Program-made: the position numbers and the translations under genes
Part shown: positions 1 through 64,000 of the stretch, in pieces
Layout: the number at the start of each line of letters is the position of its first letter
Numbering within the stretch: the stretch's first letter is position 1
Source of the DNA: Bacilli bacterium
GTDB taxonomy: Bacteria; Bacillota_I; Bacilli_A; RF39; UBA660
Length of the DNA stretch: 64,000 nucleotides
Direction: 5' to 3'
Assembly (NCBI GenBank): GCA_900771805.1
Contig: CAAGPL010000045.1
Span: 90 to 64,089, forward strand
The notes under the pieces: model-generated
What the model was told of the DNA's origin: nothing
Seen by the model: only the letters and a program-made list of their open reading frames with translations
The model's database searches: none

Positions 1-97
1 TATTCTTATTATATTTTATAAAAAATTTACTACCAAATTCTAATTGCCATTTTTCAAAATCTGTTAAAACACCATCTATGTCTATACCTATTCTCAT
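1..97 (-). CDS. N-terminal fragment of a HAD-superfamily (5'-nucleotidase-like) protein, runs off the window
   Basis: Reverse complement has ATG at 95-97 and reads MRIGIDIDGVLTDFEKWQLEFGSKFFIKYNKN. DxDGVL matches HAD motif I. Absent from the ORF track because it is truncated by the window edge. Confidence 0.35.
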   Translation of the reverse strand, partial: MRIGIDIDGVLTDFEKWQLEFGSKFFIKYNKN

Positions 98-107
98 AAA
101 TTTTCAC

Positions 108-764
108 CTACTTTTTATTTATTAATTTTATAAATTCTTTAAAGAATTTTATATTATCTAATTTTTCTGGATGATATTGAACACCAATTATATTACCATC
201 TTCTATAGCTTCTATTATCCCATCTTCACTAACTGCTGTCACTTTAAAATTTGATGCCAAATTCCTTATTGCTTGTCTATGATATGAATTAACTTCAATT
301 ACCTCTTGTTTATATACATTATTTAGAAAAGAATTTGAAGAAATCTTAATATTATGTGTACTTCCATCATATAATTTGTGATTTAAAATATTTTGATTTA
401 AATCTCCACCAAAATATACATTTAAAGTTTGAAGTCCACCACATATTCCCAAAATAGGTTTATTGTATTTTACAAACAAATCTATTACTTTTTTATCTAA
501 TTTATATTCATCATATTTATATTTTTTCCCTGGAAATGGAATATCATTATAATATTTTGGATCTACACCTATAGCACTTCCAGGTAATATTAATGCATCA
601 CATATATTAGCTATTTCTTCTAAATTATTTTCTGATATTATTGGAATTATTAAAACACCTAATTCATCAAATATTTTTTTATATGCTTCATCTAATATAT
701 ATCTTATATTAAATGGATAATCATCTTTATAATTCTCCATTCTACAAATAATTGCTACTTTCAA
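108..764 (-). CDS. Class I glutamine amidotransferase-like / peptidase C26 (gamma-glutamyl hydrolase family)
   Basis: 218 aa. Nucleophile motif LGICGGLQ and C-terminal GVQYHPE (His-Glu) are typical of the PuuD/C26 family. Confidence 0.8.
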   Translation of the reverse strand: MKVAIICRMENYKDDYPFNIRYILDEAYKKIFDELGVLIIPIISENNLEEIANICDALILPGSAIGVDPKYYNDIPFPGKKYKYDEYKLDKKVIDLFVKYNKPILGICGGLQTLNVYFGGDLNQNILNHKLYDGSTHNIKISSNSFLNNVYKQEVIEVNSYHRQAIRNLASNFKVTAVSEDGIIEAIEDGNIIGVQYHPEKLDNIKFFKEFIKLINKK

Positions 765-854
765 ATTTTCACCTCAAATTAATACTTTTGTATTTAACTA
801 TACTAATTATAGCATAAAAACATCTTTTTTTATTAAATATGTAAAACCTTTATA

Positions 855-1669
855 TTACAATTCAAAATCATCATTTTCATTTTTTGATTCTTTTTCTTTT
901 GAATAATCATAATTATCTTTTATATCTTTAATTTCCTTATCATTTATAATTCCATGAGTATATAAATAAACTGAGAAATCATAATATTTATCTTTTGCTT
1001 TTTTATTAAACATTCTATCTTTTAAAAATTTAATAAGTCTATCAAATAATTTTTGTAAATTTTCTAATGAAGTTTTCAATAAACTATTTTCTGTTTTTAT
1101 TTCATTTATTTCATCAACTTTTTTCTTTACATTATTATCAGCGTTTTTACTCTTAACTCTAAACTATTATTATTTTCAGTTAGTATTTCTATTCTTTCAC
1201 GATTATATTTAAGTTCTTCATCAACATTAGTTAATGTTATAGATAATTCTTGTATATTTTGATATTCGTTATTTGTTTTATCTACTTTATCAATAAAGTT
1301 AATTATTTTATCTTTATCTTCTTGTTTTAAAATATATTTATCTTTTAATGTTAGTGTAGTCTTTAAATCTTTTACTAGATTTTTAACATCTTTTGTAGTT
1401 TCTTTTAGTTCTAATAATTTTTTATTTGATTGTTCTATCTTTTGTTGATTCTTTTCTAGTTGTTGTTTCATTAATGTATAGTTATCCATATCACTTACAT
1501 TTATATCTATATTTCTACCTTTTAATTTAGGTTTTAAGGTATCATTTAAGTTATATTCTTTATTAAAATATTCCATACAAATAACTCTCATTTTCTTTTG
1601 TAAATTAGATAATGATTCTTTTGTAAAAACATCACTTTTACCAACTTGTTTTTTATAAACTTCTGACAT
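855..1669 (-). pseudogene. Disrupted K/E/N-rich coiled-coil protein gene (possible mobile-element remnant)
   Basis: ORF 1127-1669 ends ...SLELRVKTLIIM*. A second frame is open from about 1165 (FRVKSKNADNNVKKKVDEINEIK...) and runs into ORF 855-1079. The two overlap around an A5 run (gtaaaaacg, about 1144-1150). A 1-nt indel would fuse them into one roughly 270-aa protein. Confidence 0.45.
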
Positions 1670-1800
1670 TTTCTTTTTAAAATCTGCATCTTTGGTATCT
1701 CAGTATTCTTTATCTCCAAGTTCTATAATAATTTCACAAGCAAATTCTTTCTATGATTTTTTTCAAAAACAAAAAAATCAATCTTTTCTGATTGATTCAT

Positions 1801-1826
1801 ATATTTAAAGTTCGAATAATTCGAAC
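1801..1826 (-). terminator. Hairpin terminator downstream of tmRNA
   Basis: Perfect 7-bp inverted repeat gttcgaa/ttcgaac (1810-1826) with a 3-nt loop, followed on the minus strand by a short T run. Sits 11 nt after the tmRNA CCA end. Confidence 0.5.
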
Positions 1827-1837
1827 AGATTCGCCAA

Positions 1838-2201
1838 TGGTGGAGCTGACGAGATTTGAACTCGTGTCCGATAAATAATACTCTATGGTATCTACAAGTT
1901 TAGTTAGTAATTAAATTTAATTAAATGATAAAGGTAACTAACATACCCATCAAATAACGAGTTTAGTAAAATTCTTTATCTTATCCTAAACAAATAAGAT
2001 AATATAACTCACTAAAATGAGCCTCTTAAAAAGTCCGTGAGTAAAACTTTAAAAGAAGCGCTTCCTCTATTAGAGACTAGGCAGCGCAAGCTGCGAAAGC
2101 ATAATTATTATTGTTGTTATTTATTTTTTGTTTGTACTTAAGGAGTACCTTCCACTTGCAACCATAACCTCATACTTACCGTCGAAACCAATAACAGCCC
2201 C
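1838..2201 (-). ncRNA. ssrA: tmRNA (transfer-messenger RNA)
   Basis: Minus strand starts GGGGCUGUUAUUGGUUUCGACGG and ends GGACACGAGUUCAAAUCUCGUCAGCUCCACCA. The 7-bp acceptor stem includes the G3-U pair, and a T-arm is present. An internal tag-like frame ends ...YAFAACAA-UAG. smpB lies 2 kb away. Confidence 0.9.
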
Positions 2202-2226
2202 ATTCATATAACAACATATGTATTAT

Positions 2227-2255
2227 ATCATAAATTATTGTTTTTTAATTGTCAA
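2227..2255 (-). promoter_or_regulatory. Candidate sigma-A promoter for ssrA
   Basis: Minus strand reads TTGACA, 17 nt, TATGAT, ending about 25 nt upstream of the mature tmRNA 5' end. Confidence 0.45.
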
Positions 2256-2277
2256 ATTATATCATTTTATGTATAAT
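2249..2277 (+). promoter_or_regulatory. Candidate sigma-A promoter for the 2286-3617 gene
   Basis: Plus strand reads TTGTCA, 17 nt, TATAAT. Its -35 overlaps the -35 of the divergent ssrA promoter. Confidence 0.4.
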
Positions 2278-2285
2278 TATTCTAG

Positions 2286-3617
2286 GTGAATTATATGAAT
2301 TATAGTGATAAAACAGAAGTATTAAATTTAGATGAAATTAAATTCAAAAAGAAAGATAAAAAGAAAATATTTTTTAGAATAATACCAATTATTATGATAC
2401 CATTTTTGGTTGTTTTAACAATTATTTCAATTCATTCAAAAAAACTTATCATAGTACCAATAAATTATATTATTTATATACTATTATCTTTATTTATATA
2501 TTTACTATTAATTGGTTTCTTTTTAGTAAAGAAAAATAAAACAAATAAAAGTAAAAAACAAAAAATAATTAGTGTAGTAACAAAAGTGGTAGCAACAATT
2601 TATATATTAGGTTGCTCTTCGTTTTTATTCTTATTATATGGACCTTATGATAACTTTAGAACATGGCTTATTTCAACTGCTATGTCAACAATGAATCATC
2701 AATATCTTTGCAAATGGTTTTATAATGATAAAGAAATTGATAAGGTAATAAATAGTAATTATATAGTAGAAGTAAACGAGGAAACTGATACTGATTTAAT
2801 AGATATGAAAACAGAAAAATATGATAATGAATATGAAGAGAAAATACTTAAAAGAAATAAAGATGATAAATATAAAATAATAGAACTAGAAGTTAATGGA
2901 CAAAAAGCTTACTTAGCAGCCATATATGATCCAGCATTAGTTAAAGTTGCTGTTACTAAGAACTTAGGAAGACAAGGACAATATGTTACTAAAATGGCTG
3001 AAGATAATAATGCATTACTTGCAGTTAATGGTGGTGGTTTTTATGATCCTGGAAATAATAGCACAGGAGGCATGCCAACTGGTGTAACTATATCTAATGG
3101 AAAAATAATAACTGATAATAATTATAGTTCATACACTCAATCTGGCGGTTTAATTGGTATGACAAATGATAATAAATTAGTATTGATAAAAGGTGCAACA
3201 GCAAGAAAAGCTTTAAATATGGGAGTTAGAGATGGAGTATCATGGGGGCCATTTTTAATCATCAATGGAAAAAAATCATTTATAAAAGGTAACGGCGGAT
3301 GGGGATATGCTGCTAGAACTGCAATAGGTCAAAGAAGTGATGGAATCATTCTTTTACTAGTTGTAAATAGTAATTCATCAAGAACAAAAGGAGCTGATAT
3401 GGTTGATCTAACCAATATCATGTATAATTATGGTGCTATAAATGCTGCTAATTTAGATGGTGGAACTTCAACTGTAATGGTACTACCTAATAAAGAATCT
3501 TTAAAATATATAAGTTCTTGTGATAAAGCTTATTGTTATATAAATGATCCTATAGATTCATTATTAAGACACAGAACAAGAGGTATTGCAACATCAATAA
3601 TAGTTGCAGATAAATAA
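2286..3617 (+). CDS. Membrane-anchored phosphodiester glycosidase family protein (DUF2233/NAGPA-like)
   Basis: 443 aa with N-terminal TM helices. The C-terminal domain has AVNGGGF, WGPFLIINGK and ANLDGGTST motifs typical of the family. The track start is GTG; an ATG at 2295 is an alternative. Confidence 0.7.
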   Translation: MNYMNYSDKTEVLNLDEIKFKKKDKKKIFFRIIPIIMIPFLVVLTIISIHSKKLIIVPINYIIYILLSLFIYLLLIGFFLVKKNKTNKSKKQKIISVVTKVVATIYILGCSSFLFLLYGPYDNFRTWLISTAMSTMNHQYLCKWFYNDKEIDKVINSNYIVEVNEETDTDLIDMKTEKYDNEYEEKILKRNKDDKYKIIELEVNGQKAYLAAIYDPALVKVAVTKNLGRQGQYVTKMAEDNNALLAVNGGGFYDPGNNSTGGMPTGVTISNGKIITDNNYSSYTQSGGLIGMTNDNKLVLIKGATARKALNMGVRDGVSWGPFLIINGKKSFIKGNGGWGYAARTAIGQRSDGIILLLVVNSNSSRTKGADMVDLTNIMYNYGAINAANLDGGTSTVMVLPNKESLKYISSCDKAYCYINDPIDSLLRHRTRGIATSIIVADK

Positions 3618-3646
3618 AAAATTCCAAGTAATTTGGAATTTTTTTA
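3616..3646. terminator. Bidirectional hairpin terminator
   Basis: aaaaattccaa-gtaat-ttggaattttt lies between convergent genes, with A and T runs on either side. Confidence 0.6.
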
Positions 3647-4036
3647 TTTCTTAGTTTTTACATTAGATTTATACTCTTCTAAAATTACATCTAAATCTTT
3701 ATATCTAATTTCTTTTTCATGACATTTTATAGGTTTTTCTAGCAGAGCATAAACTGAGCTACTCAAATCACATTGTTCTTCTACAACTAGATACTCACTA
3801 TTGTCATAAACGTCAACTGCAGGACGGAAATAACGTTCTCTTCTAACAATAGTATAAATTGCAGGATTAAATACTTTGGGTGCTAGTTGTCGTTTTACTA
3901 AATTATCAGGAAGGAATTCAGTTTTCTGAAGTTCAAGTACAACTAGTTGAGCTATATATAAATTATCAGAAGATATTTTTTGATTTTTAAGTTCTTTTTC
4001 TTCTTTTCTTTTTCTTCTTTTATCTAAGTATTTCAA
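3644..4036 (-). CDS. Hypothetical protein
   Basis: 130-aa ORF with a basic N-terminus and no family recognised. Coding potential judged only from ORF length and position between terminators. Confidence 0.4.
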   Translation of the reverse strand: MKYLDKRRKRKEEKELKNQKISSDNLYIAQLVVLELQKTEFLPDNLVKRQLAPKVFNPAIYTIVRRERYFRPAVDVYDNSEYLVVEEQCDLSSSVYALLEKPIKCHEKEIRYKDLDVILEEYKSNVKTKK

Positions 4037-4056
4037 TGTAATAACCTCCTATATAT

Positions 4057-4503
4057 TTATTTATTAAATAACGAAATTGTTTTTTGAGTATCTCTTTTTA
4101 TATCTTTTTCTTTCAAGCTTTGTCTTTTATCATAAAGCTTTTTACCTTTTGCTATACCAAGTAATATTTTAGCTCTACCATCTTTTAAATATAATTTAAC
4201 AGGAACCAGTGAATATCCTTCTTTTTCTACCTTATCCCTTATTTTATATATTTCTTTTTTATGAAGTAAAAGCTTTCTTTCTCTTCTTTCGTCATGATTA
4301 AAACGGTTTCCTTCTTCATATGTTGAAATAAACATATTAGTTAAGAAAACTTCACCATTTTTAACCCTAGCATAGCTATCTTTTAAATTACAGCTTCCTT
4401 TTCTAATAGATTTTATCTCAGTACCAGTTAAAACAATTCCACATTCATAAGTATCTTCTATAAAATAATCAAAAGAAGCTTTTTTATTTTTTATTTCTAT
4501 CAT
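4057..4503 (-). CDS. smpB: SsrA-binding protein SmpB
   Basis: 148 aa. [28 protein letters not shown] and [12 protein letters not shown] motifs. Located beside rnr and near ssrA. Confidence 0.95.
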
Positions 4504-5660
4504 TATTCTACCTCTACTATATTTCCATATCTGGTTAAAACACTTTTATACTTATTATAGTATGTTTCATAATTATTTAGAAGACTATTATTTAATTTTG
4601 TATAGGGATATACTTTAAAATTATGACTACCCTTAAAATAAGTATACAAAAGATTAGCTTTAATATTATTAAAAGTTATTTTTCCATTTAAATCTTTATT
4701 TATATTTAATGTAATAAGCGTTCCTGTTTGTTTATCAGGAGTATCTTGTGCCGAGATAAAATTACCTAGTGCATAAAATACTAATGTATCATTAATCATT
4801 TCTACTGGTTGAATACTATGTGCATGATTTCCTATTATAAGATTAACTCCCATTTTAGATAATTCTTCTGCAACCTGTTTTTGATTACTATTAGGATTTG
4901 TTGTATACTCTTCACCCCAGTGCATAGAAACAATAATAAAATCCACCTTATCTTTTATGATATCAATATCATTTTTAGCTTTTTCCTTAGAATAAATGTT
5001 AGTTAGATATTCCTTTCCACTAGGTGGTAAAAGTCCATTTGTAACAGTTGTATAAGCTAAAAAAGCGTACTTTATGCCATTTTTTTCTTCTATTTTAATA
5101 TTATTTTCTCTATCTTCATCTGATAAAGCTTGTCCTGTATAATAAACTCCTGATTTAGTTTTCCAATAATTTACTGAATTTATTACTCCTTTTTCTCCTT
5201 TATCCATGGTATGATTATTAGCTAAACTAACTAAATTAAAGCCTAAATTAACCATTGTATCTCCTATTTCTTCAGGAGAATTAAATCTCGGATATGCTGA
5301 AAGTCCTAAAGATTTACCACCTATTATACTCTCTTGATTATAAAAAGCTAAATCATGTCCTTTAATTAAAGGAGAAACCTCATCAAACATACTGTCAAAA
5401 GAATATGTTCCATCACTATTTAAGGCATCAGTATAAACAAATCTATGAATTAAGCAATCACCTACCATAACCATAGAAAGTCTATTTGACTCTTTATTAG
5501 ATTCAGTACTTTTTTTTGTTACCTTTTGTTTTTTATTAGTCTTTTTATTAGTTATATCATTTTTTTCATAAATGAAAAACCCCAAAAATATTATTATTGA
5601 TAATAATATTATATAAATTAAAACCTTAACCCACTTTTTTAACTTTCTCTTGCTCTTCAT
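4503..5660 (-). CDS. CapA-family metallophosphoesterase-like protein (PGA_cap domain), membrane-anchored
   Basis: 385 aa with an N-terminal TM helix. [23 protein letters not shown] and GNHAHS motifs are typical of the CapA/YwtB family. The start overlaps the rnr 3' end by 35 nt. Confidence 0.75.
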
Positions 5661-7767
5661 CTTTTACTTCTTCCTTTTTTATTTCAAAATCTATAAAAGC
5701 TTCCTCTTTAGATGCACTTTTACAAATTACCGTTACTGTATCTCCAATTCTATATCTTCTTTTTGTCTTTTGGCCTACCAAAGACATTGTTCTTTCATCA
5801 TAATTATAATAATCACCTTTAATATCAGTTATATGAACTAAACCCTCTATCATATTAGGTAGTTCAACAAACATACCAAATGAAGTAACACCACTTATCA
5901 TACCAGTAAATTCTTCTCCAATATGATCCATCATGTACTCAGCCATCTTCATATCTTCAACTTCTCTTTCACATTCTATTGCATCTCTTTCTTTTAATGA
6001 TGAATGTTCTGCAAGTTGTGGCAAATACTCTCTAAAGTAATCAGTCGTTTTTTTAGATTCGTCATTATTATATAAATATGTTCTTAAAAGACGATGCACG
6101 GTTGTATCTGGAAATCTTCTAATTGGTGAAGTAAAGTGGGTATATATTTTACTAGCAAGTCCAAAGTGACCTATATTGTCTGTTTGATATACAGCCTTTT
6201 GCATTGCACGAAGCATAAGTGATGCTAATATTTTATATTCTTTTTTATCTTTTAACTGACTTAATACATTTTCTATTGAAGATGGATACTTAATGTTTAC
6301 CTTGCCTGTTATTTTATAACCTAAAGAACTTACGAAATCCAAAAAGTCATTTACTTTTTCTTCTTTTGGAGTTCCGTGAACACGGTATATAAATGGTAAA
6401 TCCATATAGAATATATGTGATGCAACCGTTTCATTAGCTGCTATCATAAAGTCTTCTATCATTTTTTCACCAGTTGCACGTTCTCTTAAAACTACATCTA
6501 CTGGCTTTCCAGTATCATCTGAAATTATTTTAGCTTCATCAGTATCAAAATCAATTGCACCACGCGCTTTCCTATTATGTCTTATAATGTCTGCTAATTC
6601 TTTCATTAGTGATAAATCATTTGTAAAAGGAGCATATCCATCTTCTACAATACCTTCATCTAACCATTTATTAACTTTTTTATAAGTCATTTGAATCCTT
6701 GATTTAATAACACTTTCAAATATTTCATGAGAAACAACATTTCCCTTGTTATCTATTTCCATTACGCAACTTTGCGCTAAACGTTCTACTCCAGGATTAA
6801 GTGAACATATACCATTAGATAATTTATGAGGTAGCATAGGTATTACCCTATCTACTAAATAAACACTAGTTCCTCTTTCATATGCTTCATCATATAGATG
6901 AGTACCTGGTTTAACATAATATGAAACATCTGCTATATGAACACCTAACTCGTAATTTCCATTAGCAAGTTTTTTAATTGAAATAGCATCATCTATATCC
7001 TTTGTATCATCACCATCTATTGTAAATATTGTAACGTCAGTTAAATTTCGTCTTCCCTTTTTATCATCGTCGCTTACAGAATCTGGTATATCCTTTAATT
7101 CTTCTAAAACTTCATCAGGAAATTTAGGAGAAAACATATGTTTATAAACAATTGCCTCAACATCAACACCAACATCATTTTTATGGCCTATAATATTTGT
7201 TATCTCTGCTAAAACAGTATTTCTATCAAGTTCTTTAACAACGTTTGCAACAACGATATGACCTTCTACACAGTCTTTTGTACTTTCCTTAGTTAAAACT
7301 ATTTTTTGTTTAAACTTCTTATCATTTGGGATAATTGTCGGAATATCATTTATAAACTTAAATTCACCTACTATTGGTCCATAATTTCTAGATGCTATTC
7401 TAAGTACTCGCCCCTCTTTTTTAGAACCAGTATTTTTATTAGTAATTTCTACAATTACCACATCACCATCTATCGCACCATTTAAATGTTTGGCATCAAC
7501 GTGAATATCATCTTCACCTTCCATTAATACAAAACCAAAACCTTTATCCGAAATAGAAATCTTCCCCTTTTTTAAGTGACTATATTTAAATGCCATATAT
7601 TTATCCTTATTTGTATGATATATTGTTAGATTACTTTCTAGTTCATTTAGTACTTTTAACATTTCTTCTACTTCCTCAGTAGTATTTAAACCTAATATAT
7701 CTTTAAGTTCGATAGCAGTATATGCTCTATCTTCCTCTTCTAAAATATTTAGTATTCTGTCTTTCAT
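5626..7767 (-). CDS. rnr: Ribonuclease R
   Basis: RNB catalytic region (FTIDGDDTKDIDDAISI, TSPIRRFPD) plus a C-terminal S1 domain and a basic/acidic tail. The track start (GTG at 7776) lies inside the RBS aggtga, so ATG at 7767 (MKDRIL...) is preferred. Confidence 0.95.
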   Translation of the reverse strand: MKDRILNILEEEDRAYTAIELKDILGLNTTEEVEEMLKVLNELESNLTIYHTNKDKYMAFKYSHLKKGKISISDKGFGFVLMEGEDDIHVDAKHLNGAIDGDVVIVEITNKNTGSKKEGRVLRIASRNYGPIVGEFKFINDIPTIIPNDKKFKQKIVLTKESTKDCVEGHIVVANVVKELDRNTVLAEITNIIGHKNDVGVDVEAIVYKHMFSPKFPDEVLEELKDIPDSVSDDDKKGRRNLTDVTIFTIDGDDTKDIDDAISIKKLANGNYELGVHIADVSYYVKPGTHLYDEAYERGTSVYLVDRVIPMLPHKLSNGICSLNPGVERLAQSCVMEIDNKGNVVSHEIFESVIKSRIQMTYKKVNKWLDEGIVEDGYAPFTNDLSLMKELADIIRHNRKARGAIDFDTDEAKIISDDTGKPVDVVLRERATGEKMIEDFMIAANETVASHIFYMDLPFIYRVHGTPKEEKVNDFLDFVSSLGYKITGKVNIKYPSSIENVLSQLKDKKEYKILASLMLRAMQKAVYQTDNIGHFGLASKIYTHFTSPIRRFPDTTVHRLLRTYLYNNDESKKTTDYFREYLPQLAEHSSLKERDAIECEREVEDMKMAEYMMDHIGEEFTGMISGVTSFGMFVELPNMIEGLVHITDIKGDYYNYDERTMSLVGQKTKRRYRIGDTVTVICKSASKEEAFIDFEIKKEEVKDEEQEKVKKVG

Positions 7768-7802
7768 AAGATTCACCTATCTTTCTATATATATTATAAA
7801 AC

Positions 7803-7831
7803 AAAAAAAGACTATTAATAAAGTCTTTTTT
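7803..7831 (-). terminator. Hairpin terminator after secG
   Basis: aagact-attaataa-agtctt flanked by A/T runs, immediately after the secG stop. Confidence 0.55.
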
Positions 7832-7834
7832 ATA

Positions 7835-8044
7835 TTACATGTCTATTATTATACATAATAAGAAAAATATAATTCCTAAGACATAAGTTAAACGTGTAAT
7901 AAGTAATTCTCCACCACGTTCTTTTCTATTCATAAATAAGTCAGCATTTCCACCAGTTATTATATTTCCTGATTCTGCCTTCTCACTTTGTAAAAGAACT
8001 ATAATAATAAGTAAAATAGACACAACCATTAAAAATGTAAGCAT
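7835..8044 (-). CDS. secG: Preprotein translocase subunit SecG
   Basis: 69 aa, two TM helices, LLQSEK...GG motif. Conserved position between eno and rnr. Confidence 0.85.
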   Translation of the reverse strand: MLTFLMVVSILLIIIVLLQSEKAESGNIITGGNADLFMNRKERGGELLITRLTYVLGIIFFLLCIIIDM

Positions 8045-8123
8045 AACTATTCCTCCTAGCTACTACTTATTTTATCATATTATAATATGTATTTCAACAA
8101 AGAAATAGTAATTAATATATGAA

Positions 8124-9353
8124 TTAACCTTCTAGTTCTTCTTCAATTCTCATTAATTGGTTATATTTACATATTCTATCAGTTCTAGACATAGAACCTG
8201 TTTTTATTTGACCTAAATTAAGACCTACAGCTAAATCTGCTATTATCGTATCTTCTGTTTCACCACTTCTGTGAGATATTATTGTTTTATAACCATTTTC
8301 TTTAGCTAATTTAATTGTTTCTAAAGTCTCTGTTATAGTACCTATTTGATTTACCTTTAAAAGAATTGCATTTCCTGCTTTCATATCGATGCCTTTTTGT
8401 AAACACTCTTTATTTGTAACAAAAAGATCATCACCAACTAACTGAAGCTTATCTCCTAATTCTTTAGTTATTTTAGCAAACCCCTCCCAGTCATTTTCAT
8501 CTACAGGATCTTCTATTGAAATAATAGGATACTTACTTACTAACTCTTTATAGAAATCTATTAATTCATCAGTAGAAAGACTTCTTCCTTCTCCTTCCAA
8601 ATTATACTTACCATCACTATAAAACTCTGATGCTGCAACATCTATTGCTAGTTTTACGTCAACACCAGGCGTATATCCAGCTTTTTTAATAGCTTCCATA
8701 ATAAGTTCAAAACCTTCTGTATTTGAATCTAAATCAGGGGCAAAACCACCTTCATCACCAACTCCTGTTGATAATTTCTTTTCGTTTAATACACTTTTTA
8801 AAGCATGAAATACTTCTGAACCTACTCTTACTCTTTCATGAATAGTATCTCTTTGTGGTATTATCATAAATTCTTGAAAGTCTAATTTGTTATCAGCATG
8901 AGCACCGCCATTTAATATATTCATCATTGGTATAGAAAGAGTTTTTCCATCTCCAACATATTTATATAAAGGCACACTACTTTCTTTTGCAGCAGCTTTT
9001 AAACAAGCCATAGAAACGCCTAGTATTGCGTTAGCTCCTAAATTACTTTTTGTTTTAGTACCATCTAATTCTAACATGGCATTATCAATGCTATATTGGT
9101 CTTTAACATCCATACCAATTAATACTGGTCTTATTTTTTCATTTACGTTTTTAACCGCATTTAATACTCCCTTACCGTTAAATCTAGTTTTATCATTATC
9201 ACGCATTTCAAGAGCTTCACGCATACCAGTTGATGCACCAGACGGAACACATGCCCTTTCCATTATTCCATTTTCTAAAATAACATCTACCTCAACAGTA
9301 GGATTACCCCTAGAATCAAGTATCTCCCTTGCCTTTATATTTTTTATTTTCAT
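8124..9353 (-). CDS. eno: Enolase
   Basis: 409 aa. [29 protein letters not shown] and SHRSGETED motifs. Confidence 0.98.
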
Positions 9354-9481
9354 ATTTAAATCCTCCTATTTATACATATATATTATATCATAATTTTGGA
9401 TAATTTATCGTGTTATGTAAATTGACTTTAGCATAACATATGAGGTATAATAAAGTATAAGAATAAATAGGAGGGATTATT

Positions 9482-10735
9482 ATGCAAATTATATTACTTG
9501 ATGAAATAAGATTTGATAATTTTGCAATTAATCATCCTTGCTATAACTTTTATCAATCTAGTAATTATGGAAAATTTATGACCAAACACGGCTATAATTC
9601 TTATTATTTAGGCCTTGCTGATGATAACGGAGAAATTAAAGCTGCAACATTAATGATAGTAAAAAATGATTCTAAAGAAAGAAGAAAAATGGGATATGCT
9701 CCAAGAGGATTTTTAATAGATTGGAATAATTATGAATTAGTAAAAGAATTTACTGAAAAATTAAAAGAATTTCTAGCAAGTCGTAGTTTTACTTATTTAA
9801 AAGTTGATCCATTAATTATTCTTAAAGAACATAATATAAACGGAGAAATAAAACAAAATACGGTGGATAATACTAGTTTTGTTAATAAATTACAATCTTT
9901 AGGATATATTCACATGGGATATAATAATGGTATGGAAGCATTAAAACCAAGATGGAGTGCAGTTATGAATTTAAATAGTAATATAACCTTACTATATAAT
10001 TCTATTTCTAAAGATGCTAGAAATAAAATTAACGAAGCATCCAAAATGGGAAATAAAGTTTATAAAGGAAGTATGAATGATATTAATTTGCTCTATAATA
10101 TTATAAATAAAGCAACACCACCATTAGAATATTATTTAGATTATTATCAATTTTTTAGTCAAAATAACGGTTTTGAAATATATTTTACAAAATTAGAACC
10201 AGTATCATATGTTAATTCTAGCAAAACATTATATGAAAATGAAGAACAAAAAAACAATGAATTAAATATGCAAATACAAGATTTTAATACACCAAATAAA
10301 GATCTTATAATAAATGAAAAATTAAAATCAGATGAGTTACTTTCAAAATATAAAAGAAATATGTTAGAAGCTAGTAGCCTGTTTCAAAAATATCCAAGTG
10401 GACTAGTAATCTCTGGTGTTGCTGTTATAAAATACGGAAAAAAAATAACTTTCTTAGCAAGTGGTGTTCACGAAAATTTCAAAAATATTTATCCTGAATA
10501 CTTATTAAAATGGCAACTAGCTAGTGAATTTGCAAAAAAAGGATATGAATTAGTTGACTTAGGTAGTTTAACTGGAGATTTTAATAACAATAACTATTTA
10601 AGTTCTTTAAATAAAGAATTATCTAATAGTATAATAGAATATGTAGGTGAATTTGATTTAGTAATAAATAAAAAGAGTTATTATACTGGTAACAAATTAA
10701 ACCCTATTCTAAACTGGCTTAATACACCAATATAA
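9482..10735 (+). CDS. FemAB-family aminoacyltransferase (peptidoglycan interpeptide bridge formation)
   Basis: 417 aa. The N-terminal FxQSxxYGxF-like motif (FYQSSNYGKFM), a central coiled-coil insert and the overall length match FemX/MurM-type enzymes. Confidence 0.7.
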   Translation: MQIILLDEIRFDNFAINHPCYNFYQSSNYGKFMTKHGYNSYYLGLADDNGEIKAATLMIVKNDSKERRKMGYAPRGFLIDWNNYELVKEFTEKLKEFLASRSFTYLKVDPLIILKEHNINGEIKQNTVDNTSFVNKLQSLGYIHMGYNNGMEALKPRWSAVMNLNSNITLLYNSISKDARNKINEASKMGNKVYKGSMNDINLLYNIINKATPPLEYYLDYYQFFSQNNGFEIYFTKLEPVSYVNSSKTLYENEEQKNNELNMQIQDFNTPNKDLIINEKLKSDELLSKYKRNMLEASSLFQKYPSGLVISGVAVIKYGKKITFLASGVHENFKNIYPEYLLKWQLASEFAKKGYELVDLGSLTGDFNNNNYLSSLNKELSNSIIEYVGEFDLVINKKSYYTGNKLNPILNWLNTPI

Positions 10736-10759
10736 ACAGAAGATTCTTCTGTTTTTTTA
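10736..10759 (+). terminator. Rho-independent terminator of the FemAB-family gene
   Basis: acagaag-att-cttctgt followed by T7. Confidence 0.75.
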
Positions 10760-10763
10760 TTAA

Positions 10764-10791
10764 ATAAAAAAAGACATTTTATAATGTCTTT
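10764..10791 (-). terminator. Rho-independent terminator of tuf / str operon
   Basis: aagacatt-ttat-aatgtctt followed by a T run on the minus strand, 15 nt after the tuf stop. Confidence 0.7.
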
Positions 10792-10805
10792 TAATTTAAC
10801 CTTAA

Positions 10806-11990
10806 TTATGCATCAATTTTAGTAACTGTACCAGCACCAACAGTACGTCCACCTTCACGGATAGAGAATTTAGTACCATTTTCAAGTGCTATTGGAGCAA
10901 TTAACTCAACAGACATACTAACATTGTCACCTGGCATAACCATTTCAGTTCCTTCAGGTAATGTAACAACACCTGTTACGTCTGTAGTTCTGAAATAGAA
11001 TTGAGGTCTATAGTTTGAGAAGAATGGAGTATGACGTCCGCCTTCTTCTTTACTTAATACGTAAACTTGAGCTTCAAATTTAGTATGTGGAGTAACTGTT
11101 CCTGGTTTAGCAAGAACTTGTCCACGTTGTACTTGTTCACGAGAAATACCACGTAATAATACACCAGCATTATCTCCTGCTTCAGCAAAGTCAAGTTGTT
11201 TACGGAACATTTCAATACCAGTAACAACTGTCTTTTGAGTTTCTTTTAAACCAACGATTTCAACTTCGTCATTTAATTTTAATTGTCCACGTTCAACACG
11301 TCCTGTAACAACTGTACCACGACCTGTGATAGTAAATACATCTTCAATTGACATTAAGAATGGTTTTGTGTTGTCTCTTTCTGGAGTTGGAATCCATTCA
11401 TCAACAGCGTCCATTAATTCATCAATTTTCTTTTCGTATTCTGGATCTCCTTCTAATGCTTTTAATGCAGAACCACGAATAACTGGAGTATTATCTCCAT
11501 CAAATCCGTATTTAGATAATAGTTCACGAACATCCATTTCTACTAAGTCTAGCATTTCTGGATCGTCAACCATATCACACTTGTTCATGAATACAACGAT
11601 TCTTGGAACACCAACTTGACGAGCAAGTAAGATGTGTTCTTTAGTTTGAGCCATAGGACCATCTGTTGCAGCTAGAACTAAGATTGCTCCGTCCATTTGT
11701 GCAGCACCAGTGATCATGTTTTTAACATAGTCAGCGTGTCCTGGGCAGTCTACGTGAGCATAGTGACGTTTGTCAGTTTCATACTCAACGTGTGCAGTGT
11801 TAATTGTTATACCACGTTCTCTTTCTTCAGGAGCTTTATCGATATCTGCATAGTCTTCGAATTTAGCTTGTCCCTTTTCAGCTAATCTTTTAGTGATTGC
11901 AGCTGTTAAAGTAGTTTTACCATGGTCAACGTGTCCAATAGTACCAATATTAACATGTGGTTTTGAACGATCAAATTTTTCTTTTGCCAT
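10806..11990 (-). CDS. tuf: Elongation factor Tu
   Basis: 394 aa. [17 protein letters not shown] and NKCD motifs. Visibly higher GC than surrounding DNA. Confidence 0.99.
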
Positions 11991-12035
11991 AATTTTTTCC
12001 TCCTATATATAAATTACATATCTATTTTATCTAAT

Positions 12036-12066
12036 CTAAGGAAAAATATCAAGTATTTTTCCTTAG
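12036..12066 (-). promoter_or_regulatory. Perfect 13-bp hairpin in the fusA-tuf spacer
   Basis: ctaaggaaaaata-tcaag-tatttttccttag. Not followed by a clear T run, so a processing site or partial terminator is possible. Confidence 0.35.
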
Positions 12067-12075
12067 TATTATTTA

Positions 12076-14148
12076 TTATTGTGCACCATTTTTCTTAATG
12101 ATGTCTTCTGAAATACTCTTAGGTACTTCTTCATAGTGATCAAAGAACATAATGAATGTACCACGTCCTTGAGTATTTGATCTTAAACTTGTTGCATAAC
12201 CAAACATTTCAGATAATGGTACGTAAGCATTGATCTTAAGTGAGTTACCTTGTGCTTCTTGTCCCATTGGACGTCCACGACGAGATGTAACATCACCCAT
12301 TACGTTACCTAAGTATTCTTCTGGAACTACTATATCAACTTTCATTATTGGTTCAAGTAAAACTGGTTTACAGTTTTTCTTAGCTTCCTTAAGTGCTAAA
12401 GAAGCAGCAACTTTAAATGCCATTTCGTTAGAGTCAACATCATGATATGAACCATCAAATAATGTTGCTTTAACATCTATCATAGGATATCCAGCTAAAA
12501 CACCTGTTTTCATAGCTTCTTGTAATCCCTTGTCTACTACTGGGATGTATTCACGAGGAACAACACCACCAACTATAGCATCAACGAATTCATATCCTTC
12601 ATCTTTATTTGGTTCAAATTTAACCCAAACGTGACCATATTGTCCACGTCCACCTGATTGTTTAATATATTTACCTTCACAATCACCTGCTTGAGTTAAA
12701 GTTTCACGATAAGCAACTTGTGGTTTACCAACATTTGCTTCTACACCAAATTCTCTTCTCATTCTATCTACTAATACATCTAAGTGTAACTCACCCATAC
12801 CAGATATAACAGTTTGTCCTGATTCTTGATCAGTTTCTGCTTTAAATGTTGGGTCTTCTTCTGCTAACTTTTGAAGTGCAGTAGACATTTTTTCTTGGTC
12901 TCCCTTACTTTTTGGCTCAATTGCAATTGAGATAACAGGTTCAGGAATAACCATTTTTTCTAATATTACTGGATGTTTTTCATCACATAATGTATCACCA
13001 GTAGTTGTATTTTTAAGTCCTACAGCAGCAGCTATATCACCTGCATATACTTCTGATATTTCAGTACGATTATTAGCATGCATTTGTAAAATACGTCCAA
13101 TTCTTTCTTTAACGCCTTTATTTGCATTAAGAACATATGAACCACTCTTTAGTGTACCTGAATATACACGGAAGAATGATAACCTACCAACAAATGGGTC
13201 TGTCATAATCTTGAATGCTAAAGCTGAAAATGGTTCACTATCTGATGCATGTCTTAATACTTCGTGATCATTTTCATCGTGACCCTTAATTGATGGAATA
13301 TCAGTTGGTGCAGGTAAGTAATCTATTACAGCATCAAGCATTAACTTAACACCAATGTTTCCAAGTGCAGTACCGCACATTACTGGGAACATCTTAACTG
13401 CAAGAACACCTTTTCTGATTGCTCTTTTAATTAAGTCAACAGAAATTTCAGCACCCTCTAAGTATTTTTCCATTAATTCTTCATCAAATTCAGCAGCATC
13501 TTCAATCATTTCAGTTCTCTTTTGTTCTGCAATTTCTTTTAAATCCGCTGGAATTTCGATTTCAGTAGGGTTTTCTTCTGGTTTACCATCATAATGGTAA
13601 GCCTTCATTGTAACTAAGTCAATTATGCCATTAAATTCTGATTCGGCACCAATTGGCCATTGGATTGCTGTTGCTTTTACTCCTAATCTTGATTTTATTG
13701 ATTCAACACTAGTTTTAAAGTCAGCACCCATTTTATCCATCTTGTTTGAGAAAACAAGTCGTGGAACTTGCATTTCAGTTGCTTGACGCCAAACATTTTC
13801 AGTTTGTGGTTCTACACCATTTTGTGAGTCAAGTACTGTAACAGCTCCATCTAATACTCTAAGTGATCTAGTAACTTCGATTGTAAAATCTACGTGTCCT
13901 GGAGTATCAATTATATTTAAACGATTACCTTTCCAAAATGCTGTTGTTGCAGCAGATGTAATTGTAATTCCACGTTCTTTTTCTTGCTCCATCCAGTCCA
14001 TTTGTGATTCACCATCATGAGTTTCACCTAGTTTATGAATCTTATGAGTATGAAATAAAACACGCTCTGTACATGTAGTTTTTCCGGCATCAACGTGTGC
14101 CATTATTCCTATATTACGAGTGTTTTGTAATGAATATTCACGAGCCAT
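12076..14148 (-). CDS. fusA: Elongation factor G
   Basis: 690 aa. [22 protein letters not shown] and NKMDK motifs. Confidence 0.99.
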
Positions 14149-14162
14149 ATACTAATCCTTTC

Positions 14163-14630
14163 TTACCAACGATAATGTGCAAATGCTTTATTAGCTTCTG
14201 CCATTCTGTGAGTATCATCTTTTTTCTTAACTGAAGCTCCTGTTCCGTTTGAAGCATCAATTAATTCATTAGCTAATTTTTCAGCCATAGTTTTACCACC
14301 ACGAGATCTAGTTGCATTAACAATCCAACGAAGTGCTAAAGCTTGTGCTCTATCTGGTTTAACTTCAACTGGAACTTGATAGTTAGCTCCACCAACACGA
14401 CGAGCTTTAACTTCTAATGCTGGAGTTACGTTTTCCATAGCTTTTTTAAATACGTCATTTGCGTTTTCTCCGGTTCTTTCATGAATCATATCAAACGCAT
14501 CATAAACGATTGTTTCTGCTTTACCACGTTTACCATCTAGCATAATTTGATTAATTAACTTAGTAATTACTTTTGAATTATAGACTGGATCTGGTAATAC
14601 GTCTCTTTTAACAGCACGTCTTTTACGCAT
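14163..14630 (-). CDS. rpsG: 30S ribosomal protein S7
   Basis: 155 aa. [14 protein letters not shown]...[10 protein letters not shown]. Confidence 0.98.
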
Positions 14631-14669
14631 ATATTATCCTCCTTTTATTATTATGTCTATTTGTTATTT

Positions 14670-15083
14670 TTACTTTTTAGGTCTTTTAGCACCATACTTA
14701 GATCTTGCTTGTTTTCTATCTGCAACACCTTGAGTATCTAAAGTACCTCTTATGATGTGATAACGCACACCGATTAAGTCTTTTACACGACCACCACGTA
14801 TCAATACAACGCTATGTTCCTGTAAATTATGTCCTTGTCCTGGAATATAAGCAGTTACTTCATAGCCATTACTTAAACGTACACGAGCATACTTACGTAA
14901 TGCTGAGTTTGGTTTCTTTGGTGTCATAGTACCAACACGAGTACAAACCCCACGTTTTTGTGGTGAAGAAGAAGGTACGTTTTTCTTCTTTAAAGTATTA
15001 GTTCTAACTAGTAAAACTGGTGCTTTTGGCTTACGAGTCTTCTTTTTTCTCCCATGACGAAGAATTTGGTTTATTGTAGGCAT
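14670..15083 (-). CDS. rpsL: 30S ribosomal protein S12
   Basis: 137 aa. MPTINQILR...[10 protein letters not shown]...VRYHIIRG. Confidence 0.98.
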
Positions 15084-15175
15084 ATTTTCTACTCCTTTCT
15101 TAACACACTACCTGGTGTTTCTTTTTTGATATATTTTTAAGTCTTACAAAGTAAGACTTAATTAATCAGCTTATT

Positions 15176-15206
15176 TAATATAACACTTTTTTATGTTTTT
15201 TGTCAA
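15176..15206 (-). promoter_or_regulatory. Candidate sigma-A promoter of the str operon
   Basis: Minus strand reads TTGACA, about 18 nt, TATATT, roughly 95 nt upstream of the rpsL ATG. A 9-bp hairpin (aagtcttac/gtaagactt) lies in the leader. Confidence 0.45.
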
Positions 15207-15224
15207 TAGTTTAATTAAGTTTTA

Positions 15225-15449
15225 TTACTCAGCTTTTGCTGCACTAATATTACTTTTTAAACCATATTTTTGGTTAAACTTCTCAGCTCTACCAGTCTTT
15301 GATTGCATAGTTGCTTGACCAGTATAGAATGGATGACACTTAAAGCAAGATTCTACATGTATTTTATCCTTAGTAGATTTTGTTTCAAATGTATTTCCAC
15401 AAGTACATGTAACTGTAGAAGTCATATAAATACTTTCTTTCTTAGGCAT
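15225..15449 (-). CDS. rpmE: 50S ribosomal protein L31 (Cys-containing type A)
   Basis: CTCGNTF...[10 protein letters not shown]...[10 protein letters not shown]. Start moved to ATG at 15449, which is preceded by aaaggag; the longer track ORF has no RBS. Confidence 0.9.
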
Positions 15450-15524
15450 TTTTCTAGCTCCTTTCGCCATGACCTTGTATAAAGTCATAGATATAAAATC
15501 CTTTATATTATAACAATTGTTTTA

Positions 15525-16286
15525 TTATTTTGCAAGTGTTTTTTTATCAATTAACTTAATTACACTTTTAGCCATTGCTTTATATCCATCCTTTGTTGGA
15601 TGAATTTCAAATTTACTAGGAAGATAAGAATCATTTGCCAAAAATTTATCATGTATATCTATATATGTCATATTATATTTTTTAGTTAATCCCTGCATTT
15701 TTCCATTTGCATAAATAATTATAGGCTCAACCATATCAGATAAATTAGAAGAAAAAGATGTAAAAGGATTATAAAATCCAAAAACCATTATTTGCTCCTT
15801 ACAAGATTTTCTAAGTTCATAAAGAAGTTTATCTATATCCTTAAAAGATTCATCTACATATGTATATAGATCTTCAAATTCATCTAAATTAAATTCATTT
15901 CCTAAATTTAATTTATAAAACAAATCATTAGAGCCTATACTAAGTGTTACTACATCCGCTTTAATTAAAGCATGTTTTAAAGTTATGTTTTTACCCTCTA
16001 CTTTTATTTTTTTATTATTATTTAAATCATTAAGTAAATCAATACTACGATATCCACTCTTTGAAAAATTTTTAGTATAAAATTCAAGTAGCTTTCTATC
16101 TTTTAAATACTCAGAAACATAATCTCCATAACTTTTATCTATTGTATTATATGGTGTTTGACCTGCTGCAAGAGAATCACCAAGTGACAAATAATATATT
16201 TTTTTATCCTTAGTTGCTATAAAAATACATATTAAAATAATTCCAGTTATTATAAACCCCAATATTAGTTTATATCTTCTTTTCAA
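15525..16286 (-). CDS. SGNH/GDSL-family hydrolase, membrane-anchored
   Basis: 253 aa with an N-terminal TM helix. LGDSLAAG (block I Ser) and SIGSNDL (block III). TTG start preceded by ggggtga. Confidence 0.7.
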   Translation of the reverse strand: MKRRYKLILGFIITGIILICIFIATKDKKIYYLSLGDSLAAGQTPYNTIDKSYGDYVSEYLKDRKLLEFYTKNFSKSGYRSIDLLNDLNNNKKIKVEGKNITLKHALIKADVVTLSIGSNDLFYKLNLGNEFNLDEFEDLYTYVDESFKDIDKLLYELRKSCKEQIMVFGFYNPFTSFSSNLSDMVEPIIIYANGKMQGLTKKYNMTYIDIHDKFLANDSYLPSKFEIHPTKDGYKAMAKSVIKLIDKKTLAK

Positions 16287-16324
16287 AATTAATCACCCCA
16301 AAATAAAATAGTATTTTAACAATA

Positions 16325-17584
16325 CTATTTTATTTCTTCTAATCTTATTTTAGCACCAATATTAGTTAATTTTTCTATTATATTTTCATATCCCCTTAAT
16401 ATATAATCAGCATTTGATATAACTGTTGTCCCACTAGCCATTAAACCTGCAATAACAAGTGATGCACCTGCTCTTAAATCACTTGCTGAAACATTACTCC
16501 CAGTAAGATTAACAGGTCCTTCTATAATAGCTTTTGAATTAGTTAAAATACTTGTTTTAGCACCCATTTTATTTAATTCGCTCAAATTTAAAAATCTATT
16601 TTCCCAAATTGTTTCATTTATAGTAGATTTACCATATGCTTTTGTTAAAAGAGTTGCCATAGGCTGCTGTAAATCAGTTGGAAAGCCCGGATAAACTTGT
16701 GTTTTAATATTTACTGGAAATAATTTTTTAGGTGCACTAATTTTTATAAAATCAACACCTATTTGCATAGGAACACCCATTTCATCTAACTTTGATATTA
16801 AAGATTCAACATGATCAGGGATTATATTTGTAATAGTTATATCACGTCCAATAGCACTTGCCAAAATCATATATGTTCCAGTTTCAATATAATCTGGTAC
16901 CACCTCATGGAAACAAGAGTGCAAATAATCTACTCCTACAATTTTAATTTCACTTGTACCTGCACCCGTTATTTTTGCACCCATATTATTTAAAAATGTT
17001 GCAACATTTACTATATGAGGTTCCTTTGCTGCATTTGATATAATAGTTGTTCCATTAGCCTTTACAGCAGCTAACATAAGGTTTATTGTGGCCCCAACTG
17101 ATGCAAAATCTAAATTTATCTTTGCTCCTGTTAATTTATCTGCAGTAATTACAAATAAATTATCTTTTTCAACTATCTTTGCTCCTAATAACTCAAAACC
17201 TTTCAAATGAAGATTTATTGGTCTTGCACCTATTTTACAACCACCTGGAAAATACATTTCTACCTTTTTAAATTTACTTAAAAGTGCTCCCATAAAATAA
17301 TATGAAGCTCTTAGCTTTTTTGATATTTCCTCTGGTATTAATTTATTTTGAATATTAGATGAATCTATTTTCATAACATCATCTTGTTTGGTTACTGTAG
17401 CTCCTAAAAAATCAAGCATTTCCTCTAGTGCATCTATATCAGAAATATTAGGAACATTAGCTATCGATACTTCTTCATCACATAAAACTGCCGCAGGAAC
17501 AAGTGCAACAGCACTATTTTTAGAACCACTAATTTTTACCTTTCCACTTAATTCATTATTACCATCAATTATTATTCTGTGCAT
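16325..17584 (-). CDS. murA: UDP-N-acetylglucosamine 1-carboxyvinyltransferase
   Basis: ISGSKNS, GGCKIGARPINLH and RGYENIIEKL motifs. Start set at ATG 17584 (MHRIIIDG), preceded by ggaggag. Confidence 0.95.
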   Translation of the reverse strand: MHRIIIDGNNELSGKVKISGSKNSAVALVPAAVLCDEEVSIANVPNISDIDALEEMLDFLGATVTKQDDVMKIDSSNIQNKLIPEEISKKLRASYYFMGALLSKFKKVEMYFPGGCKIGARPINLHLKGFELLGAKIVEKDNLFVITADKLTGAKINLDFASVGATINLMLAAVKANGTTIISNAAKEPHIVNVATFLNNMGAKITGAGTSEIKIVGVDYLHSCFHEVVPDYIETGTYMILASAIGRDITITNIIPDHVESLISKLDEMGVPMQIGVDFIKISAPKKLFPVNIKTQVYPGFPTDLQQPMATLLTKAYGKSTINETIWENRFLNLSELNKMGAKTSILTNSKAIIEGPVNLTGSNVSASDLRAGASLVIAGLMASGTTVISNADYILRGYENIIEKLTNIGAKIRLEEIK

Positions 17585-17641
17585 ATTACTCCTCCATAAC
17601 CTACATTGTATTTTATTAAAATTTACCAAAAATGTGATTAA

Positions 17642-18481
17642 TTAGCCCTTATTTTTTGATTCAATAATTTCATTTTTATGATGAATAACTTGTCTTAAAG
17701 AATCAAAACCAGATAATATTATATCCCTAGGGTCATATATATCTTTATTTAAATTTAAATAACTTCTTACACTTTTACTCCATGCATACATTAAATCTGT
17801 ATTAAAATTAACCTTACATACTCCACAAAAAATAGCTGTTTTAAGTTTATTAGCATCTAAAGAGGAAGCACCATGCAAAACCAAAGGAATTTTAACTTCT
17901 TTACTTATTGCACCTAAAAGTTCAAAATCTAATTTATTATCTTCATTATAAAAACCATGAACATTTCCTATTGATGGAGCAAAAGAATCAATTTGAGTTG
18001 TTAAAACAAAATCTCTACATTTTTCTATATCAGAAAATACACTCTTAAATTGTTCATCCCCTATACTGCCTAATTCGGCTTCAACTGTTACATTATGCTT
18101 TTTAGCATAGCAAACAACATTACTTGTTATTTCAACATTTTTTAAATACTCTTCTTTTGATAAGTCAATCATAACAGAAGTAAAACCTGCATCAATTGCA
18201 TCTTTACAAGATAAAAAACAGCTTGCATGATCCAAATGAAGCACAACAGGTATTTTTATATTTAAATCATCAATTAATGCTTTAACGACAGAAACAACTG
18301 TTTTATACCCGCCAAAATAACGAATAGATTTTTCTGATACAGAAAGAATTACAGGGCTTTTATCCTTTTCACATTCTTCTAATATAATTTTAGTCCATTC
18401 TAAATTATTAATATTATAAGCAGGTAATGCATACCCTTCTTTTTGTGCCTTAAAAAAAAGACTATTACTATTTACTAACAT
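17642..18481 (-). CDS. fba: Class II fructose-bisphosphate aldolase
   Basis: YALPAYNINNLEW, LHLDH, SVMID and LVLHGAS motifs. Start set at ATG 18481 (MLVNSN), preceded by agaggatga. Confidence 0.9.
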   Translation of the reverse strand: MLVNSNSLFFKAQKEGYALPAYNINNLEWTKIILEECEKDKSPVILSVSEKSIRYFGGYKTVVSVVKALIDDLNIKIPVVLHLDHASCFLSCKDAIDAGFTSVMIDLSKEEYLKNVEITSNVVCYAKKHNVTVEAELGSIGDEQFKSVFSDIEKCRDFVLTTQIDSFAPSIGNVHGFYNEDNKLDFELLGAISKEVKIPLVLHGASSLDANKLKTAIFCGVCKVNFNTDLMYAWSKSVRSYLNLNKDIYDPRDIILSGFDSLRQVIHHKNEIIESKNKG

Positions 18482-18572
18482 AATATCATCCTCTAATATA
18501 ATTTTAGTATATTTTGATATTTTAGTCAAAGAAAAACACCAGAATTTACATTCTAGTGTATAGTATTATTAT

Positions 18573-19805
18573 TTAATTTAAAGTTTTTGAATAACCATAA
18601 TTTTCAGAATCAACATATGTGTTAACTGTAAATTCTTCTATTACATCTCCACCATTTTCAGTCCAATCTTTAGGAATATCATCTGGATTAACTGGTACAA
18701 CAAATTCACTTTCTTCTATAATAGTAGTTGATTCTTTTATAGGATTATTATTTTTATCTACTAAAGTTGTTTCTTTATTATAAGGAGAATTAGTAACTTT
18801 TTTTCCTCCACTTTCTACGACTTTAGTTTCATCTTTGACTGTAGGATAATTTTTAGCTCTTTCTTCTGCTTTTTCTTTATCCTCTTTTTTATATTTTTCT
18901 TCTAATTTTATCTCATTTTTTGCAAATGTACCGCTATTGATACCTTCTTTTATAGTATCTGAAATTCTTAAATTTTCAGATATAGTACCAAACATTTTTT
19001 TCTTAGACATTTCAAGTATTGAATAAGCATCATTTAAATCATTTGCTTTTTCTTCACTTAAAAATCTAGCAAATAAAGAAGATTTGTTTTTAAATTCTTG
19101 AAACACAATAACCTTATCTTCAGTTGAAAAATTTGAAGCACATGCCTCTAAATATAAAGCATAATATTTATTTGCAGTATCACTTAATTTTGATATATCT
19201 TTATTTATAATATTATCTGTTTGTTCTTTACAAATTAATGCTAAATTCATTAATAATTTCTTAGTATCATTATATTCCGGCATAAACATATAACCATAAA
19301 CCATAGAAGTAATATCTCGAGTTAAATCTCTTTTTATATCTTCATCCATAAAACCACTTATTATACTATAATAATCTTCTATATAATCATTTAATGTAAC
19401 TGGTAAACATAAAGTTAAATTATTTTGAATATACATAAATTTATCATCATCAGTAATAGTTTTTTCAGGATAAGTTATTTTGTCATACATACCATTATAT
19501 AAATATATTGTATTTTTTATATCTTCCTTACTATATTCTTTTTCTGAAATTTCATATATATCATTTGCTCTTTTTGACACTTCAGCATCATTATTTATAT
19601 CAAAATCATAAGATAAATATAAGTCTTTATTTTCATACACTTCATTTTGTAAACTAGATGTAGTATCAACAGGCTTTTTTAACTTTTTATTGCAAGCTAT
19701 TTTAGTACCACCGATTATTATTGCACCTGTAACTACTAAAGCAGTTATTGTTATAGCTTTCTTTTTCTTATCATATGGTTGTTTATTAATATCCATGTGT
19801 TCCAT
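18573..19805 (-). CDS. Hypothetical membrane-anchored protein
   Basis: 410-aa ORF with one N-terminal TM helix (ITITALVVTGAIIIGG). The rest is extracytoplasmic-looking. No family recognised. Confidence 0.5.
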   Translation of the reverse strand: MEHMDINKQPYDKKKKAITITALVVTGAIIIGGTKIACNKKLKKPVDTTSSLQNEVYENKDLYLSYDFDINNDAEVSKRANDIYEISEKEYSKEDIKNTIYLYNGMYDKITYPEKTITDDDKFMYIQNNLTLCLPVTLNDYIEDYYSIISGFMDEDIKRDLTRDITSMVYGYMFMPEYNDTKKLLMNLALICKEQTDNIINKDISKLSDTANKYYALYLEACASNFSTEDKVIVFQEFKNKSSLFARFLSEEKANDLNDAYSILEMSKKKMFGTISENLRISDTIKEGINSGTFAKNEIKLEEKYKKEDKEKAEERAKNYPTVKDETKVVESGGKKVTNSPYNKETTLVDKNNNPIKESTTIIEESEFVVPVNPDDIPKDWTENGGDVIEEFTVNTYVDSENYGYSKTLN

Positions 19806-19854
19806 TCAAAACGCCCCCTTTTGTTTGAATGCCTCATATAGTAGCACTATTTCG

Positions 19855-20346
19855 TTATTTTGTCAATATCCACACAGAATAAAAAAGTAAAATAATACCA
19901 CCTAATAAAAACGAATATCTTCCTATCTTTTTAGATAGTTTTTTACCAAGTTCAAAACCTAATAATGTAAAAAATGAACTTATAATGCAAAAAATAAGGC
20001 AAGATAAAATAATATTATAACTTAAATAACTAAGACCTAAGCCAATAGATAAACTATCAAAACTTACGGATATTGCAAATAAAAAAACACCTATTATATC
20101 TAACTTTCTTATTTTTTCTCTATCATCAAAAAAGTGAGTAACCATATCTAAAGAAAGAAAAAGAAAAACAAAAAACATTATAAATTTAGGTTTCAAAACA
20201 GTATATGAAAATAAAGAAATACCAAAATAATTACCTAAAAGAGGCATAAAGAAATGAAAAAATCCAACTGTTATTGCAGTTATTAAAATCTCTTTTAAAG
20301 CAATACCTTTTATTCCATATGAAAATGCTAAAGAAAAAGCATCCAT
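19855..20346 (-). CDS. ytaF: YtaF-like sporulation membrane protein / MntP-family transporter
   Basis: Polytopic membrane protein with SMDAFS.. near the N-terminus and a second DS(L/F)S half-repeat. The frame stays open 15 codons upstream (FIIINIILIAISLS) behind RBS ggaaggtga, so a non-ATG start near 20386-20391 is likely. Confidence 0.6.
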   Translation of the reverse strand: MDAFSLAFSYGIKGIALKEILITAITVGFFHFFMPLLGNYFGISLFSYTVLKPKFIMFFVFLFLSLDMVTHFFDDREKIRKLDIIGVFLFAISVSFDSLSIGLGLSYLSYNIILSCLIFCIISSFFTLLGFELGKKLSKKIGRYSFLLGGIILLFYSVWILTK

Positions 20347-20421
20347 ACTTAAACTAATTGCTATTAATATAATGTTTATGATAATAAATCACCTTCCTAT
20401 ATTAATAATATTGCAATTAGT

Positions 20422-20952
20422 TTAAAAATATTTTTCTATTATTTCTTTTATAAAAGATTTATATTCTATATCACTAGTATTAGTGGTTTCTTCAGCTTCT
20501 AAAAGACATAAAGGAGGAAATAATACGCACCACCAATTATCGCCTTCACCACTACCTAAAGTGACTAATAAAGATTCATATTCTCCTGCTTCATATGTAA
20601 TTCCTTTATATTTTTTCTCTGGAAATGGGTGCATACCATAATCTATTGTGTAAGAATACTCTTTATCTTTCATTTCCGTATTTAATATATCATTAAAATT
20701 ATCCATGTTCCCAATTATTAAGTTTCTTGCTTGTTTAGAAGATTTTGCATTTTCTAATAAGGTATAAAGTTCTTTTTGCATTTTATCTCTTACTTCTTCT
20801 TTTATTTTTTGATCTCTTAAAGAATTACTGTTAGCTAAAACCCTAAATCTAATTGCAGAATCTGGAAGTTTTACCTCTTCATTCTTTTTTGATTTATTAT
20901 AAACAGAAAATATCATTAATCCAGCAAGAAATATAAGTATTATTTTTTTCAT
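20422..20952 (-). CDS. spoIIR: Stage II sporulation protein R
   Basis: 176 aa with a signal/anchor. IRFRVLANSNS..DQ..K..VRD and GEGDNWWCVLFPPLC motifs are diagnostic. Confidence 0.9.
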   Translation of the reverse strand: MKKIILIFLAGLMIFSVYNKSKKNEEVKLPDSAIRFRVLANSNSLRDQKIKEEVRDKMQKELYTLLENAKSSKQARNLIIGNMDNFNDILNTEMKDKEYSYTIDYGMHPFPEKKYKGITYEAGEYESLLVTLGSGEGDNWWCVLFPPLCLLEAEETTNTSDIEYKSFIKEIIEKYF

Positions 20953-20990
20953 TTAAAAATCACCCTCTATTAACTAGTGAGTGATTTATT

Positions 20991-21704
20991 TTAATTATAT
21001 ACAAAAACAAACCTATTTTTATCCGACAAATCCTTTTTTATTTCTACTTTTACATCTTTTAGATATTTATGTGCTAATTCTTTAACATCATCACCTTGCT
21101 TTTCTCCTATTTCAAATGCTATTAAAAACTTATCTTTTAATACTTTGCTTGCATTTTTTAATATTTCTTCATAATAAAACAATCCGTTATTTGGAGCATA
21201 AAGTGCTATTTCTGGCTCGTTATCCTTAACTATTTTTTCTATTTCCTCATCTTCCTTTATATACGGCGGATTACTAACTAATATGTCTACCTTTATATTT
21301 TTATCTATATAAGGTTTTAACATATCTCCCAAAAGCAATGATACTTTTGAATTAGTTTTTTCTACATTTTTTCTTGCTACTTCTATAGCTTTAGGACTTA
21401 TGTCACTTGCATATACAGGCAAATTAAGCTCTTTTGAAAGTGCTATTGCAATTGCACCAGTTCCTGTTCCTACATCAATTATAGAGGGTTTATTAAGCCT
21501 TTTGGCATATTTTATAACATATTCTACTAATTCTTCAGTCTCTCTTCTAGGTATTAAAACGTTTTTATTAACATCTAACGTATATCCATAAAAATCCACA
21601 TTCCCCACTATATACTGAACAGGTTCATTATTCCAAAGCCTTTTAATAGCATCTTTTATATCGCCTTTATAATACTTTTTTAAATATTCTATTTCTTTTT
21701 CCAT
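20991..21704 (-). CDS. prmC: Release-factor glutamine N5-methyltransferase
   Basis: VLIPRRETE, DVGTGTGAIAI and SNPPY motifs. Lies near prfA. Confidence 0.9.
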   Translation of the reverse strand: MEKEIEYLKKYYKGDIKDAIKRLWNNEPVQYIVGNVDFYGYTLDVNKNVLIPRRETEELVEYVIKYAKRLNKPSIIDVGTGTGAIAIALSKELNLPVYASDISPKAIEVARKNVEKTNSKVSLLLGDMLKPYIDKNIKVDILVSNPPYIKEDEEIEKIVKDNEPEIALYAPNNGLFYYEEILKNASKVLKDKFLIAFEIGEKQGDDVKELAHKYLKDVKVEIKKDLSDKNRFVFVYN

Positions 21705-21708
21705 ATAA

Positions 21709-22833
21709 TCACCATCTTTTTATTTTATTAGAATTAACAACAATTAAAGGAACTAACATCTCATCTAAAGTTAATCCTGAATGAGCTGATTTATGCAAGT
21801 TTGTCTTATTATTCCATCTAATTGCTTTATTTCTTATTCCAAGCGCAAAAAAGTCTCCTAATCCATCTTTATAATATTTATTTTCATACCCTGGTCCATA
21901 TAAGCCTTGTTTTATAACTTCTTCTTTAGTCATTATTATAAAATCATCTTTTAATATTTTCTTAAGTTCAAAAGGAAAAGTCTTCTTATATTCTTTTTTT
22001 ACCATAAAGCTAGTTGCTCTATCATCTATTGCTATATTATGGGATAACATTTTAGTAATTGAAGGATAATCCATTAAATTAATATATTCTACGTTTATGT
22101 GACCATGATCTGCTAATGCTATTATAGTAGTGTCTTTTAATGACTTACAAGTTTTCTTAAACCATTTATTTATGTGCTTTAAATTTTTTTTCATTTTATC
22201 GCTTCCCACTCCGTCATTATGAAGAGCATGATCTGGTTCATTATAGTAAGCATATACATAGGCTCTTTCTTTTGATTTTGTAAGTTTTTTTATTTTCTTT
22301 TTCATCTTTCTTAAAGACTCCGTTTTATGATTACTATAAACTCTTAAAGTTTCTGATATATATCCTTCTTTTTTATTAATAATATCAGTTACAGGTTCAT
22401 ATTTAAGAAGGGTTTTAGCTACATTATAATTACAAGGACTCTTATTTGTTCCTTTTATAACGTTTTTTGATAAGCATATAACTTCATCAAAGCATTTAAA
22501 ATACATATCCCATCCAAGATGTCCATGTTCTTTTGGAGTAAGTCCTGATTCTACTGTTGTTCTAGCAGACATAGTAGTAGATGGAAAATTAGATGATATA
22601 CTAGTTATTAAATTATCATATAAAAATGGACATATATCCCTATTTTCTTTCAATATATTATACCCTAATCCATCAAATAAGAATAATACTACATTTTTAC
22701 TATTATTTTCCTTTAATATTTTATCTAATAAATCAAGTGAGTTATGCTTACTTGGTACTTTAAAATATTTTTCAATAGAACAAATTACGTTTACAAGTCC
22801 TTTTTTATAATCTGGAAAAGTATATTCCATCAA
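21709..22833 (-). CDS. Alkaline-phosphatase-superfamily protein (type I phosphodiesterase/nucleotide pyrophosphatase-like)
   Basis: 374 aa. LFDGLGYN, FPSTTMSARTT, EPDHALH and ADHGH metal-ligand motifs. Confidence 0.7.
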   Translation of the reverse strand: MMEYTFPDYKKGLVNVICSIEKYFKVPSKHNSLDLLDKILKENNSKNVVLFLFDGLGYNILKENRDICPFLYDNLITSISSNFPSTTMSARTTVESGLTPKEHGHLGWDMYFKCFDEVICLSKNVIKGTNKSPCNYNVAKTLLKYEPVTDIINKKEGYISETLRVYSNHKTESLRKMKKKIKKLTKSKERAYVYAYYNEPDHALHNDGVGSDKMKKNLKHINKWFKKTCKSLKDTTIIALADHGHINVEYINLMDYPSITKMLSHNIAIDDRATSFMVKKEYKKTFPFELKKILKDDFIIMTKEEVIKQGLYGPGYENKYYKDGLGDFFALGIRNKAIRWNNKTNLHKSAHSGLTLDEMLVPLIVVNSNKIKRW

Positions 22834-22877
22834 ATCACATCCTTAACATTATTATAACATATGAAAAAACTGAAGAG

Positions 22878-23933
22878 TTATTCTCCAGCTAATTTTCTTC
22901 TTTGATCTTCTGTTATTAAGGCTTCAATTATATCATCTAACTTACCATTCATTACTCTATCTAATGAGTTTGTAGTATATCCTATACGGTGATCCGTTAC
23001 CCTGTTTTGAGGATAGTTATAAGTTCTTATCTTTTCAGATCTATCACCAGTTCCTATTTTACTTCTTCTTTCTGCCCCAACTTCAGCTTCTTGTTCTCTC
23101 ATTTTTAGATCATATACTCTTGATTTTAAGATTTTTATAGCTATTTCTTTATTCTTAATTTGTGATCTTTCTGTTTGAGAATAAACTACAATACCTGTTG
23201 GAATATGCGTTAATCTAACTGCTGAGTCAGTTGTGTTTACTCCCTGACCACCACATCCTGATGATCTTGTTATATCAACTCTTACATCATTCATATCAAG
23301 TTCGAAATCAACGTCATCTAATTCTGGCATTACAAGTACCGTTGCAGTTGATGTGTGAACTCTTCCTTGTGATTCTGTTTGAGGAACCCTTTGAACACGA
23401 TGTGCTCCTGATTCATATTTTAATTTTGAATAAACGCTATCTCCCTTTATCATAAATGATATTTCAGAATATCCACCACTAGAACCTGGTGTACTATCTA
23501 AAAGTTCCACCTTAAATCCTTGATTTTCAGCATATCTAACATACATATCATATAAATCACCTGCAAAGATATTAGCCTCATCTCCACCTGCTGCACCACG
23601 TATTTCAACAATAATATTTTTTCCATCATTAGGATCTTTTGGTAAAAGAAGAATTTCTAATTGTTTTTTAAGTTCTTTTTGCTTGTTTAAGTTTTTTTCT
23701 TCCTCTTCCAAAGCAAACTCTTTCATCTCAGGATCACGTGCTAATTCCTTAGCTTCCTCATAATCATTCTTAGCTTTTAAATAAGCATCATAACACTCTA
23801 TTATTTCTGATAAATCAGATTGTTCTTTTGATAATTTAGTAACTTTTTTAACATCGTTTATTACTTCTGGGTTAGTAAGCTCTTTAGTAATTACATCATT
23901 TCTTTCTTTTATTGCTTCTAATCTTTCAAACAT
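22878..23933 (-). CDS. prfA: Peptide chain release factor 1
   Basis: 351 aa. PET tripeptide context (VMPE), GCGGQGVNT (GGQ) and [14 protein letters not shown] motifs. Confidence 0.98.
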
Positions 23934-24358
23934 TACTCATCCATCTCTTCTTCTGTTACAATGGCTAAGTCTTCTAAATCATCCATATCATCATCTATAT
24001 CATCAAAATCTTCTTCTTCATCTGATATAGCTTCATCTTCTGCTACTTCAGCCTCTTCTTCTGGTTCTTCTTCATCCTCATCTTCTTCATCATCAACTAT
24101 AGTTTTAACAGAATGAGCTTCCTTTAAATCCCATTCAGCTGAATCTAATAATATAAACCTTTTATCTGTTGTTAATGTAGTATAAAAATCACCTATCATT
24201 TCAAACATATTATCTTCATTTATTTCTAATAAATCACATACCTCTTTAAACAAATCACGAGTTGTTTTAGGTTTTTTATCAAGTTTTAACAATTCATAAG
24301 CTATATCAGTATAAGATAATAACTCTAATTCCTCTAAAGGCATTTGTCTAACATTCAT
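23933..24358 (-). CDS. rpoE: RNA polymerase delta subunit
   Basis: 141 aa. N-terminal HARE-HTH-like domain ([11 protein letters not shown]...[12 protein letters not shown]) followed by a long D/E tail. Confidence 0.85.
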
Positions 24359-24368
24359 AATTATCCTC

Positions 24369-26132
24369 CTACATTTTATCAGGAACTTTTAGTCCCATAA
24401 CATCTAATAATAACATATTAACATTATACACAACTTTTGACATATATAACCAAGATTTTTTTACATCTTCTCTATCACATAATAGTACTTTGTTTTCAGA
24501 ATAAAATTTATTATATAAACTTGTTATATTATATATATATTCTGAAATATCATTAAGGCTTCTAGAATTATATGAATTAAGTAATATTCTTGGTAATTCT
24601 AAAAGTAAGTGTATAATTTGTTTTTCTACATCTGTTGTTATAGTAATATATTTATCAAAATTAATATTTTGATTATAAGCTTTATTTAATAATGATCTTA
24701 TTCTTATAGTTGAATAAAGTAAGTAAGGTGCTGTTTTACCTTCTAAATCACTAAATTTTTCTGGATCAAAAATATAATCCGTTGTCCTAAAAGGTAATAA
24801 ATCTGCATATTTTATTGAGTCAATTGCTATAATTTTTGCATTTTTTTCTAAATCATTACCTACTATATCTTTATTCATTTTTTTCAATGTTGCATTATAA
24901 ACTATATCAATTAAATTTCTAAGAGACATGACATTTCCATCCCTTGTTTTAAATGGTTTACCATCTTGACCATTTATAGTTCCAAAAGGTAAATGTTCTA
25001 AATTAACTCCATCAGGTACAATGCCTGATATCTTAGCAGCTCTAAAAGACTGTAAGAAATGAAGTGATTGTCTAATATCAGTTAAATACCATACGTCTGT
25101 TAAATCATAATCCCTCATTCTATTATATAACGTTGCTATTTCCGTAGTTTGATATCCCATGGTTCCATTTGATTTAACTAAAAGTATTGGTGGGACTTCT
25201 TTTTTATCGTCTTCTTTTTTTACATTTACAATTAAGGCACCACAATCTAATTTTGCCAAGCCTTTTTCCTTAAAAATATTTACCACTTCTTTTGCAGACG
25301 AATCAGCATAACTTTCACCTAACCATAAATCAAAATTTGTATTTAATTCATCATAAACTTCTTTAATATCAATTTTACTTGTTTCAACTACATGTTTCCA
25401 TAAGGCCCTATACCCAGGAACCTTATTTTGAATCTTATTTGTTATATCTTGTGCATCTTTTAAATAAGTTTCATCTTCGCTTTTTCTTTTAGAAGCTAGT
25501 GGATATAATCTTGCTAAATCTTTTGGTGTTACTGGAGATTCTTTAGGATAAGGACCTGTATAATTTTCATCAAAATAAATCAAATTTGGTTGTTCTTCTT
25601 TTATCTGTTTTAAAACAAGACCTAAAGGAAGGCCGAAATCACCCAAATGAACATCACTTATAACATCATTATTTAACAACTTAGAAAGTCTTTTAAGAGC
25701 TTCACCAATATTTGCAGATCTTAAATGTCCAACATGAAGTTCCTTTGCAACATTAGCACCACCATAATCTATTAAGATTTTTCTTTTTTCTGGATAATCG
25801 ATATTATTTTCTTTTATGTTTGATATTTTATTTAGTGATTCAATTAAACATTTATTAGATAAGGTAACATTTATAAAACCTGGTCCTGCTATGTTAACAT
25901 TTTGAAAATTATCATTTTCCTCTAATTTACATTTTATCTCATCAGCAACATCCCTTGGTGATTTATTATATTTTTTACCAAGCATCATAGCTTCGTTAAT
26001 TTGATAATCTCCCAAATCAGGTCTACTAGATGGTTTTAATGAAACATGATTTATATCATAATTTAAATCATTAATTAAATTAGTTACTAATGATTCAATT
26101 TCATTTATAATACTCACTATAAATCTCTCCAT
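24369..26132 (-). CDS. argS: Arginine--tRNA ligase
   Basis: 587 aa. HVGHLRS (HIGH) motif, class I core, C-terminal DALR-type anticodon-binding region ending ...LLDVMGLKVPDKM. Confidence 0.95.
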   Translation of the reverse strand: MERFIVSIINEIESLVTNLINDLNYDINHVSLKPSSRPDLGDYQINEAMMLGKKYNKSPRDVADEIKCKLEENDNFQNVNIAGPGFINVTLSNKCLIESLNKISNIKENNIDYPEKRKILIDYGGANVAKELHVGHLRSANIGEALKRLSKLLNNDVISDVHLGDFGLPLGLVLKQIKEEQPNLIYFDENYTGPYPKESPVTPKDLARLYPLASKRKSEDETYLKDAQDITNKIQNKVPGYRALWKHVVETSKIDIKEVYDELNTNFDLWLGESYADSSAKEVVNIFKEKGLAKLDCGALIVNVKKEDDKKEVPPILLVKSNGTMGYQTTEIATLYNRMRDYDLTDVWYLTDIRQSLHFLQSFRAAKISGIVPDGVNLEHLPFGTINGQDGKPFKTRDGNVMSLRNLIDIVYNATLKKMNKDIVGNDLEKNAKIIAIDSIKYADLLPFRTTDYIFDPEKFSDLEGKTAPYLLYSTIRIRSLLNKAYNQNINFDKYITITTDVEKQIIHLLLELPRILLNSYNSRSLNDISEYIYNITSLYNKFYSENKVLLCDREDVKKSWLYMSKVVYNVNMLLLDVMGLKVPDKM

Positions 26133-26491
26133 TCTAATTCATACTTAAAACTATCACTAAACTCCCCATTCATAAATAAATCATATTCTATCATTATATT
26201 ATTATCATTTATAATAATATTTTTAGTTTTAGTTTCAAGCTTAATTTCTATTTTCAAATCCTTAATAATATATTTAGTTATTATAGATTTATTCTTTTCA
26301 AACTCCAAGTATATCTTTATATCTTCATTTTCCCTTTCAAAAAAAATTTTATTTTCTAAAAGTTTAAGTTTAATCATAGCACCATCATGATTATAAGTAA
26401 TTATATTATCTTTTAATATTCCTTTTTTATCCTTTACCACTTCGAGTGAAGAAGTAGATTTTATATTATGATTTATAATAATTTTAGACAT
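26117..26491 (-). CDS. DUF1934 (YwiB-like) beta-barrel protein
   Basis: 124 aa. Overlaps the argS start by 16 nt. Same ywiB-argS arrangement as I recall for Bacillus. Call rests on position and size rather than on clear motifs. Confidence 0.55.
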   Translation of the reverse strand: MSKIIINHNIKSTSSLEVVKDKKGILKDNIITYNHDGAMIKLKLLENKIFFERENEDIKIYLEFEKNKSIITKYIIKDLKIEIKLETKTKNIIINDNNIMIEYDLFMNGEFSDSFKYELEWRDL

Positions 26492-26682
26492 AAAAACACC
26501 CTTAAAATTTTTCTAGTGTCAATATAGCATAGATAAGAAAAAAGGTCAATAAAATATTACAGTACATTTAAAACTTTTTTATTTTTATTGATTGTTTTTA
26601 TTAAATTCATATAAAAATCTATACATTTTTTAATATTTTATTATTTTTTAGCAATACTAAAATTAGAAAGAAGGCGGTTTAA

Positions 26683-28635
26683 ATGAAGAAAGTAAATATA
26701 ATATGTAAAATCATAATCGCTTTAATGTTATTATTTTGTATATCTTATACTATACTATTCTTATGTGCTAAGTATACACCTAAAATAGATATAGAAAACT
26801 CAAATAGCATATATATGTATGACAAAGATAAAAAAAGTTTCTATGAAGGTAATAATGGTACTAAAAAATGGGTTAAACTAAAAAATATATCAAAAGACTT
26901 AGTTAACGCAACTATATATTCCGAAGATAAGAATTTTTATAAGCATAATGGGTTTGATATTCCTAGAATAATAAAATCTATGTTTATAAATATAAAATCA
27001 AAAAAACTAACACAAGGAGCTTCAACAATTACACAACAGTATGCTAGAAATTTATTTTTGACATTTGATAAAACTTGGGAAAGAAAAATAAAAGAGGCTT
27101 GGTATGCATTTAAATTAGAAACTCAGTACTCAAAAAATGAAATATTAGAAGGCTATTTAAACACAATTAATTACGGAAATGGAATACTTGGAATTGAAAA
27201 TGCTGCTCAATATTATTTTAATAAACCTGCTAAAGAATTAAATTTAGCCGAAAGTACTATGCTTGCAGGGATACCAAAGTCTCCTGATAATTACTCTCCA
27301 TTAAATGATTTAAATGCTGCTAAAAAAAGACAAAAAGAAATACTAAGAGCATTAGTTAATAATAAAATTTTAACAAAAAAACAAATGAATAAAACTTCGA
27401 ATATTAAATTAAATTATTATGGTAAAAAAGAAAACCTTAATTTATCTACATTAATGTATTATCAAGATGCTGTTATAAGAGAATTACAAGATTTAAAAAT
27501 AGTAAGTGAAAACACAATTAGACAAGAAGGACTTAAAATATATACTAGTCTTGATATTAGTGCACAAACAAATGTAGATGATGCAATTAAAAATAATTTA
27601 GAAGATAAAAAAGAGATGCAAACATCTGTTGTGGTCATGAATCCAAATAACGGTGAAGTAATAGCACTAGCTGGTGGTAAAGATTATTCTAAATCACAAT
27701 ATAATAGAGCAGTCCAGTCAAAAAGACAAGTAGGTTCTACTATGAAGCCAATTTTGTATTATGCTGCATTAGAAAATGGGCTTACTGCATCAACTACATT
27801 TTTAAGTAAACCTACGACATTTACTTTAGATAACGGTCTTTCATATTCTCCTAATAATTATGGTAATATATATCCTAAAGATAAAATAACTATGGCACTT
27901 GCAATTTGTTATTCTGATAACATATATGCAATTAAAACACACCTTTTTTTAGGAGAAGATATGATGATTAAGTATGCAAAAAAAATGGGGATTAAAAGTA
28001 AACTTGAAGCTAATGCATCACTTCCCCTTGGAACTAATGAATTATCTATCTTAGAGTTTACTAACGCTTATGCTACATTAGCAAACTCCGGGTACCGTGT
28101 TAAAGAGCACCTAATAAAAAAGATAGAAGATGGTAATGGTAATACACTCTATGAATATAAAAATAAAAAAGATAAAGTATTAAATAAATCATATACATAT
28201 ATATTAAGCGAGCTTTTATCTAATACATATGATACATCCTTAAAAAGTTATACATCACCTACATGCGCATCAATTAAACCTAAACTAACAAAAAAATATG
28301 CCGTTAAAAGTGGTACTACTGATTATGATTTGTGGACTGTTGGTTACAATCCTAATATAGTAGTTGGTGTATGGACCGGATATGATGATAATAGAAAGTT
28401 ATCTAACAAAGAATATAAATATTCTAAAAATATATGGGCAGATGTAGTAGAAAGCTATTTAAGAGAAAAGGAAGCTAAATGGTATGCAAAGCCAGATAAT
28501 GTAGTTGGAGTTTTAACAGATGTAATGACTGGAAATGTAGCTTCAAATGATTCAAAATTAAAAACAATTTTATATTATATCAAAGGAACAGAACCTGGAT
28601 ATAAAAACAATAAAAAAATAACGACTAGCAATTAG
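26683..28635 (+). CDS. Class A penicillin-binding protein (glycosyltransferase + transpeptidase)
   Basis: 650 aa with an N-terminal TM helix. GT51 motifs EDKNFYKHNGFD and RKIKEA. Transpeptidase motifs STMKP, SDN and KSGTT. Confidence 0.9.
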   Translation: MKKVNIICKIIIALMLLFCISYTILFLCAKYTPKIDIENSNSIYMYDKDKKSFYEGNNGTKKWVKLKNISKDLVNATIYSEDKNFYKHNGFDIPRIIKSMFINIKSKKLTQGASTITQQYARNLFLTFDKTWERKIKEAWYAFKLETQYSKNEILEGYLNTINYGNGILGIENAAQYYFNKPAKELNLAESTMLAGIPKSPDNYSPLNDLNAAKKRQKEILRALVNNKILTKKQMNKTSNIKLNYYGKKENLNLSTLMYYQDAVIRELQDLKIVSENTIRQEGLKIYTSLDISAQTNVDDAIKNNLEDKKEMQTSVVVMNPNNGEVIALAGGKDYSKSQYNRAVQSKRQVGSTMKPILYYAALENGLTASTTFLSKPTTFTLDNGLSYSPNNYGNIYPKDKITMALAICYSDNIYAIKTHLFLGEDMMIKYAKKMGIKSKLEANASLPLGTNELSILEFTNAYATLANSGYRVKEHLIKKIEDGNGNTLYEYKNKKDKVLNKSYTYILSELLSNTYDTSLKSYTSPTCASIKPKLTKKYAVKSGTTDYDLWTVGYNPNIVVGVWTGYDDNRKLSNKEYKYSKNIWADVVESYLREKEAKWYAKPDNVVGVLTDVMTGNVASNDSKLKTILYYIKGTEPGYKNNKKITTSN

Positions 28636-28647
28636 TCGTTATTTTTA
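28621..28647. terminator. Bidirectional terminator between PBP gene and ftsH
   Basis: acgacta-gcaat-tagtcgt with an A run upstream and a T run downstream. Overlaps both stop codons. Confidence 0.65.
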
Positions 28648-30618
28648 TTCTAAAGTGTCTTCTGATAAAGCCTTTTTTAAATCTTCCTTAGACATTTTAC
28701 TATAACCTTTTATCTTCTTTTCCTTAGCCATTTCTTTTAATTTTGAAAGATTTACATCATCTAACATTTCTTCAACTGGCATCTTACCATTTTCTGCCAA
28801 ATAATCAATCTGTTCTTTTGTTAATGTTTCATGTTCTATTAAATTAGAAGCTATTAAATCAAGTAAATCTCTATTTTTTTCTATTATCTTTTTAGCTTTA
28901 CTATAACAATCATTAATTATTTTTCTAACTTCATTATCTATTTCTAATGCTACTTGGTCAGAGAAGTTTCTATTTTTATTATAATCTCTTCCTAAGAAAG
29001 AACTTCCTTCTGGAGTTTCTAATTGAACTGGTCCTAGACTAGACATTCCATATTCTGTTACCATGCTTCTAGCAATTTTTGTTGCTTTTGAAAAGTCATT
29101 ATGTGCTCCGGTTGTTATTTCACCAAATACAACTTCTTCTGCAACACGACCTCCAAGTAACCCCATTATTTGTTCTAATAATTCTGTTTTAGTTGCTGTA
29201 TACTTTTCTTCCTTTGGAAGCATTAAGTTATATCCACCAGCCTGTCCACGAGGAATAATAGTTACCTTCTGAACATCATTTGCATTATCTAATTTTATAC
29301 CCAATACAGCATGTCCAGCTTCATGATATGCTACTAATTTTTTTTCTTCTTTAGTATACTTCTTAGTTACCTTAGCAGGTCCCATAATAACTCTATCTAT
29401 TGCCTCATCTATCTCAGACATTGTAATTGCACTTTTTTCTCTTCTAACTGCAAGTAATGCAGCCTCATTAAGAAGGTTTTCTAAATCCGCACCAGAAAAA
29501 CCAACTGTTCTTTTTGCAATACTATCTAAATGAACAGATTTAGATAGTATTTTTCCTCTTGCATGTACTTTTAATATTTCTTCTCTTGCCTTTTGTTCTG
29601 GAAGAGCAACAGTTACTTGTCTATCAAATCTACCAGGTCTTAAAAGAGCTGGATCAAGCACATCAGGTCTGTTAGTTGCTGCAATTATTATAATACCCTC
29701 ATTAGCACCAAACCCATCCATTTCAGTTAATAATTGGTTAAGAGTTTGTTCTCTTTCATCATGGCCACCACCAATACCAGTACCACGTTGACGACCTACT
29801 GCATCTATTTCATCAATAAATATCAAGCAAGGTGCATTTTGTTTTGCTTGTTTAAACATATCTCTTACTCTAGATGCACCAACACCAACATATAATTCAA
29901 CAAAGTCAGAACCTGATATAAAATAAAATGGTGCATTAGCTTCGCCAGCTACTGCTTTAGCAAGTAATGTTTTACCTGTTCCTGGAGGACCAACTAATAA
30001 AACACCTTTAGGTATTCTTGCTCCTAATTTAGTAAATTTTTTTGGATTCTTTAAAAAATCTATTAATTCTTGTAATTCTTCTTTTTCTTCTGGTAAACCT
30101 GCAACATCTTTAAATGTTACTCTTCCATTATCTGGGTTTAATTTAGCTTTGCTTCTTCCAAAATCCATTGATCCTTTTTGACCATTTAATTGTTTAGTAA
30201 AAAACCAAAATGCAAGACCAATTAATAATAAAGTAGGAGCAACATTTATTAAAAATGCTACCCATCCATTTGCAGATGGATCAGACTTAGAAATTATTTT
30301 AAAATCTTTTTCTTCACTTGATTTTACTATTTTATTAATAACAGTATCAGAAAGCGGAGTTTTAACTGTAAAAGTTTCACCATCTTTAGCATCTTTTAAT
30401 TTTCCTTTAATCTGATATGTATATGCTGCTGAAGAAGGTGTTATTACAATTTCTTCAACATTATTTTTATTTAATGCATTATTAAATTCATTATATGTTA
30501 ACTCTTTATTAATATTATTAGTCATATTATAAAATATTAACAAAGATAAACCTATAACAAGTAATAAAAAATATGGAACCATTCCCCTTTTCATATTCTG
30601 ATTATTTTGATTCATCAT
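28645..30618 (-). CDS. ftsH: ATP-dependent zinc metalloprotease FtsH
   Basis: 657 aa, two TM helices. [13 protein letters not shown] and HEAGHA motifs. Confidence 0.98.
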
Positions 30619-31945
30619 TATATTCCTCCTTGTAATACTTTAATATTATATCATAATTCCCAGTTTTTGACCTATCATATTTAGATTTCTTTATACCTGG
30701 AATCCAAATTATATTATCATTTTTATCAGTTACAACAAAACAAGCATTTCTAATAGATGCTGGCACTTTATCATCTATTAAAATATCTTTAATTTTCTTT
30801 GTACCATTTAAATTTAAAACTTCAATTTTATCTCCACTTTGTCTCATTCTCACATAAATAGGAAAATTAATATCATCTTTTTTGAAACAGGTAATATAAT
30901 TGGTTGTGTTTTCTAAATTTTCTATTTCTTCTATTATATAACCATTTGGTAATTTGAGTTTACCAGAAAACAAAAAGCAATCTTTATTATAGTTATATTC
31001 CTTGTCGAAATATAACTTATTATATGATTTTATAATATTTATTTTATTTGGCATAGATAATTTTAAATTTGGTTTATTACTATATATTAAGTTAAAAATA
31101 TTTTTTTTATGAATATTAGTTATTTTAACTATATCATTTTTATAAATTAGAAATAAATACTTTTCTATTATTTTTTGTACTATTAATTTATCTTGTTTTT
31201 TTAATAAATCTAGATTTACTATATTTTCATTAACAATAATTTTATAATAATCATTAACTATTTTATCCACATAATTATTATATTTAGAAATTTCATTAGA
31301 AAATTCCAAAAATTTCCTGTGGATAAGTTTATTTTCTTCTTTCAGCTTAGGTAAAATGTATTTTCTAAATCTATTTCTTTTATAATTATCACTTAAATTT
31401 GACTTATCCACAGCAAAAGATATATTATTTATTTCACACATATTCAATATATCTTCTTTTGTTAAATAAAGAAGAGGTCTTATGATTTTATAATTTTCAC
31501 GATTAGAAATTAAACTAATACCACTATATCCTTTAAATGATGAGCCTCTTGATAATTTCATTAATATAGTTTCTACTAAATCATCACCATGATGTGCGGT
31601 AAATAAATATTTAGAGTTATATTTAATTAAAATTTTATCAAAAAATTTATATCTTTTATTTCTTGCTTCTTCTTCTGTAAATTTATTATTTTTATAGGAA
31701 TCTATCTTCATAAATTCAAAAATTATATTATTTAAAAAGCAATATTCTTTTAATTTTTTAGCCTCTAAATCACTTTCTTTTCTATGATTATGATGAACAT
31801 GACAACAAATGATTTTATTTTCTTTGTATTTATTTTTTAATAAATCAAGCAAAAACATAGAATCTGGTCCATATGACACTGCAACAACTAAACTGTCTTC
31901 AGGTTTAATATTTAAAGTATCTAAAAAATTATTAACATCCTTCAT
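30602..31945 (-). CDS. tilS: tRNA(Ile)-lysidine synthetase
   Basis: 447 aa. N-terminal PP-loop (AVSYGPDSM). C-terminal TilS domain (...IWIPGIKKS). Precedes ftsH as in many Firmicutes. Confidence 0.9.
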   Translation of the reverse strand: MKDVNNFLDTLNIKPEDSLVVAVSYGPDSMFLLDLLKNKYKENKIICCHVHHNHRKESDLEAKKLKEYCFLNNIIFEFMKIDSYKNNKFTEEEARNKRYKFFDKILIKYNSKYLFTAHHGDDLVETILMKLSRGSSFKGYSGISLISNRENYKIIRPLLYLTKEDILNMCEINNISFAVDKSNLSDNYKRNRFRKYILPKLKEENKLIHRKFLEFSNEISKYNNYVDKIVNDYYKIIVNENIVNLDLLKKQDKLIVQKIIEKYLFLIYKNDIVKITNIHKKNIFNLIYSNKPNLKLSMPNKINIIKSYNKLYFDKEYNYNKDCFLFSGKLKLPNGYIIEEIENLENTTNYITCFKKDDINFPIYVRMRQSGDKIEVLNLNGTKKIKDILIDDKVPASIRNACFVVTDKNDNIIWIPGIKKSKYDRSKTGNYDIILKYYKEEYNDESK

Positions 31946-32021
31946 GAAATCACCTTAAGGTATATTGTAACATAAAAAGGAAAAAACAACACATTATATA
32001 TAACATTTTAATAAATTTTAA

Positions 32022-32050
32022 CAAAAAAAAGAAAGTTATATAAACTTTCT
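32022..32050 (-). terminator. Rho-independent terminator after rpoC
   Basis: agaaagtt-atata-aactttct followed by T8 on the minus strand, 1 nt after the rpoC stop. Confidence 0.7.
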
Positions 32051-32051
32051 T

Positions 32052-35000
32052 TTAATCAGTTAACTCATCTTCTAAAATATCTAAAACGTCATCATCTACT
32101 TGTTCACTTTCTAACTTATATTTAACATTAGAATAGTATTTTGAACCAGTACCAGCTGGTATTAATTTACCAATAATAACATTTTCTTTAAGACCAGTTA
32201 AATTATCAACTTTTCCTTTAATTGCTGCATCTGTTAAAATACGAGTTGTCTCTTGGAATGATGCTGCTGATAAGAATGAATCTGTTTCTAAAGATGCTTT
32301 AGTAATACCAAGCATAATAGGTCTTCCTGTAGCTGGTTTTTTACCATTTATAATAGCGTCTTTGTTAATTCTTGTAAATTCATGCATAGAAACTAACTTT
32401 CCATCTACTAAATTTGTTTCTCCTGGATCTACAATTCTTATACGAGCAATCATACGACGAGCAAGTATTTCAATGTGTTTATCAGACACATCAACACCTT
32501 GAGATTTATAAACCTTTTGAACTTCATATAATATATAATTTTGTGCAGTAATAGGATCTGTTACAGCAAGTAACTCTTTTGGATTTATAGAACCTATATT
32601 AAGAGCATCTCCCGCCTTTACTTCCTGTCCTAATTCAACACATAATTTTACACCATAATTAGTAGTATGTTCTCTTGATTCAACATCATTTGTAATTTCT
32701 ATTTTATATTTACCATTTACTTCATCTATTTTTGTTATCTTACCATTTATTTCAGCAACTGTTGACTTAGCTTTTGGATTTCTAGCTTCAAATAATTCTT
32801 GTACACGAGGTAGACCTTGAGTTATATCAGCACCTGATGCAACACCACCATTGTGGAAAGTACGCATTGTAAGCTGTGTACCAGGCTCTCCGATTGATTG
32901 TGCGGCCATAATACCAACTGCTTCACCAATTTCAACTAAATTACCTGTTGCAAGATTTGTACCATAACAATGTTTACAAATTCCATTTTCAGTCTTACAA
33001 GTTAAAGCAGTTCTAATTTCAACTTCAGTAATACCTGCTTTATCGATTTTATCAGCTATAGGCTCTGTTATTAACTCGTTTTTATCTATTATCAATTCTT
33101 TTGTTTCTGGATTTATTACCTTTTTATTAGTATATCTTCCAACAATACGTTCATGAAGACTTTCAATTACAGTTCCAGCAGCATCATCTATAAATGCTTT
33201 TACTGTAACACCTTGAATTGTACCACAATCTTCTTCTCTTACTATAACATCTTGAACAACATCAACTAAACGTCTTGTTAGGTAACCAGAATCAGCTGTT
33301 TTAAGAGCTGTATCAGCATTACCTTTACGAGTTCCGTGAGTAGATATAAAGTATTCTGATACTGATAATCCATCAACAAACGATGATGTAACTGGAATTT
33401 CTACAGCATCACCATTTGGTTTTGCAAGAAGTCCACGCATACCAGCCATTTGGTTATATTGTCCAATTGAACCACGAGCACCTGAGTTAACCATCATCAT
33501 AATTGGATTATCTGTTAGAGATTCAACTTTTTGTTTTAATTCTTTTTCTACTTCACTTGTTGTATTATTCCATACTTCACAAACCTTTTCGTAACGTTCT
33601 CTCTCTGTTATTAAACCACGTCTATATTGTTTATTTATAGCATCTACTATCTTTTGTGATTTTTCAATTATTTCATTTTTGTGTTCACTTTTTACAACAT
33701 CAGCAATTGAAATTGAAATACCTGATAAAGTAGAATACTTAAATCCTAGATTCTTTAATTTATCTAGATATATAGAAGTTTCTGTTGTTTTATAACGTTT
33801 AAATACTTGAGCAATTATTTTCTTTAAGTCACCTTTAGCAAAAGGTTTTACTATTTCCTTGTCTTTAATTTCTTCTGGAATATTAGAGCCTCTTTTTAAG
33901 AAATGAACAATTGGTGTAGTTCCTTCATAATTAGCTTTTGAAGGTTCATTTATATATTGAAAACCATCTGGTAATATTTCATTAAATAGTAATTTACCAA
34001 CTGTTGTTACTAAATACATTTCTTTTTGCTCTTCTGTAAACATCTTATACTTAAATGATTTTGCTGGTAATGCTATTCTAGCATGAAGAGTAACTTCTCT
34101 TCTTTCATAAGCTTCAATAGCTTCATTAGCATTCTTAAATACTCTACCTTCTCCTTTATCACCAGGTTTTTCAGTAGTTATGTAATAGTTACCTAAAACC
34201 ATGTCTTGCGATGGAGTAACGATTGGTTTACCATCTTTAGGATCTAGTATGTTATTTGAAGATAACATAAGTAATCTTGCTTCAGCTTGCGCTGCTTCAG
34301 AAAGTGGTACGTGAACAGCCATTTGGTCACCATCAAAGTCTGCGTTAAATCCAGCACAAACAAGTGGGTGTAATCTAATAGCCTTACCACTTACTAACTT
34401 AGGTTCAAATGCTTGAATACCTAATCTGTGAAGTGTTGGAGCACGGTTTAACATTACTGGATGTTCTTTAATAACATCTTCAACAACATCCCATACTCTT
34501 TCATCTTGATTTTCAATCATCTTTTTAGCAGATTTAATATTGTGAACTATATCTCTTTCTACTAAACCATGAATAACATGTGGTTTAAATAATTCAAGTG
34601 CCATTTCTTTTGGAATACCACATTGATACATCTTAAGTTCTGGACCAACAGCAATAACACTACGTCCTGAATAGTCAACACGTTTACCAAGTAAGTTTTG
34701 ACGGAAACGTCCTTGTTTACCTTTTAACATAGAAGAAATTGATTTAAGTGGTCTGTTTGATGGACCTGTAACATTTCTACCACGTCTTCCGTTATCGAAT
34801 AAAGCATCAACAGCTTCTTGAAGCATTCTTTTTTCATTTTGAACAATGATTGACGGAGCATTTAACTCAAGTAATTTTTTCAAACGATTATTACGATTAA
34901 TAACACGTCTATATAAATCATTTAAATCACTTGTAGCAAAACGACCACCATCTAATTGAATCATTGGTCTTAACTCTGGAGGTATAACAGGAAGAGCTGT

Positions 35001-35684
35001 TAATATCATCCATTCAGGTTTATTTCCTGATTTATTAAATGAATCTAATATATCTAATCTCTTTAATAATCTTGTTTTCTTTTGCTCTGAAGCACCTTCT
35101 AATTCTTCTTCTATTTTTGCTATTTCAGATTTAACATCTATTTCTTTTAGAAGTTTTAATATTGCTTCAGCTCCCATACCAACTTCAAAAGTATTTCCGT
35201 ATTTTTCATAATAAGCACGATATTCCTTATCAGATAAAGTTTGTTTCTTTTCAAGAGGAGCTGCACCAGGATTAATAACTACGTATGATACAAAGTATAA
35301 TACTTCTTCTAAGTCTCTTGGAGACATATCAAGTACTAATCCCATACGACTTGGTACACCTTTAAAAAACCAAATATGAGATACTGGAGTAGCAAGTTCA
35401 ATATGACCCATACGTTCACGACGAACTTTAGATTTAGTAACTTCTACTCCACATCTATCACACACGATATCTTTAAATCTTAATCTCTTGTATTTTCCAC
35501 AAGCACATTCATAATCTTTAGTTGGTCCAAATATTTTTTCACAGAATAAACCATCTCTTTCAGGTTTTAAAGTACGATAATTTATTGTTTCTGGTTTTTT
35601 TACTTCGCCATAAGACCATTCACGAATTTGTTCGGGTGAAGCGATAGATATTTTAATACCTTCAAATCTATTTGCATCTAACAT
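32052..35684 (-). CDS. rpoC: DNA-directed RNA polymerase subunit beta'
   Basis: 1210 aa. Zn-finger CxCGKY..C..CGVEV and catalytic [12 protein letters not shown]. Confidence 0.99.
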
Positions 35685-38600
35685 TATTCTTCATCCCCTT
35701 CCACTAATTCATCTAAATTATCTTCTAATTCAGATTCAAAATCATCTTCTTCATCTTCTTCGATAGAATCATCTAATGATTCTTTTTCCTGTGATGAATT
35801 TGATTTAATCATTGAAACATTATCAATTTCTTCTATTGATAATGGAGAAGCTTCTTTATCTTCCTCTTCTTCTAGAGTTTTAACATCAACTTCCTTACCA
35901 TCATCAGTAATCATTGCAATATTTAATCCTAAAGCTTGGAATTCTTTAACTAATACACGGAAACTTTCTGGAACCCCTGCTTGATTAATTGGTTTTCCTT
36001 TAACGATTGATTCATATACTTTTACACGTCCTACAACATCATCTGATTTAACAGTTAAAATTTCTTGAAGTACATTAGCAGCTCCATATGCATATAAAGC
36101 CCAAACTTCCATTTCACCAAATCTTTGTCCACCAAATTGTGCCTTACCACCTAAAGGTTGTTGTGTAACTAATGAATATGGACCAGTTGCACGAGCATGC
36201 AATTTATCATCAACCATATGGTCAAGCTTAATCATATACATAACACCAACAGCAACACGATTATCAAAAGGTTCACCTGTTTTACCATTATATAAAACTG
36301 TTTTACCATCAAGATCCATTCCAGCTTCACTCATCATTTCTTGAATATCATCCCATGTAGCACCATCAAATACTGGAGTAGATGTATAAACACCTAATTT
36401 TTTAGCAGCCATACCTAAATGCATTTCTAAAACTTGCCCAGGGTTCATACGTGATGGAACTCCAAGAGGGTTAAGTAAAATATCTACTGGTGTACCATCT
36501 GGTAAGTATGGCATATCTTCTTGTGGAACAACAAGTGATACAACACCTTTATTTCCATGACGACCAGCCATTTTGTCACCAACTTGAATCTTACGTTTTT
36601 GAACTATATATACACGAATTTCTTTTGAAACACCACTTGGTAATTCATCAGAATCCTTTTTAGTATAAATCTTTATATCATGAACTATACCAGCTCCACC
36701 ATGTGGAACTCTAAGAGATGTATCTCTTACTTCACGGGTCTTCTCACCGAAGATTGCATGTAATAATTTTTCCTCAGAAGTAAGCTCAACCATTCCTTTT
36801 GGAGTTACTTTACCAACTAAGATATCGCCTTCTTTTACTTCTGTACCTATTCTAATAATACCATTTGAATCTAGGTTCTTACGTGCTTCTTCACTTACGT
36901 TTGGAATATCACGAGTAATCTCTTCAGGGCCTAACTTAGTATCACGGCATTGAATTTCGTAATCCTCTAAATATATAGAAGTTAAAGCATCTTCTTTTAC
37001 CATTTTTTCATTTAATATAACAGCATCCTCATAGTCATATCCGTTATATGTCATAAATGCAACAACTAAGTTTTTACCTAAAGCAACTTCACCCTTATCA
37101 GTTGAAGGTCCATCTGCTATTACTTGTCCACGTTTAACACTATCACCTATTCTAACAATTGGTCTTTGATGATAACATGTTCCAGCGTTAGATCCTTCAA
37201 AATTCTTAAGTAAATATATATCTTTTGCTTTTGCTGTTTTTACAATTATTTTCTTTCCATCTACATATTCAACTACACCATCAGCTTTAGCTAAAACAAC
37301 TACACCAGAATCCTTAGCTGCTTGACCTTCTACACCAGTTGCAACTAATGCTGCCTCAGGTTTTAATAAAGGTAGTGCTTGACGCTGCATGTTACATCCC
37401 ATTAGTGCACGTTTTCCATCATCATGATCAAGGAATGGTATACAACTTGTTGTAACTGAAACAATTTGTTGAGGTGCAACATCGATATAATCAATTTCAC
37501 TTGGTTTTGCTAATATATTTTCACCATTTTGTCTAGCTGGACAATGTTCTTCCACTATATTTCCATTTTCCATTTTTACATTAGCCTGAGAAATAATATG
37601 TCCGTTTTCCTCATCAGCAGTTAAATAATCTATTTGATCTAATAATTTACCTTCTTTAACTCTTCTATATGGAGTCATTATAAATCCATATTCGTTTACT
37701 TTCGCATAATTTGCAAGTGATGTAATAAGACCTATATTAGCTCCTTCTGGAGATTCAATAGGACAAATTCTACCATAGTGTGATACGTTAACGTCACGAA
37801 CTTCCATAGCAGCTCTATCACGAGAAAGTCCACCAGGACCAAGAGCAGATAAACGACGTTTATTATTTAATTCTGATAATGGATTAATTTGATCCATAAA
37901 TTGTGATAATGGACTTGATCCAAAGAATTCTTTAATAACTGCTGTTATTGGTCTTATATTTATTAATGTTTTTGGAGTTGCAGTTTCAACATCTAAAGTA
38001 GTCATTCTTTCTCTGATTACCCTTTCCATACGTGCAACACCAACTCTAAATTGGTTTTGTAGTAACTCACCTACTTGTCTTAAACGACGGTTAGATAAAT
38101 GATCTATTTCATCTATAGTACCTACGTTTTGTAAAAGATTCAAATAATATGATACTGAAGCATATATATCTGATATTGTAAGTGTTTTAACTGTAAGTGA
38201 TTGATCATTACCAATAATTTTTATTACTTTTTCTGGTTCAATTGGAGAATAAATACTAACTATTTGAACCATAGTATGATCATCTAATTCTTTATCTAAT
38301 GTAGCATCAACCATTCCATAACCATTTTTGAAAATTGGTTTTAATTTTTCTAACACATCATGAGTAACCTTTGTACCCTTAGATACTACTACTTTATCAT
38401 CAACTTTTATATCTTCCGCTAAGATTTGATTTAATAATCTATCACAAACATCTAATTTTTTATTGAATTTATAACGTCCAACTTTTGCCAAATCATATCT
38501 AAATGAATCAAAAAATCTAGTTATTAATTGGTTTTTAGCACTATCTAAAGTTGCAGGTTCACCTGGTTTTAACTTTTCATATATTTCAAGTAAAGCTTCA

Positions 38601-39289
38601 TCAGTATTTTTAGTAGAATCCTTTGATAAACTATTTATTAAATATTCATCTTGACCAAATAATTTTAGTATATCTTCATCACTAGAAAGCCCAAATGCTC
38701 TTAAAAATGCAGTTATAACAACTTTTCTATTACGGTCTATTCTAACATCTACTACATCCTTACTATTTAGTTTATACTCAAGCCAAGTACCTTTATTAGG
38801 AATTAATTGAGAAGAAATTATAGAACGTCCATTCTTATCTATTTCTCTTCCATAATATACGCTTGGAGAACGTACTAATTGTGATACAATAACACGTTCT
38901 GAACCATTAAAAATAAATGATCCAGAATCTGTCATAAGTGGCATATCACCTAAGAATATTTCTTGTTCTTTTACCTCACCCGTTTCATTATTGAAAAGAC
39001 GAGTTTGAACTTTTAAAGGAGATGCATATGTAGTTTTTTTCTCCTTGCATTCTTTAATTGTATGCCTTGGTTCATCAAAAGAATATTCACCAAATTCTAA
39101 AGATAATGTTCCAGAGAAATTTTCTACTGGGCTTATTTCCTCTAACACTTCTTTTATTCCATCTTGAATAAACCAATCATAAGATTTTGTTTGTATCTCT
39201 AAAAGATCAGCTAACTCTAATGAATTAGTTACTCTAGAGAAATCTCTTCTTTCACGGTATTCGTTTACTTTTTTTATTTTATAAGCCAC
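35684..39289 (-). CDS. rpoB: DNA-directed RNA polymerase subunit beta
   Basis: 1201 aa. [15 protein letters not shown] and [11 protein letters not shown] motifs. GTG start behind ggggtgga. Unusually long acidic C-terminal tail. Confidence 0.99.
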
Positions 39290-39359
39290 GCAATTCCACC
39301 CCTAAACTATAAAATTTTAAAGAACATGTCTAAAATTAAAGACACAGTACCAATTTAAA

Positions 39360-39388
39360 ATGTTACATTAAAAATCTATAATTGTCAA
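39360..39388 (-). promoter_or_regulatory. Candidate sigma-A promoter upstream of rpoB
   Basis: Minus strand reads TTGACA, 17 nt, TAACAT, about 70 nt upstream of the rpoB start. Confidence 0.4.
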
Positions 39389-39398
39389 TCAATTTTAC

Positions 39399-39436
39399 AA
39401 AAAAACACAAATAATTTTAATATTTGCGTTTTTTTA
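39399..39436 (-). terminator. Terminator after the ybxB-like methyltransferase gene
   Basis: cacaaata-attttaa-tatttgcg stem (one wobble) flanked by A7 and T7. Confidence 0.6.
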
Positions 39437-39451
39437 TTATTTTATTCATTA

Positions 39452-40036
39452 TTATTTTGCTTTTATAATGAAAAAACCTTTTTTTCTATTTATTAAATCA
39501 ACACTATTATATATATATTTCATATCTCTAATTAAAGATAAAGCCCCCTTATCTTTTCTAACAACAATCCATATTTCACCATTTTCTTTTAAATGATTTT
39601 TACCATTCATAACAATTTCATATAGTTTTTCTTTACCAACTCTTATAGGTGGATTAGATAATATGTAATCATATTTATTATTTATATTTAAATATGCATC
39701 AGAAAAAAATACATTAGCCTTTATATCTTGATTTTTTAACGCTAATTTCGCTAGATTTATTGCCCTTTTATTAATATCACACATATCAACATTAAAACCT
39801 CGAATTGCAGCATATATACCAATAGCACCTGTTCCGCAACCTATATCTAAAAATTTTTTTTCATGTGAATTATTATACACAAATGTTTTTAACAATAATT
39901 CTGTTCCAAAATCCAACTCATTTTTAGAAAATACACCATTATCAGTATAAAAATAATAATTAGTATCATTCATAGAAACTTTCACTTTTTTTATTTCTGA
40001 TTTTAAATTTTCTTCATTAGTAAAATAATGTGCCAT
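39452..40036 (-). CDS. Class I SAM-dependent methyltransferase (RsmC/YbxB-like)
   Basis: 194 aa. DIGCGTGAIG SAM motif and SNPPIRVGK. Lies between rplL and rpoB, as ybxB does in B. subtilis. Confidence 0.8.
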   Translation of the reverse strand: MAHYFTNEENLKSEIKKVKVSMNDTNYYFYTDNGVFSKNELDFGTELLLKTFVYNNSHEKKFLDIGCGTGAIGIYAAIRGFNVDMCDINKRAINLAKLALKNQDIKANVFFSDAYLNINNKYDYILSNPPIRVGKEKLYEIVMNGKNHLKENGEIWIVVRKDKGALSLIRDMKYIYNSVDLINRKKGFFIIKAK

Positions 40037-40061
40037 ATATAATCACCCATATCAATTATAA

Positions 40062-40090
40062 CAAAAAAGAACTACAATATGTAGTTCTTT
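40062..40090 (-). terminator. Rho-independent terminator after rplL
   Basis: aaagaactac-aatat-gtagttcttt followed by a T run on the minus strand. Confidence 0.7.
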
Positions 40091-40109
40091 AAGTACTTAT
40101 TTAACTAAA

Positions 40110-40478
40110 TTATGCAAGTTCAACAGTTGCGCCAGCTTCTTCTAGCTTAGCTTTAATATCGTTAGCTTCTTCCATTGGAGCGTTTTCTTTAACATTTCCA
40201 CCTTCATCAGCTAACTTCTTAGCTTCCATTAATCCTAGACCAGTAATATCTCTAATTGCTTTAATAACTTGGATCTTAGCTGCTCCAGCATCTTTTAATA
40301 CTACAGTTGCAGAAGTTTTTTCTTCAGCTTGTGCTCCAGCTACTGGTTGAGCAGCAACTGCAACAGCACTTGGATCTACTCCAAACTCTTCTTTCATTGC
40401 ATCTACTAATTCTTTTACTTCAAGAATTTTCATTTCCTTTATTGCATCAATAATTTCTTGTGTACTTAATTTTGCCAT
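40110..40478 (-). CDS. rplL: 50S ribosomal protein L7/L12
   Basis: 122 aa. Ala-rich hinge. KIQVIKAIRDITGLGLMEAKKL. Confidence 0.98.
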   Translation of the reverse strand: MAKLSTQEIIDAIKEMKILEVKELVDAMKEEFGVDPSAVAVAAQPVAGAQAEEKTSATVVLKDAGAAKIQVIKAIRDITGLGLMEAKKLADEGGNVKENAPMEEANDIKAKLEEAGATVELA

Positions 40479-40500
40479 TTTATTTTCCTCCTAATTTTTA

Positions 40501-40998
40501 TTATTTTTCTTCCTCTAAATTTTGACTATGTAAGTCAAGACATATTGCAACATTCTTAACATGTTCCATTAATCCTGCTGCAAACATAGTAAGTAATCCA
40601 TCTCTTGATGGTATTGTTGCTAATTTGTTTAATTCTTCTAAGCTTGCTTCTTTTCCATCTACATAACCACCTTTTAATTCAAGTGCTGGGTGAGTTTTAG
40701 CAAAATCTGCTAAAACTTTAATTGCAGCAATTTCATCATCAGATGTAGCCATGGCAGATGGTCCTTCTAAACATTCATCTAATTTGATTGAAAGTTTATC
40801 AAAAGCTCTTTTAGTCAAAGTATTTTTATATACTTTATAAGAAGAATTTTCTTCACGTAATTTGCGACGTAATTCAACAATTTCAGCGTCTGTTAAACCA
40901 CGATAATCAAATAGTACAACACTATTTGCATTTTTAACACGTTCAGCAATTTCATTAACAACTTCTTCTTTTTTAGCTATTATAGCTTGGTTTGCCAT
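40501..40998 (-). CDS. rplJ: 50S ribosomal protein L10
   Basis: 165 aa. VVLFDYRGLTDAEIVELRRKLRE. Confidence 0.97.
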   Translation of the reverse strand: MANQAIIAKKEEVVNEIAERVKNANSVVLFDYRGLTDAEIVELRRKLREENSSYKVYKNTLTKRAFDKLSIKLDECLEGPSAMATSDDEIAAIKVLADFAKTHPALELKGGYVDGKEASLEELNKLATIPSRDGLLTMFAAGLMEHVKNVAICLDLHSQNLEEEK

Positions 40999-41029
40999 GT
41001 TTCTTCCTCCTTTAATTTTAGTATAAGTA

Positions 41030-41190
41030 CCTAATTAAAAAGTCTTCATGACAAAGACATGAAGACCTTAAAATCCATTTTTTGATTTTGTCCTCGGTAG
41101 GAATACTAGTTATGTGATTATATCACTCCTACTGTCTTTGGTACTATATAATTACGCTCTTTGAGCAATAACTACTAACATTTTAAATCA
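41030..41190 (-). promoter_or_regulatory. rplJ (L10) leader with attenuator-like hairpin
   Basis: Relatively GC-rich 200-nt spacer upstream of rplJ. Perfect 9-bp hairpin gtcttcatg/catgaagac (41042-41066) followed by Ts on the minus strand. Position matches the Firmicute L10 leader. Covariance-model confirmation is needed. Confidence 0.5.
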
Positions 41191-41197
41191 TTTTATA

Positions 41198-41896
41198 TTA
41201 TTTGTCAAATGATGCTAAATCAACCTTAACACCAGGACCCATAGTTGAAGCTAATGATACACCTTTTAAATAAATACCTTTAGCAGCTTGTGGTTTTGAT
41301 TTGATGATAACATCCATAAATGCTTTTATGTTAGAAACTAACTTTTCATCATCAAATGAAACTTTACCAACTAATGCATGTACGTTAGCATATGAATCAG
41401 TTCTGTATTCAACGCGTCCTTTTTTAACATCTTCAACAGCCTTTTTAGTATCCATAGTAACAGTACCAGTTTTAGGGTTTGGCATTAATCCTTTAGGGCC
41501 TAAAACCTTACCTAACTTACCTAACATAGGCATCATTTCTGGTGTTGCAATAATTACATCAAAATCAAACCAATTTTCCTTTTCAATTTTAGTAATCATG
41601 TCTACATCACCAACAAAATCAGCTCCAGCTTCTGTTGCTGCTTTTGCTGCATCACCTTTTGCTAAAACTAACACTTTCTTAGTCTTTCCTGTTCCAAAAG
41701 GTAAAACTATAGCACCTCTTAGTTGTTGATCATTTTTCTTAGTATCTAAATTTAATCTAACTGCTATTTCTACAGTGCCATCAAATTTTGATACAGAAGT
41801 CTCTTTAACTAATTTAACAGCTTCTTCTAAAGAATATAATTTACCCTTTTCAATTTTGCTTAAAGCTTCAGTGTACTTCTTACTTTTCTTTCCCAT
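41198..41896 (-). CDS. rplA: 50S ribosomal protein L1
   Basis: 232 aa. [14 protein letters not shown]...[16 protein letters not shown]. Confidence 0.98.
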
Positions 41897-41972
41897 TTTC
41901 TTACCTCCTTGTGGTTTATAGCGGATTTTCCTCCCACATAGATAAATCTATATGACTATTTTTATTATTTTA

Positions 41973-42398
41973 TTAATCTTTAATTTCAATACCCATATTT
42001 TTAGCAGTACCAGCAACTATTTTCATAGCTTCTTCTACAGTATATGCATTTAAATCAGGTAATTTTATTTCAGCAATTTCTTTTAATTGATCCTTAGTTA
42101 TAGAACCAACAATTTCTGAAGAACCTTTTGTAGATCCTTTTTTTATTTTAGCAACTTTTTTAATTAAGAATGCAGTTGGCGGAGTTAAGAATCTAAGTTC
42201 AAAACTTCTATCATCATAAACTGATATTTCAACTGGAACAATATCTCCTATTCTATCTTTTGTTGCGTCATTATATTTAACACAAAATTCACCAGAGTTA
42301 ACACCTAATGGTCCTAGTGCAGTACCTACTGGTGGAGCAGGTGTAGCTTTACCTGCTGGTAATTGTAATTTTAATTTTCTTACTAATTCCTTTGCCAC
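41973..42398 (-). CDS. rplK: 50S ribosomal protein L11
   Basis: KLQLPAGKATPAPPVGTALGP. The start is the second GTG (42398), behind aggaggtg; the track start lies inside the RBS. Confidence 0.97.
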   Translation of the reverse strand: MAKELVRKLKLQLPAGKATPAPPVGTALGPLGVNSGEFCVKYNDATKDRIGDIVPVEISVYDDRSFELRFLTPPTAFLIKKVAKIKKGSTKGSSEIVGSITKDQLKEIAEIKLPDLNAYTVEEAMKIVAGTAKNMGIEIKD

Positions 42399-42561
42399 GA
42401 AAAACACCTCCTATATTATATTTTTTCGCGAGTGGTCAAATAGCTTTATTTTTAATCCGCGCCTTCCACTAATCTTTTTTTCTTTCATCATCTATATAAA
42501 ATATATAGCTGCGAATATAATTTTATCACAGCATATATGATAAAAGCAAGTGCTTTTTTAA

Positions 42562-43101
42562 TTACTCTTTTGTAAATTGAGTAAGTTCAAGTTCAACATT
42601 TGTCTCTTGACCAAATAAATCTATTGAAACATTTGCTTTTCCAGCATCTAAATCAATACTAGTTATTTTACCAGCAAGCATTTTAAATGGTCCATCTGTT
42701 ATTTTAACGTTATCACCAACTTCATAATTAGTAACAACAGTATCTCCCTTATAACCAATCTCTTTAAATATTCTTTCAACTTCATCATCATATAATGGAA
42801 CTGGTTTTGCACCCTTTCCTGATGATCCTAAAAATCCAGTTACACCAGGTGTATTACGAACAATATACCATGATTCATCTGACATTATCATTTCAACTAA
42901 TACATAACCTGGAAATAATTTTTTAATTTTTTCCTTTTTCTTACCGTCTTTTATTTCTACTTCTTTTCTTTCTGGAACAATTACTCTAAATATGTTTTCT
43001 TGCATATCCATAGAGTTAATCCTCATGTCTAATTTTTCCTTTACTTTAGCTTCATGACCAGAATATGTATTAACTACATACCATTTTTTTTCTTCTTCCA
43101 T
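42562..43101 (-). CDS. nusG: Transcription termination/antitermination factor NusG
   Basis: 179 aa. KWYVVNTYSGHE NGN domain and C-terminal KOW (GDNVKITDGPF). Confidence 0.97.
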   Translation of the reverse strand: MEEEKKWYVVNTYSGHEAKVKEKLDMRINSMDMQENIFRVIVPERKEVEIKDGKKKEKIKKLFPGYVLVEMIMSDESWYIVRNTPGVTGFLGSSGKGAKPVPLYDDEVERIFKEIGYKGDTVVTNYEVGDNVKITDGPFKMLAGKITSIDLDAGKANVSIDLFGQETNVELELTQFTKE

Positions 43102-43102
43102 A

Positions 43103-43321
43103 TTAGCTAAATACCTCCTTTAAGTATGAAAATAAGGCAATAATCATATCTGTACCTATAAAAAACACACAAATAAATATCATAAAAACAATTGTTGCAA
43201 TAGAATATTTAATTAAATTCTTCTTAGAAGTCCACATTATTTTTTTAGATTCTTTTGCAACATCAGCAAAAAAATCCTTTAAAAACTTAAATAAATTTCT
43301 TTTTTTCTTAGCTTTTGCCAT
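43103..43321 (-). CDS. secE: Preprotein translocase subunit SecE
   Basis: 72 aa with a single C-terminal TM helix. Immediately upstream of nusG. Confidence 0.85.
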   Translation of the reverse strand: MAKAKKKRNLFKFLKDFFADVAKESKKIMWTSKKNLIKYSIATIVFMIFICVFFIGTDMIIALFSYLKEVFS

Positions 43322-43343
43322 ATTTTATCTCCTATTAATTCAA

Positions 43344-43370
43344 AATAAAAAACACTAAAAGATGTGTTTA
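43344..43370 (-). terminator. Weak hairpin terminator after sigH
   Basis: aaacac-taaaagat-gtgttt followed by a T run on the minus strand. Stem is only 6 bp. Confidence 0.35.
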
Positions 43371-43403
43371 CTAACTAAATAGTAACACATTAAATAAAAT
43401 TAG

Positions 43404-44018
43404 TCAATTTATTTCTTCTAATATTTTTCTTAATTTTATTCTTATTCTAAACAAAACACTTTCTATAGACTTTGCTGTTTTATTAAGCGTTTTAGAAATT
43501 TCTTCGTTACTAAAACCATAAATTTTAAGTTCATAAACTTGCTTTTCAAATTTTGATAAACAAGTTTCTATTTTTTTATTGAAGTATATAGCCTGCTCTT
43601 TACCAACTAAAAGATCTTCTATAGAGCGTTCATTACTAGATATTAAATTATCTAAAGTGTTATTATCCTCATTTAATTTATAATCTATTGAATAAGACTC
43701 ATTTAAAATACTATGCTTTTTTCTATTTGCATTTCTTATAGCAGACATTATTTTTCTTTTTATACAAACAAATGCAAATGTAGAAAATTTTATATTTTTT
43801 TGATCTTTATAAGTTTTTATTGCAGAATCTAATCCTATTAACCCTTCCTGATACAAATCATTATAATCAAGACCTTTGCCATCTACTAGTTTTACATACT
43901 TCCTAGCATAATAATCTATAACTGGTTCATATTTTTTAAATATAGTATCTACTGCATCCTCATTATTTTCACAAACCATATAAAGTAATTCATAATCATC
44001 TTCATATTGTTTTATCAT
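43404..44018 (-). CDS. sigH: Sporulation-initiation sigma factor SigH
   Basis: 204 aa. QEGLIGL, FSTFAFVCIKRKIMSAIRNANRKKHSILN and a region 4 HTH. Conserved mrnC-rlmB-sigH-secE-nusG neighbourhood. Confidence 0.85.
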   Translation of the reverse strand: MIKQYEDDYELLYMVCENNEDAVDTIFKKYEPVIDYYARKYVKLVDGKGLDYNDLYQEGLIGLDSAIKTYKDQKNIKFSTFAFVCIKRKIMSAIRNANRKKHSILNESYSIDYKLNEDNNTLDNLISSNERSIEDLLVGKEQAIYFNKKIETCLSKFEKQVYELKIYGFSNEEISKTLNKTAKSIESVLFRIRIKLRKILEEIN

Positions 44019-44019
44019 T

Positions 44020-44739
44020 TTATTCCCCCAATCGTTGTCTTACTACCTCATATATCATTATTCCTGCTGCAACAGATGCATTTAAACTATTTATTTTTCC
44101 ATACATAGGAATTGATGCTATAAAATCACAATTTTTACTAACTAAATTACTTATTCCAAAACCTTCACTTCCAATTATTAAAGCTACCGGAACAGTATAA
44201 TCTATTTTATTATACGAAATACTATTTTCCATATCTGTTCCAACTATCCATATTCCAAGTTTTTTTAATGTTTTTATAGTAGCATTTATATTAGTTACTT
44301 CAACAATTTTAACATTATCAAGTGCACCAACACTTGTTTTCATAACAGTTGAATTTACTCTTACACTTCTATTTTTAGGAATTAGTATATAATCAACACC
44401 AGATGCTTCACAAGTTCTTATAATTGCCCCAAAATTATGAGGATCTTCTAAATGATCCAAAATAACAATAAACGGATTTTCCGGCATATTATTAATCATA
44501 TCATTTATATTTAAATATTTAAAATCCGGAATTTGTAATATAACTCCTTGATGATTACCACTTTCCATTTTGTCCATTTCATATTTGTCCAAATAAGTTA
44601 TTTTAGTATTAATATTTTTTAAATCTTTTTCAATTTCACTGCCCATCATATTTTTAGATAAGTAAGCACTAATTATATTTCTTTTATTATTTATAAGTTC
44701 TTTAGCAACATTCTTTCCATATACATACATATTAATCAC
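44020..44739 (-). CDS. rlmB: TrmH/SpoU-family 23S rRNA 2'-O-methyltransferase (RlmB/YacO-like)
   Basis: 239 aa. HQGVIL, DPHNFGAIIRT, GSEGFGIS and LNASVAAGI motifs. Confidence 0.85.
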   Translation of the reverse strand: MINMYVYGKNVAKELINNKRNIISAYLSKNMMGSEIEKDLKNINTKITYLDKYEMDKMESGNHQGVILQIPDFKYLNINDMINNMPENPFIVILDHLEDPHNFGAIIRTCEASGVDYILIPKNRSVRVNSTVMKTSVGALDNVKIVEVTNINATIKTLKKLGIWIVGTDMENSISYNKIDYTVPVALIIGSEGFGISNLVSKNCDFIASIPMYGKINSLNASVAAGIMIYEVVRQRLGE

Positions 44740-45106
44740 CTAAAATTTCTTTCATTATTTCATTTATTCTTTTATAATCATTTTTTAAATATAACATCCC
44801 AAACAAAGCTTCTAATGCAGTTGCCTTTTTATAATCTACAATATTAGAATTTTTTGGTTTAGAGTGTGTTTTATAATTTCTTGCTCTATTTATTGTGTAC
44901 AATTCATTTTCATTAAAAATATTTTTTTCTAACAAAGTATCTAATATTTTAGATTGACTATTTGCACTAACATATTTATTAGCTTCTTTATTTAATATAT
45001 TTGATTTTCCCATTTTCTTTTTTAACAAATATTCTCTTATTAAAACTTCATATACAGAATCTCCTAAATATGCTAAAACACCAGCATTTATTTCATTTAC
45101 ATTCAT
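44732..45106 (-). CDS. mrnC: Mini-ribonuclease III
   Basis: 124 aa. LAYLGDSVYEVLIREYL and EALFGMLYL motifs. Confidence 0.85.
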   Translation of the reverse strand: MNVNEINAGVLAYLGDSVYEVLIREYLLKKKMGKSNILNKEANKYVSANSQSKILDTLLEKNIFNENELYTINRARNYKTHSKPKNSNIVDYKKATALEALFGMLYLKNDYKRINEIMKEILGD

Positions 45107-45143
45107 TATTTTTCACATCCATAAGTATTAAAGCACATAAAAA

Positions 45144-45168
45144 GCAAAAAAACAAGGTATACCTTGTT
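45144..45168 (-). terminator. Rho-independent terminator after divIC
   Basis: aacaaggt-at-accttgtt followed by a T run on the minus strand. Overlaps the stop codon. Confidence 0.6.
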
Positions 45169-45457
45169 AATCTATTTTTAATATTTTTTCACCCGTTTTA
45201 GAATATAAATATTTTTCTCTTGCATATCTTGCAGCATATTCTGGATTTTTAAGTTTTTCAACATCATCAGAAAGTATTTTTTCTTCTTCTTTTAATTTTT
45301 CTACTTGAGCTTTTAACTTAACTTTTTCATTTGTTTTTTGTTTAATTTTAAAAAGATTACTAACAGATGAAATAATAGACAAGCATATTATAAAGAAACA
45401 CACTATAGAAGTTAAAACCATTCTACGTCTTTCTTTTGCAGTTAATTTGTTAGCCAT
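45167..45457 (-). CDS. divIC: Septum formation initiator (FtsB/DivIC family)
   Basis: 96 aa. N-terminal TM helix, coiled coil, and C-terminal ARYAREKYLY-like motif. Follows yabP-yabQ as in B. subtilis. Confidence 0.8.
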   Translation of the reverse strand: MANKLTAKERRRMVLTSIVCFFIICLSIISSVSNLFKIKQKTNEKVKLKAQVEKLKEEEKILSDDVEKLKNPEYAARYAREKYLYSKTGEKILKID

Positions 45458-45505
45458 TATACCACCTCGTTATAATTTTATTATATAACTTTTTCATAGT
45501 ATTTT

Positions 45506-45781
45506 CTAGATATTATTGTCTTTAAAGTAAAGTAAATGACAAAAAAGCATTCCTAATATTAAAAATATTATAATATAATAACTTAACATACCATAATTGA
45601 TTCTATATAATAAGAAATAAAAAAATAAAACATTTATAATGCAAAATAAAAAAAATGATAAAATTTTAATTATATTTCTTTTGAAAATTACATTCATTAA
45701 TACCTTGTATACCATAAAAAAAAGCATACCATAAATAAAAGAAAAAAAAATAACTTTAAACTGATTTTCTAAATTCATCAT
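45506..45781 (-). CDS. yabQ: Spore cortex biosynthesis protein YabQ
   Basis: 91 aa, polytopic membrane protein, 4-nt overlap with yabP. Confidence 0.7.
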   Translation of the reverse strand: MMNLENQFKVIFFSFIYGMLFFMVYKVLMNVIFKRNIIKILSFFLFCIINVLFFYFLLYRINYGMLSYYIIIFLILGMLFCHLLYFKDNNI

Positions 45782-46068
45782 TTAAATAATTTATTTAACA
45801 TGGAATTTTCTTTTTTTGATTTTATATCATCTAAATATGAAAAACCATCTATTATTCCTTTTATTGTAATAGTACCTTCATAAGTATCTAACTTTATTAT
45901 TTCTAATTTTCTACCCTTTATTCCAAGAGGTCCTGCAACTGTTTGTAAAATAAATTCCTCACTATCAAAACTATCTATCTTAGTTATACCACTAATTATT
46001 ATATTTTGCCTTTCACTAACAGTAATACTATGATTCATTAATTCCATTTTTTCTTCATTAATCTCCAT
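45778..46068 (-). CDS. yabP: Sporulation protein YabP
   Basis: 96 aa. ITVSERQNIIISGITKIDSFDSEEFILQT..G.L.IKG..L.I matches the YabP/YqfC fold family. Confidence 0.85.
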   Translation of the reverse strand: MEINEEKMELMNHSITVSERQNIIISGITKIDSFDSEEFILQTVAGPLGIKGRKLEIIKLDTYEGTITIKGIIDGFSYLDDIKSKKENSMLNKLFK

Positions 46069-46119
46069 GTTTTCCTCCTAGTTAATTATATAAAAAAGAA
46101 AGATAAATATGACAGTAAT

Positions 46120-46377
46120 TTACCTTTCTTCATTATAAGCTTTTTCTATTGCATCATCAATTTGTTTTCTTAATTCTGCATTTATAGGATGAACATAATC
46201 TTTATATTTTCCATCAGATAATTTTTTATTTGGCATTGCTGCAAAAATTTTAGTATTTCCTTTTATAATTCTTATTCCATTTACCTTTAAACAATTATCA
46301 AAAACAATTTCAGCATAACCAATCATTCTTGAATTTTCTTTTGTTTCCTTTTGAATAGAAACACTTGTTATTTCCAT
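46120..46377 (-). CDS. spoVG: Septation/regulatory protein SpoVG
   Basis: 85 aa. MEITSVSI...GYAEIVFDNCLKVNGIRIIKG...FAAMPNKK...D..HPIN. Confidence 0.95.
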   Translation of the reverse strand: MEITSVSIQKETKENSRMIGYAEIVFDNCLKVNGIRIIKGNTKIFAAMPNKKLSDGKYKDYVHPINAELRKQIDDAIEKAYNEER

Positions 46378-46426
46378 ATGATCACTCCTTTAATTGATAT
46401 TACTAAATATAGTTTAACATAATAAT

Positions 46427-46456
46427 TAAAAAAATAGCAAAAAAATTCTGCTATTT
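46427..46456 (-). terminator. Hairpin terminator after the 711-aa surface-protein gene
   Basis: aatagca-aaaaaattc-tgctatt flanked by A/T runs. Overlaps the stop codon. Confidence 0.5.
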
Positions 46457-48586
46457 TTTTATTTTTTTTCTAATTATTATAGCTATGACTAATAAAGCTA
46501 CTAAAGAAGATATAATAAAAGCATAATTAAGTATTTTTCTACCAGTAATTATAGTTACAACTAATTCTGCTGAAGCAGAGCTTCCATATTTATTTGACTT
46601 TTGATCTATCATTTCGACTAAATAATATCCATCTTTATCACTATCTTTAATTGTTACTAATGCCTTTGAATTTTTATCTTCTATAAGTTCATATCCCTTT
46701 GGTGCTTCTTTTTCTGCCACTCTATATTCACCAGGTGGCAATTTTGAAATACGAGCAATTCCATCTTTTGTAAGAATTATATATGTTGCATCACTATTAT
46801 TTTCTGTTATTTTTGAATCATACTCATATGAACCTTCTTCAATTTGTTTTAACAACATATCTTTATAGACATTATTTATTTTCATTTGAAGTGAGAATTT
46901 TCCGCCAGAGACAAATTCACCATCTTCATTTTTCTTTTGAAACTCTAATCCAGTAAAACCGTTTGTAAATGATACATTTTTATCAGAACCACATACATCT
47001 ATATTTTTAACTGGAGATGATGGTAATGTAAGTCCCTCTGGTGGTTTTGTTTCTGATATAGTATATTTACAGCTCTTTAAAGTATATACTTTAAACTTTC
47101 CCTTACAAGTACGTAACTTTGTTGTTGCGCCTTCTATATCTTTCGTTACTGTTTGATATTCTCCATCTTTAATTTTCTTAAAATATAAACTATTTCCGTT
47201 TTCTTTTATCTCAAATTCAGGACCAGTATAAGTATCAGTTCCACATCCATCATCTAATTCAACTTCTTGGTTATTTTCATCTACAGTTTTTTTAGTTAAA
47301 TTAAACTCTTTATTCTTATTTGATAATGATATTGTTCCATAACTTGCTGTTCCAGAAATATTTGAATGAGTAATAGAAACTGCTTTTGGAGTCGAATCAA
47401 GCTCATATCCGGCTGGTGCTGTAATTTCTTTTACATAATATGTTCCAGGATAAGGAATCTTAGCATATGTTGCAACACCATTTTTATCAGTTGTTATAGT
47501 TCCTAAAATTGTTGTACAAGAACTATTAGTACAAACATTAAATTTTGCACCACTTAAAACAGCGCCATCTAACTTTGCTTTTTTAATAACTTTTAATTGA
47601 TAACTTGGTGTATATACTTTTATATGACTAAAATCAGTAATTCCACCACCAACTAATAAATCTTGGTATGTACCATCATAATATGCTGTTGCTTCATTTG
47701 GATTTCTTCCTGGATCATCTTTATTATATATTTTTATAGATACTTTCTTTGCATTATCAATACTTATTGGTTTATCAGATGATATAGTAATTGAATCATC
47801 TGTTTTACTTACTTTCAAGCCAGATGTTTCATATATTGTCCAATATTTAAAATTTGTATCATTTATTGTTAAACTATAATTACTACCATTCCAGGAAAGA
47901 GAAACAACATTAGCATTAGAATCTGATGGACTAAACTTATTATTCCCATCACCTGGATTTAAACGATTAAACGATCCTCTTATAGCATTTAATATTCTGA
48001 AATATTCTGTCGGAATAACAGAGTCACTTAAACTACCTTTACACCCCCTTACATTTTGAGTTATATCATAAAATGAGCAATTCGGACCATAATGATTATC
48101 AGGTGGATATTGTTCAAATGTTGTTCTTTCGCCTTTTACAACTTCCCAAATTAATCCTTGTGCTGCAAATATTTTTTTTGCTGTATCAGATCCAACACCC
48201 TCATAGTATGATTTACTTTGAACTTTACCAACATTAATTGCAAATGTTAAAATTTGTTTTAACATTTTTCTTTTTTGAACTGAATCTATTGTCCCTGCTA
48301 TATCAAAATTGTCAATTGGCAGGCTTAAATTTCCTGAGAAACCTGCAGAAGGAAGCGGTACCCCTGGCTCTATACAATATGCGTGCATTCCATCTACCAT
48401 ATAAATTCCTGTTGCATAATTTAGTTTTTTATTTACTCCATTTAATGTAAATTGAACATTCTTAAATCCTGCTGGATATGCATAAACTGCACCTGTTTGG
48501 TATGCTTTTAATGAACTACTAAATCCGAAGAAGGAGAATATAACAAATAGAAATATAGTTAGTTTTTTAAATGTTTTACTATTCAT
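46451..48586 (-). CDS. Secreted surface adhesin with Cna-B/SpaA-type stalk domains and a C-terminal TM anchor; possible N-terminal thioester domain
   Basis: Start set at ATG 48586 (MNSKTFKKL..., signal peptide), behind aggaaggtga. Repeated G.Y.V.E..AP.GYEL modules (GTYYVKEITAPAGYELD, GEYRVAEKEAPKGYELI). C-terminal hydrophobic helix plus RKKIKK, with no LPXTG. AYCIEPG and AAQGLIWE resemble thioester Cys/Gln motifs. Confidence 0.75.
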   Translation of the reverse strand: MNSKTFKKLTIFLFVIFSFFGFSSSLKAYQTGAVYAYPAGFKNVQFTLNGVNKKLNYATGIYMVDGMHAYCIEPGVPLPSAGFSGNLSLPIDNFDIAGTIDSVQKRKMLKQILTFAINVGKVQSKSYYEGVGSDTAKKIFAAQGLIWEVVKGERTTFEQYPPDNHYGPNCSFYDITQNVRGCKGSLSDSVIPTEYFRILNAIRGSFNRLNPGDGNNKFSPSDSNANVVSLSWNGSNYSLTINDTNFKYWTIYETSGLKVSKTDDSITISSDKPISIDNAKKVSIKIYNKDDPGRNPNEATAYYDGTYQDLLVGGGITDFSHIKVYTPSYQLKVIKKAKLDGAVLSGAKFNVCTNSSCTTILGTITTDKNGVATYAKIPYPGTYYVKEITAPAGYELDSTPKAVSITHSNISGTASYGTISLSNKNKEFNLTKKTVDENNQEVELDDGCGTDTYTGPEFEIKENGNSLYFKKIKDGEYQTVTKDIEGATTKLRTCKGKFKVYTLKSCKYTISETKPPEGLTLPSSPVKNIDVCGSDKNVSFTNGFTGLEFQKKNEDGEFVSGGKFSLQMKINNVYKDMLLKQIEEGSYEYDSKITENNSDATYIILTKDGIARISKLPPGEYRVAEKEAPKGYELIEDKNSKALVTIKDSDKDGYYLVEMIDQKSNKYGSSASAELVVTIITGRKILNYAFIISSLVALLVIAIIIRKKIKK

Positions 48587-48587
48587 T

Positions 48588-51500
48588 TTAATCACCTTCC
48601 TCATTTTGTCCTGCAACTACTAGAATTTGTAAATCTTCATCATCTACTGATGCATAATTTATAAATGAACCAGCTTCTTTTCTTGAAATATCAAATGCAA
48701 TTGTTAAATATTTTTTCTCTCCACTATTAATTAATTGATCAAATAAAGTATTGTTTTCTAAGTAACCATTATCATTCATTACCCAACCTTTATTTTCTTC
48801 ATACTTGTCATTAAATGTCATTCCATCAGGAATATAATCTTTAACTTGATATATATATCCTGGATAGTATCCAGTATTTTCTAGTTCTAATGTATAAACA
48901 ACTTTTATACTTAAATTATTTATATCTTTTACATCTAGCTTAGCTAATGTTGCATTTCCATAATCTCTAGTTGTAGAAACACCTAAACGATTTGTTGTTA
49001 TAGCTTTTGTTATATATTTAGTAAGTTTAACAGAATATTCTTTTCTTAATGCAAGACCTAGATTTATATTACTTACTTGTCTTGTATTATCAGTTATTTC
49101 AATATCATCTGTTCTTACTATTACACTTTGATTGTTTACTTCATCTTCCTTTTTAGTCTCGTCATTATCAGATTTTTCAACATCTTCTTTTTCGTTTTCT
49201 TTTATATCTTCTTTTTCATTTGAAATTGTTACTGATTTAAACTGAGATGTAATAGATTTATCTAAATTTACTTGATATGGTGATATACCATATTTAGCAG
49301 TATTATATTCCGCTACAACATAATATGTTCCTGGCATTAAATCGGTTAAACTATAGTAGCCTTTTTCATCTGTTGTTACTGTTTTAATTAATTCATTATC
49401 AGAAGATGAATATAGTTTCAATGTTACTCCAGAAACTTTTTTCTCATCAAATTTCATAATACCATCTGAATCAAAATCTTCCCAAACAGTACCTGTTATT
49501 TTTTTACTAATTACAGACACAGTAAGTTCATGTAATGTTTTAACATCTGAATCATATACTAAATAAGAATTTATTTTATACATATCATCAGTTTTATTAC
49601 CCTTTGGATTTATTGTTATTCTTTGATCATATAATTTATTTACATCTAAATTTATATTATTAACCTTTATTGCTGTAACTCTAGAATAATTATTTTTCTT
49701 ATATTCATCACAATTTTTCCAATCAATTTCTGTAGAATCTCTTAAATTTTCTTCTTTACTAACTAAAGCAGGTAAACTTACAGTACATAAAGCATTATCT
49801 GGCAAATCAGATATAGTATAAGTTCCTGTATAAGATACCTTTTCGTTACTAATATCATTGTAAGGTAATACAGTTACTAAAGAAATATTATTATGTGCCA
49901 TTTTATCATTATTATATAGTTTAGTTCCTACATAAAAACTTGTATCTTTTGATATAGCAACATTTGAAGCATATTGATTATAAGAAATTACTTCATTATT
50001 TTGATATATAATGCTTCTAATTGTTGTTCTTTCTGATATATCTGATGTATCACTAATATTATCTGGTGTTGTAGCCTGTATTTCAACCGATATATCTTTT
50101 TTTGTACCTGAATTAATATCTATGTCATAATTTATATCAAATTGTATTGGATCAATCCATTCATTTACTTTTTGCCCTTTAAGTTCATATGTTAAAGTTT
50201 TTCCATTATTACTTACATTTGGTAACATATAATTTTCATTATATATATAATTAATACCTGATGGAAGATTAACTTTTATTATAACTGATTTCAACTCATT
50301 TATACCTGCTAAATTAGTATTAACATTTTCACCTGGCAAACTAATTGTTGGATATATGCTTAGTGTTGAACTATTTTTTTCTGCACCATTTACAATAACA
50401 TCTTGTTCACTACTACCAACAAACACTTTAGTTCTTGCTTTAAATGCAGTTATATTTATTTTAGCAGAAGGGTCACTTTCTTTATTTACATCCTTTATTG
50501 TTTTATCTTCTAAAGTTTCTTTATAATATGCATTTGATGTTAAAGATATTGTTCCACCATGATTACCAACATTTGTCTTTAATCTTATCCTAAAGTTTAT
50601 ATTTTGACCTGGTTTTACTTCTTTTACAGTATAAGTCAAATATGCTAATGTTAAATTTTCTTTTTGTATATTTTCATCATCGTATGATTCAAATTCTTTT
50701 GCATCACCAACACATGTAGTGCCAGATTCTTCCATTTTACAAGCATAATACTTAACTATTACTTCTTGATTATCATTAATACCACTAATTTGATAAGCTT
50801 CTTTTAAATTACTTGAATATTCTATCATACTAAATAAAGCGGTTGGATTAGTAGATGTTGAAGTACCAATAGCTATTGGAACCTTAACTGTTACTTCATC
50901 TATATTGCTATCTCCATCAGCAGAATAAGAAAATAAAGATTTTAAAACAGTTTCTTCTCCATATGATAAAGTTTTTTCCTTTGTTTCGAATTCTAAACTA
51001 TTCGTCTTTGTTCCAACAGAATAATTTTTATTAACTGAGGTTCCTTTAGAAACTTCTTCATTATTATTTCCATAAGCTATTAAATCAACAGTTATGTTAT
51101 TGGTAACTGAACTATCACGAATAGATTTTGCATTAACAAAATAAGAGCCTAGTGCTATAAAATTATTATTATATAAATATAAATTACCATCAGATTTTAT
51201 ATTTTTAGCAGTAAACATATATTTAGTTATAAAATTAATTTTATTTGTAACTTCAAGAACAAATCCATTTTTATCAGTTACTTTATAAACAGCATTATAT
51301 GTACCTGCTTTGTTAGTATTTAATTTACTTATTTCTTCATTTGTTAATACATCATAATATTTAACAGAACAATTTGAAGTAGAATTACAAGTGAAATCTT
51401 TTGAATCTATAGATAGTAATGGATCACCATATTTACCATTTGACGATGTATAAATTGCATTAGCTGTTAAAACTTGTGCTTTAACAAAAGGCATTTTATC

Positions 51501-53033
51501 GACAATTTTAACAGTTCTTTCAAAAGTTATTGTATTGTAATTTTCTTCATTATCTTTTGTAGTTCCTGTTACTATATAAGTGATTTTATATTCTCCTATT
51601 TCTTTAGTATTAATAGAACTTTTTATTTCATCATCTTTTGTTATTGAACTTTCATAATTAGTTAATATTTGACCATCTTTTATTAATCCTGGTTCTTTAT
51701 ATAAATCTCCTTTAAGCAAAGTTATTGTTTTACTATCATTTAAAGAATAAGTGCTTTCTTCCATTTGCTTTGTTTCTTTTTTTGTTACTTTTATAGTTCT
51801 ATAAAGCGTTATTTTTCCTGAAGCAGAACTATATTCATAACTTACCTTATATGTTCCTTCTTTTTCAGTTAATTCATCTATTTTTATTTCCTGACCTGAC
51901 TTATCAGTTATAGTTCTCTTACAATTTTTAAAATCCGTTTTACATAGTGCACTTGCACTTTCATTTGTTGAAATACCATATTCTCTATATGTATCATCTA
52001 CTTCTAAATTTATTTCTTTATCCCCTATTAAATAAGCAGCTGGGCTTGTGTTTGTAACTAAGTTACCACTTACTCCTTTATCTGTTTTTTCTAGATTTGT
52101 ACTATCCCCTGAATTATAAACTGAAAAATTAAAATAATCTAATTTATGATTTGGCATACCTGATAATAATTTAGTTGATGAATCATATACTCCATAAAAA
52201 TTTTTATCTTCTTCTAATTCTATTTGAGAGGTTACTTGATTAGCAGTTTGAGTTGCTTCTAAAACTACTTGAAAATTAGGTTTAAAATAAAGCCCTGATA
52301 ATCCATTTGGATATTGTTCCTTATACAAACCAACTAATATTCCAAATGGTGCTAATCTTCCATTTTCTATTTTTTCTGATTTATATGCTGTTCCAGGAAC
52401 AATTTTAGTAGTTAATGTTGCTTCTTTACTAATTACTTTAACTGGTTTTAAATTATCTATACTATATTTTAATGAGTCTGACGTTTCTTCATATATATCA
52501 AAAGTAACATTTATATCACTATTATTTTCAACATTTCCAACTCTTAAATATAATTGTTTTGATAATTTTTCTCCTACTTTAGAACCATATATAGTAACTG
52601 TAAGTTCCTTTTTGTTTTCGGATGGTTTATAATTATCTTCTTCATCATTTATAATCCATTCTGCATCAATATCATTTGTTAATGTAGCTTTTATTACAAC
52701 GCTTCTAACAACTGTGGCATCATCTTTTAGATTATCAATTGATAGTTTATAAGAAACATCGTATACTAATGTATTAAAACTTGGTATGGATTCTATTTTA
52801 TCAGTTGATATCGTGCTTTTTGGTGTAACACTTGCTGATGATATTTTTACTTTTCCTTTATATTCATCATTATCAGATGCATAAACAATAAGAGCAACTA
52901 TGCATGAAAATAAAAATACACCTATAAATGCAGATATGTATTTATGTTCCTTTATAAAATTTTCTATTCTTATTTTTTGAATAAGAAAAAAGTCTTTAAT
53001 TTTTTGTGCTTTATTATTTTTTATATCACTCAT
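48588..53033 (-). CDS. Giant N-terminally anchored surface protein (Ig-like/SdrD-B-like and DUF11-like repeats)
   Basis: 1481 aa with an N-terminal TM helix (FIGVFLFSCIVALIVYA). Long beta-rich region. An SdrD-B/Cna-B-like module (GVTLKLYSS...TDEKGYYSLTDLMPGTYYVVAEY) is followed by a DUF11-like C-terminal domain. The stop is 1 nt before the next gene's ATG. Confidence 0.75.
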   Translation of the reverse strand: MSDIKNNKAQKIKDFFLIQKIRIENFIKEHKYISAFIGVFLFSCIVALIVYASDNDEYKGKVKISSASVTPKSTISTDKIESIPSFNTLVYDVSYKLSIDNLKDDATVVRSVVIKATLTNDIDAEWIINDEEDNYKPSENKKELTVTIYGSKVGEKLSKQLYLRVGNVENNSDINVTFDIYEETSDSLKYSIDNLKPVKVISKEATLTTKIVPGTAYKSEKIENGRLAPFGILVGLYKEQYPNGLSGLYFKPNFQVVLEATQTANQVTSQIELEEDKNFYGVYDSSTKLLSGMPNHKLDYFNFSVYNSGDSTNLEKTDKGVSGNLVTNTSPAAYLIGDKEINLEVDDTYREYGISTNESASALCKTDFKNCKRTITDKSGQEIKIDELTEKEGTYKVSYEYSSASGKITLYRTIKVTKKETKQMEESTYSLNDSKTITLLKGDLYKEPGLIKDGQILTNYESSITKDDEIKSSINTKEIGEYKITYIVTGTTKDNEENYNTITFERTVKIVDKMPFVKAQVLTANAIYTSSNGKYGDPLLSIDSKDFTCNSTSNCSVKYYDVLTNEEISKLNTNKAGTYNAVYKVTDKNGFVLEVTNKINFITKYMFTAKNIKSDGNLYLYNNNFIALGSYFVNAKSIRDSSVTNNITVDLIAYGNNNEEVSKGTSVNKNYSVGTKTNSLEFETKEKTLSYGEETVLKSLFSYSADGDSNIDEVTVKVPIAIGTSTSTNPTALFSMIEYSSNLKEAYQISGINDNQEVIVKYYACKMEESGTTCVGDAKEFESYDDENIQKENLTLAYLTYTVKEVKPGQNINFRIRLKTNVGNHGGTISLTSNAYYKETLEDKTIKDVNKESDPSAKINITAFKARTKVFVGSSEQDVIVNGAEKNSSTLSIYPTISLPGENVNTNLAGINELKSVIIKVNLPSGINYIYNENYMLPNVSNNGKTLTYELKGQKVNEWIDPIQFDINYDIDINSGTKKDISVEIQATTPDNISDTSDISERTTIRSIIYQNNEVISYNQYASNVAISKDTSFYVGTKLYNNDKMAHNNISLVTVLPYNDISNEKVSYTGTYTISDLPDNALCTVSLPALVSKEENLRDSTEIDWKNCDEYKKNNYSRVTAIKVNNINLDVNKLYDQRITINPKGNKTDDMYKINSYLVYDSDVKTLHELTVSVISKKITGTVWEDFDSDGIMKFDEKKVSGVTLKLYSSSDNELIKTVTTDEKGYYSLTDLMPGTYYVVAEYNTAKYGISPYQVNLDKSITSQFKSVTISNEKEDIKENEKEDVEKSDNDETKKEDEVNNQSVIVRTDDIEITDNTRQVSNINLGLALRKEYSVKLTKYITKAITTNRLGVSTTRDYGNATLAKLDVKDINNLSIKVVYTLELENTGYYPGYIYQVKDYIPDGMTFNDKYEENKGWVMNDNGYLENNTLFDQLINSGEKKYLTIAFDISRKEAGSFINYASVDDEDLQILVVAGQNEEGD

Positions 53034-53124
53034 TATATAGACCTCCCATTTTAGTTTTATACATTATAATTTAATCATAAATCAGTAGAAAATGCAATAA
53101 ACATAATAAAAAAAAGTCCATATA

Positions 53125-53331
53125 TTATGAACTTATTACAACATTATTAATTAAAACATCTTTATAACCAAAACTTTTAATATCAGTCTTTGTTTTTAAT
53201 GTCCATATGTTTTGATATGTATTTAAAATTACCCCCTCATACATTTCGTTTTTGTTTCTGCCTATATCAACATAAACCTTTATTTTTTTTCCTTTTAGCA
53301 ATGTTATATTTTTTTTGATTTCATCAAGCAT
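53125..53331 (-). CDS. veg: Veg protein
   Basis: 68 aa. LDEIKKNI...GKKIKVYVDIGRNKNEMYEGVILNTYQNIW...FGYKDVL parallels B. subtilis Veg. Lies directly downstream of yabG as in B. subtilis. Confidence 0.8.
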   Translation of the reverse strand: MLDEIKKNITLLKGKKIKVYVDIGRNKNEMYEGVILNTYQNIWTLKTKTDIKSFGYKDVLINNVVISS

Positions 53332-53342
53332 TTGTATCTCCT

Positions 53343-53840
53343 TTATCTTGGGTATCCCGTCGTCATAACCCCTCTTGTATTTACTCCTCCTATACCATCT
53401 TTACCATTACTTGTTTTTTCAAGTAACTCTAGCAAATCAACATTTTTATTTTTATCCGACAAACTAAGAGACAATGCAATTATTGCCGGGTCTAAGGCAT
53501 GTATATTTATTCTCTTTGGACTTGATGCAAAATTAGCACCCGCTTTTATTAATTTTTCATAATCTGATTGACACGCACCTGCAATAATTATTAATTTATC
53601 ATAATCACGTTGATATTTCCTGCAAACTTTAACCGCACCACAAAAATATTTTGAATTTTCTTTAGTTTTTGAATCATGGCCAGTTATAACAACTATATCA
53701 GGGTTTATATCTTTTAGATACTTTTCGATATTTTTTTCCATATCACTTTCTTCAGAATAAACTCCATAAGCCAAAACATTAGCATCCTTATAAAAAGATA
53801 AACATCTATTTAAATATTCCTTGTCACCATCTGCTGACAT
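53343..53840 (-). CDS. yabG: 3' segment of the sporulation-specific protease gene yabG (peptidase U57); 5' portion missing from this locus
   Basis: 165 aa. DGDKEYLNRCL, VVITGHD, IIAGACQS, GANFASSPKRINIHALDP and GGVNTRGV match the C-terminal ~165 residues of the ~290-aa B. subtilis YabG (from memory). In-frame TAA and TAG lie immediately 5' of the ATG, and a recombinase gene ends 51 nt away. Confidence 0.8.
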   Translation of the reverse strand: MSADGDKEYLNRCLSFYKDANVLAYGVYSEESDMEKNIEKYLKDINPDIVVITGHDSKTKENSKYFCGAVKVCRKYQRDYDKLIIIAGACQSDYEKLIKAGANFASSPKRINIHALDPAIIALSLSLSDKNKNVDLLELLEKTSNGKDGIGGVNTRGVMTTGYPR

Positions 53841-53891
53841 TTACTAAGTAAGTCGAAAGCCTTTTTTATAAGCAAGACCCAATGTCTTACC

Positions 53892-55469
53892 TTAATATAA
53901 TTTAATATTTTTTGTTTTTCCTACACCAAATTTAAATATTATTTCTATTGTATTATCTTTATTAATGATAACTTTTTTTATTAAACTTCTTATATATTCT
54001 TTATCCATTATATCTTTTTTTATAAATTTATTATAAATATCTATTAGCTCATTTTTCTTTTCTTCACAGTTCATTTCTTCTATTAATTCTTTCAAATTAA
54101 ATTCTAGCTTTTCCTTTTCTAAAGATATATCCTTTTTTCTTTTAATAAATTCCTCTAGACTAATATCGCCCTTTGTTTTAGAAAGATATATACCTTTAAG
54201 CCTCATATCACAATTTTCTATTGCTTTATTTATATTTTCAATCTTCATCTTTGGTCTGTGTTTTTGATTAACTTCCTTCATGACGTCATTTATCGCATCA
54301 TCAGAATTAACATAAACTTTGATCAAATCCTTTATATTATCTTCCAAAATTGTTCTTAATTTAGAATCATATAAAGTTCTATTATCACATTTTTTTCTGT
54401 TTATTGTTTTATTACAAGAAAAATAATATACCTCTTTCCCATTTTTCGTTTTTCGGCAAGCAGTCATTTCATTGCCACAGCATCCGCAAAAAACTAATCC
54501 TTTTAATGTACCATCATAATTATTTTTTTGCCTTCTAGCATTACTTTTAAGTTTTGAATTAGCTTCTATAAATAATTCATTACTAACAATTGCAGTATGT
54601 GCATCACTAATTTCTTTTCTATCTCTTATAGGAATCCATTTTCGTTTCTTTTGTCTAAAGTCCTTTTTTTCGCTCTTTCTTACTACGATAGATCCTGTGT
54701 AAGTTTTATTTTTAATTATCCTATATATTATTTTATCAGTCCAATCATAATAATATTTTTTATTTTTGCTTGGAGTAATATTCATATATATAACAGGTGG
54801 TGCAATTTTTTCATTATTTAAAACGTCTGCAACTTCTTTTCTTGACATACCAGATGCGATACTTGAAAATATTCTCTTAACTATACTTGCTGAATACTCA
54901 TCTACTTCTAAAAATCTTTTTTTATCTTTTTTTACTACTTTATAGCCATATGGTGCTGTAAAACCAATAAATTCTTTATTATTCGTTTTAGTAAGTGATA
55001 CTTGTTTTCTTTTAATAGAAGTATCTCTTACATGTTGACTATTTATAACGGATTTTATTTGCACAAGACTATTTTTTTGAAAGTCACTAGGATTATTAGA
55101 ATCGTAGCAATCATCAATTGCTATAAATCTAATATTATATTTTGGAAAGTACTCGCTTATATAGTAGACTGTATCAATAAAATCTCTACCTAATCTTGAT
55201 ATATCTTTAGTTATTACTGTATCAATTAAGCCGGCTTGAATATCTGAAATAAGTTTTTCAAATGCTGGTCTTTCAAAATTGATGCCTGAATAACCATCAT
55301 CAATATATTCTTTATTAATATGAAAGTTCATCTTCTTAGCATATTCATTCATTATACTAATTTGATTATAAATACTCTCTGAATAATCATTTTTAACGTT
55401 TGAATCTTTATTCGATAACCTTGCGTATGACACTACCATTTTTTCATTAATCATTGTTTGACTCTCCAT
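53892..55469 (-). CDS. Large serine recombinase (SpoIVCA/phage integrase type), junction-proximal
   Basis: 525 aa. VVSYARLS catalytic Ser, DDGYSG, KDISRLGRD, a recombinase domain, a Zn-ribbon (CGCCG...CNK...C) and a C-terminal coiled coil. Overlaps the upstream recombinase by 23 nt. An alternative ATG at 55454 sits behind ggagag. Confidence 0.9.
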   Translation of the reverse strand: MESQTMINEKMVVSYARLSNKDSNVKNDYSESIYNQISIMNEYAKKMNFHINKEYIDDGYSGINFERPAFEKLISDIQAGLIDTVITKDISRLGRDFIDTVYYISEYFPKYNIRFIAIDDCYDSNNPSDFQKNSLVQIKSVINSQHVRDTSIKRKQVSLTKTNNKEFIGFTAPYGYKVVKKDKKRFLEVDEYSASIVKRIFSSIASGMSRKEVADVLNNEKIAPPVIYMNITPSKNKKYYYDWTDKIIYRIIKNKTYTGSIVVRKSEKKDFRQKKRKWIPIRDRKEISDAHTAIVSNELFIEANSKLKSNARRQKNNYDGTLKGLVFCGCCGNEMTACRKTKNGKEVYYFSCNKTINRKKCDNRTLYDSKLRTILEDNIKDLIKVYVNSDDAINDVMKEVNQKHRPKMKIENINKAIENCDMRLKGIYLSKTKGDISLEEFIKRKKDISLEKEKLEFNLKELIEEMNCEEKKNELIDIYNKFIKKDIMDKEYIRSLIKKVIINKDNTIEIIFKFGVGKTKNIKLY

Positions 55470-57090
55470 TTATATTAAAATTAAAATATATCCTTACTTT
55501 TTTGTTTTTATCAATTGTTATTTTTTTAATAATTTCTCTTAATAAATTACTATCAGGATTTTTAACTTTTAAAAAATTATTGATTATTTTCTTTTTCGTT
55601 TTTTCATCATTAATGTCACTCTTGTCATCGCTTAGCATTCCATTTAAATCTGATATTTTATCTGACAAGATTAATTTTTCATTACTAAGGTCTTTCTTTA
55701 TATTAACAAACTCTTCCGTATTAATAATTCCTGACATCTTGTCTTTATACAAATCACTAATTGCTTTGTCAACATTTTTTAGTTTTACATAGTACTGATC
55801 TAACTCCGCTTGATAATTATTTAGCAAATCTCTATCTTGAAGAGCTAAATCATATGCTTTTGACAATTCTTTATTATCAGAATATTTAATAAGAATTTTC
55901 CTTATTTCATCTAATACTAATTTATTCAAAGCCTCTTCCCTATAATAATGCATAGAACATACATTACTCCTATATGTAGCATAAGTCCTACAACAATATA
56001 CTGCATAAATAGAATTTTTACTTTTTTTAGACTTACTTTTACATCTTCTAACAAGCATAGCCTTTCCACAATCTTCACAAAAAACTAATCCTTTTAACAA
56101 ATAATCATATTTTACATGTCTAATATCTAGTTTAATGCTTTCAGCCAATTTCTTGTTTGCAAGCTCAAAACTTTTCTTATCTATTATAGGTTCATGATTA
56201 TTTTTTTTAATTATCCACATATTTTTAGGTAACAATCTTTTTTTCTTTGATTTCAAACTTACTCTTTTATATTTTCCTTGAATCAAAGTTCCTATATATA
56301 CTTCATTAGTAATGATATTATTAATTGCACTACCCTTCCATAAATTAGTAGTAAAAGTTTTTTTGATTTTCTTATTATTATAAACACTTGGTGGTAATAT
56401 TCCTTCATTCGTTAATGATCTTGCTATCATATTTGGAGACTCACCATTAATTTTCATTTTGAATATTCTTTTTACAATATTAGCTGCATATTCATCAACC
56501 ACTAATTTTCTATTATCATCTTTAGATCTAGCATATCCATATGGAACTGTACTTCCAACAAATAAGCCTTGTTCCATCAAATTATGTCTTACAGAAATTA
56601 TCTTCCTTGATGTTTCCTTTAAAAACATATCATTAATAACAGTCTTTAATGGAATCATATCATCATTACTTCTTGGTTCTTCGGTATCAAATTCGTCCAA
56701 TATTGAAATATATCTAACATCATTTTCAGGAAAGTATTTATATATATATACTCCTGTACCTATAAAATCTCTACCTAATCTTGATGTATCCTTTGTTATT
56801 ACACAATTTATAATTCCGCACTCTATATCATTTATTAATCGTTTGAAGGCTGGTCTTTCAAAATTACCACCCGAATAACCATCATCAACGTAATAATCAT
56901 ATATTTCTATACCGGCTTTTTTTGCATAATCTTTTATGCATTCTTTTTGATTTACTATACTGGAACTCTCACCATCATTATTTTCAGTTATAGATAGTCT
57001 AGCATATCCAGCTGCTTTGTATGATTTTCCTGTTATATCTTGTATCAATTTTGCGTTATCTCCTTTCTGCTTAATAACCATACAAATCAT
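55447..57090 (-). CDS. Large serine recombinase (second, upstream copy)
   Basis: 547 aa. AAGYARLS, DDGYSGGNFERP, KDTSRLGRD, a Cys-rich ribbon (CEDCG...CCR...C) and a coiled-coil tail. No clear RBS before the first ATG. An in-frame TTG behind aaaggag (codon 15) is an alternative start. Confidence 0.9.
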   Translation of the reverse strand: MICMVIKQKGDNAKLIQDITGKSYKAAGYARLSITENNDGESSSIVNQKECIKDYAKKAGIEIYDYYVDDGYSGGNFERPAFKRLINDIECGIINCVITKDTSRLGRDFIGTGVYIYKYFPENDVRYISILDEFDTEEPRSNDDMIPLKTVINDMFLKETSRKIISVRHNLMEQGLFVGSTVPYGYARSKDDNRKLVVDEYAANIVKRIFKMKINGESPNMIARSLTNEGILPPSVYNNKKIKKTFTTNLWKGSAINNIITNEVYIGTLIQGKYKRVSLKSKKKRLLPKNMWIIKKNNHEPIIDKKSFELANKKLAESIKLDIRHVKYDYLLKGLVFCEDCGKAMLVRRCKSKSKKSKNSIYAVYCCRTYATYRSNVCSMHYYREEALNKLVLDEIRKILIKYSDNKELSKAYDLALQDRDLLNNYQAELDQYYVKLKNVDKAISDLYKDKMSGIINTEEFVNIKKDLSNEKLILSDKISDLNGMLSDDKSDINDEKTKKKIINNFLKVKNPDSNLLREIIKKITIDKNKKVRIYFNFNINGESNND

Positions 57091-57127
57091 AAATTATTAT
57101 TAAAAATAAATCGAATGTGCAAATTTA

Positions 57128-57247
57128 TTAATAATTTTTATTTTGCACAATTGACATAACATATTTTTTAAAAATTTCAGTTATAAGCTGATCTATTGGT
57201 TTTCCATTTTCATCATATATACATAATACTAATTCTTCGTTTTCCAT
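57128..57247 (-). CDS. Small ORF (39 aa) with strong RBS
   Basis: gggaggaaaaaATG, then MENEELVLCIYDENGKPIDQLITEIFKKYVMSIVQNKNY. Below the track cut-off. Its stop lies inside the spacer of an 8-bp inverted repeat (57116-57149). Confidence 0.35.
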   Translation of the reverse strand: MENEELVLCIYDENGKPIDQLITEIFKKYVMSIVQNKNY

Positions 57248-57338
57248 TTTTTCCTCCCATTAAACCTATGACCATAATATTTTTTTCATACATAAAAAAA
57301 ATAGGATATTTAATCGTTTTAAAAAAGCATAAATTACC

Positions 57339-57530
57339 CTATCTGTTGATTTTAGATATTTTATATTTTAAATAAAAGTCTTTTCCAAAAATATTCATTA
57401 ATTTACTTTTATCTTTTATATTCTGCTTTAATAAATTATCTATTTTTCTAATTGCATCCCTTTTGTTATATGCATTTACTTTCATACTTGTTTTTTGTAT
57501 AAATTTAACATCAACTAAATAATCTTTCAT
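57339..57530 (-). CDS. Small phage-type protein, paralogue B (63 aa)
   Basis: Shares the pattern MK-[DN]-[YF]-x-[VI]-x-V-[KR]-[FL]...V.A....AI..[IV]...L..N with the upstream ORF. ATGA start/stop overlap with it. Confidence 0.55.
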   Translation of the reverse strand: MKDYLVDVKFIQKTSMKVNAYNKRDAIRKIDNLLKQNIKDKSKLMNIFGKDFYLKYKISKINR

Positions 57531-57751
57531 ACATTCACCCTAACAAATGGAATTGATAAATTTTCTCTTGATCTTGACTTTAATTCTTTCTTTTGAAGTT
57601 TATATTTTATATTATTACTATTATTAATGTTTAAAATATCATTATTTTCGAGTGTGTCTTTTACCATATTAATTGCTGATAATTCATCATCAGCTATCAC
57701 ATTAAAATTAATATTTTTACACAACCTTACTTTTATATTAAAATTTTTCAT
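57527..57751 (-). CDS. Small phage-type protein, paralogue A (74 aa)
   Basis: First gene after a terminator and a structured leader. RBS aaagaaagga. Paralogous to 57339-57530. Confidence 0.55.
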   Translation of the reverse strand: MKNFNIKVRLCKNINFNVIADDELSAINMVKDTLENNDILNINNSNNIKYKLQKKELKSRSRENLSIPFVRVNV

Positions 57752-57893
57752 TACAAAATTCCTTTCTTTTTATTTTAAGAGGGTTTTAGTTTGCCCACAA
57801 CTCCTGTGCCAATAAGGTCACGTTACCTGGCGTTTTTTACTTAGTGACATATCGGTGATTTTCACTAAGGCTAAATTGTCAAAGAACACCCTG
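57752..57893 (-). promoter_or_regulatory. Unusually GC-rich structured leader upstream of the small-protein/recombinase operon
   Basis: Contains TTGACA (57878-57883, minus strand) without a good -10. Also an 8-bp inverted repeat cttagtga/tcactaag (57840-57869) and a gcca..aggt-cacgtt-acct..tggc hairpin (57808-57831). No ORF. Confidence 0.3.
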
Positions 57894-57938
57894 TAACAAA
57901 AAAAACAGGCAAAAGGAAATAATATCCTTTCACCTGTT
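57894..57938 (-). terminator. Rho-independent terminator after the sigma-r4-like regulator gene
   Basis: Minus strand reads aaacaggtgaaagga-tattatt-tccttttgcctgtt followed by T8. Confidence 0.65.
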
Positions 57939-57973
57939 TGTTCACTTAAATGTGATTTAGCAACCTAAATCTC

Positions 57974-58450
57974 TCATTTTTTTGAAATTTTATAAAATTC
58001 TTTTAATTTTTCTAATGCCAATTTCAAACTTTTAGAAATAGATTGATGTGTTGTATTCTCTTCTTCAGCAATCTGATAAATGTTTTTATTTTGAAAATAA
58101 TATTTAATAAGTCTTCTTTTTTGAACTTCTGATAGCTTATTAATGAAATTTAATAAATCCTGATATTCATATTTTTTCAAAATAATATCTTCTAAATTTT
58201 CATGTTTATATACTAATCTTGAATTAATAGTCCATTCATAAATCTCACTATGTTCTATATGTCTTTTGTATTCGTTAATCTCACAAACATCATCAAGTTC
58301 AAATCTATCCATTAAATCAAATACATCTTTTCTTACTTCAATATTTCTTAATATATTTTTACTATCTTTAAACAAAACATAATATTTTTCACCACTTACC
58401 TCTAGAGTATATGGATTATCTTTTTTTCTGCTTCTTTTTGGTCTTTTCAT
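57974..58450 (-). CDS. Sigma-70 region-4 / ArpU-like HTH regulator (mobile-element associated)
   Basis: 158 aa. Basic N-terminus (KRPKRSRKKDNPYTL). C-terminal LSEVQKRRLIKYYFQNKNIYQIAEEENTTHQSISKSLKLALEKLK resembles a sigma region 4 HTH. Confidence 0.6.
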   Translation of the reverse strand: MKRPKRSRKKDNPYTLEVSGEKYYVLFKDSKNILRNIEVRKDVFDLMDRFELDDVCEINEYKRHIEHSEIYEWTINSRLVYKHENLEDIILKKYEYQDLLNFINKLSEVQKRRLIKYYFQNKNIYQIAEEENTTHQSISKSLKLALEKLKEFYKISKK

Positions 58451-58512
58451 TTACCATCCTTTCTATTGATTTTTTTCAATAAAAAGGTGGACCTCTAGAA
58501 AAATAAAAAGAT

Positions 58513-58562
58513 ATAAAAAAAATCCTAGATGGGATTATAAAACTAATACCACATCTAGGATT
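58513..58562 (-). terminator. Rho-independent terminator (11-bp stem)
   Basis: aatcctagatg-(20 nt)-catctaggatt followed by T8 on the minus strand, about 270 nt downstream of the endolysin stop. Confidence 0.65.
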
Positions 58563-58738
58563 TAAAGTTACAAATATAAATAAAAACCAAAACCCACTAA
58601 TCATAGCAGCACACCCATCAATGCCACAACAATTTACTACAATAGTAAAAGTGTATAGATGTACTGCTAAATATCTAAACCTTATACCTAAAAATATTAT
58701 TTACTACTATAAAGGCATTGCTCCTTTTTTTGCTTGCT

Positions 58739-58767
58739 ATTATATATTTTTATGGTATAAATGTAAA
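58739..58767 (-). promoter_or_regulatory. Candidate sigma-A promoter of a short non-coding transcript
   Basis: Minus strand reads TTTACA, 17 nt, TATAAT. The nearest downstream terminator is at 58513-58562, with no credible ORF between them. AT-rich background makes chance matches likely. Confidence 0.3.
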
Positions 58768-58829
58768 TGAGATTTTTCTAATATAAAAAGTATTTTAATA
58801 TTATTTTCAAATGATATATTTCTTCATAT

Positions 58830-59555
58830 TTAATATGAAAAACCATAACTTATTAAAGCTTTTAATGTTTTCGGACCAATTCTACCATCTATTTCATCAT
58901 CATATCTTCCATCTTTTTTCGCTCTTTTTTGAAATTCAATAACCCATTTTTCCAAATATGGTCCAAATAAATTTCCATCCAATACATCATGTGCATCTTT
59001 TTTGTTATTATAAAAATACCCATAATATTGTTCAGCAAAAAAATTGCATATTTTCCCAATGTTTACATGATAATCTCCACGTTTAAAACATATTTTTCCA
59101 TCAAAAAACGAATTATTAGAAGTATTTGTTGAGCAGTTATAATTAAACGTCTCTGGATTTAAATATTTTCCTGTGGATAAATCAACTATTGATAAATGTA
59201 AATGGATACCTGTTGCTTTTCCACTCATACCAGTATATCCAAGTAAAGTTCCCTTTGATACTGTTTGTCCATTATGACAGTTTATACTGGATAAGTGATA
59301 GTGTAACATTTTAACATTAATTCTAGGATATTTTACCCACACATATTTTCCACCTAATTTATCGGTTCCACAACTTAAAACACTTCCATTTTCTATCGCA
59401 TACTGAGGTAATTTTATACCATTCGTTCCATAATCTGTTCCACTATGATAACTACTAGTATATCCTCCTTTAGTATTTATTCTTTTTCTTGTGCCAAACC
59501 CAGATGTCATATAATGAGTTGCGTTCTTGAAAATTAAATTTGTTATGTTACTCAT
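58830..59555 (-). CDS. Endolysin: M23 metallopeptidase with C-terminal PG_binding_1 domain
   Basis: 241 aa. HSGTDY (HxxxD) and GIHLHLS (HxH) M23 motifs. C-terminal ...FQKRAKKDGRYDDEIDGRIGPKTLKAL peptidoglycan-binding repeat. Confidence 0.85.
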   Translation of the reverse strand: MSNITNLIFKNATHYMTSGFGTRKRINTKGGYTSSYHSGTDYGTNGIKLPQYAIENGSVLSCGTDKLGGKYVWVKYPRINVKMLHYHLSSINCHNGQTVSKGTLLGYTGMSGKATGIHLHLSIVDLSTGKYLNPETFNYNCSTNTSNNSFFDGKICFKRGDYHVNIGKICNFFAEQYYGYFYNNKKDAHDVLDGNLFGPYLEKWVIEFQKRAKKDGRYDDEIDGRIGPKTLKALISYGFSY

Positions 59556-59784
59556 CTTCTATTACCTCGTATATAGGTTCTTGATTACTATTATTACTTT
59601 TTGTTTTATCAATTTGATCTTTATTAAAAAAGTATGTTGCTATCATACCCACTACTAGCATAAAATTATCGCTATCAATTCTTCCTGACACAGACAAATA
59701 AAAGAACGCTGCAAATGTAAGCAGCGTTATTATTGATTTTACTTTAAGTAAACTAACTAATGACTTTAATATCATTTCTTTCAT
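59548..59784 (-). CDS. Holin-like protein (two TM helices, charged C-terminus)
   Basis: 78 aa. Overlaps the endolysin start by 8 nt and the upstream ORF by 4 nt. Hydrophobic helices followed by an acidic tail. Confidence 0.65.
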   Translation of the reverse strand: MKEMILKSLVSLLKVKSIITLLTFAAFFYLSVSGRIDSDNFMLVVGMIATYFFNKDQIDKTKSNNSNQEPIYEVIEDE

Positions 59785-60080
59785 TTTCTATCATCCTCCT
59801 TTACATTTGGTAATTCATATAATTTATTAATAATTTTAGTAACCATGCCATTACCACCTAACTTGTGATAATTTTCATACATTTCCTTTAAGTTTTCTTT
59901 CATATAACTTGGGCAATATCCTAATTTTTCTTGTTTATCATAAATTCTAATAATTTCATTTCTTAAAAGAGCAATCATTCCGTTTTTTAACCCTATATAC
60001 TGTTTAAAGATATAAATGATACCAGAAGTAATAGATGTTAATAGTATTTCTATCCAATACTTTATTATAAAATTTATCAT
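59781..60080 (-). CDS. Membrane-anchored lysis-cassette protein
   Basis: 99 aa. N-terminal TM helix, then YMKENLKEMYENYHKLGGNGMV. The family occurs beside holins in Firmicute phages (recollection, not verified). Confidence 0.5.
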   Translation of the reverse strand: MINFIIKYWIEILLTSITSGIIYIFKQYIGLKNGMIALLRNEIIRIYDKQEKLGYCPSYMKENLKEMYENYHKLGGNGMVTKIINKLYELPNVKEDDRK

Positions 60081-60187
60081 AAGTTCACCTCTTCAAATAA
60101 TAAAAAACATAATGATAATAAAATCAAAATGTTTTTTAGATAAGTATTTTTTATTATTTTCTGAGTTAATTTTTTATATGGTTTATC

Positions 60188-60571
60188 TTAACTTATTATA
60201 TAGTTTATTATTTCTTCATCACTTTTTTTTGTTCCATCAGAATTATAATAAATCAACACTGTTTCAATTGCCATTTTTAACATAAACATATACAGTATAA
60301 GTTCACGTCCATAACTTGTATTTTTATATCTATTTATATATACATCTGTTTTTTTTCTCATATCTTTATCGATAGTAAAAATTTCATAATTAAAATCTTT
60401 GACACATCTTGTGAACTTGTCAAATAACCCACTATAATATTCATCAGCCATTTCAAGATTAAGTTCATAAATTGCTAGTGGAGTTTTTCTTTCATTTATA
60501 TTTTTTACAAGATTTAAATCAGATTCATATCTTTTTTTTAAAAGGAACCTTTGTCTTTCTTTTTCATTCAT
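60188..60571 (-). CDS. Putative immunity protein for the RHS C-terminal toxin
   Basis: 127 aa, cytoplasmic-looking. Begins 29 nt after the RHS stop on the same strand. No family recognised, so the call is positional. Confidence 0.5.
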   Translation of the reverse strand: MNEKERQRFLLKKRYESDLNLVKNINERKTPLAIYELNLEMADEYYSGLFDKFTRCVKDFNYEIFTIDKDMRKKTDVYINRYKNTSYGRELILYMFMLKMAIETVLIYYNSDGTKKSDEEIINYIIS

Positions 60572-60599
60572 AAATTTATCTCCTTGTTTATATTTGTTA

Positions 60600-63500
60600 T
60601 CACTTTAACTTATACCAAAAGCGAATAATTTTACCATCGCTCATGAAATTTCCACCTTTTCCAAGATAATCTCTAACACCCCATATGGCATTTTTATGTG
60701 TATAATCGAATGTGTATTTTATAACACTTCTGTTTCTATTAGAAAAACTAATAGCATCATTAGTATATTTTACAATATTGTTACCTTTAGAAAATTCTTC
60801 ATCTATAACATGCTTTTGATAATGATATTTCATAGAATAATACCCATTATCGAAACTACCTTTATACCATTTAGAAGCCGCAATTGCGGTTCGCGTAATT
60901 CCATAACCAATTCCTGCTATTGAACCTACTATTGAACCCCACATTGCTCCATCAGATCCACCAGTAATAGCTGCTTTAAAAGACCCTTTATTACTTTTTC
61001 TTTTTTTCTTATTTTTGATTACTGATTTAGTCGCACCATATGCTGCACCAATTATAGTTCCACCAATTGCAAATTTTAATGCAGATGATGCTATATATCC
61101 AGCTACTCCAGAGGATGATCCACCTGTTGCCACTGTTACTACTGCACACGTTACAATAACAGCTGCAGCCGTTATAACTTTTAAAGCACTTTTAATTTTC
61201 CACTTAGGCCAATTACCATTTTCATCAGCATAATTAATCGGATTGTTTAAAGCATACTGATACATATTATTACCATCTAAATTCCCAATATCAGATATTC
61301 CTATATCGGCATTAATAAATCTTCTCCAATTTGGATTATAATATCTTTCATTTAAATAATATAATTTTGTTTCTTTGTCGTAGTAAAAACTTCTATATCT
61401 AAATGGATTTATGTTTGCAATATGAGAAATATCGGTTGATACATCATTGTCGTTTTCATCTGTAATAGAAATCATTTTCCCCCACGAATCATACTTATAT
61501 CTAGCAACTACATTGAAATTACAATCTAATATACCAACAATATCATCTTTGCTATTTTTCATATAATAATATATATCATCATTGTATTTAAATCCAATTA
61601 AATCATCTATATTACTACGTAAATAGTATAACACATTATCACCACTTTTTTCAAATATAATATCATTTCCATCTAAATAATATTTAGTTTCAATGCCATT
61701 TATAATTTTGCTCGTTCTAATACCATTATCATCATATTTATATGTTATATTATTTGATCCATCATTATATGATTTTAATTCTCTTCCGTTGGTCCAATTT
61801 AAATATATATTATTACCAATAGATAGAGGATTACCAATCTCATCATAACTTATTTCATGACCATTAAATTCTGTTAATTGATCTTCCCAAGCCTCATTAT
61901 TATACTTATATGTATTTTGATTAATAAATTCATATGTTTCAATATTATACACTCTTTCAAATAATATATTTCCAACATTGTCATATTTATATTTTGTAAT
62001 TGTTTTATCTTCATAATTAATTTCTTTTATAAGTTGATTAAAATTGTCATAATAATATTTGTTTACTATATTACCATTTTTATAAATATGAGTCATATTA
62101 TTTAAAGAATCATATTTATATAAAAACTTATCTGTTCCAGCCGTTAAACTTTTTATCATTGCTGACGTATTTTTACCATTTTTTAAATATTCATAATTCG
62201 TTTCATAAGCATCATTTATTTTACTACTTTTTATCCTTCCTATTGTATCATAACTATAATCTATTTTATTGTTATCAAATAAAGTACTGATTATTAAATC
62301 ATCATCATTAAAATTATTAGTTATTTCATTACTTAAATTATTCATATTATATTTAATTCCTATAACATTATCATTGGAATCATAATTATATTTAATTTTA
62401 AAATCATTAAATCTATATTCACTTAATTTTCCGGATAGATTATAGGAATATTTAATAATAGCATTATTTGATATTATTTTTGCTAGATTACCATTATTAT
62501 TATATTTATAATTATATATATCATCTATTTTAGTAGCCTTTTTTAATCTATTAAATTCATCATACTCATAATCAATAGAATCGCCATTCCCATAAACAGA
62601 TGATGTTAAACAATCACCTTGGTCATAGTAATTGCTAACAAGATTAACATCTTCTCCAATTTTGATATTTTTAATATTTAAAAATTCGTCGTATATGAAA
62701 TTATATTCCTTTGTTCCATATGTAATCTTACTTAATAAGTTCTTATCATTATATTTATATTCTACTTTTCTTCTTCCTTTAGAAACTTTTGTTAATTCAT
62801 TTTTATCACTATAAGTATAATATATTACATTCCCCTTAGAATCTGTTTCAGAATGAATTAATCCTGTTAACTCATCCATTTCATATAAACTAACATTACC
62901 AAATGGATCAGATATACTCTTAATAAATCTACCATCTTCTGTGTATTTCGCAGTATTTTCAATAAATAAATCAGAATCTATTGTCTCAAAATAAAATTCA
63001 AAACGAAAATCATCTTCTATTAAATCTGCTGCCTCTAAACCTGAATCAGTGATTTTTAAATATTTATCTTCTAGTTTTAATTTTATATAATAACTTCCAT
63101 TTTTATTCTTTTGAAGTTTAAATAATGATTTATCATTATTATAACTAGTTAGTAATACAAAGTTATCAATAATTGTAAAATATTTATCGTTAATTATAAA
63201 ATGGCTTATTTTAAAGTATTCTCCATCCTTTTTCAACTCCCATAAACTATGATTATAGTCCTCATCAGTTACAGAAATTTTATTGGCAATATTTTGCAAA
63301 TAATTATTTGTACCTTTTAATCTTATTTTGTATAAACCATCAGTTACATTACCAATAATATTATTTTTTTTAATTATGGTTGCAACCGGATTATTATTAT
63401 TATCATACTTTATTTGATTAGATATGCCCATATCAGATATACCATTAATAACTCTATCAGTAATAATATTATCATATTCAAATGCAAATCTTTTTCCTTT

Positions 63501-63998
63501 TGGATTAATCATTTGAATTAATTGATTATTTTTATCATAATTAAACTTATCACTATTATTTTCTGAATTATTTTCCAATATTACATTACCATTATCATCA
63601 TATTCATAATAAACATTTTTCACATCCTTAAATAAACTCATATTTGAAATATAAAAATTATTTGCAGTGTATTCATGACTTATCAATAATGTAATGGAAG
63701 TGTAATCTCTTTCAGCAACAAAATCATTTGATACATATTGCCAAGCTTCATCATTTATGTTTAATATTGGGCTTGGTAATACACAACCACCAGATTCTTC
63801 ACTATCAACATATTTGAAAATAATGAAAACTCTGCTCCCATAGTATTCTGATAAATTGGAATTTATGCCTTCATTTTTATACCAAAACGATATATTAAAT
63901 GTATCCCCACCTTTACCACTTATGTTGAACTTTTTCTCCATATTCGTAGTATGAACTGGGTTAAGTTTAGTTTTTAACGCCTTAACACCATTATCCAA
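60600..63998 (-). CDS. RHS/YD-repeat polymorphic toxin (N-terminus outside the window)
   Basis: More than 1132 aa. The apparent start is only a TTG at the window edge. Many YD repeats (YEYDDNGN, YKYNNNGN, YKYDNVGN...). RHS core end is RYYNPNWRRFINAD...YQYALNNPINYADENGN, followed by a 203-aa variable C-terminal region. Confidence 0.9.
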   Translation of the reverse strand: MDNGVKALKTKLNPVHTTNMEKKFNISGKGGDTFNISFWYKNEGINSNLSEYYGSRVFIIFKYVDSEESGGCVLPSPILNINDEAWQYVSNDFVAERDYTSITLLISHEYTANNFYISNMSLFKDVKNVYYEYDDNGNVILENNSENNSDKFNYDKNNQLIQMINPKGKRFAFEYDNIITDRVINGISDMGISNQIKYDNNNNPVATIIKKNNIIGNVTDGLYKIRLKGTNNYLQNIANKISVTDEDYNHSLWELKKDGEYFKISHFIINDKYFTIIDNFVLLTSYNNDKSLFKLQKNKNGSYYIKLKLEDKYLKITDSGLEAADLIEDDFRFEFYFETIDSDLFIENTAKYTEDGRFIKSISDPFGNVSLYEMDELTGLIHSETDSKGNVIYYTYSDKNELTKVSKGRRKVEYKYNDKNLLSKITYGTKEYNFIYDEFLNIKNIKIGEDVNLVSNYYDQGDCLTSSVYGNGDSIDYEYDEFNRLKKATKIDDIYNYKYNNNGNLAKIISNNAIIKYSYNLSGKLSEYRFNDFKIKYNYDSNDNVIGIKYNMNNLSNEITNNFNDDDLIISTLFDNNKIDYSYDTIGRIKSSKINDAYETNYEYLKNGKNTSAMIKSLTAGTDKFLYKYDSLNNMTHIYKNGNIVNKYYYDNFNQLIKEINYEDKTITKYKYDNVGNILFERVYNIETYEFINQNTYKYNNEAWEDQLTEFNGHEISYDEIGNPLSIGNNIYLNWTNGRELKSYNDGSNNITYKYDDNGIRTSKIINGIETKYYLDGNDIIFEKSGDNVLYYLRSNIDDLIGFKYNDDIYYYMKNSKDDIVGILDCNFNVVARYKYDSWGKMISITDENDNDVSTDISHIANINPFRYRSFYYDKETKLYYLNERYYNPNWRRFINADIGISDIGNLDGNNMYQYALNNPINYADENGNWPKWKIKSALKVITAAAVIVTCAVVTVATGGSSSGVAGYIASSALKFAIGGTIIGAAYGATKSVIKNKKKRKSNKGSFKAAITGGSDGAMWGSIVGSIAGIGYGITRTAIAASKWYKGSFDNGYYSMKYHYQKHVIDEEFSKGNNIVKYTNDAISFSNRNRSVIKYTFDYTHKNAIWGVRDYLGKGGNFMSDGKIIRFWYKLK

Positions 63999-64000
63999 TG

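Follow-up and report, generated by a model that had tools for sequence, protein, structure and literature searches.

A very probably conjugative element splits the sporulation gene yabG at a single codon in a lineage of uncultured gut Bacilli

All of the window features described here lie on the minus strand, towards the right-hand end of the window, i.e. the whole 64-kb stretch of DNA that was analysed. The host gene veg (53125..53331; Pfam PF06257 VEG, E = 5.4e-13), which directly follows yabG in every intact locus seen, here follows a truncated yabG reading frame of 165 aa at 53343..53840. The truncated frame matches PF05582 (YabG peptidase U57) over profile positions 108-280 of 280 (E = 2.6e-62) and the NCBIfam model TIGR02855 (spore_yabG) over positions 110-282 of 283, the latter score falling under the trusted cut-off solely because the ORF is truncated. 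It consists of an element-encoded ATG TCA GCA joined to yabG codons 101-262, giving the C-terminal 162 YabG residues after a foreign M-S-A, and in-frame TAA (53841-53843) and TAG (53844-53846) codons stand immediately 5' of the ATG. The closest full-length protein, P0001 (262 aa), is 98% identical over the fragment (P0001 residues 98-262) and reads ...GKILHI|DGDKEY... where the window reads MSA|DGDKEY, a comparison which places approximately 100 annotated N-terminal YabG residues outside the window ORF; tblastn of P0001 against the 64-kb window found no YabG-coding DNA besides the fragment. The His (VVITGHD) and Cys (IIAGACQS) motifs are both within the fragment, which may tentatively be equated with the CheY-like catalytic domain minus its first beta-strand: in an AF2 model of low to moderate confidence, residues 97-101 (ILHID) form a strand ahead of the beta-alpha repeat pattern, and the CheY-like domain of C. 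difficile YabG begins at residue 99 (PMC10681294). The original prediction of a YabG C-terminal fragment closed by two stop codons, with a recombinase gene 51 nt away, held in full on profile search and ORF checking, and its assignment of the fragment to the native locus was confirmed by veg and by the presence of the 5' half next to ksgA in related contigs.

The DNA beyond the fragment is foreign, as had been proposed, with the element running from 53832 past the window edge at 64000. Nearest the fragment is the gene for a large serine recombinase, rec520 (53892..55469; 520 aa from the ATG at 55454, or 525 aa from 55469), which carries the Pfam domains Resolvase, Recombinase and Zn_ribbon_recom, matches the PHROG 95 integrase family (E = 1.4e-82) and, with its end 51 nt from the yabG fragment and attR, is the att-proximal integrase candidate. 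Its best annotated relative is TndX of Tn5397 at 30% identity. The exact 520-aa protein was found on 17 contigs, with the yabG 3' half adjacent in all 10 of the places listed, and in a decayed variant (L093/L130) it is the sole recombinase left. A second large serine recombinase with the same three domains, rec544/547 (55447..57090), overlaps rec520 by 23 nt, is 36% identical to it, and is probably its paralogue and operon partner. The tandem pair is kept in a lineage of only 74% identity (L092), and tandem recombinases of 542 and 519/523 aa also occur in distant elements (L106/L107). Upstream of the pair lie three small ORFs (57128..57751), of 39 aa (57128-57247), 63 aa (57339-57530) and 74 aa (57527-57751), which are in the same order in every copy. 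None of them belongs to a Pfam or NCBIfam family and the 39-aa ORF alone has a weak PHROG match; these are candidate accessory or directionality factors, and PHROG and NCBIfam profile searches yielded no recognisable directionality factor.

Between this putative operon and the next gene, the interval 57752..57939 comprises an intrinsic terminator (57903-57939; terminator scan) and then a non-coding block leading into the small-ORF/recombinase operon, which is strongly conserved even against L092 and gave no Rfam match or significant fold. Next comes a putative element regulator, a 158-aa protein (57974..58450) with a sigma-70 region-4-like domain (Sigma70_r4_2 below threshold in Pfam, with TIGR02937 and PHROG sigma-factor matches), with a strong sigma-70-type promoter ahead of its gene at 58739-58767 (TTTACA-17-TATAAT, 11/12 matches). 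The remainder of the window, 58830..64000, holds an M23 peptidase (58830-59555; Pfam Peptidase_M23), two small phage-like ORFs of 99 and 78 aa (PHROG), a 127-aa ORF in the immunity position (60188-60571) and an RHS-repeat polymorphic toxin (60600 to beyond 64000; Pfam RHS_repeat). A lysis cassette and RHS toxin had been listed among the contents of a prophage-like element, a view that has to be replaced: these genes form one exchangeable cargo module, in whose slot the same backbone elsewhere carries an ABC-transporter module (L125, L253) or glycosyltransferases (L131).

Comparison of attL, attR and attB, with attP deduced, placed defined att sites at both ends of the element and the insertion at one fixed position in yabG, the GA of the Asp101 codon within the conserved motif PGKILH(I/V)-D-GD. 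The first two bases of that codon (53830..53831) would be the crossover dinucleotide, the attR core, and hence the boundary between element and host. The adjoining 45-nt element-side P arm of attR (53832..53876; ...GGCTTTCGACTTACTTAGTAAATGTCAGCA) supplies both the ATG and the two upstream stops, and is identical in the window, L253, L254, L256, L258, L125, L001 and L131 despite their differing host arms. Identity between attB and attP is confined to a central A-GA, and the deduced attP contains an inverted repeat, GTCAGC-A-GA-C-GCTGAY, in which GTCAGC is matched by GCTGAY on the far arm. Insertion leaves the SH3-like domain, linker and first catalytic-domain strand beside ksgA and the remaining catalytic domain beside veg. 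No circular (attP) junction was recovered among the contigs searched.

Uninterrupted yabG, as anticipated for conspecific strains, was found as the 262-aa P0001 in the order ksgA-yabG-veg on conspecific metagenome contigs. The missing 5' half, which had been expected at the distal junction, adjoins ksgA on other contigs, terminating in ...HID+ADILTSSVSK or similar tails, and in a sister species both halves are present on one contig in three cases, 31,822, 37,152 and 34,876 bp apart. The original prediction also called for an intact ORF on joining at a shared short core, and joining at GA does give one of 262 aa: the sister-species halves are identical to intact P0298 at 262/262 aa, and the N-terminal half of L104 plus the C-terminal half in the window encode a protein no different from that of intact L120, the DNA sequences differing at 1 of 789 nt. 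The joined halves contain no extra mutations, and precise excision would thus be predicted to restore an intact in-frame yabG without a scar. The intact allele is in the majority among conspecific contigs, with the exact split fragment on 9 contigs vs exact intact P0001 on 20 in the species of the window, and on 21 vs 132 with the intact allele in the sister species. The 165-aa fragment has a recombinase beside it, without exception, on every contig long enough to show the neighbour, and none of the stand-alone fragments that had been named as evidence to the contrary was seen among these.

The window from 53832 to beyond 64000 is very probably the right end of an integrative conjugative element (ICE) of ~32-37 kb. 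The element map was pieced together from copies 98-100% identical in the core, each covering ~10 kb per end with the middle 12-15 kb, where a coupling protein and the other mating-pore genes would be expected, outside view, and the far end in the strain of the window is taken from the same copies. On the left these show, in order, attL, ParA, ParB, a SpaA-type adhesin, sortase, SSB, a DUF3991/Toprim primase-like protein, MobC, relaxase and DUF3801, and on the right a VirB4-like ATPase, CHAP hydrolase, HTH protein, variable cargo, the sigma-like regulator, the three small ORFs, two recombinases and attR. The relaxase (PF03432; ~35% identical to annotated plasmid relaxases) and a MobC/NikA-like protein are encoded outside the window in L098-L103, located on the contigs that also carry L253, L256 and L258, whose cores are 98-99% identical to the window. 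A 771-aa DUF87/AAA_10/TraG-P-loop VirB4-like protein and a 490-aa CHAP protein are encoded in L125, whose rec520 gene is 99.9% identical, and L001 ties the RHS cargo to this VirB4/CHAP backbone.

The element core is 99.96-100% identical between hosts whose flanks are only 72-76% identical, and in the sister species is 98-99% identical vs ~84-86% for the flanks. On these sequence identities, it appears that the element has recently moved between species and is currently mobile. It was seen in yabG only. The species of the window also harbours, at this very site, a second lineage (L092/L104) of only 74% identity, and a distant relative with a recombinase of 52% identity reads ...GGTCAGCA-GA-TAGTGATGAT beside a yabG 3' half of 47% identity. 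The occurrence of at least three diverged lineages at the same codon points to a long-standing, stable association. The insertions themselves are evolutionarily very recent, and the intact halves are therefore no sign of selection for reconstitution.

The locus has the features of a sporulation-gene-intervening element: insertion in the coding sequence of a mother-cell gene (codon 101), its own recombinases at the junction and in-frame reconstitution in silico. In B. subtilis and C. difficile, yabG is a mother-cell gene under sigmaE/sigmaK (PMC10681294, PMC10747680). Nearly all intervening elements are in mother-cell genes, and in those tested, i.e. skin, SPbeta, gin and yin, excision that reconstitutes the gene was associated with sporulation (PMC4191935, PMC5595907, PMC6957869, PMC10747680). 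The reading preferred here is that one or both recombinases would carry out integration (attP x attB) and, in reverse, excision (attL x attR), that the integrated cell would be without functional YabG, and that excision would leave an uninterrupted, scarless yabG. Excision would then rise in sporulation, rebuilding yabG in the mother cell while the spore retained the integrated copy, and the same step could also feed conjugative transfer. That a conjugative element in yabG behaves in full like skin, SPbeta, gin and yin is, in our view, an evenly balanced proposition, and the sporulation-linked timing of excision, drawn from analogy, comes close to the same balance without exceeding it. C. difficile without yabG has defects in germination, in gut colonisation and in the assembly of coat and exosporium (PMC10681294), so that a cell in which the gene stayed broken should pay a price; the split allele is nonetheless common.

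A plain insertional knock-out, in which the yabG motif is a landing site and rare excision serves conjugation in any cell type, with the cost tolerated or offset by spread, is the alternative to be taken most seriously, although we consider it somewhat improbable. The very recent and efficient horizontal spread fits it well, and the prevalence of the split allele could be due to conjugative transfer and nothing else. To our knowledge, TndX-type conjugative transposons show low basal excision without developmental control, and the nearest annotated relative of the recombinase belongs to just such a transposon. A regex scan upstream of yabG and in 58860-53841 found no sigmaK or sigmaE promoters by the B. 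subtilis-type consensus, which may not be that of the host lineage, and this, together with the lack of a recognisable directionality factor in the profile searches and the intact allele on most conspecific contigs, is in keeping with a knock-out. The large-serine-recombinase conjugative transposons of C. difficile likewise excise as circles with no known developmental cue (PMC3158075), and C. difficile yabG mutants still sporulate (PMC10681294). Against this, yabG belongs to the conserved sporulation gene signature, its loss in C. difficile has the effects given above (PMC10681294), at least three diverged element lineages share this target codon across hosts with YabG identity down to 47%, and elements tested in mother-cell genes excise in association with sporulation (PMC4191935, PMC5595907, PMC10747680).

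The original prediction of a recombinase-bearing, prophage-like element stands for the recombinases and fails for the prophage. A skin- or SPbeta-like prophage, perhaps a defective one, that its recombinase excised in the mother cell alone would account for the PHROG 95 phage integrase family of the recombinases, for the phage homologues of the endolysin-like M23 peptidase and the two small ORFs, and for a Gp10_C-domain protein near the RHS gene in L001; further, IMG/VR lists the distant relative L107 among viruses, and yin, already known from yabG, is itself prophage-like (PMC10747680). However, phage-like matches are limited to the integrase, that peptidase, the two small ORFs and the one Gp10_C domain, those ORFs go with the RHS cargo and are absent where the cargo is an ABC transporter, and no capsid, portal, terminase or tail genes were found in the window part or in the ~10 kb per end (~20 kb per copy) of related copies, which instead carry the relaxase, MobC, VirB4-like ATPase, CHAP hydrolase, SSB, ParAB and sortase/adhesin genes. 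A prophage is accordingly very unlikely.

Slightly less credible still is a split gene that continues to work, with the 3' fragment (MSA plus residues 101-262) acting as a stand-alone catalytic domain, perhaps expressed by read-through from the recombinase operon, and YabG thereby rewired. The element arm gives an ATG in frame in both element lineages, the catalytic His, Asp and Cys motifs are all in the 3' fragment (PMC10681294), the recombinase operon points into it with no strong terminator detected between them (terminator scan), and removal of the SH3-like domain has been proposed as a possible need for activation (PMC10681294). However, no Shine-Dalgarno-like sequence precedes the ATG within 15 nt, the break removes the ILHID strand of the low-confidence model, probably making folding impossible, and ATGTCAGCA is more simply part of the recombinase binding site because it lies within the inverted repeat. 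An artefact or dead remnant, i.e. a chimeric assembly or a decayed copy accompanied by a functional yabG elsewhere, might be suspected where the window ends inside the element with its own far junction beyond view, but is hardly credible given the identical yabG/element junction in >30 independent assemblies from different samples, which speaks against both a chance ORF and an assembly artefact, the mutation-free halves, the native ksgA/veg locus and a species-representative genome scan in which each of 80 distinct loci, tallied by locus and not by genome, had a single full-length YabG match.

Returning to a conjugative element that may be excised in sporulation, the prior statement that no characterised yabG-splitting element was known is superseded by yin, which interrupts yabG in Clostridium botulinum V73 (Douillard et al. 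2023, PMC10747680). Both interrupt the yabG coding sequence and have, at one junction, a large serine recombinase of identical three-domain Pfam composition. Excision of yin restores yabG and yields a circle in experiments, as would be predicted in silico for the present element; the extent of yin excision varies with growth phase, and it was detected at every time point (PMC10747680). The architectures differ: yin is a Caudoviricetes-like prophage of a single Clostridium isolate, with its recombinase beside the 5' half and a 14-bp att repeat, whereas the present element is conjugative, is spread over several species within an uncultured 'Bacilli' lineage of the gut, has two tandem recombinases beside the 3' half and pointing into it, and shares only A-GA between its att sites. 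Relative to skin (sigK; SpoIVCA/Skr, CD1231/CD1234) and SPbeta (spsM; SprA/SprB), a large-serine-recombinase element in a mother-cell gene with scarless in-frame reconstitution is common to all, but those are prophages or remnants with a sporulation-controlled directionality factor, in contrast to a conjugative element in which no such factor or promoter was identified. The gin element (gerE, Bacillus cereus ATCC 10987; Abe et al. 2017, PMC5595907) is similarly not a prophage, has several serine recombinases (girA, girB, girC) and occurs as near-identical copies across strains that imply recent horizontal transfer; unlike the yabG element with its relaxase and VirB4-type transfer genes, it targets gerE and has no conjugation genes of its own. 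Tn5397/TndX, CTn2, CTn5, CTn7 and Tn6105 of C. difficile and relatives (PMC3158075) are also Firmicute conjugative or mobilisable elements with large serine recombinases and a ~2-bp crossover, and Tn6105 likewise has two adjacent recombinase genes and a predicted sigma factor, but identity is low and these have no known sporulation-gene target, as opposed to the strict single-codon specificity for yabG. The authors of the yin study found no other yabG-disrupting element in public genomes (PMC10747680), whereas the present data contain many.

In the window, yabG is represented by a 3' fragment of 165 aa on the minus strand (53343-53840), which matched Pfam PF05582 (YabG peptidase U57) at profile positions 108-280 of 280 (E = 2.6e-62) and NCBIfam TIGR02855 at positions 110-282 of 283. 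In-frame TAA and TAG codons lie immediately 5' of its ATG, veg (53125-53331) is the next gene on the downstream side, and a large serine recombinase gene with Resolvase, Recombinase and Zn_ribbon_recom domains (rec520, 53892-55469, minus strand) ends 51 nt from the ATG, its own start being overlapped by a second such gene (rec544, 55447-57090, minus strand). These profile matches and the reading of the ORFs bore out the original prediction of a C-terminal YabG fragment preceded by stops, neighboured by veg and adjacent to a recombinase; no further YabG-coding DNA was found in the window. The nearest full-length protein in public data was P0001, the 262-aa intact YabG of the window's species, which is 98% identical across the fragment, with junction residues of ...GKILHI-DGDKEY in P0001 versus MSA-DGDKEY in the window. 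The start of yabG is ambiguous, with gene callers giving 262 aa or 242 aa (L087 6001 / L110 10883); the longer form starts at an ATG overlapping the ksgA stop and many orthologues begin near its residue 14-21, so the N-terminal part lost may be about 80-85 residues instead of 100. Downstream of veg (46451-53033, minus strand) there are two very large surface-protein genes, encoding a 721-aa SpaA-type protein and a 1481-aa protein with SdrD_B/Ig-like domains, the latter ranging from 1186 to 1526 aa across hosts with a divergence far above that of neighbouring genes.

Contigs encoding P0001 carry the order ksgA(rsmA)-yabG-veg-large surface protein, i.e. the host backbone of the window, and thus supply an uninterrupted yabG from related strains. 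The yabG loci on contigs of KsgA alleles P0289, P0287 and P0293 were nearly all intact, proteins P0122 and P0297 are encoded on one 192,933-bp contig of the window's species, and among GTDB representative genomes yabG was full-length in 80 of the 80 loci listed, with no split copy among them. When the missing 100 residues served as query, the hits were short proteins that track YabG as far as ...ILH(I/V)D and then continue into foreign tails (including ADILTSSVSK, ADIPTSSVSK, ADCFVSTNSK, ADHLCNSEFEKVL and ADIFLSNHDETLIK), their YabG parts ranging from 98% down to about 45% identity, which indicates that many species are involved. On the contigs looked up, these 5' halves stand directly after ksgA and are followed by element DNA, an arrangement that in these related copies matches the far junction that had been anticipated. 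Both junctions were assembled in sample SRR29048502 from the window's species (L104 and L092), and three sister-species contigs carry both yabG halves, with junction spacings in record coordinates of 31,822 bp (ENA ERZ27287504 k141_219744, 260,398-292,220), 37,152 bp (ERZ15609933 NODE_132, 58,264-95,416) and 34,876 bp. Contigs with the element also include Logan SRR35966938_2493 and some from SRR1761699 that are 100% matches to the window; SRR1761699, SRR29048502 and ERR9708184 are among the carrier samples. The in-silico join at a common core likewise regained an intact 262-aa ORF: codons 1-100 of L098 and the 3' part of L253, joined at the common GA, give a protein identical to P0298, the intact sister-species allele found on 132 contigs, and the L104 5' half joined to the window 3' half encodes a protein that does not differ from that of the intact L120 gene, the two nucleotide sequences differing at 1 nt in 789. 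Readings of the split gene as a pseudogene remnant or an assembly artefact were both rejected.

The empty site attB reads ...TTTTGCATATA-GA-TGGTGACAAGG... (junction k-mer TTTTGCATATAGATGGTGACAAGG), while the junction beside veg, attR, reads ...TTAGTAAATGTCAGCA-GA-TGGTGACAAGG... on the gene strand of the window (TAAATGTCAGCAGATGGTGACAAGG), with its GA at 53831-53830, and the junction beside ksgA, attL, reads ...TTTTGCATATA-GA-CGCTGA(C/T)... (TTTTGCATATAGACGCTGATATT). The deduced attP is ...TAAATGTCAGCA-GA-CGCTGATATTCC... (TAAATGTCAGCAGACGCTGATATTCC), in which the central GA is flanked by the inverted repeat GTCAGC / GCTGAY. Only A-GA is identical between attB and attP, consistent with the 2-bp crossover at which large serine recombinases act. 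Copies in other hosts have the same 45-nt element arm of attR as the window, without a mismatch, and conservation of the target motif PGK(I/V)LH(I/V)DGD extends over 51 representative genomes from the lineage. No attP junction was recovered: there was no exact attP match to an excised circle in IMG/VR, and in JGI metagenomes a 17-mer of attP proved too short, all 120 of the 120 matches listed being chance matches to unrelated, mostly GC-richer DNA. With its short sites and GA core, the recombinase and its att pair constitute a candidate genome-engineering integrase to test.

The gene order of the element was put together from related copies, of which the two ends were covered. The far end (L098-L103) encodes ParA, ParB, a SpaA-type adhesin with sortase, SSB and a DUF3991/Toprim protein, together with MobC/NikA, a PF03432 relaxase (about 35% identity to plasmid relaxases) and DUF3801. 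Nearer to attR, L125 encodes an HTH protein, a CHAP hydrolase of 490 aa and, farther from attR, a 771-aa DUF87/AAA_10 VirB4-like ATPase. Variable cargo comes next, which in the window and some copies is an RHS toxin module and in others an ABC transporter or glycosyltransferases, and then a constant block of a sigma-region-4-like protein, three small ORFs, rec544, rec520 and attR; the backbone left of the cargo is common to L125 and the RHS-bearing L001 at 98% identity. Among annotated proteins, rec520 comes closest to TndX from the conjugative transposon Tn5397 (30% identity). There do not appear to be any virion genes in the window part or in the covered ends of related copies, and the relaxase, MobC, VirB4-like ATPase and CHAP hydrolase in those copies led to the rejection of the prophage reading put forward originally; judged by its gene content, the element in yabG is an integrative conjugative element (ICE).

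The two recombinases are paralogues with 36% identity, and the tandem pair is also kept in L092, whose lineage is 74% identical, as well as in distant elements from IMG/VR (L106 and L107) that have an additional third, small resolvase. A search of IMG/VR with rec520 returned only three short contigs, L107 (IMGVR_UViG_3300029305_008160) among them. In the distant relative on L107 and L106, classed as viral in IMG/VR, an HTH gene and a sigma-like gene come first, then a PemK toxin gene with a small ORF upstream of it, and then the genes for two large serine recombinases and a 193-aa small resolvase; in L107 an attR joined to the 3' half of a diverged yabG comes after these. The window's species also has a decayed variant (L093 / L130, ERZ1749116 NODE_1440) in which nothing is left but rec520 and about 143 nt from the end of rec544, at 99.8% identity to the window; beyond them lie transposases of the rve family and a galactose operon (galT, mutarotase, galK, galE).

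Over the 4.6-kb core (58450-53841) the window was 99.96-100% identical to L124, L126, L128, L129 and L132, the host flanks of which were only 72-76% identical, and in the sister species the corresponding values were 98-99% for the core and about 84-86% for the flanks. The exact 520-aa recombinase was present on 17 contigs and adjoined a yabG 3' half in 10 of the 10 places shown. In the window's own species this site also harbours a second element lineage with no more than 74% identity, and in a third (recombinase 52% identical) the sequence ...GGTCAGCA-GA-TAGTGATGAT... is fused to a yabG 3' half that is only 47% identical. At least three diverged lineages share one yabG codon, in hosts with YabG identity as low as 47%. 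By these sequence comparisons the element is active and target-specific, and an ICE at codon 101 of yabG, scarlessly reversible in silico and recently spread between species, is very probably the correct joint description.

The insertion break coincides with the start of the YabG catalytic domain. In YabG of C. difficile, residues 1-57 form an SH3-like domain, 58-98 a linker and 99-286 a CheY-like catalytic domain that contains the catalytic residues H161, D162 and C207 (PMC10681294). In an AlphaFold2 model of P0001 (mean pLDDT 48.9; input limited to closely related sequences), of which only the secondary-structure pattern of residues 95-200 was used, residues 97-101 (pLDDT 55-84 in the region) appear, at low confidence, as the first strand of the beta-alpha repeat, so that the 3' fragment would lose this strand and keep the catalytic residues. 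From the lost strand and the lack of a ribosome-binding site upstream of the 3' fragment we infer that neither half is functional.

The host lineage consists of uncultured gut MAGs labelled Bacilli, Mollicutes or Tenericutes, in which the sporulation-associated genes yabG, yabP and spoVG are kept (L091 12085-13295; L253 17442-20409). A 203-aa Sigma70_r2 protein is encoded just upstream of secE in these loci, the position that sigH occupies in B. subtilis. The retained genes and this protein suggest that the lineage probably forms spores.

An element of the skin/SPbeta kind had been predicted, which held for the split gene, repairable in silico, and its recombinase and failed for prophage nature. 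Where recombinase-bearing elements within mother-cell sporulation genes have been tested, their excision is associated with sporulation (PMC4191935, PMC5595907, PMC6957869, PMC10747680), and loss of YabG is costly in C. difficile (PMC10681294); by analogy with this precedent and cost, the chance that excision of the present element is sporulation-linked may be close to even, if slightly short of it. The main rival explanation is that an efficiently spreading ICE produces a plain yabG knock-out. B. subtilis-type sigmaK (AC-N15-17-CATANNNTA) and sigmaE patterns had no match near yabG or in the element between 58860 and 53841, and no directionality factor was recognised in it. Were excision sporulation-linked, gut bacteria would offer a natural system in which spore formation, the spore properties that depend on YabG and horizontal transfer are coupled. 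Extending the analogy to a self-transmissible conjugative element with the skin/SPbeta strategy and the mother cell as donor is improbable: such an element would park in the mother-cell-only gene yabG, its excision in the terminally differentiating mother cell would restore yabG for the host, the doomed mother cell would become a cost-free conjugative donor and the spore would keep an integrated copy. If true, gut spore-formers would have their horizontal gene transfer tied to sporulation, and the specialisation of a whole recombinase family on a single yabG codon would be explained.

Sporulation genes that are interrupted and then rebuilt by recombinases are a textbook example of how bacteria rearrange their DNA in a programmed way. 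The original prediction knew of no characterised yabG-splitting element, which is superseded by yin of C. botulinum V73, a yabG-intervening element published in 2023 that excises and circularises in a growth-phase-dependent manner and was described by its authors as unique to one isolate, with no other yabG-disrupting element in public genomes (PMC10747680). The target gene and recombinase class are common to both; however, yin is a prophage whereas the present element is conjugative, its att sites share a 14-bp repeat rather than A-GA, and recombinase number and position, host lineage and prevalence also differ. The natural intervening elements in the literature surveyed all fall among prophages, their remnants and the non-conjugative gin; ICEs occur there solely as engineered chimeras. 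New here are yabG as a recurrent insertion target, an interrupting element that is conjugative, is spreading at present and carries exchangeable cargo, and hosts that are uncultured gut 'Bacilli' still carrying signature sporulation genes.

Between the terminator of the sigma-like gene and a 74-aa ORF, a non-coding block (57752-57902, minus strand) is near-invariant even against the 74%-identical lineage and contains TTGGCAC-AGGAG-TTGT, resembling a -24/-12 promoter of the sigma-54 type whose -12 element is imperfect; this leader matched no Rfam family and had no significant fold (z = -1.4). A sigma-70 promoter scan gave fewer sites overall than in shuffles. The RHS polymorphic-toxin cargo was seen at 58830-64000 in the window, in L001 (1464-11742) and in L254-L258 (1-5002), with constant companions of a small ORF in the immunity position, two small phage-homologue ORFs (99 aa, matching phrog_4105; 78 aa, matching phrog_13256) and an M23 peptidase; the holin-like and peptidase trio may act in toxin release instead of phage lysis. 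The toxin tip varies by copy (Ntox44, Tox-WTIP or none recognised), as does the next ORF. On the far side of the RHS cargo there is a second, 162-aa sigma-region-4-like gene (L001 453-1335 versus L125 6686-7581), whose DNA shows about 69% similarity to that of the constant 158-aa gene, and this duplicated regulator region could be a recombination point for swaps of cargo modules.

Follow-up and report, generated by a model that had tools for sequence, protein, structure and literature searches.

Two overlapping large serine recombinases in a conjugative element inserted in yabG: a probable two-enzyme module

Genes and features of the locus

The window, the whole 64,000-nucleotide stretch of a Bacilli bacterium contig that was analysed, carries two adjacent genes on its minus strand, rec1 and rec2, close to the interrupted 3' half of yabG (Table 1). 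An earlier note on this DNA, made from the letters alone, had described two ORFs with the full layout of large serine recombinases (LSRs), and the ORF list, the Pfam domains and the sequence motifs confirm this description at the positions given, on the minus strand.

Table 1 Positions of the recombinase genes and neighbouring features, numbered along the window
Feature	Position	Strand	Description
rec1, upstream LSR	55447..57090	-	547 aa as longest ORF
rec2, downstream LSR	53892..55469	-	525 aa as longest ORF
Conserved 39-aa ORF	57128..57247	-	operon head; MENEELVLCIYDENGKPIDQLITEIFKKYVMSIVQNKNY
Putative sigma-E-like promoter (mother-cell type)	57263..57291	-	GTATGAA, 14 nt, CATAGGTT
Two small ORFs	57339..57751	-	74 and 63 aa, 5' of the promoter
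attR	53800..53862	-	element arm ...CTTACTTAGTAAATGTCAGCA; crossover GA 53831-53830; yabG arm TGGTGACAAGGAATATTTAAAT...
yabG 3' half	53343..53829	-	Peptidase_U57, profile positions 108-280
veg	53125..53331		after the yabG 3' half
Element, right-hand 10 kb	53830..64000	-	part of a 34,990-bp integrative conjugative element

Both proteins are LSRs: an N-terminal resolvase domain bearing the serine nucleophile leads into a recombinase domain and then a zinc ribbon, into which a coiled coil is inserted. Pfam assigns Resolvase, Recombinase and Zn_ribbon_recom domains to each, the motifs YARLS, DDGYSG and SRLGRD are legible in both, and the four cysteines of the zinc ribbon are conserved. Residues Y29, R31 and S33, SRLGR and the four Cys are all invariant among rec1 orthologues, as are Y, R, S19, SRLGR and the Cys residues in 49/49 rec2 orthologues. 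The AlphaFold2 models of the two proteins contain a catalytic domain, a long helix, a recombinase domain, a zinc ribbon and two long antiparallel helices, and with these models Foldseek returned full-length matches to the SPbeta, phiC31 and Bxb1 integrases. Indeed, the SPbeta integrase aligns over its full length with both, with E values of 1e-22 to 1e-25. The two recombinases share 37% identity over their whole length.

The longest ORFs share 23 nt (55447..55469), as was previously noted; the working overlap is probably shorter. A second ATG in rec2 (55454) lies 7 nt after a GGAGAG ribosome-binding site and is the start used by gene callers in two other assemblies, giving a 520-aa protein. 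On these two grounds it is probably the real start, and the overlap with the rec1 stop is then 8 nt (ATGATTAA). For rec1, alternative starts are ATG 57081 (544 aa, as called elsewhere) and TTG 57048. The two genes overlap or abut across 49 orthologous loci, mostly by -1 to 26 nt.

A 39-aa ORF precedes rec1 and is called as a gene in other assemblies. Homologous ORFs of 35-47 aa stand just upstream of rec1 at roughly four fifths of 57 loci, judged by eye, and 26 loci entered the alignment of these small ORFs. A search of Pfam gave no match, and PHROGs gave only a weak, uninformative match to phrog_1963; we regard the product as a candidate for a directionality or accessory role. Further upstream, the ORFs of 74 and 63 aa were also considered as directionality factors of the whole family and were rejected, since they have matches only in the closest relatives (L017 and L018).

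The putative promoter lies about 15 nt 5' of the ribosome-binding site of the 39-aa ORF. Its motif, [TG][TCA]AT[TGA]AA-N13-15-CATAnnnT, is found at the promoter position in 45 of the 57 loci, its background rate being 0.055 per kb, and the host spoIVA gene has the same promoter layout (TCATAAT-N13-CATAGTAT). It is termed sigma-E-like from its match to the described consensus (PMC3789822), a match that cannot separate sigma-E from sigma-K. The 39-aa ORF, rec1 and rec2 would form one operon at the end of the element, adjoining attR.

Insertion of a conjugative element in yabG

The element extends beyond the window to position 88910 of the contig (C45), the site of attL and of the yabG 5' half. 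Insertion has occurred in the Asp codon of the yabG HIDGD motif (HID|GD), with a GA crossover that lies about 60 bp from the end of rec2. When the flanks are joined they encode an in-frame YabG of 262 aa that shares 82% identity with the intact YabG of a congener, and the joined sequence is that of the empty site in metagenomes of the same species (300/300 bases, five independent empty sites). Among 18 other genomes of the genus searched, yabG is intact in 17; the eighteenth, which is 67% complete, gave no yabG match.

The element-side arms of the att sites are conserved and form an inverted repeat of roughly 50 bp. Half-sites P, P' and B' start with TGsTGA, and B starts with TATATG. There is one att pair only, without room for a second. 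The excised circle was sought through attP-specific patterns, with 0 matches in viral contigs and 0 in metagenome contigs; a looser pattern gave 5 metagenome matches, all of them chance matches in unrelated DNA without a recombinase.

The earlier note had spoken of phage integration, but the element is not a phage: its genes encode, with Pfam support, a MobA/VirD2 relaxase, a T4SS-DNA_transf/TraG coupling protein, NikA/MobC, a Toprim primase, a CHAP hydrolase, ParA/ParB and a sortase, and one further ORF looks VirB4-like on inspection by eye. The relaxase, coupling protein, NikA/MobC, primase, ParAB and sortase rule out a prophage. The 34,990-bp element, whose boundaries are exact, is classed by its genes as an integrative conjugative element. 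It also contains one protein with a Gp10-like baseplate domain and a holin/M23 cassette. Its look is composite, with two sigma-like paralogues on either side of a toxin and lysis module.

Many related elements are only 5-12 kb long and keep both recombinases without transfer or phage genes, and in many other species the module carries 1-8 kb of unrelated cargo. In one related locus (L026) attL and rec1 lie only about 400 bp apart.

Conservation of the pair and its proposed role

Whether related elements always carry both genes had been raised as a check, and they do: 49/49 loci with sufficient flanking sequence have orthologues of rec1 and then rec2, in this order. The yabG 3' half comes after rec2 in 42 of these 49 loci and is missing from that position in three (L026, L036 and L052). 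Overall, about 50 further species of gut bacteria carry the rec1-rec2 unit within yabG. A search of 400 genomes of the order found 14 rec2 orthologues, all beside a rec1 orthologue, and no stand-alone rec2-type gene; the nearest other LSRs in the same search are single genes. Closely related pairs give dN/dS values of 0.1-0.3 for both genes. The distance matrices of rec1 and rec2 are correlated (r = 0.95, Mantel p = 0.001), although linked genes are expected to co-diverge with or without interaction, which weakens this value as evidence. The view of the two as diverged paralogues acting as a unit is thus upheld by a shared predicted operon, a single att pair, constant association and two intact genes under purifying selection.

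In the phylogeny rec1 and rec2 each form their own clade, with support of 0.84 and 0.999. A first tree had joined them as exclusive sister clades (0.999); with ten more single LSRs this node fell to 0.42, and the added single LSRs from the same bacterial family grouped with rec1. The claim of a duplication private to the module was withdrawn for these reasons.

Since the pair is conserved as a unit in the yabG of about 50 species, both enzymes are probably needed together for excision of the element. We favour, with somewhat better than even confidence, an obligate two-recombinase module that would probably be excised in the mother cell. rec1 and rec2 would each supply a catalytic subunit to a single module for site-specific recombination, and both would be required in one and the same reaction. 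The module would insert DNA at the HIDGD Asp codon of yabG through the GA crossover and take it out precisely. The two enzymes would probably act as a hetero-complex, given that half-site B is unlike the other three; against this, half-site asymmetry is known from LSRs that act singly as well.

A division of labour had also been suggested, in which one enzyme would serve the mobile cycle (integration following transfer, and excision before conjugation) and the other the developmental excision in the mother cell. The element in the window, being a complete conjugative element, does need vegetative excision too, and the single LSRs with which rec1 clusters evidently need no partner. Nevertheless, we find this unlikely: the 5-12 kb elements, which have no transfer genes, retain both genes intact under purifying selection, the two overlapping reading frames are placed behind one promoter, and a single att pair is available to them.

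It is rather improbable that just one enzyme is catalytic, its partner being a non-catalytic protein for directionality or DNA binding. Such a reading would account for a +1 frameshift, common to seven loci, that parts the catalytic-serine segment of rec1 from the remainder, and for the shortened C-terminus of rec2 in 3/49 loci; frameshifted rec1 occurs in two clades. Yet 49/49 rec2 and 42/42 unshifted rec1 sequences keep the Ser nucleophile unchanged, along with the Arg, Asp and Gln residues. Inactivating changes in homologues had been named as evidence that would count against the pair, and the frameshift is the sole common one; in the seven-locus clade both halves of rec1 remain under purifying selection, with pN/pS of 0.04-0.29 for the serine-bearing fragment.

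A redundant duplicate without selected function is very improbable: LSRs are indeed abundant in this bacterial family (234/401 genomes of the group), but the two proteins are only 37% identical and form distinct clades, both are retained across the family under the constraint described above, and rec2 is never seen without its partner. Two elements with separate bounds and att sites of their own, either nested or in tandem, were suggested by the composite look and are already refuted by the boundaries, given the single att pair, the overlapping genes, the closeness of rec2 to the crossover, the exact match of the joined flanks to the natural empty site, the short attL-rec1 gap in L026 and the presence of the same pair with unrelated cargo in about 50 species.

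The two-recombinase module has a plausible place in sporulation. The locus has the marks of a sporulation intervening element, a mother-cell-type gene being interrupted and its ORF restored by precise joining, and the host genes found include Spo0A, SpoIVA, a sigma-E-like and a sigma-K-like factor. The YabG homologue of C. difficile is sigma-K dependent (PMC3789822), and an element inserted in yabG of C. botulinum is excised during sporulation (PMC10747680). Excision during sporulation is probable here as well, in view of the conserved sigma-E-type promoter motif. The operon would be read from this promoter in the sporulating mother cell, where excision would rebuild yabG for spore-coat maturation, the element staying in the forespore chromosome. 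The cargo of the module here is a 35-kb conjugative element; the pair is retained even in 5-kb elements, in which restoring yabG is its only evident role.

A fuller version of the two-recombinase module can be proposed only tentatively. The LSR would be heteromeric, rec2 reading the odd B half-site and rec1 the three TGsTGA half-sites, and a sigma-E-driven 39-aa protein would set the direction. It would be a domesticated mother-cell switch of yabG that has dispersed within a family of gut spore-formers with small genomes and is open to use by a conjugative element, and in one clade a programmed +1 frameshift (AAA-AGG) would also be needed to yield full-length rec1.

Comparison with known systems

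The elements skin (SpoIVCA), SPbeta (SprA/SprB), skinCd (CD1231/CD1234) and gin (GirC/GirX) are likewise based on an LSR, interrupt a mother-cell gene that is precisely rejoined, and share a small ORF adjoining the recombinase and a sigma-E/K-type promoter. However, every sporulation intervening element characterised so far relies on a single serine recombinase with a small directionality factor, and the two LSRs with a candidate 39-aa factor reported here depart from that. Moreover, the carriers here span a full conjugative element to 5-kb remnants, unlike these four.

The closest case by target is yin, which interrupts yabG in C. botulinum V73 and is excised and circularised during sporulation; it has one LSR by the yabG 5' half, prophage-like content and a repeat of 14 bp, and a single strain was reported to carry it (PMC10747680). 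Compared by description, the target is the same, whereas here a pair lies by the yabG 3' half, the core is 2 bp (GA) and about 50 species are involved. Interruption of yabG is thus broadened from one C. botulinum strain to a wide group of gut bacteria.

Among annotated or structurally solved proteins, the closest relatives are two LSRs of clostridial mobile elements, TndX and TnpX. TndX (Tn5397) is 32% identical over 91% of rec1, and the catalytic domain of TnpX (Tn4451) matches both rec1 and rec2 (E = 3e-26). Both act alone with relaxed target choice, in contrast to two enzymes with one strict target. That these nearest characterised relatives work alone is a point against an obligate pair.

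The earlier note had pointed to CcrA/CcrB of SCC elements as a precedent, and this remains valid as a functional analogy, with two adjacent diverged LSRs for one element and one att pair, but not as family membership: the pair gives scores of 95.3 and 120.4 bits against the CcrB model, and a score of 99.7 bits against CcrC, where the NCBIfam equivalog cut-off is 900 bits. CcrA and CcrB are both reportedly necessary (Misiura 2013, cited in PMC12286644). The target also differs, the interior of yabG (HID|GD) against the 3' end of rlmH (orfX), as do the hosts, small-genome gut spore-formers against staphylococci with SCC, and the pair here has a small conserved ORF and a sporulation-type promoter in front of it.

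In Streptococcus, conjugative elements of the Tn1806 type carry tandem LSR triplets in fixed order at the element end, inside a protein-coding gene and with 2-8 bp repeats, each position forming its own clade (PMC4701971). These traits are shared with the present module, which has two genes instead of three and, unlike the triplets, targets a sporulation gene; neither of two triplet loci (L077 and L082) belongs to the rec1 or the rec2 clade.

Paired recombinases that divide half-site recognition between them could interest builders of integrase tools, and short conserved att sites, an odd half-site and a tiny third gene make this a natural compact system for studying why one enzyme is not enough for some elements. 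The paired module is a variant of the known multi-recombinase systems, CcrAB and the streptococcal triplets, and two intact recombinases across about 50 species would indicate that such modules are not just a staphylococcal and streptococcal oddity.

The element inserted in yabG

The ORF just downstream of rec1 and rec2, the upstream and downstream large serine recombinase (LSR) genes, encodes the C-terminal part of YabG (Peptidase_U57 profile positions 108-280) and is followed by veg; the N-terminal part is located 35 kb off on the same contig. Joining both flanks at their common GA takes out 34,990 bp and yields a 262-codon frame, whose product shares 82% identity with the uninterrupted YabG of another genome of the genus. 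In ten of ten long contigs from other metagenomes that share the neighbour genes and encode the identical Veg, yabG is uninterrupted, and in five of them the natural empty site agrees with the joined flanks in every one of 300 bases. The element is thereby shown to be a single insertion with clean boundaries and a 2-bp core, whose presence varies among strains of the species. Moreover, yabG is intact in 17 of the 18 other genomes of the genus searched, the remaining one (67% complete) giving no yabG match.

Between the yabG halves lie genes for ParA, ParB, a sortase, a Cna-B-type adhesin, SSB, a Toprim primase, NikA/MobC, a MobA/VirD2 relaxase, a TraG/VirD4 coupling protein, a CHAP hydrolase, a 2093-aa RHS protein, a holin-like pair, an M23 peptidase and two sigma-region-4 paralogues, as well as a VirB4-like ORF identified by eye, without Pfam scan; the element's only recombinases are rec1 and rec2. 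By this content the element is an integrative conjugative element, and the phage context proposed in the earlier note was not borne out, a prophage being ruled out by the relaxase, the coupling protein and the other conjugation genes. The sigma-region-4 paralogues bracket the RHS toxin, an immunity gene, the holin-like genes, the M23 peptidase and a Gp10-like baseplate protein, a module that may have inserted into the conjugative element at a later time.

Two recombinase genes and their operon

The presence of two overlapping LSR ORFs is confirmed by their coordinates, by Resolvase, Recombinase and Zn_ribbon_recom Pfam domains in each, by YARLS, DDGYSG and SRLGRD motifs readable in both proteins, and by full-length models. 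Aligned end to end, the two proteins share 37% identity. Their AlphaFold2 models, for which orthologue alignments were the input (mean pLDDT 73.5 and 80.4), both comprise in order a catalytic domain, a long helix, a recombinase domain, a zinc ribbon, two long antiparallel helices and closing strands; the SPbeta serine integrase is a full-length structural match of both (E 1e-22 to 1e-25), followed by the phiC31 and Bxb1 integrases. The 23-nt overlap reported earlier holds for the longest ORFs. However, a GGAGAG ribosome-binding site lies 7 nt ahead of the second ATG of rec2 (55454), and gene callers chose this start, giving 520 aa, in two other assemblies; the working overlap is therefore probably 8 nt (ATGATTAA).

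An ORF of 35-47 aa is found just upstream of rec1 in roughly four in five of 57 loci (by eye), with the consensus ..ELVICVYDEN..I..KILEAFEKYLKS.LQN (26 copies aligned) and no Pfam match. It is preceded by [TG][TCA]AT[TGA]AA-N13-15-CATAnnnT in 45 of the 57 loci, where a background of 0.055 per kb predicts less than one locus by chance. The sigma-E and sigma-K promoters of Clostridioides difficile have a CATA-type -10 box in common (PMC3789822). Genes for Spo0A and SpoIVA and for sigma-E-like and sigma-K-like factors are present in the host genome, whose spoIVA has the promoter-like motif TCATAAT-N13-CATAGTAT. No terminator was found between the small ORF, rec1 and rec2; further upstream, 74-aa and 63-aa ORFs have matches only in the two closest loci.

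Features of the yabG element (window positions unless prefixed by C45, the contig of origin; half-site consensus read outward from the GA core)
Feature	Position	Strand	Description
rec1	55447..57090	-	547 aa ORF
rec2	53892..55469	-	525 aa ORF
Small ORF	57128..57247	-	39 aa; called by independent gene callers too
Promoter motif	57291..57263	-	GTATGAA-N14-CATAGGTT
YabG C-terminal part	53343..53840		
YabG N-terminal part	C45:88902-89162		
Sigma-region-4 paralogue	57974..58450	-	158 aa
Sigma-region-4 paralogue	C45:68789-69271		160 aa; L003:15790-16272 in the retrieved locus
attL			minus-strand reading CATATAGA / CGCTGATATT
attR			minus-strand reading AATGTCAGCAGA / TGGTGACAAG
Half-site P			TGCTGAc.tTtgtTaAGTAAc
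Half-site P'			TGctGA.a.Tt.tTTaagtaAc
Half-site B'			TGGtGAtaa.gA.TATtTagA
Half-site B			tAtATG.AAaATttTaCCtGg

Occurrence and integrity of the pair in other genomes

Homologues of rec1 are numerous: a scan of species-representative genomes gave 59 loci (L-numbers), and exact-protein look-ups added more. As the earlier note had asked of orthologous elements, both genes are always carried, a rec1 orthologue (45-75% identity) being followed by an overlapping or abutting rec2 orthologue (36-65%) in 49 of 49 loci with enough flank. The 3' yabG half lies ~50-300 nt after rec2 in 42 of these, and in 19 loci rec1 is preceded by the 5' half at a distance of just 0.4-8 kb; the 13 loci with both halves inside the fetched stretch give element lengths of 5.1-11.7 kb. 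Each of these small elements bears its own, unrelated cargo, which includes acetyltransferase-like genes, genes for secreted and for giant surface proteins and, at one locus, genes of housekeeping type; transfer and phage genes are absent from all of them. Among 400 sampled genomes of the host's order, 17 (at least 11 genera) have a rec1 orthologue and 14 a rec2 orthologue, each of the latter adjoining a rec1 orthologue; the three rec1-positive genomes left over comprise one whose contig ends within rec1 and two in which rec2 is divergent and shortened. No lone rec2-type gene was found in this sample, and each of the ten LSRs that come closest without being orthologous (35-41% identity) is a single gene.

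Several observations concern the surroundings of these loci. A MazF/PemK-like toxin gene (L052:9310-9675) or its fragments (L023/L028, L041, L073, L037, L071, L055, L024, L068) lie just upstream of the operon in several small elements. At L028, which shares its contig with L023, the yabG halves are separated by oppositely oriented housekeeping-type genes (arginyl-tRNA synthetase, RelA/SpoT-like protein, aldehyde dehydrogenase; 2506-9974), which suggests a fixed, non-mobile segment. At L035 (7476-11189) the 3' half is split again, near its residue 52, by a 3.2-kb insert bearing a different, single LSR (28% identical to rec1), and insertions seem to land in yabG repeatedly. In the order, 234 of 401 genomes have one LSR or more, a load that is unusually heavy for genomes of this small size; the window's own genome (1.2 Mb) has at least six further LSR genes or fragments (contigs C57, C77, C43, C37, C82, C22, C20).

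Across 49 orthologue pairs, rec2 shows no variation at the Tyr-Arg-Ser, Gln, Asp-Asp-Gly and Ser-Arg-Leu-Gly-Arg residues or at the zinc-ribbon cysteines, and the same holds for all 42 rec1 genes without frameshift. Closely related pairs give dN/dS of 0.10-0.22 for rec1 and 0.12-0.34 for rec2. The pairwise-distance matrices of both genes correlate (r = 0.95, Mantel p = 0.001), which shows inheritance as a unit and not interaction, since linked genes would co-diverge anyway. In the phylogeny, rec1 and rec2 each form their own clade (support 0.84 and 0.999), but the node uniting them as exclusive sisters in a first tree fell to 0.42 with broader sampling, where single LSRs group with rec1. The pair may go back to an old duplication, or else a second gene may have been captured.

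A candidate for inactivating changes in one copy, which would have spoken against a pair, is a +1 frameshift in rec1 common to seven loci from seven species (L062, L064, L065, L066, L069, L078, L079; e.g. L062:8949-10539). It lies at CGG-AAA-AGG-AAA (GAA-AGG-AAG in L069), between the serine-bearing segment and the remainder. Within this clade, dN/dS is 0.10-0.22 for the downstream 460-aa part and pN/pS 0.04-0.29 for the upstream 64 codons, where 13 columns vary only synonymously and 7 show amino-acid changes. As both fragments are under purifying selection, the shift seems to be bypassed, or programmed, rather than inactivating. L076 has a different rec1 frameshift, rec2 is shortened at its C-terminus in three loci, three loci have no yabG 3' half after rec2, and at L050 rec1 is followed directly by an IS element and the end of the contig. 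At L026 (9341-13145) the 5' half ends only ~400 bp ahead of rec1, and rec2 is followed by neither a 3' half nor an attR-like arm, a surface-protein gene of >2685 aa standing there instead. Part of a third serine recombinase (N-terminal domain only) follows rec2 at L024:6434-6733 and L052:13179-13676.

Att sites, proposed mode of action and known systems

Genome comparison shows one bounded element with one att pair, carrying two catalytically intact LSRs that always occur together, in one operon with a conserved small ORF and promoter motif. The invariable co-occurrence and catalytic intactness support the earlier suggestion of an obligate pair, this support being comparative and not functional. 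Both recombinases would take part in one and the same recombination event, probably within a mixed complex; a mother-cell sigma factor would switch on the operon, and excision would rebuild yabG in the terminal mother cell, the forespore retaining the element. That the second subunit is purely structural is argued against by the invariant catalytic residues. A division of duties, one enzyme serving the mobile cycle and the other developmental excision, had also been considered, and is not supported: small elements without transfer genes retain both enzymes. Two nested elements with separate boundaries are refuted by the single att pair serving both genes, the end of rec2 ~60 bp from the crossover and its overlap with rec1.

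The element-side att arms are conserved across pair-bearing loci. In attP, inner and outer motifs make up an inverted repeat of ~50 bp, the inner TGsTGA being common to three of the four half-sites, from which B differs. This pattern fits two DNA-binding specificities without proving them; asymmetric att sites are tolerated by single-enzyme integrases too.

Multi-LSR modules are known from CcrAB of SCC elements, but the rec1 and rec2 proteins fall outside the Ccr family (95-120 bits against a cut-off of 900). Serine-integrase triplets, with an own clade per position, are known from Streptococcus conjugative elements (PMC4701971), and rec1 and rec2 are set apart in the tree from the retrieved triplet loci. 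These retrieved loci are distant relatives (30-34% identity; L077:9255-15424, L082:8344-13124) with three tandem LSRs, like the streptococcal triplets. The nearest annotated relative is TndX (32% identity). Of the sporulation intervening elements known to date, skin, SPbeta, skinCd, gin and yin, each has one LSR and a small directionality factor, whereas two LSRs are present here. Yin, reported as unique to one C. botulinum strain, likewise lies in yabG (PMC10747680), but its LSR stands beside the 5' yabG half with a 14-bp repeat, whereas the pair described here stands beside the 3' half with a 2-bp core.

Follow-up and report, generated by a model that had tools for sequence, protein, structure and literature searches.

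A Candidate Phage-Derived RHS Toxin Module with a Putative Release Cassette, Carried by a Conjugative Element

Results

At the far end of the window, the whole 64,000-nucleotide stretch of DNA analysed here, inspection of the open reading frames revealed five genes on the minus strand, in the order RHS gene, immunity-type ORF, 99-residue membrane protein (T99), 78-residue holin-like protein and M23 hydrolase. A preliminary description of the locus had placed all five correctly and had given the overlaps among the last three as we measure them, 4 nt between the T99 and holin-like genes and 8 nt between the holin-like and M23 genes; the gap between the RHS and immunity-type genes is 28 nt rather than the reported 29. 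The series continues upstream beyond the window, and the full module comprises a sigma-like regulator, a Gp10_C protein, a small coiled-coil protein, the RHS protein, the immunity-type gene, T99, the holin-like protein and the M23 hydrolase. The Gp10_C and coiled-coil genes overlap by 19 nt, 20 nt separate the latter from the RHS gene, and the 107 nt between the immunity-type ORF and T99 hold no terminator-like site. Between the RHS and M23 stop codons, the sole terminator-like feature detected is a palindrome within the 78-residue gene. A hairpin followed by a T-run 3' of the M23 gene (58515..58563, minus strand; AATCCTAGATG..CATCTAGGATT then TTTTTT), absent from the listing of a consensus terminator scan and found by direct reading, is the probable operon end. 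The module genes are likely co-transcribed.

The window holds the 3' 54% of the RHS polymorphic-toxin gene (60600..63998, minus strand, open at the window end; residues 962–2093 of 2093, plus the stop codon), a single ORF that runs on to C45:66970 on the contig (window coordinate 66881). Profile searches leave its identity solid (PF05593 RHS_repeat, 1.7e-23; TIGR01643), with an Rhs-associated core domain at residues 1797–1889 (61215..61493, minus strand; TIGR03696, 61 bits) and a DNRLRE domain at residues 240–417. Structure prediction renders the N-terminal 460 residues as all-beta, CBM96-like domains (pLDDT 87), and on this model the N-terminus is a CBM96-like glycan-binding module; the protein's own modules comprise CBM96-like, CBM-like and ricin-like ones. 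The canonical Rhs core junction is DPxGL. Here the core ends in the atypical junction NNPINYADENGNW, which also accompanies the C-terminus in an unrelated RHS protein, and NNPI..D..G variants occur in relatives. The variable C-terminal toxin region that follows (residues 1890–2093; 60603..61214, minus strand) consists of Gly/Ala-rich hydrophobic segments and then a domain of ~90 residues without known family; residues 1896–1923 form the sole hydrophobic stretch of the whole protein. The region matched nothing in Pfam or among PDB sequences, and a search of 5.8 billion proteins yielded only six homologues, each of them part of an RHS protein. C-termini diverge among RHS homologues that are otherwise 37–51% identical. 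We infer that the C-terminus is an antibacterial toxin.

The preliminary description proposed looking beyond position 64,000 for a signal peptide, an LXG domain or a fibre anchor. With the N-terminus in hand, no signal peptide, LXG or PAAR domain was found in the full 2093-residue ORF, whose N-terminus is instead the all-beta, CBM96-like region described above; only nine codons separate the ATG from the upstream stop, and an N-terminal hydrophobic segment is absent. The claim that no T6SS, T7SS/LXG or two-partner secretion gene is visible holds locally, and the T7SS markers WXG100, YukC and YukD were not found anywhere in the 89.7%-complete genome. The only relative with a signal peptide, G114, lacks the Gp10_C partner.

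The candidate immunity gene (60188..60571, minus strand; 127 residues) begins 28 nt after the RHS stop codon and has a good ribosome-binding site. Its product has no predicted signal peptide and matched no family profile, and an orphan paralogue, 54% identical, lies at C2:9488-9871. Its candidacy for an immunity role derives from position only, and in another lineage an RHS protein with a homologous C-terminus is followed by a 100-residue gene with no detectable similarity to the 127-residue ORF; both points count against the assignment.

The three remaining genes form, as judged from their sequences, a phage-type lysis cassette. T99 (59781..60080, minus strand), a putative accessory protein with a hydrophobic N-terminus, matches phrog_4105 (6.6e-18), and its homologues in phages CS266P1, FP_Lugh and DO134P1 adjoin holin and endolysin inside lysis cassettes. 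It is single-copy in this genome; in its close clade (at least 53% identity) the neighbours are Gp10_C genes or RHS ends in 9/9 cases examined, and copies also lie beside orphan rhs C-terminal cassettes at L102 and G366. The 78-residue protein (59548..59784, minus strand) matches only phrog_13256 (7e-12), a family of unknown function; a match to the TcdE family was not obtained. Its size, two hydrophobic segments, charged C-terminal tail and position suggest a holin, and homologues occupy the same position at four related loci (L044, L045, L060 and L095). The last gene (58830..59555, minus strand) encodes an endolysin-type M23 metallopeptidase of 241 residues without signal peptide (PF01551, 8.6e-14), with both zinc motifs, HxxxD (HSGTD) and HxH (HLH), and further matches to PHROG endolysin and metallo-endopeptidase families. 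Of the peptidoglycan-binding M23 hydrolase described earlier, the M23 part stands, while the binding domain is weak (PF01471, E 9e-4, below cut-off). No other T99- or holin-type cassette was found elsewhere in the genome.

The surrounding element, previously taken for a prophage, is an integrative conjugative element (ICE) of ~35 kb with relaxase, VirD4, VirB4, a VirB1-type CHAP hydrolase and serine recombinases, in which no phage structural genes were found. It is inserted in yabG: the C-terminal part (53343..53840, minus strand; PF05582 positions 108–280) marks the left boundary, and PF05582 positions 1–111 lie at C45:88875-89207. The recombination module (53892..57751, minus strand) comprises two small genes (57527-57751 and 57339-57530) and two large serine recombinases (55447-57090 and 53892-55469) with Resolvase, Recombinase and Zn_ribbon_recom domains. 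The toxin module fills the cargo slot, flanked by the CHAP hydrolase on one side and the sigma/recombinase end on the other; related ICEs keep the order CHAP, cargo, sigma-like gene, two small genes and recombinase, and their cargo slot lacks the M23 cassette. Spo0A and SpoIVA are present in the genome, and the organism appears to sporulate. The preliminary description had suggested that the element may be excised only in the mother cell; with full conjugation machinery aboard, it is expected to excise in vegetative cells too.

Two sigma region-4-like regulators accompany the element. Copy B (57974..58450, minus strand; 158 residues; phrog_11138, Sigma70_r4 below cut-off) belongs to the ICE backbone, and copy A, outside the window at C45:68789-69271 and 48% identical to it, heads the RHS operon. 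Cross-species comparison identified a hairpin and conserved box, TC-TTTGACAA-TTTA, downstream of copy B (57876..57939, minus strand) and likewise after copy A, ahead of the Gp10_C/RHS operon. In 14/32 such regions from different species, the box lies ~85–140 nt (mostly 84–114) past the sigma-like stop, and covariation is seen in the hairpin stems.

Related loci in different species share this layout in part. In 79/80, the gene immediately preceding the RHS gene encodes Gp10_C, a phage tail-fibre-tip domain of the antireceptor or short-tail-fibre type with a fold that most resembles T4 gp10 and the baseplate cup of a Klebsiella phage; a region-4 sigma-like gene heads about 29. At our own locus, too, Gp10_C and the coiled-coil protein precede the RHS gene, and not the standard tail module that the preliminary description had named as part of what would speak against it. 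An endolysin (M23, M23 with CW_7 and LysM, or GH25) flanks 30/80 loci overall and, within about 10 kb, 20 of the 37 that are fully sampled, upstream in 8 and downstream in 13. This adjacency far exceeds the ~5.6% that the frequency of such genes in this genome would give by chance, although the loci are mutually related, so that the counts overstate their independence. In about half of the fully sampled loci the profiles used detect no adjacent endolysin, and the cassette is either not obligatory or supplied in trans. Many of these loci are compact islands between core genes and contain no phage genes (e.g., L045, L054, L073, L077, L080, L095 and L102); the cassette travels with the RHS pair into non-ICE contexts. 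Four loci lie in prophage-like contexts.

Discussion

What is the role of a lysis cassette next to an RHS toxin? The preliminary description offered two readings. According to the first, the RHS pair is prophage cargo in the tail-fibre/moron position, which fails for the locus itself, an ICE cargo slot, but survives as a statement of ancestry, given the receptor-binding-type Gp10_C partner, the phage-type cassette and the four prophage-like relatives. According to the second, the lysis genes release the toxin, and here the comparison lends support: the RHS protein is signal-less, cassettes recur on either side of the pair with varied endolysins, often in compact islands free of phage structural genes, and the close T99 clade stays beside Gp10_C genes or RHS ends. 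The recurrence of this linkage in dozens of related species suggests that the lysis genes are the toxin's exit. On balance, we incline somewhat towards a model in which a phage-derived toxin module, its downstream half inside the window, rides as cargo on a conjugative element and would release its toxin through the lysis cassette, as in a type 10 secretion system or the PaLoc. The atypical C-terminal cleavage motif counts against this model.

In this model, expression of the operon would start from the conserved control element that follows the sigma-like gene, probably in a fraction of the cells. For want of an export signal, the RHS cage with the C-terminal toxin inside it would build up in the cytoplasm, where it probably associates with its trimeric receptor-binding-type partner. 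The putative holin would give the signal-less M23 endolysin access to the wall, and the toxin complex would exit by cell lysis or by holin-dependent leakage. Once outside, the glycan- and receptor-binding modules of the partner and the CBM96-like, CBM-like and ricin-like modules of the RHS protein may bind neighbouring cells, into which the C-terminal toxin would be delivered, with the immunity gene protecting siblings. We infer complex formation, cassette-dependent release, target binding, toxicity and immunity alike.

All non-RHS parts of the module are phage-type, so that common origin from the fibre/moron/lysis end of a prophage could by itself explain why the genes are neighbours, with no function behind it. 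In that case, Gp10_C and the cassette would be a decaying prophage end into which an RHS/immunity moron was inserted, with no role in release. The canonical phage order is fibre, cargo, lysis, and at L099, L100, L104 and L107 the order is tail protein, a 650-residue fibre with the same tip, lysis cassette, Gp10_C and RHS. We nevertheless consider such hitch-hiking unlikely, since Gp10_C is kept almost without exception, even as a tip of ~180–220 residues with other phage genes gone, and since the cassette at this locus is intact with its catalytic motifs. The two-sided placement and at least three endolysin types would require repeated gain or rearrangement, the compact islands leave no room for a prophage, and a search of 50,697 phage records gave just 3 weak matches to the RHS N-terminus.

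It is conceivable, and to our minds just as doubtful, that the toxin leaves or acts by another route, for example through an exporter that escaped recognition, by contact-dependent display once the wall has been remodelled to a limited extent, or at mother-cell lysis, an exit available to an organism that appears to sporulate. The cassette could then function in transfer of the element, in the release of biofilm eDNA or in remodelling the wall for the ICE. That about half of the complete loci lack a detectable adjacent endolysin would fit this possibility, and ICEs do require a wall hydrolase; however, this one has its own in the VirB1-type CHAP protein, related ICEs manage without an M23 cassette in the slot, the cassette accompanies the RHS pair outside ICEs, and T7SS markers were not found in the 89.7%-complete genome. 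Least probable by some distance is that Gp10_C and RHS are accessory tail parts of a particle, phage or phage-like, whose genes lie elsewhere and which delivers the toxin: the baseplate/fibre fold of Gp10_C, the four prophage-like loci and a 1379-residue protein of a metagenomic siphovirus that matches the N-terminal 460-residue architecture (Foldseek E 2e-30) favour it, but phage structural genes are absent from this ICE and most related islands, the genome yielded no second cassette of this type, and we know of no precedent for a particle carrying a 240-kDa RHS cage.

Release of the toxin by its own lysis genes would have parallels. Tc toxins, which have RHS cocoons, leave the cell through a type 10 secretion system (PMC10847048, PMC10847046), as exemplified by YenTc of Yersinia entomophaga and the Tc-PAI of Y. 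enterocolitica (PMC10847048, PMC10847046, PMC9718411). There, too, a very large, signal-less RHS/YD-cocoon toxin lies beside a phage-derived holin/endolysin cassette, with a separate receptor-binding component encoded alongside. Tc release proceeds by lysis of a specialised subpopulation, much as our model proposes for this module. Tc systems are Gram-negative, need a spanin, translocate through the pentameric TcA and target insect cells; the module described here resides in an uncultured, monoderm gut bacterium and has a small phage fibre-tip protein, Gp10_C, as its partner. The polymorphic C-terminus of its RHS protein, the candidate immunity gene and the orphan cassettes are features of an interbacterial weapon.

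The PaLoc of Clostridioides difficile and related large-clostridial-toxin loci combine the sigma factor tcdR, a toxin, the holin tcdE and the endolysin remnant tcdL (PMC10516005, PMC12150058, PMC12485765), and TcdE provides a precedent for cassette-linked release (PMC10516005, PMC12150058). Both loci follow one plan: in a Gram-positive spore-former, a giant toxin without a signal peptide is accompanied by a small regulator of the sigma type, a phage holin, putative in our case, and a gene of endolysin type. The toxins are unrelated (glucosyltransferase versus RHS cage), our sigma-like protein is region 4 only and below family cut-offs, the endolysin is intact rather than a remnant, and our module adds a phage receptor-binding partner and a candidate immunity gene. 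The UviA/UviB/Bcn locus of C. perfringens pIP404 is comparable.

WapA of Bacillus subtilis exemplifies the WapA-type RHS toxins of Gram-positive bacteria, and Streptococcus suis WapA is another (PMC12704120). They resemble our protein in the RHS cage, Rhs core, polymorphic C-terminal toxin, downstream immunity gene and N-terminal DNRLRE domain. WapA proteins bear LysM or CWB domains for wall binding and a Sec signal peptide, and their export runs through Sec, aided by SecF-like and sortase helpers; our protein has neither signal peptide nor LysM, and its companions are Gp10_C and a lysis cassette. Contractile-tail weapons likewise are antibacterials of phage ancestry with their own holin and endolysin, release by producer lysis and targeting by tail-fibre-type receptor binding; the module lacks sheath, tube and baseplate, and its killing unit would be an enzymatic or membrane-active toxin in an RHS cage. 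The PBSX-type lysis cassette of B. subtilis, xhlA-xhlB-xlyA, has the same series of overlapping genes for a membrane-anchored accessory protein, a small holin and an endolysin. T99 falls outside the XhlA family, to which only a related upstream cassette in other loci shows a weak match (E 0.008), and our cassette is detached from any prophage.

We found no published description of this module. What is new here is the Gp10_C gene found immediately ahead of RHS in all but one of 80 related loci, the sigma-like gene at the head of about 29 of them, and the lysis cassettes beside 20 of the 37 fully sampled.

The Probable RHS Operon and Its Lysis Cassette

The five co-directional minus-strand genes claimed in the preliminary description are all present in the ORF listing: an RHS toxin gene (60600..63998, open at the window end), a candidate immunity gene encoding 127 aa (60188..60571), a gene for a 99-aa lysis-cassette accessory protein matching phrog_4105 (59781..60080; hereafter T99), a holin-like gene encoding 78 aa (59548..59784), and an M23 gene encoding 241 aa (58830..59555; Peptidase_M23, 8.6e-14). 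Their order is as claimed there, although the candidate immunity gene starts 28 nt past the RHS stop, not 29. The holin-like gene overlaps the T99 gene by 4 nt and the M23 gene by 8 nt. A good ribosome-binding site lies in the 107-nt gap ahead of the T99 gene, where no hairpin of terminator type was found; an AT-rich hairpin with a T-run, skipped by the consensus terminator scan and spotted by eye, lies 3' of the M23 gene (58515-58563). Inside the 78-aa gene, a GC-rich palindrome with a perfect 8-bp stem (59705-59728; AACGCTGC...GCAGCGTT) has a terminator-like score on both strands.

The M23 gene lies about 1 kb 3' of the RHS stop on the same strand. Its product has intact HxxxD and HxH zinc motifs and a weakly PG_binding_1-like C-terminal tail, and no hydrophobic segment was found at its N-terminus; it is a peptidoglycan hydrolase of endolysin type that has no signal peptide and is linked to the RHS cargo gene. 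The 78-aa protein, whose gene overlaps that of the endolysin, contains two hydrophobic segments and ends in an acidic tail. Its sole family match is phrog_13256, of unannotated function; a tblastn search of the phage collection gave no match, and none to the TcdE family was obtained. Homologues of T99 occur in phages CS266P1, DO134P1, and FP_Lugh, within the lysis module and adjoining small membrane proteins and the endolysin.

From its position, the 127-aa gene is inferred to encode the cognate immunity protein, for which Pfam, NCBIfam, and PHROGs hold no family. An orphan paralogue with 54% identity is encoded in the core chromosome of the same genome (contig C2:9488-9871, minus strand). It is flanked by uvrB on one side and by ftsE, ftsX, and an M23 gene of EnvC-like type on the other, with no RHS gene nearby.

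A Signal-Less RHS Protein with a Variable C-Terminus

The RHS ORF extends to position 66970 of the contig (C45, of which the window covers 90-64089) and encodes 2093 aa. RHS repeats (PF05593, 1.7e-23; TIGR01643, 1.8e-17) and an Rhs-associated core at aa 1797-1889 (TIGR03696, 61 bits against a cut-off of 32.5) are joined by a DNRLRE domain (aa 240-417), a CBM-like "spike fibre" domain (aa 786-922), and a weak ricin-type trefoil. The ATG lies 9 codons after the preceding stop. The preliminary description had pointed to the N-terminus, beyond the window, as the place to look for a signal peptide, an LXG domain, or a phage tail-fibre anchor. That N-terminus (MKEIELIGKRKAREKHF...) is hydrophilic, the sole hydrophobic stretch in the whole protein being aa 1896-1923; a signal peptide is absent, and neither an LXG or PAAR domain nor a tail-fibre anchor was matched. 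An AlphaFold2 model of aa 1-460, based on 73 homologues, is all-beta with a pLDDT of 87, and its DNRLRE part resembles the CBM96 glycan-binding modules 7vbo and 8wab. In a viral fold library, the whole N-terminal two-domain architecture corresponds to that of one 1379-aa metagenomic siphovirus protein (E 2e-30), and CBM96 modules in phage depolymerase-type and tail enzymes also match.

Full-length homologues, 37-51% identical over aa 1 to about 1900, were found in 24 of the 200 family genomes sampled. Their C-termini are unrelated and orphan rhs-core fragments often lie downstream, which is the signature of a polymorphic toxin; judged by sequence, the RHS gene is predicted to encode one, with a variable C-terminal region (aa 1890-2093) on a conserved N-terminal body and orphan cassettes. 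The junction between the two reads NNPINYADENGNW, atypical against the canonical DPxGL, and varies among relatives (NNPI..D..G; DPTGEL at locus L054); C-terminal self-cleavage is putative. Searches of Pfam (E up to 5) and of PDB sequences gave nothing for the toxin domain, and a set of 5.8 billion proteins contained only six homologues of this region, all in unnamed RHS proteins.

A 2426-aa RHS protein from another lineage (L171:12400-13281; ENA contig_2287) has a C-terminal region 43% identical to ours over 212 aa. It carries the same atypical junction (NP.N.SDE.G.WP.W) and shares Gly-rich segments and, with strong conservation, the last ~90 aa (SMKYHYxKHV, KGNN..KYT, GKI..FWY). Its gene has a sigma-70 region-2 protein 5' and a 100-aa ORF 3'; the latter gives no BLASTP alignment with the 127-aa protein, though the two C-terminal helices look alike by eye.

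The preliminary description saw no T7SS, and this holds for the genome (1.21 Mb in 91 contigs, 89.7% complete), in which PF06013, PF10140, and PF08817 were not found. The RHS toxins described to date in Gram-positive bacteria are WapA proteins, which depend on Sec (PMC12704120) and combine a Sec signal with wall-binding repeats. This RHS protein has neither: its N-terminus bears no signal peptide, hydrophobic segments are absent ahead of aa 1896, and Pfam and NCBIfam gave no match to LysM or CWB repeats, the DNRLRE domain being present. The lysis genes are the only export-related genes in the operon.

A Phage-Type Partner on a Conjugative Element

Directly upstream of the RHS gene on the minus strand, across a 20-nt gap, lies a gene for a 134-aa coiled-coil protein; upstream of this, with a 19-nt overlap, is that of a 399-aa protein whose C-terminal half is a Gp10_C domain (PF21939, 1.4e-24), and then that of a 160-aa sigma region-4-like protein (copy A). 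The Gp10_C domain matches PHROG tail and tail-collar-fibre families as well as 270 phage records, among them ones annotated as antireceptor, short tail fibre, and tail collar fibre. The model of the protein shows a lectin-like beta-sandwich at the N-terminus and a helix in the middle, and in Foldseek searches the Gp10_C model resembles T4 gp10 and a Klebsiella phage baseplate protein. By these likenesses, the partner gene is predicted to encode a phage receptor-binding or tail-fibre tip protein.

Further upstream are genes for an HTH repressor-type protein, a 490-aa CHAP protein, a 771-aa VirB4-like ATPase, a 612-aa TraG/VirD4-like coupling protein, a MobA/VirD2 relaxase (PF03432), a primase-like protein, a sortase and thioester adhesin, ParA, and ParB. 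On the other side, 3' of the M23 gene, follow a second sigma-like gene (copy B, 48% identical to copy A), two small genes, and two large serine recombinases. The halves of yabG bound the element of about 35 kb, profile positions 108-280 at window 53343-53840 and 1-111 at C45:88875-89207. The element is an integrative conjugative element (ICE). Capsid, portal, terminase, and tape-measure genes were looked for in it and none was found, so the prophage reading is rejected for this locus; with it falls the suggestion in the preliminary description that the RHS pair is prophage cargo in a tail-fibre or moron position, since the upstream genes are those for Gp10_C and the coiled-coil protein and then ICE genes, with no tail module.

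Related ICEs in the same bacterial family carry, in order, a CHAP gene, variable cargo (e.g., ABC transporters), a sigma-like gene, two small genes, and a recombinase. This order marks copy B and the recombinases as backbone, and the stretch from copy A through the M23 gene fills the cargo slot. A role of the M23 protein as conjugation hydrolase is rejected, as the ICE has its own CHAP/VirB1-type protein and related ICEs have no M23 gene in the cargo slot. Contig C77 of the same genome (678-4226) carries a third sigma-like paralogue, two small genes, and a serine recombinase, with 85-97% protein identity to the corresponding ICE end in two other genomes (G279 and G204), and by its sequence looks like a second, related integrative element.

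In two other species (L044 with G401:C3:107887-109386; L085 with G404:C9:60264-61802), the whole module, here a sigma-like gene, Gp10_C, RHS, lysis cassette, and second sigma-like gene, has a serine recombinase directly after it and core genes, not conjugation genes, upstream. These may be small integrative islands dedicated to the toxin module.

Recurrence of the Partner and the Lysis Genes

A scan with one genome per species yielded 80 loci, all in MAGs of uncultured "Bacilli" or "Tenericutes" with small genomes; Clostridium sp. CAG:1000 and Mycoplasma sp. CAG:776 are among them. The Gp10_C gene stands directly upstream of the RHS gene in 79 of the 80; the coiled-coil gene is found in 27 and the sigma-like gene in 28-29. 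One homologue (L038, G114:C7:27088-33570; 2160 aa) has a clear signal peptide and no Gp10_C gene upstream, the sole such member; signal peptide and Gp10_C partner appear to be mutually exclusive.

Using iterated profiles, which cover M23 and GH25 types only, we found that 30 of the 80 loci have an endolysin-type hydrolase no farther away than 4 kb upstream or 6 kb downstream, as do 20 of the 37 loci covered for at least 4 kb on both sides (8 upstream, 13 downstream). The hydrolases are of M23, M23 variant with CW_7 and LysM, or GH25 type, and the cassettes vary in composition: T99 with the holin-like protein and M23; T99 with another small TM protein and M23/CW_7/LysM; T99 with a small TM protein and GH25; and, upstream, an XhlA-like TM/coiled-coil protein with a small TM protein and M23. 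Elsewhere the genome has seven M23 or GH25 hits in 1.2 Mb and no second T99- or holin-like gene was found in it; from this density, chance adjacency within 10 kb would be about 5.6%. Against this rate, 20 of 37 has a binomial tail of 6e-16, or 2e-5 if 6 of 12 lineages are counted as independent, and as the loci are mutually related the counts overstate independence.

One could argue that the lysis genes are simply prophage remnants that hitch-hike with the toxin. Four loci (L099, L100, L104, and L107) do look prophage-like, and they are the only ones: a tape-measure fragment is followed in turn by a tail protein, a 650-aa fibre bearing the same tip, a lysis cassette, Gp10_C, and RHS. Many others, among them L045, L073, L077, L080, L095, L054, and L102, are compact islands directly between genes shared with the core of our genome, which leaves no room for a prophage. 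The reverse test agreed with the adjacency counts. Of 400 other genomes, 48 have T99 homologues. The nine loci with at least 53% identity all adjoin Gp10_C genes or RHS gene ends; among those with 29-41% identity, only L157 has a tail-fibre match, a weak one, within 1.5 kb. The latter group presumably represents ordinary prophage cassettes, and the close T99 clade is, on this sampling, probably specific to the RHS module.

At locus L102 (about 1-9000) and at G366:C1:117145-133236, three to four T99 copies or 5' parts alternate with orphan rhs-core or C-terminal fragments. This arrangement suggests that T99 could serve as a 3' homology arm for the exchange of toxin/immunity cassettes.

Putative Shared Control Elements of the Toxin and Excision Operons

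The sigma-like protein matches region 4 only, and its matches fall under the cut-offs (22 bits against 25.7; TIGR02937, 32.7 against 42.9). After each of the two sigma-like genes comes a near-identical hairpin and box, TC-TTTGACAA-TTTA, at window 57876-57939 (minus strand) and at C45 about 68580-68790 (L005:10577-10788, minus strand). The element after copy A leads into the Gp10_C/RHS operon and that after copy B into the recombinase operon. Across species, the box occurs 84-138 nt (mostly 84-114) past the sigma-like stop in 14 of 32 regions; the hairpin stems differ in sequence yet are maintained by covariation, and several of these regions also have another conserved leader in common, AATTAAATACGTTCCTACTATTCTAGCACGTTAA. 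Hairpin and box may form a conserved promoter, attenuator, or RNA element. The toxin/lysis and excision operons probably have a common control logic.

The genomes of this family measure 0.8-1.7 Mb, and the present one encodes Spo0A, SpoIVA, YabG, and an SpoVT/AbrB-like protein. The organism is apparently a spore-former with a very small genome.

Discussion

How RHS toxins of 240 kDa cross the Gram-positive membrane and wall is unsettled even for Sec-dependent WapA (PMC12704120). The 2012 catalogue of polymorphic-toxin trafficking by Zhang et al. (PMC3482391) contains no lysis-based route and does not mention holins, and all that came up in a full-text literature search combining Rhs with holin or "lysis cassette" was Gram-negative work on Tc and T6SS. 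With no T7SS markers, no Sec signal, and lysis genes as the only export-related genes, we favor, by a modest degree, release of a Gp10_C–RHS complex through the lysis cassette. The preliminary description had offered toxin release as one reading of the lysis genes; the signal-less RHS protein and the recurrent linked cassettes (20 of 37 loci) lend this putative release comparative support. Every mechanistic step proposed here is drawn from gene content and comparative genomics of MAGs.

Besides hitch-hiking, two rivals deserve consideration. The toxin could be associated with a particle, as the tail-tip likeness of its partner and the siphovirus likeness of its N-terminus might suggest; the element's lack of phage structural and packaging genes speaks against this here. 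It could also leave by an exit route unrelated to the cassette, a reading against which the absence of T7SS markers in the genome speaks.

The closest precedents for cassette-dependent release are found in toxins directed at hosts. Tc toxins, which are also RHS cocoons, are released by type 10 secretion in Yersinia (PMC10847048, PMC10847046, PMC9718411); of its features, a signal-less endolysin linked to the cargo is matched here, the holin is represented by the 78-aa candidate, and the cargo is without a signal peptide. The PaLoc of C. difficile (PMC10516005, PMC12150058, PMC12485765) pairs a sigma factor of the TcdR family with a holin of the TcdE family; our sigma-like protein matches region 4 only, below cut-offs, and no TcdE match was obtained for the holin candidate.

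We speculate, with considerable doubt, that the module is a new kind of Gram-positive bacteriocin: a free, phage-derived, tail-less weapon in which a Gp10_C trimer would dock onto a signal-less RHS cage and aim it at competitor surface glycans, the cassette would burst a sacrificial subpopulation, and the twin sigma-like regulators with their identical control elements would tie release to ICE induction. The module is mobile, being carried as cargo on a conjugative element, which additionally interrupts the sporulation gene yabG. The conserved combination of a signal-less RHS protein, a receptor-binding protein, and a lysis cassette provides a concrete, genetically testable hypothesis for both release and targeting. 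If true, it would carry the principle of type 10 secretion and the PaLoc, so far one of toxins directed at hosts, over into warfare between bacteria, among gut Bacilli that are abundant and uncultured and have small genomes.
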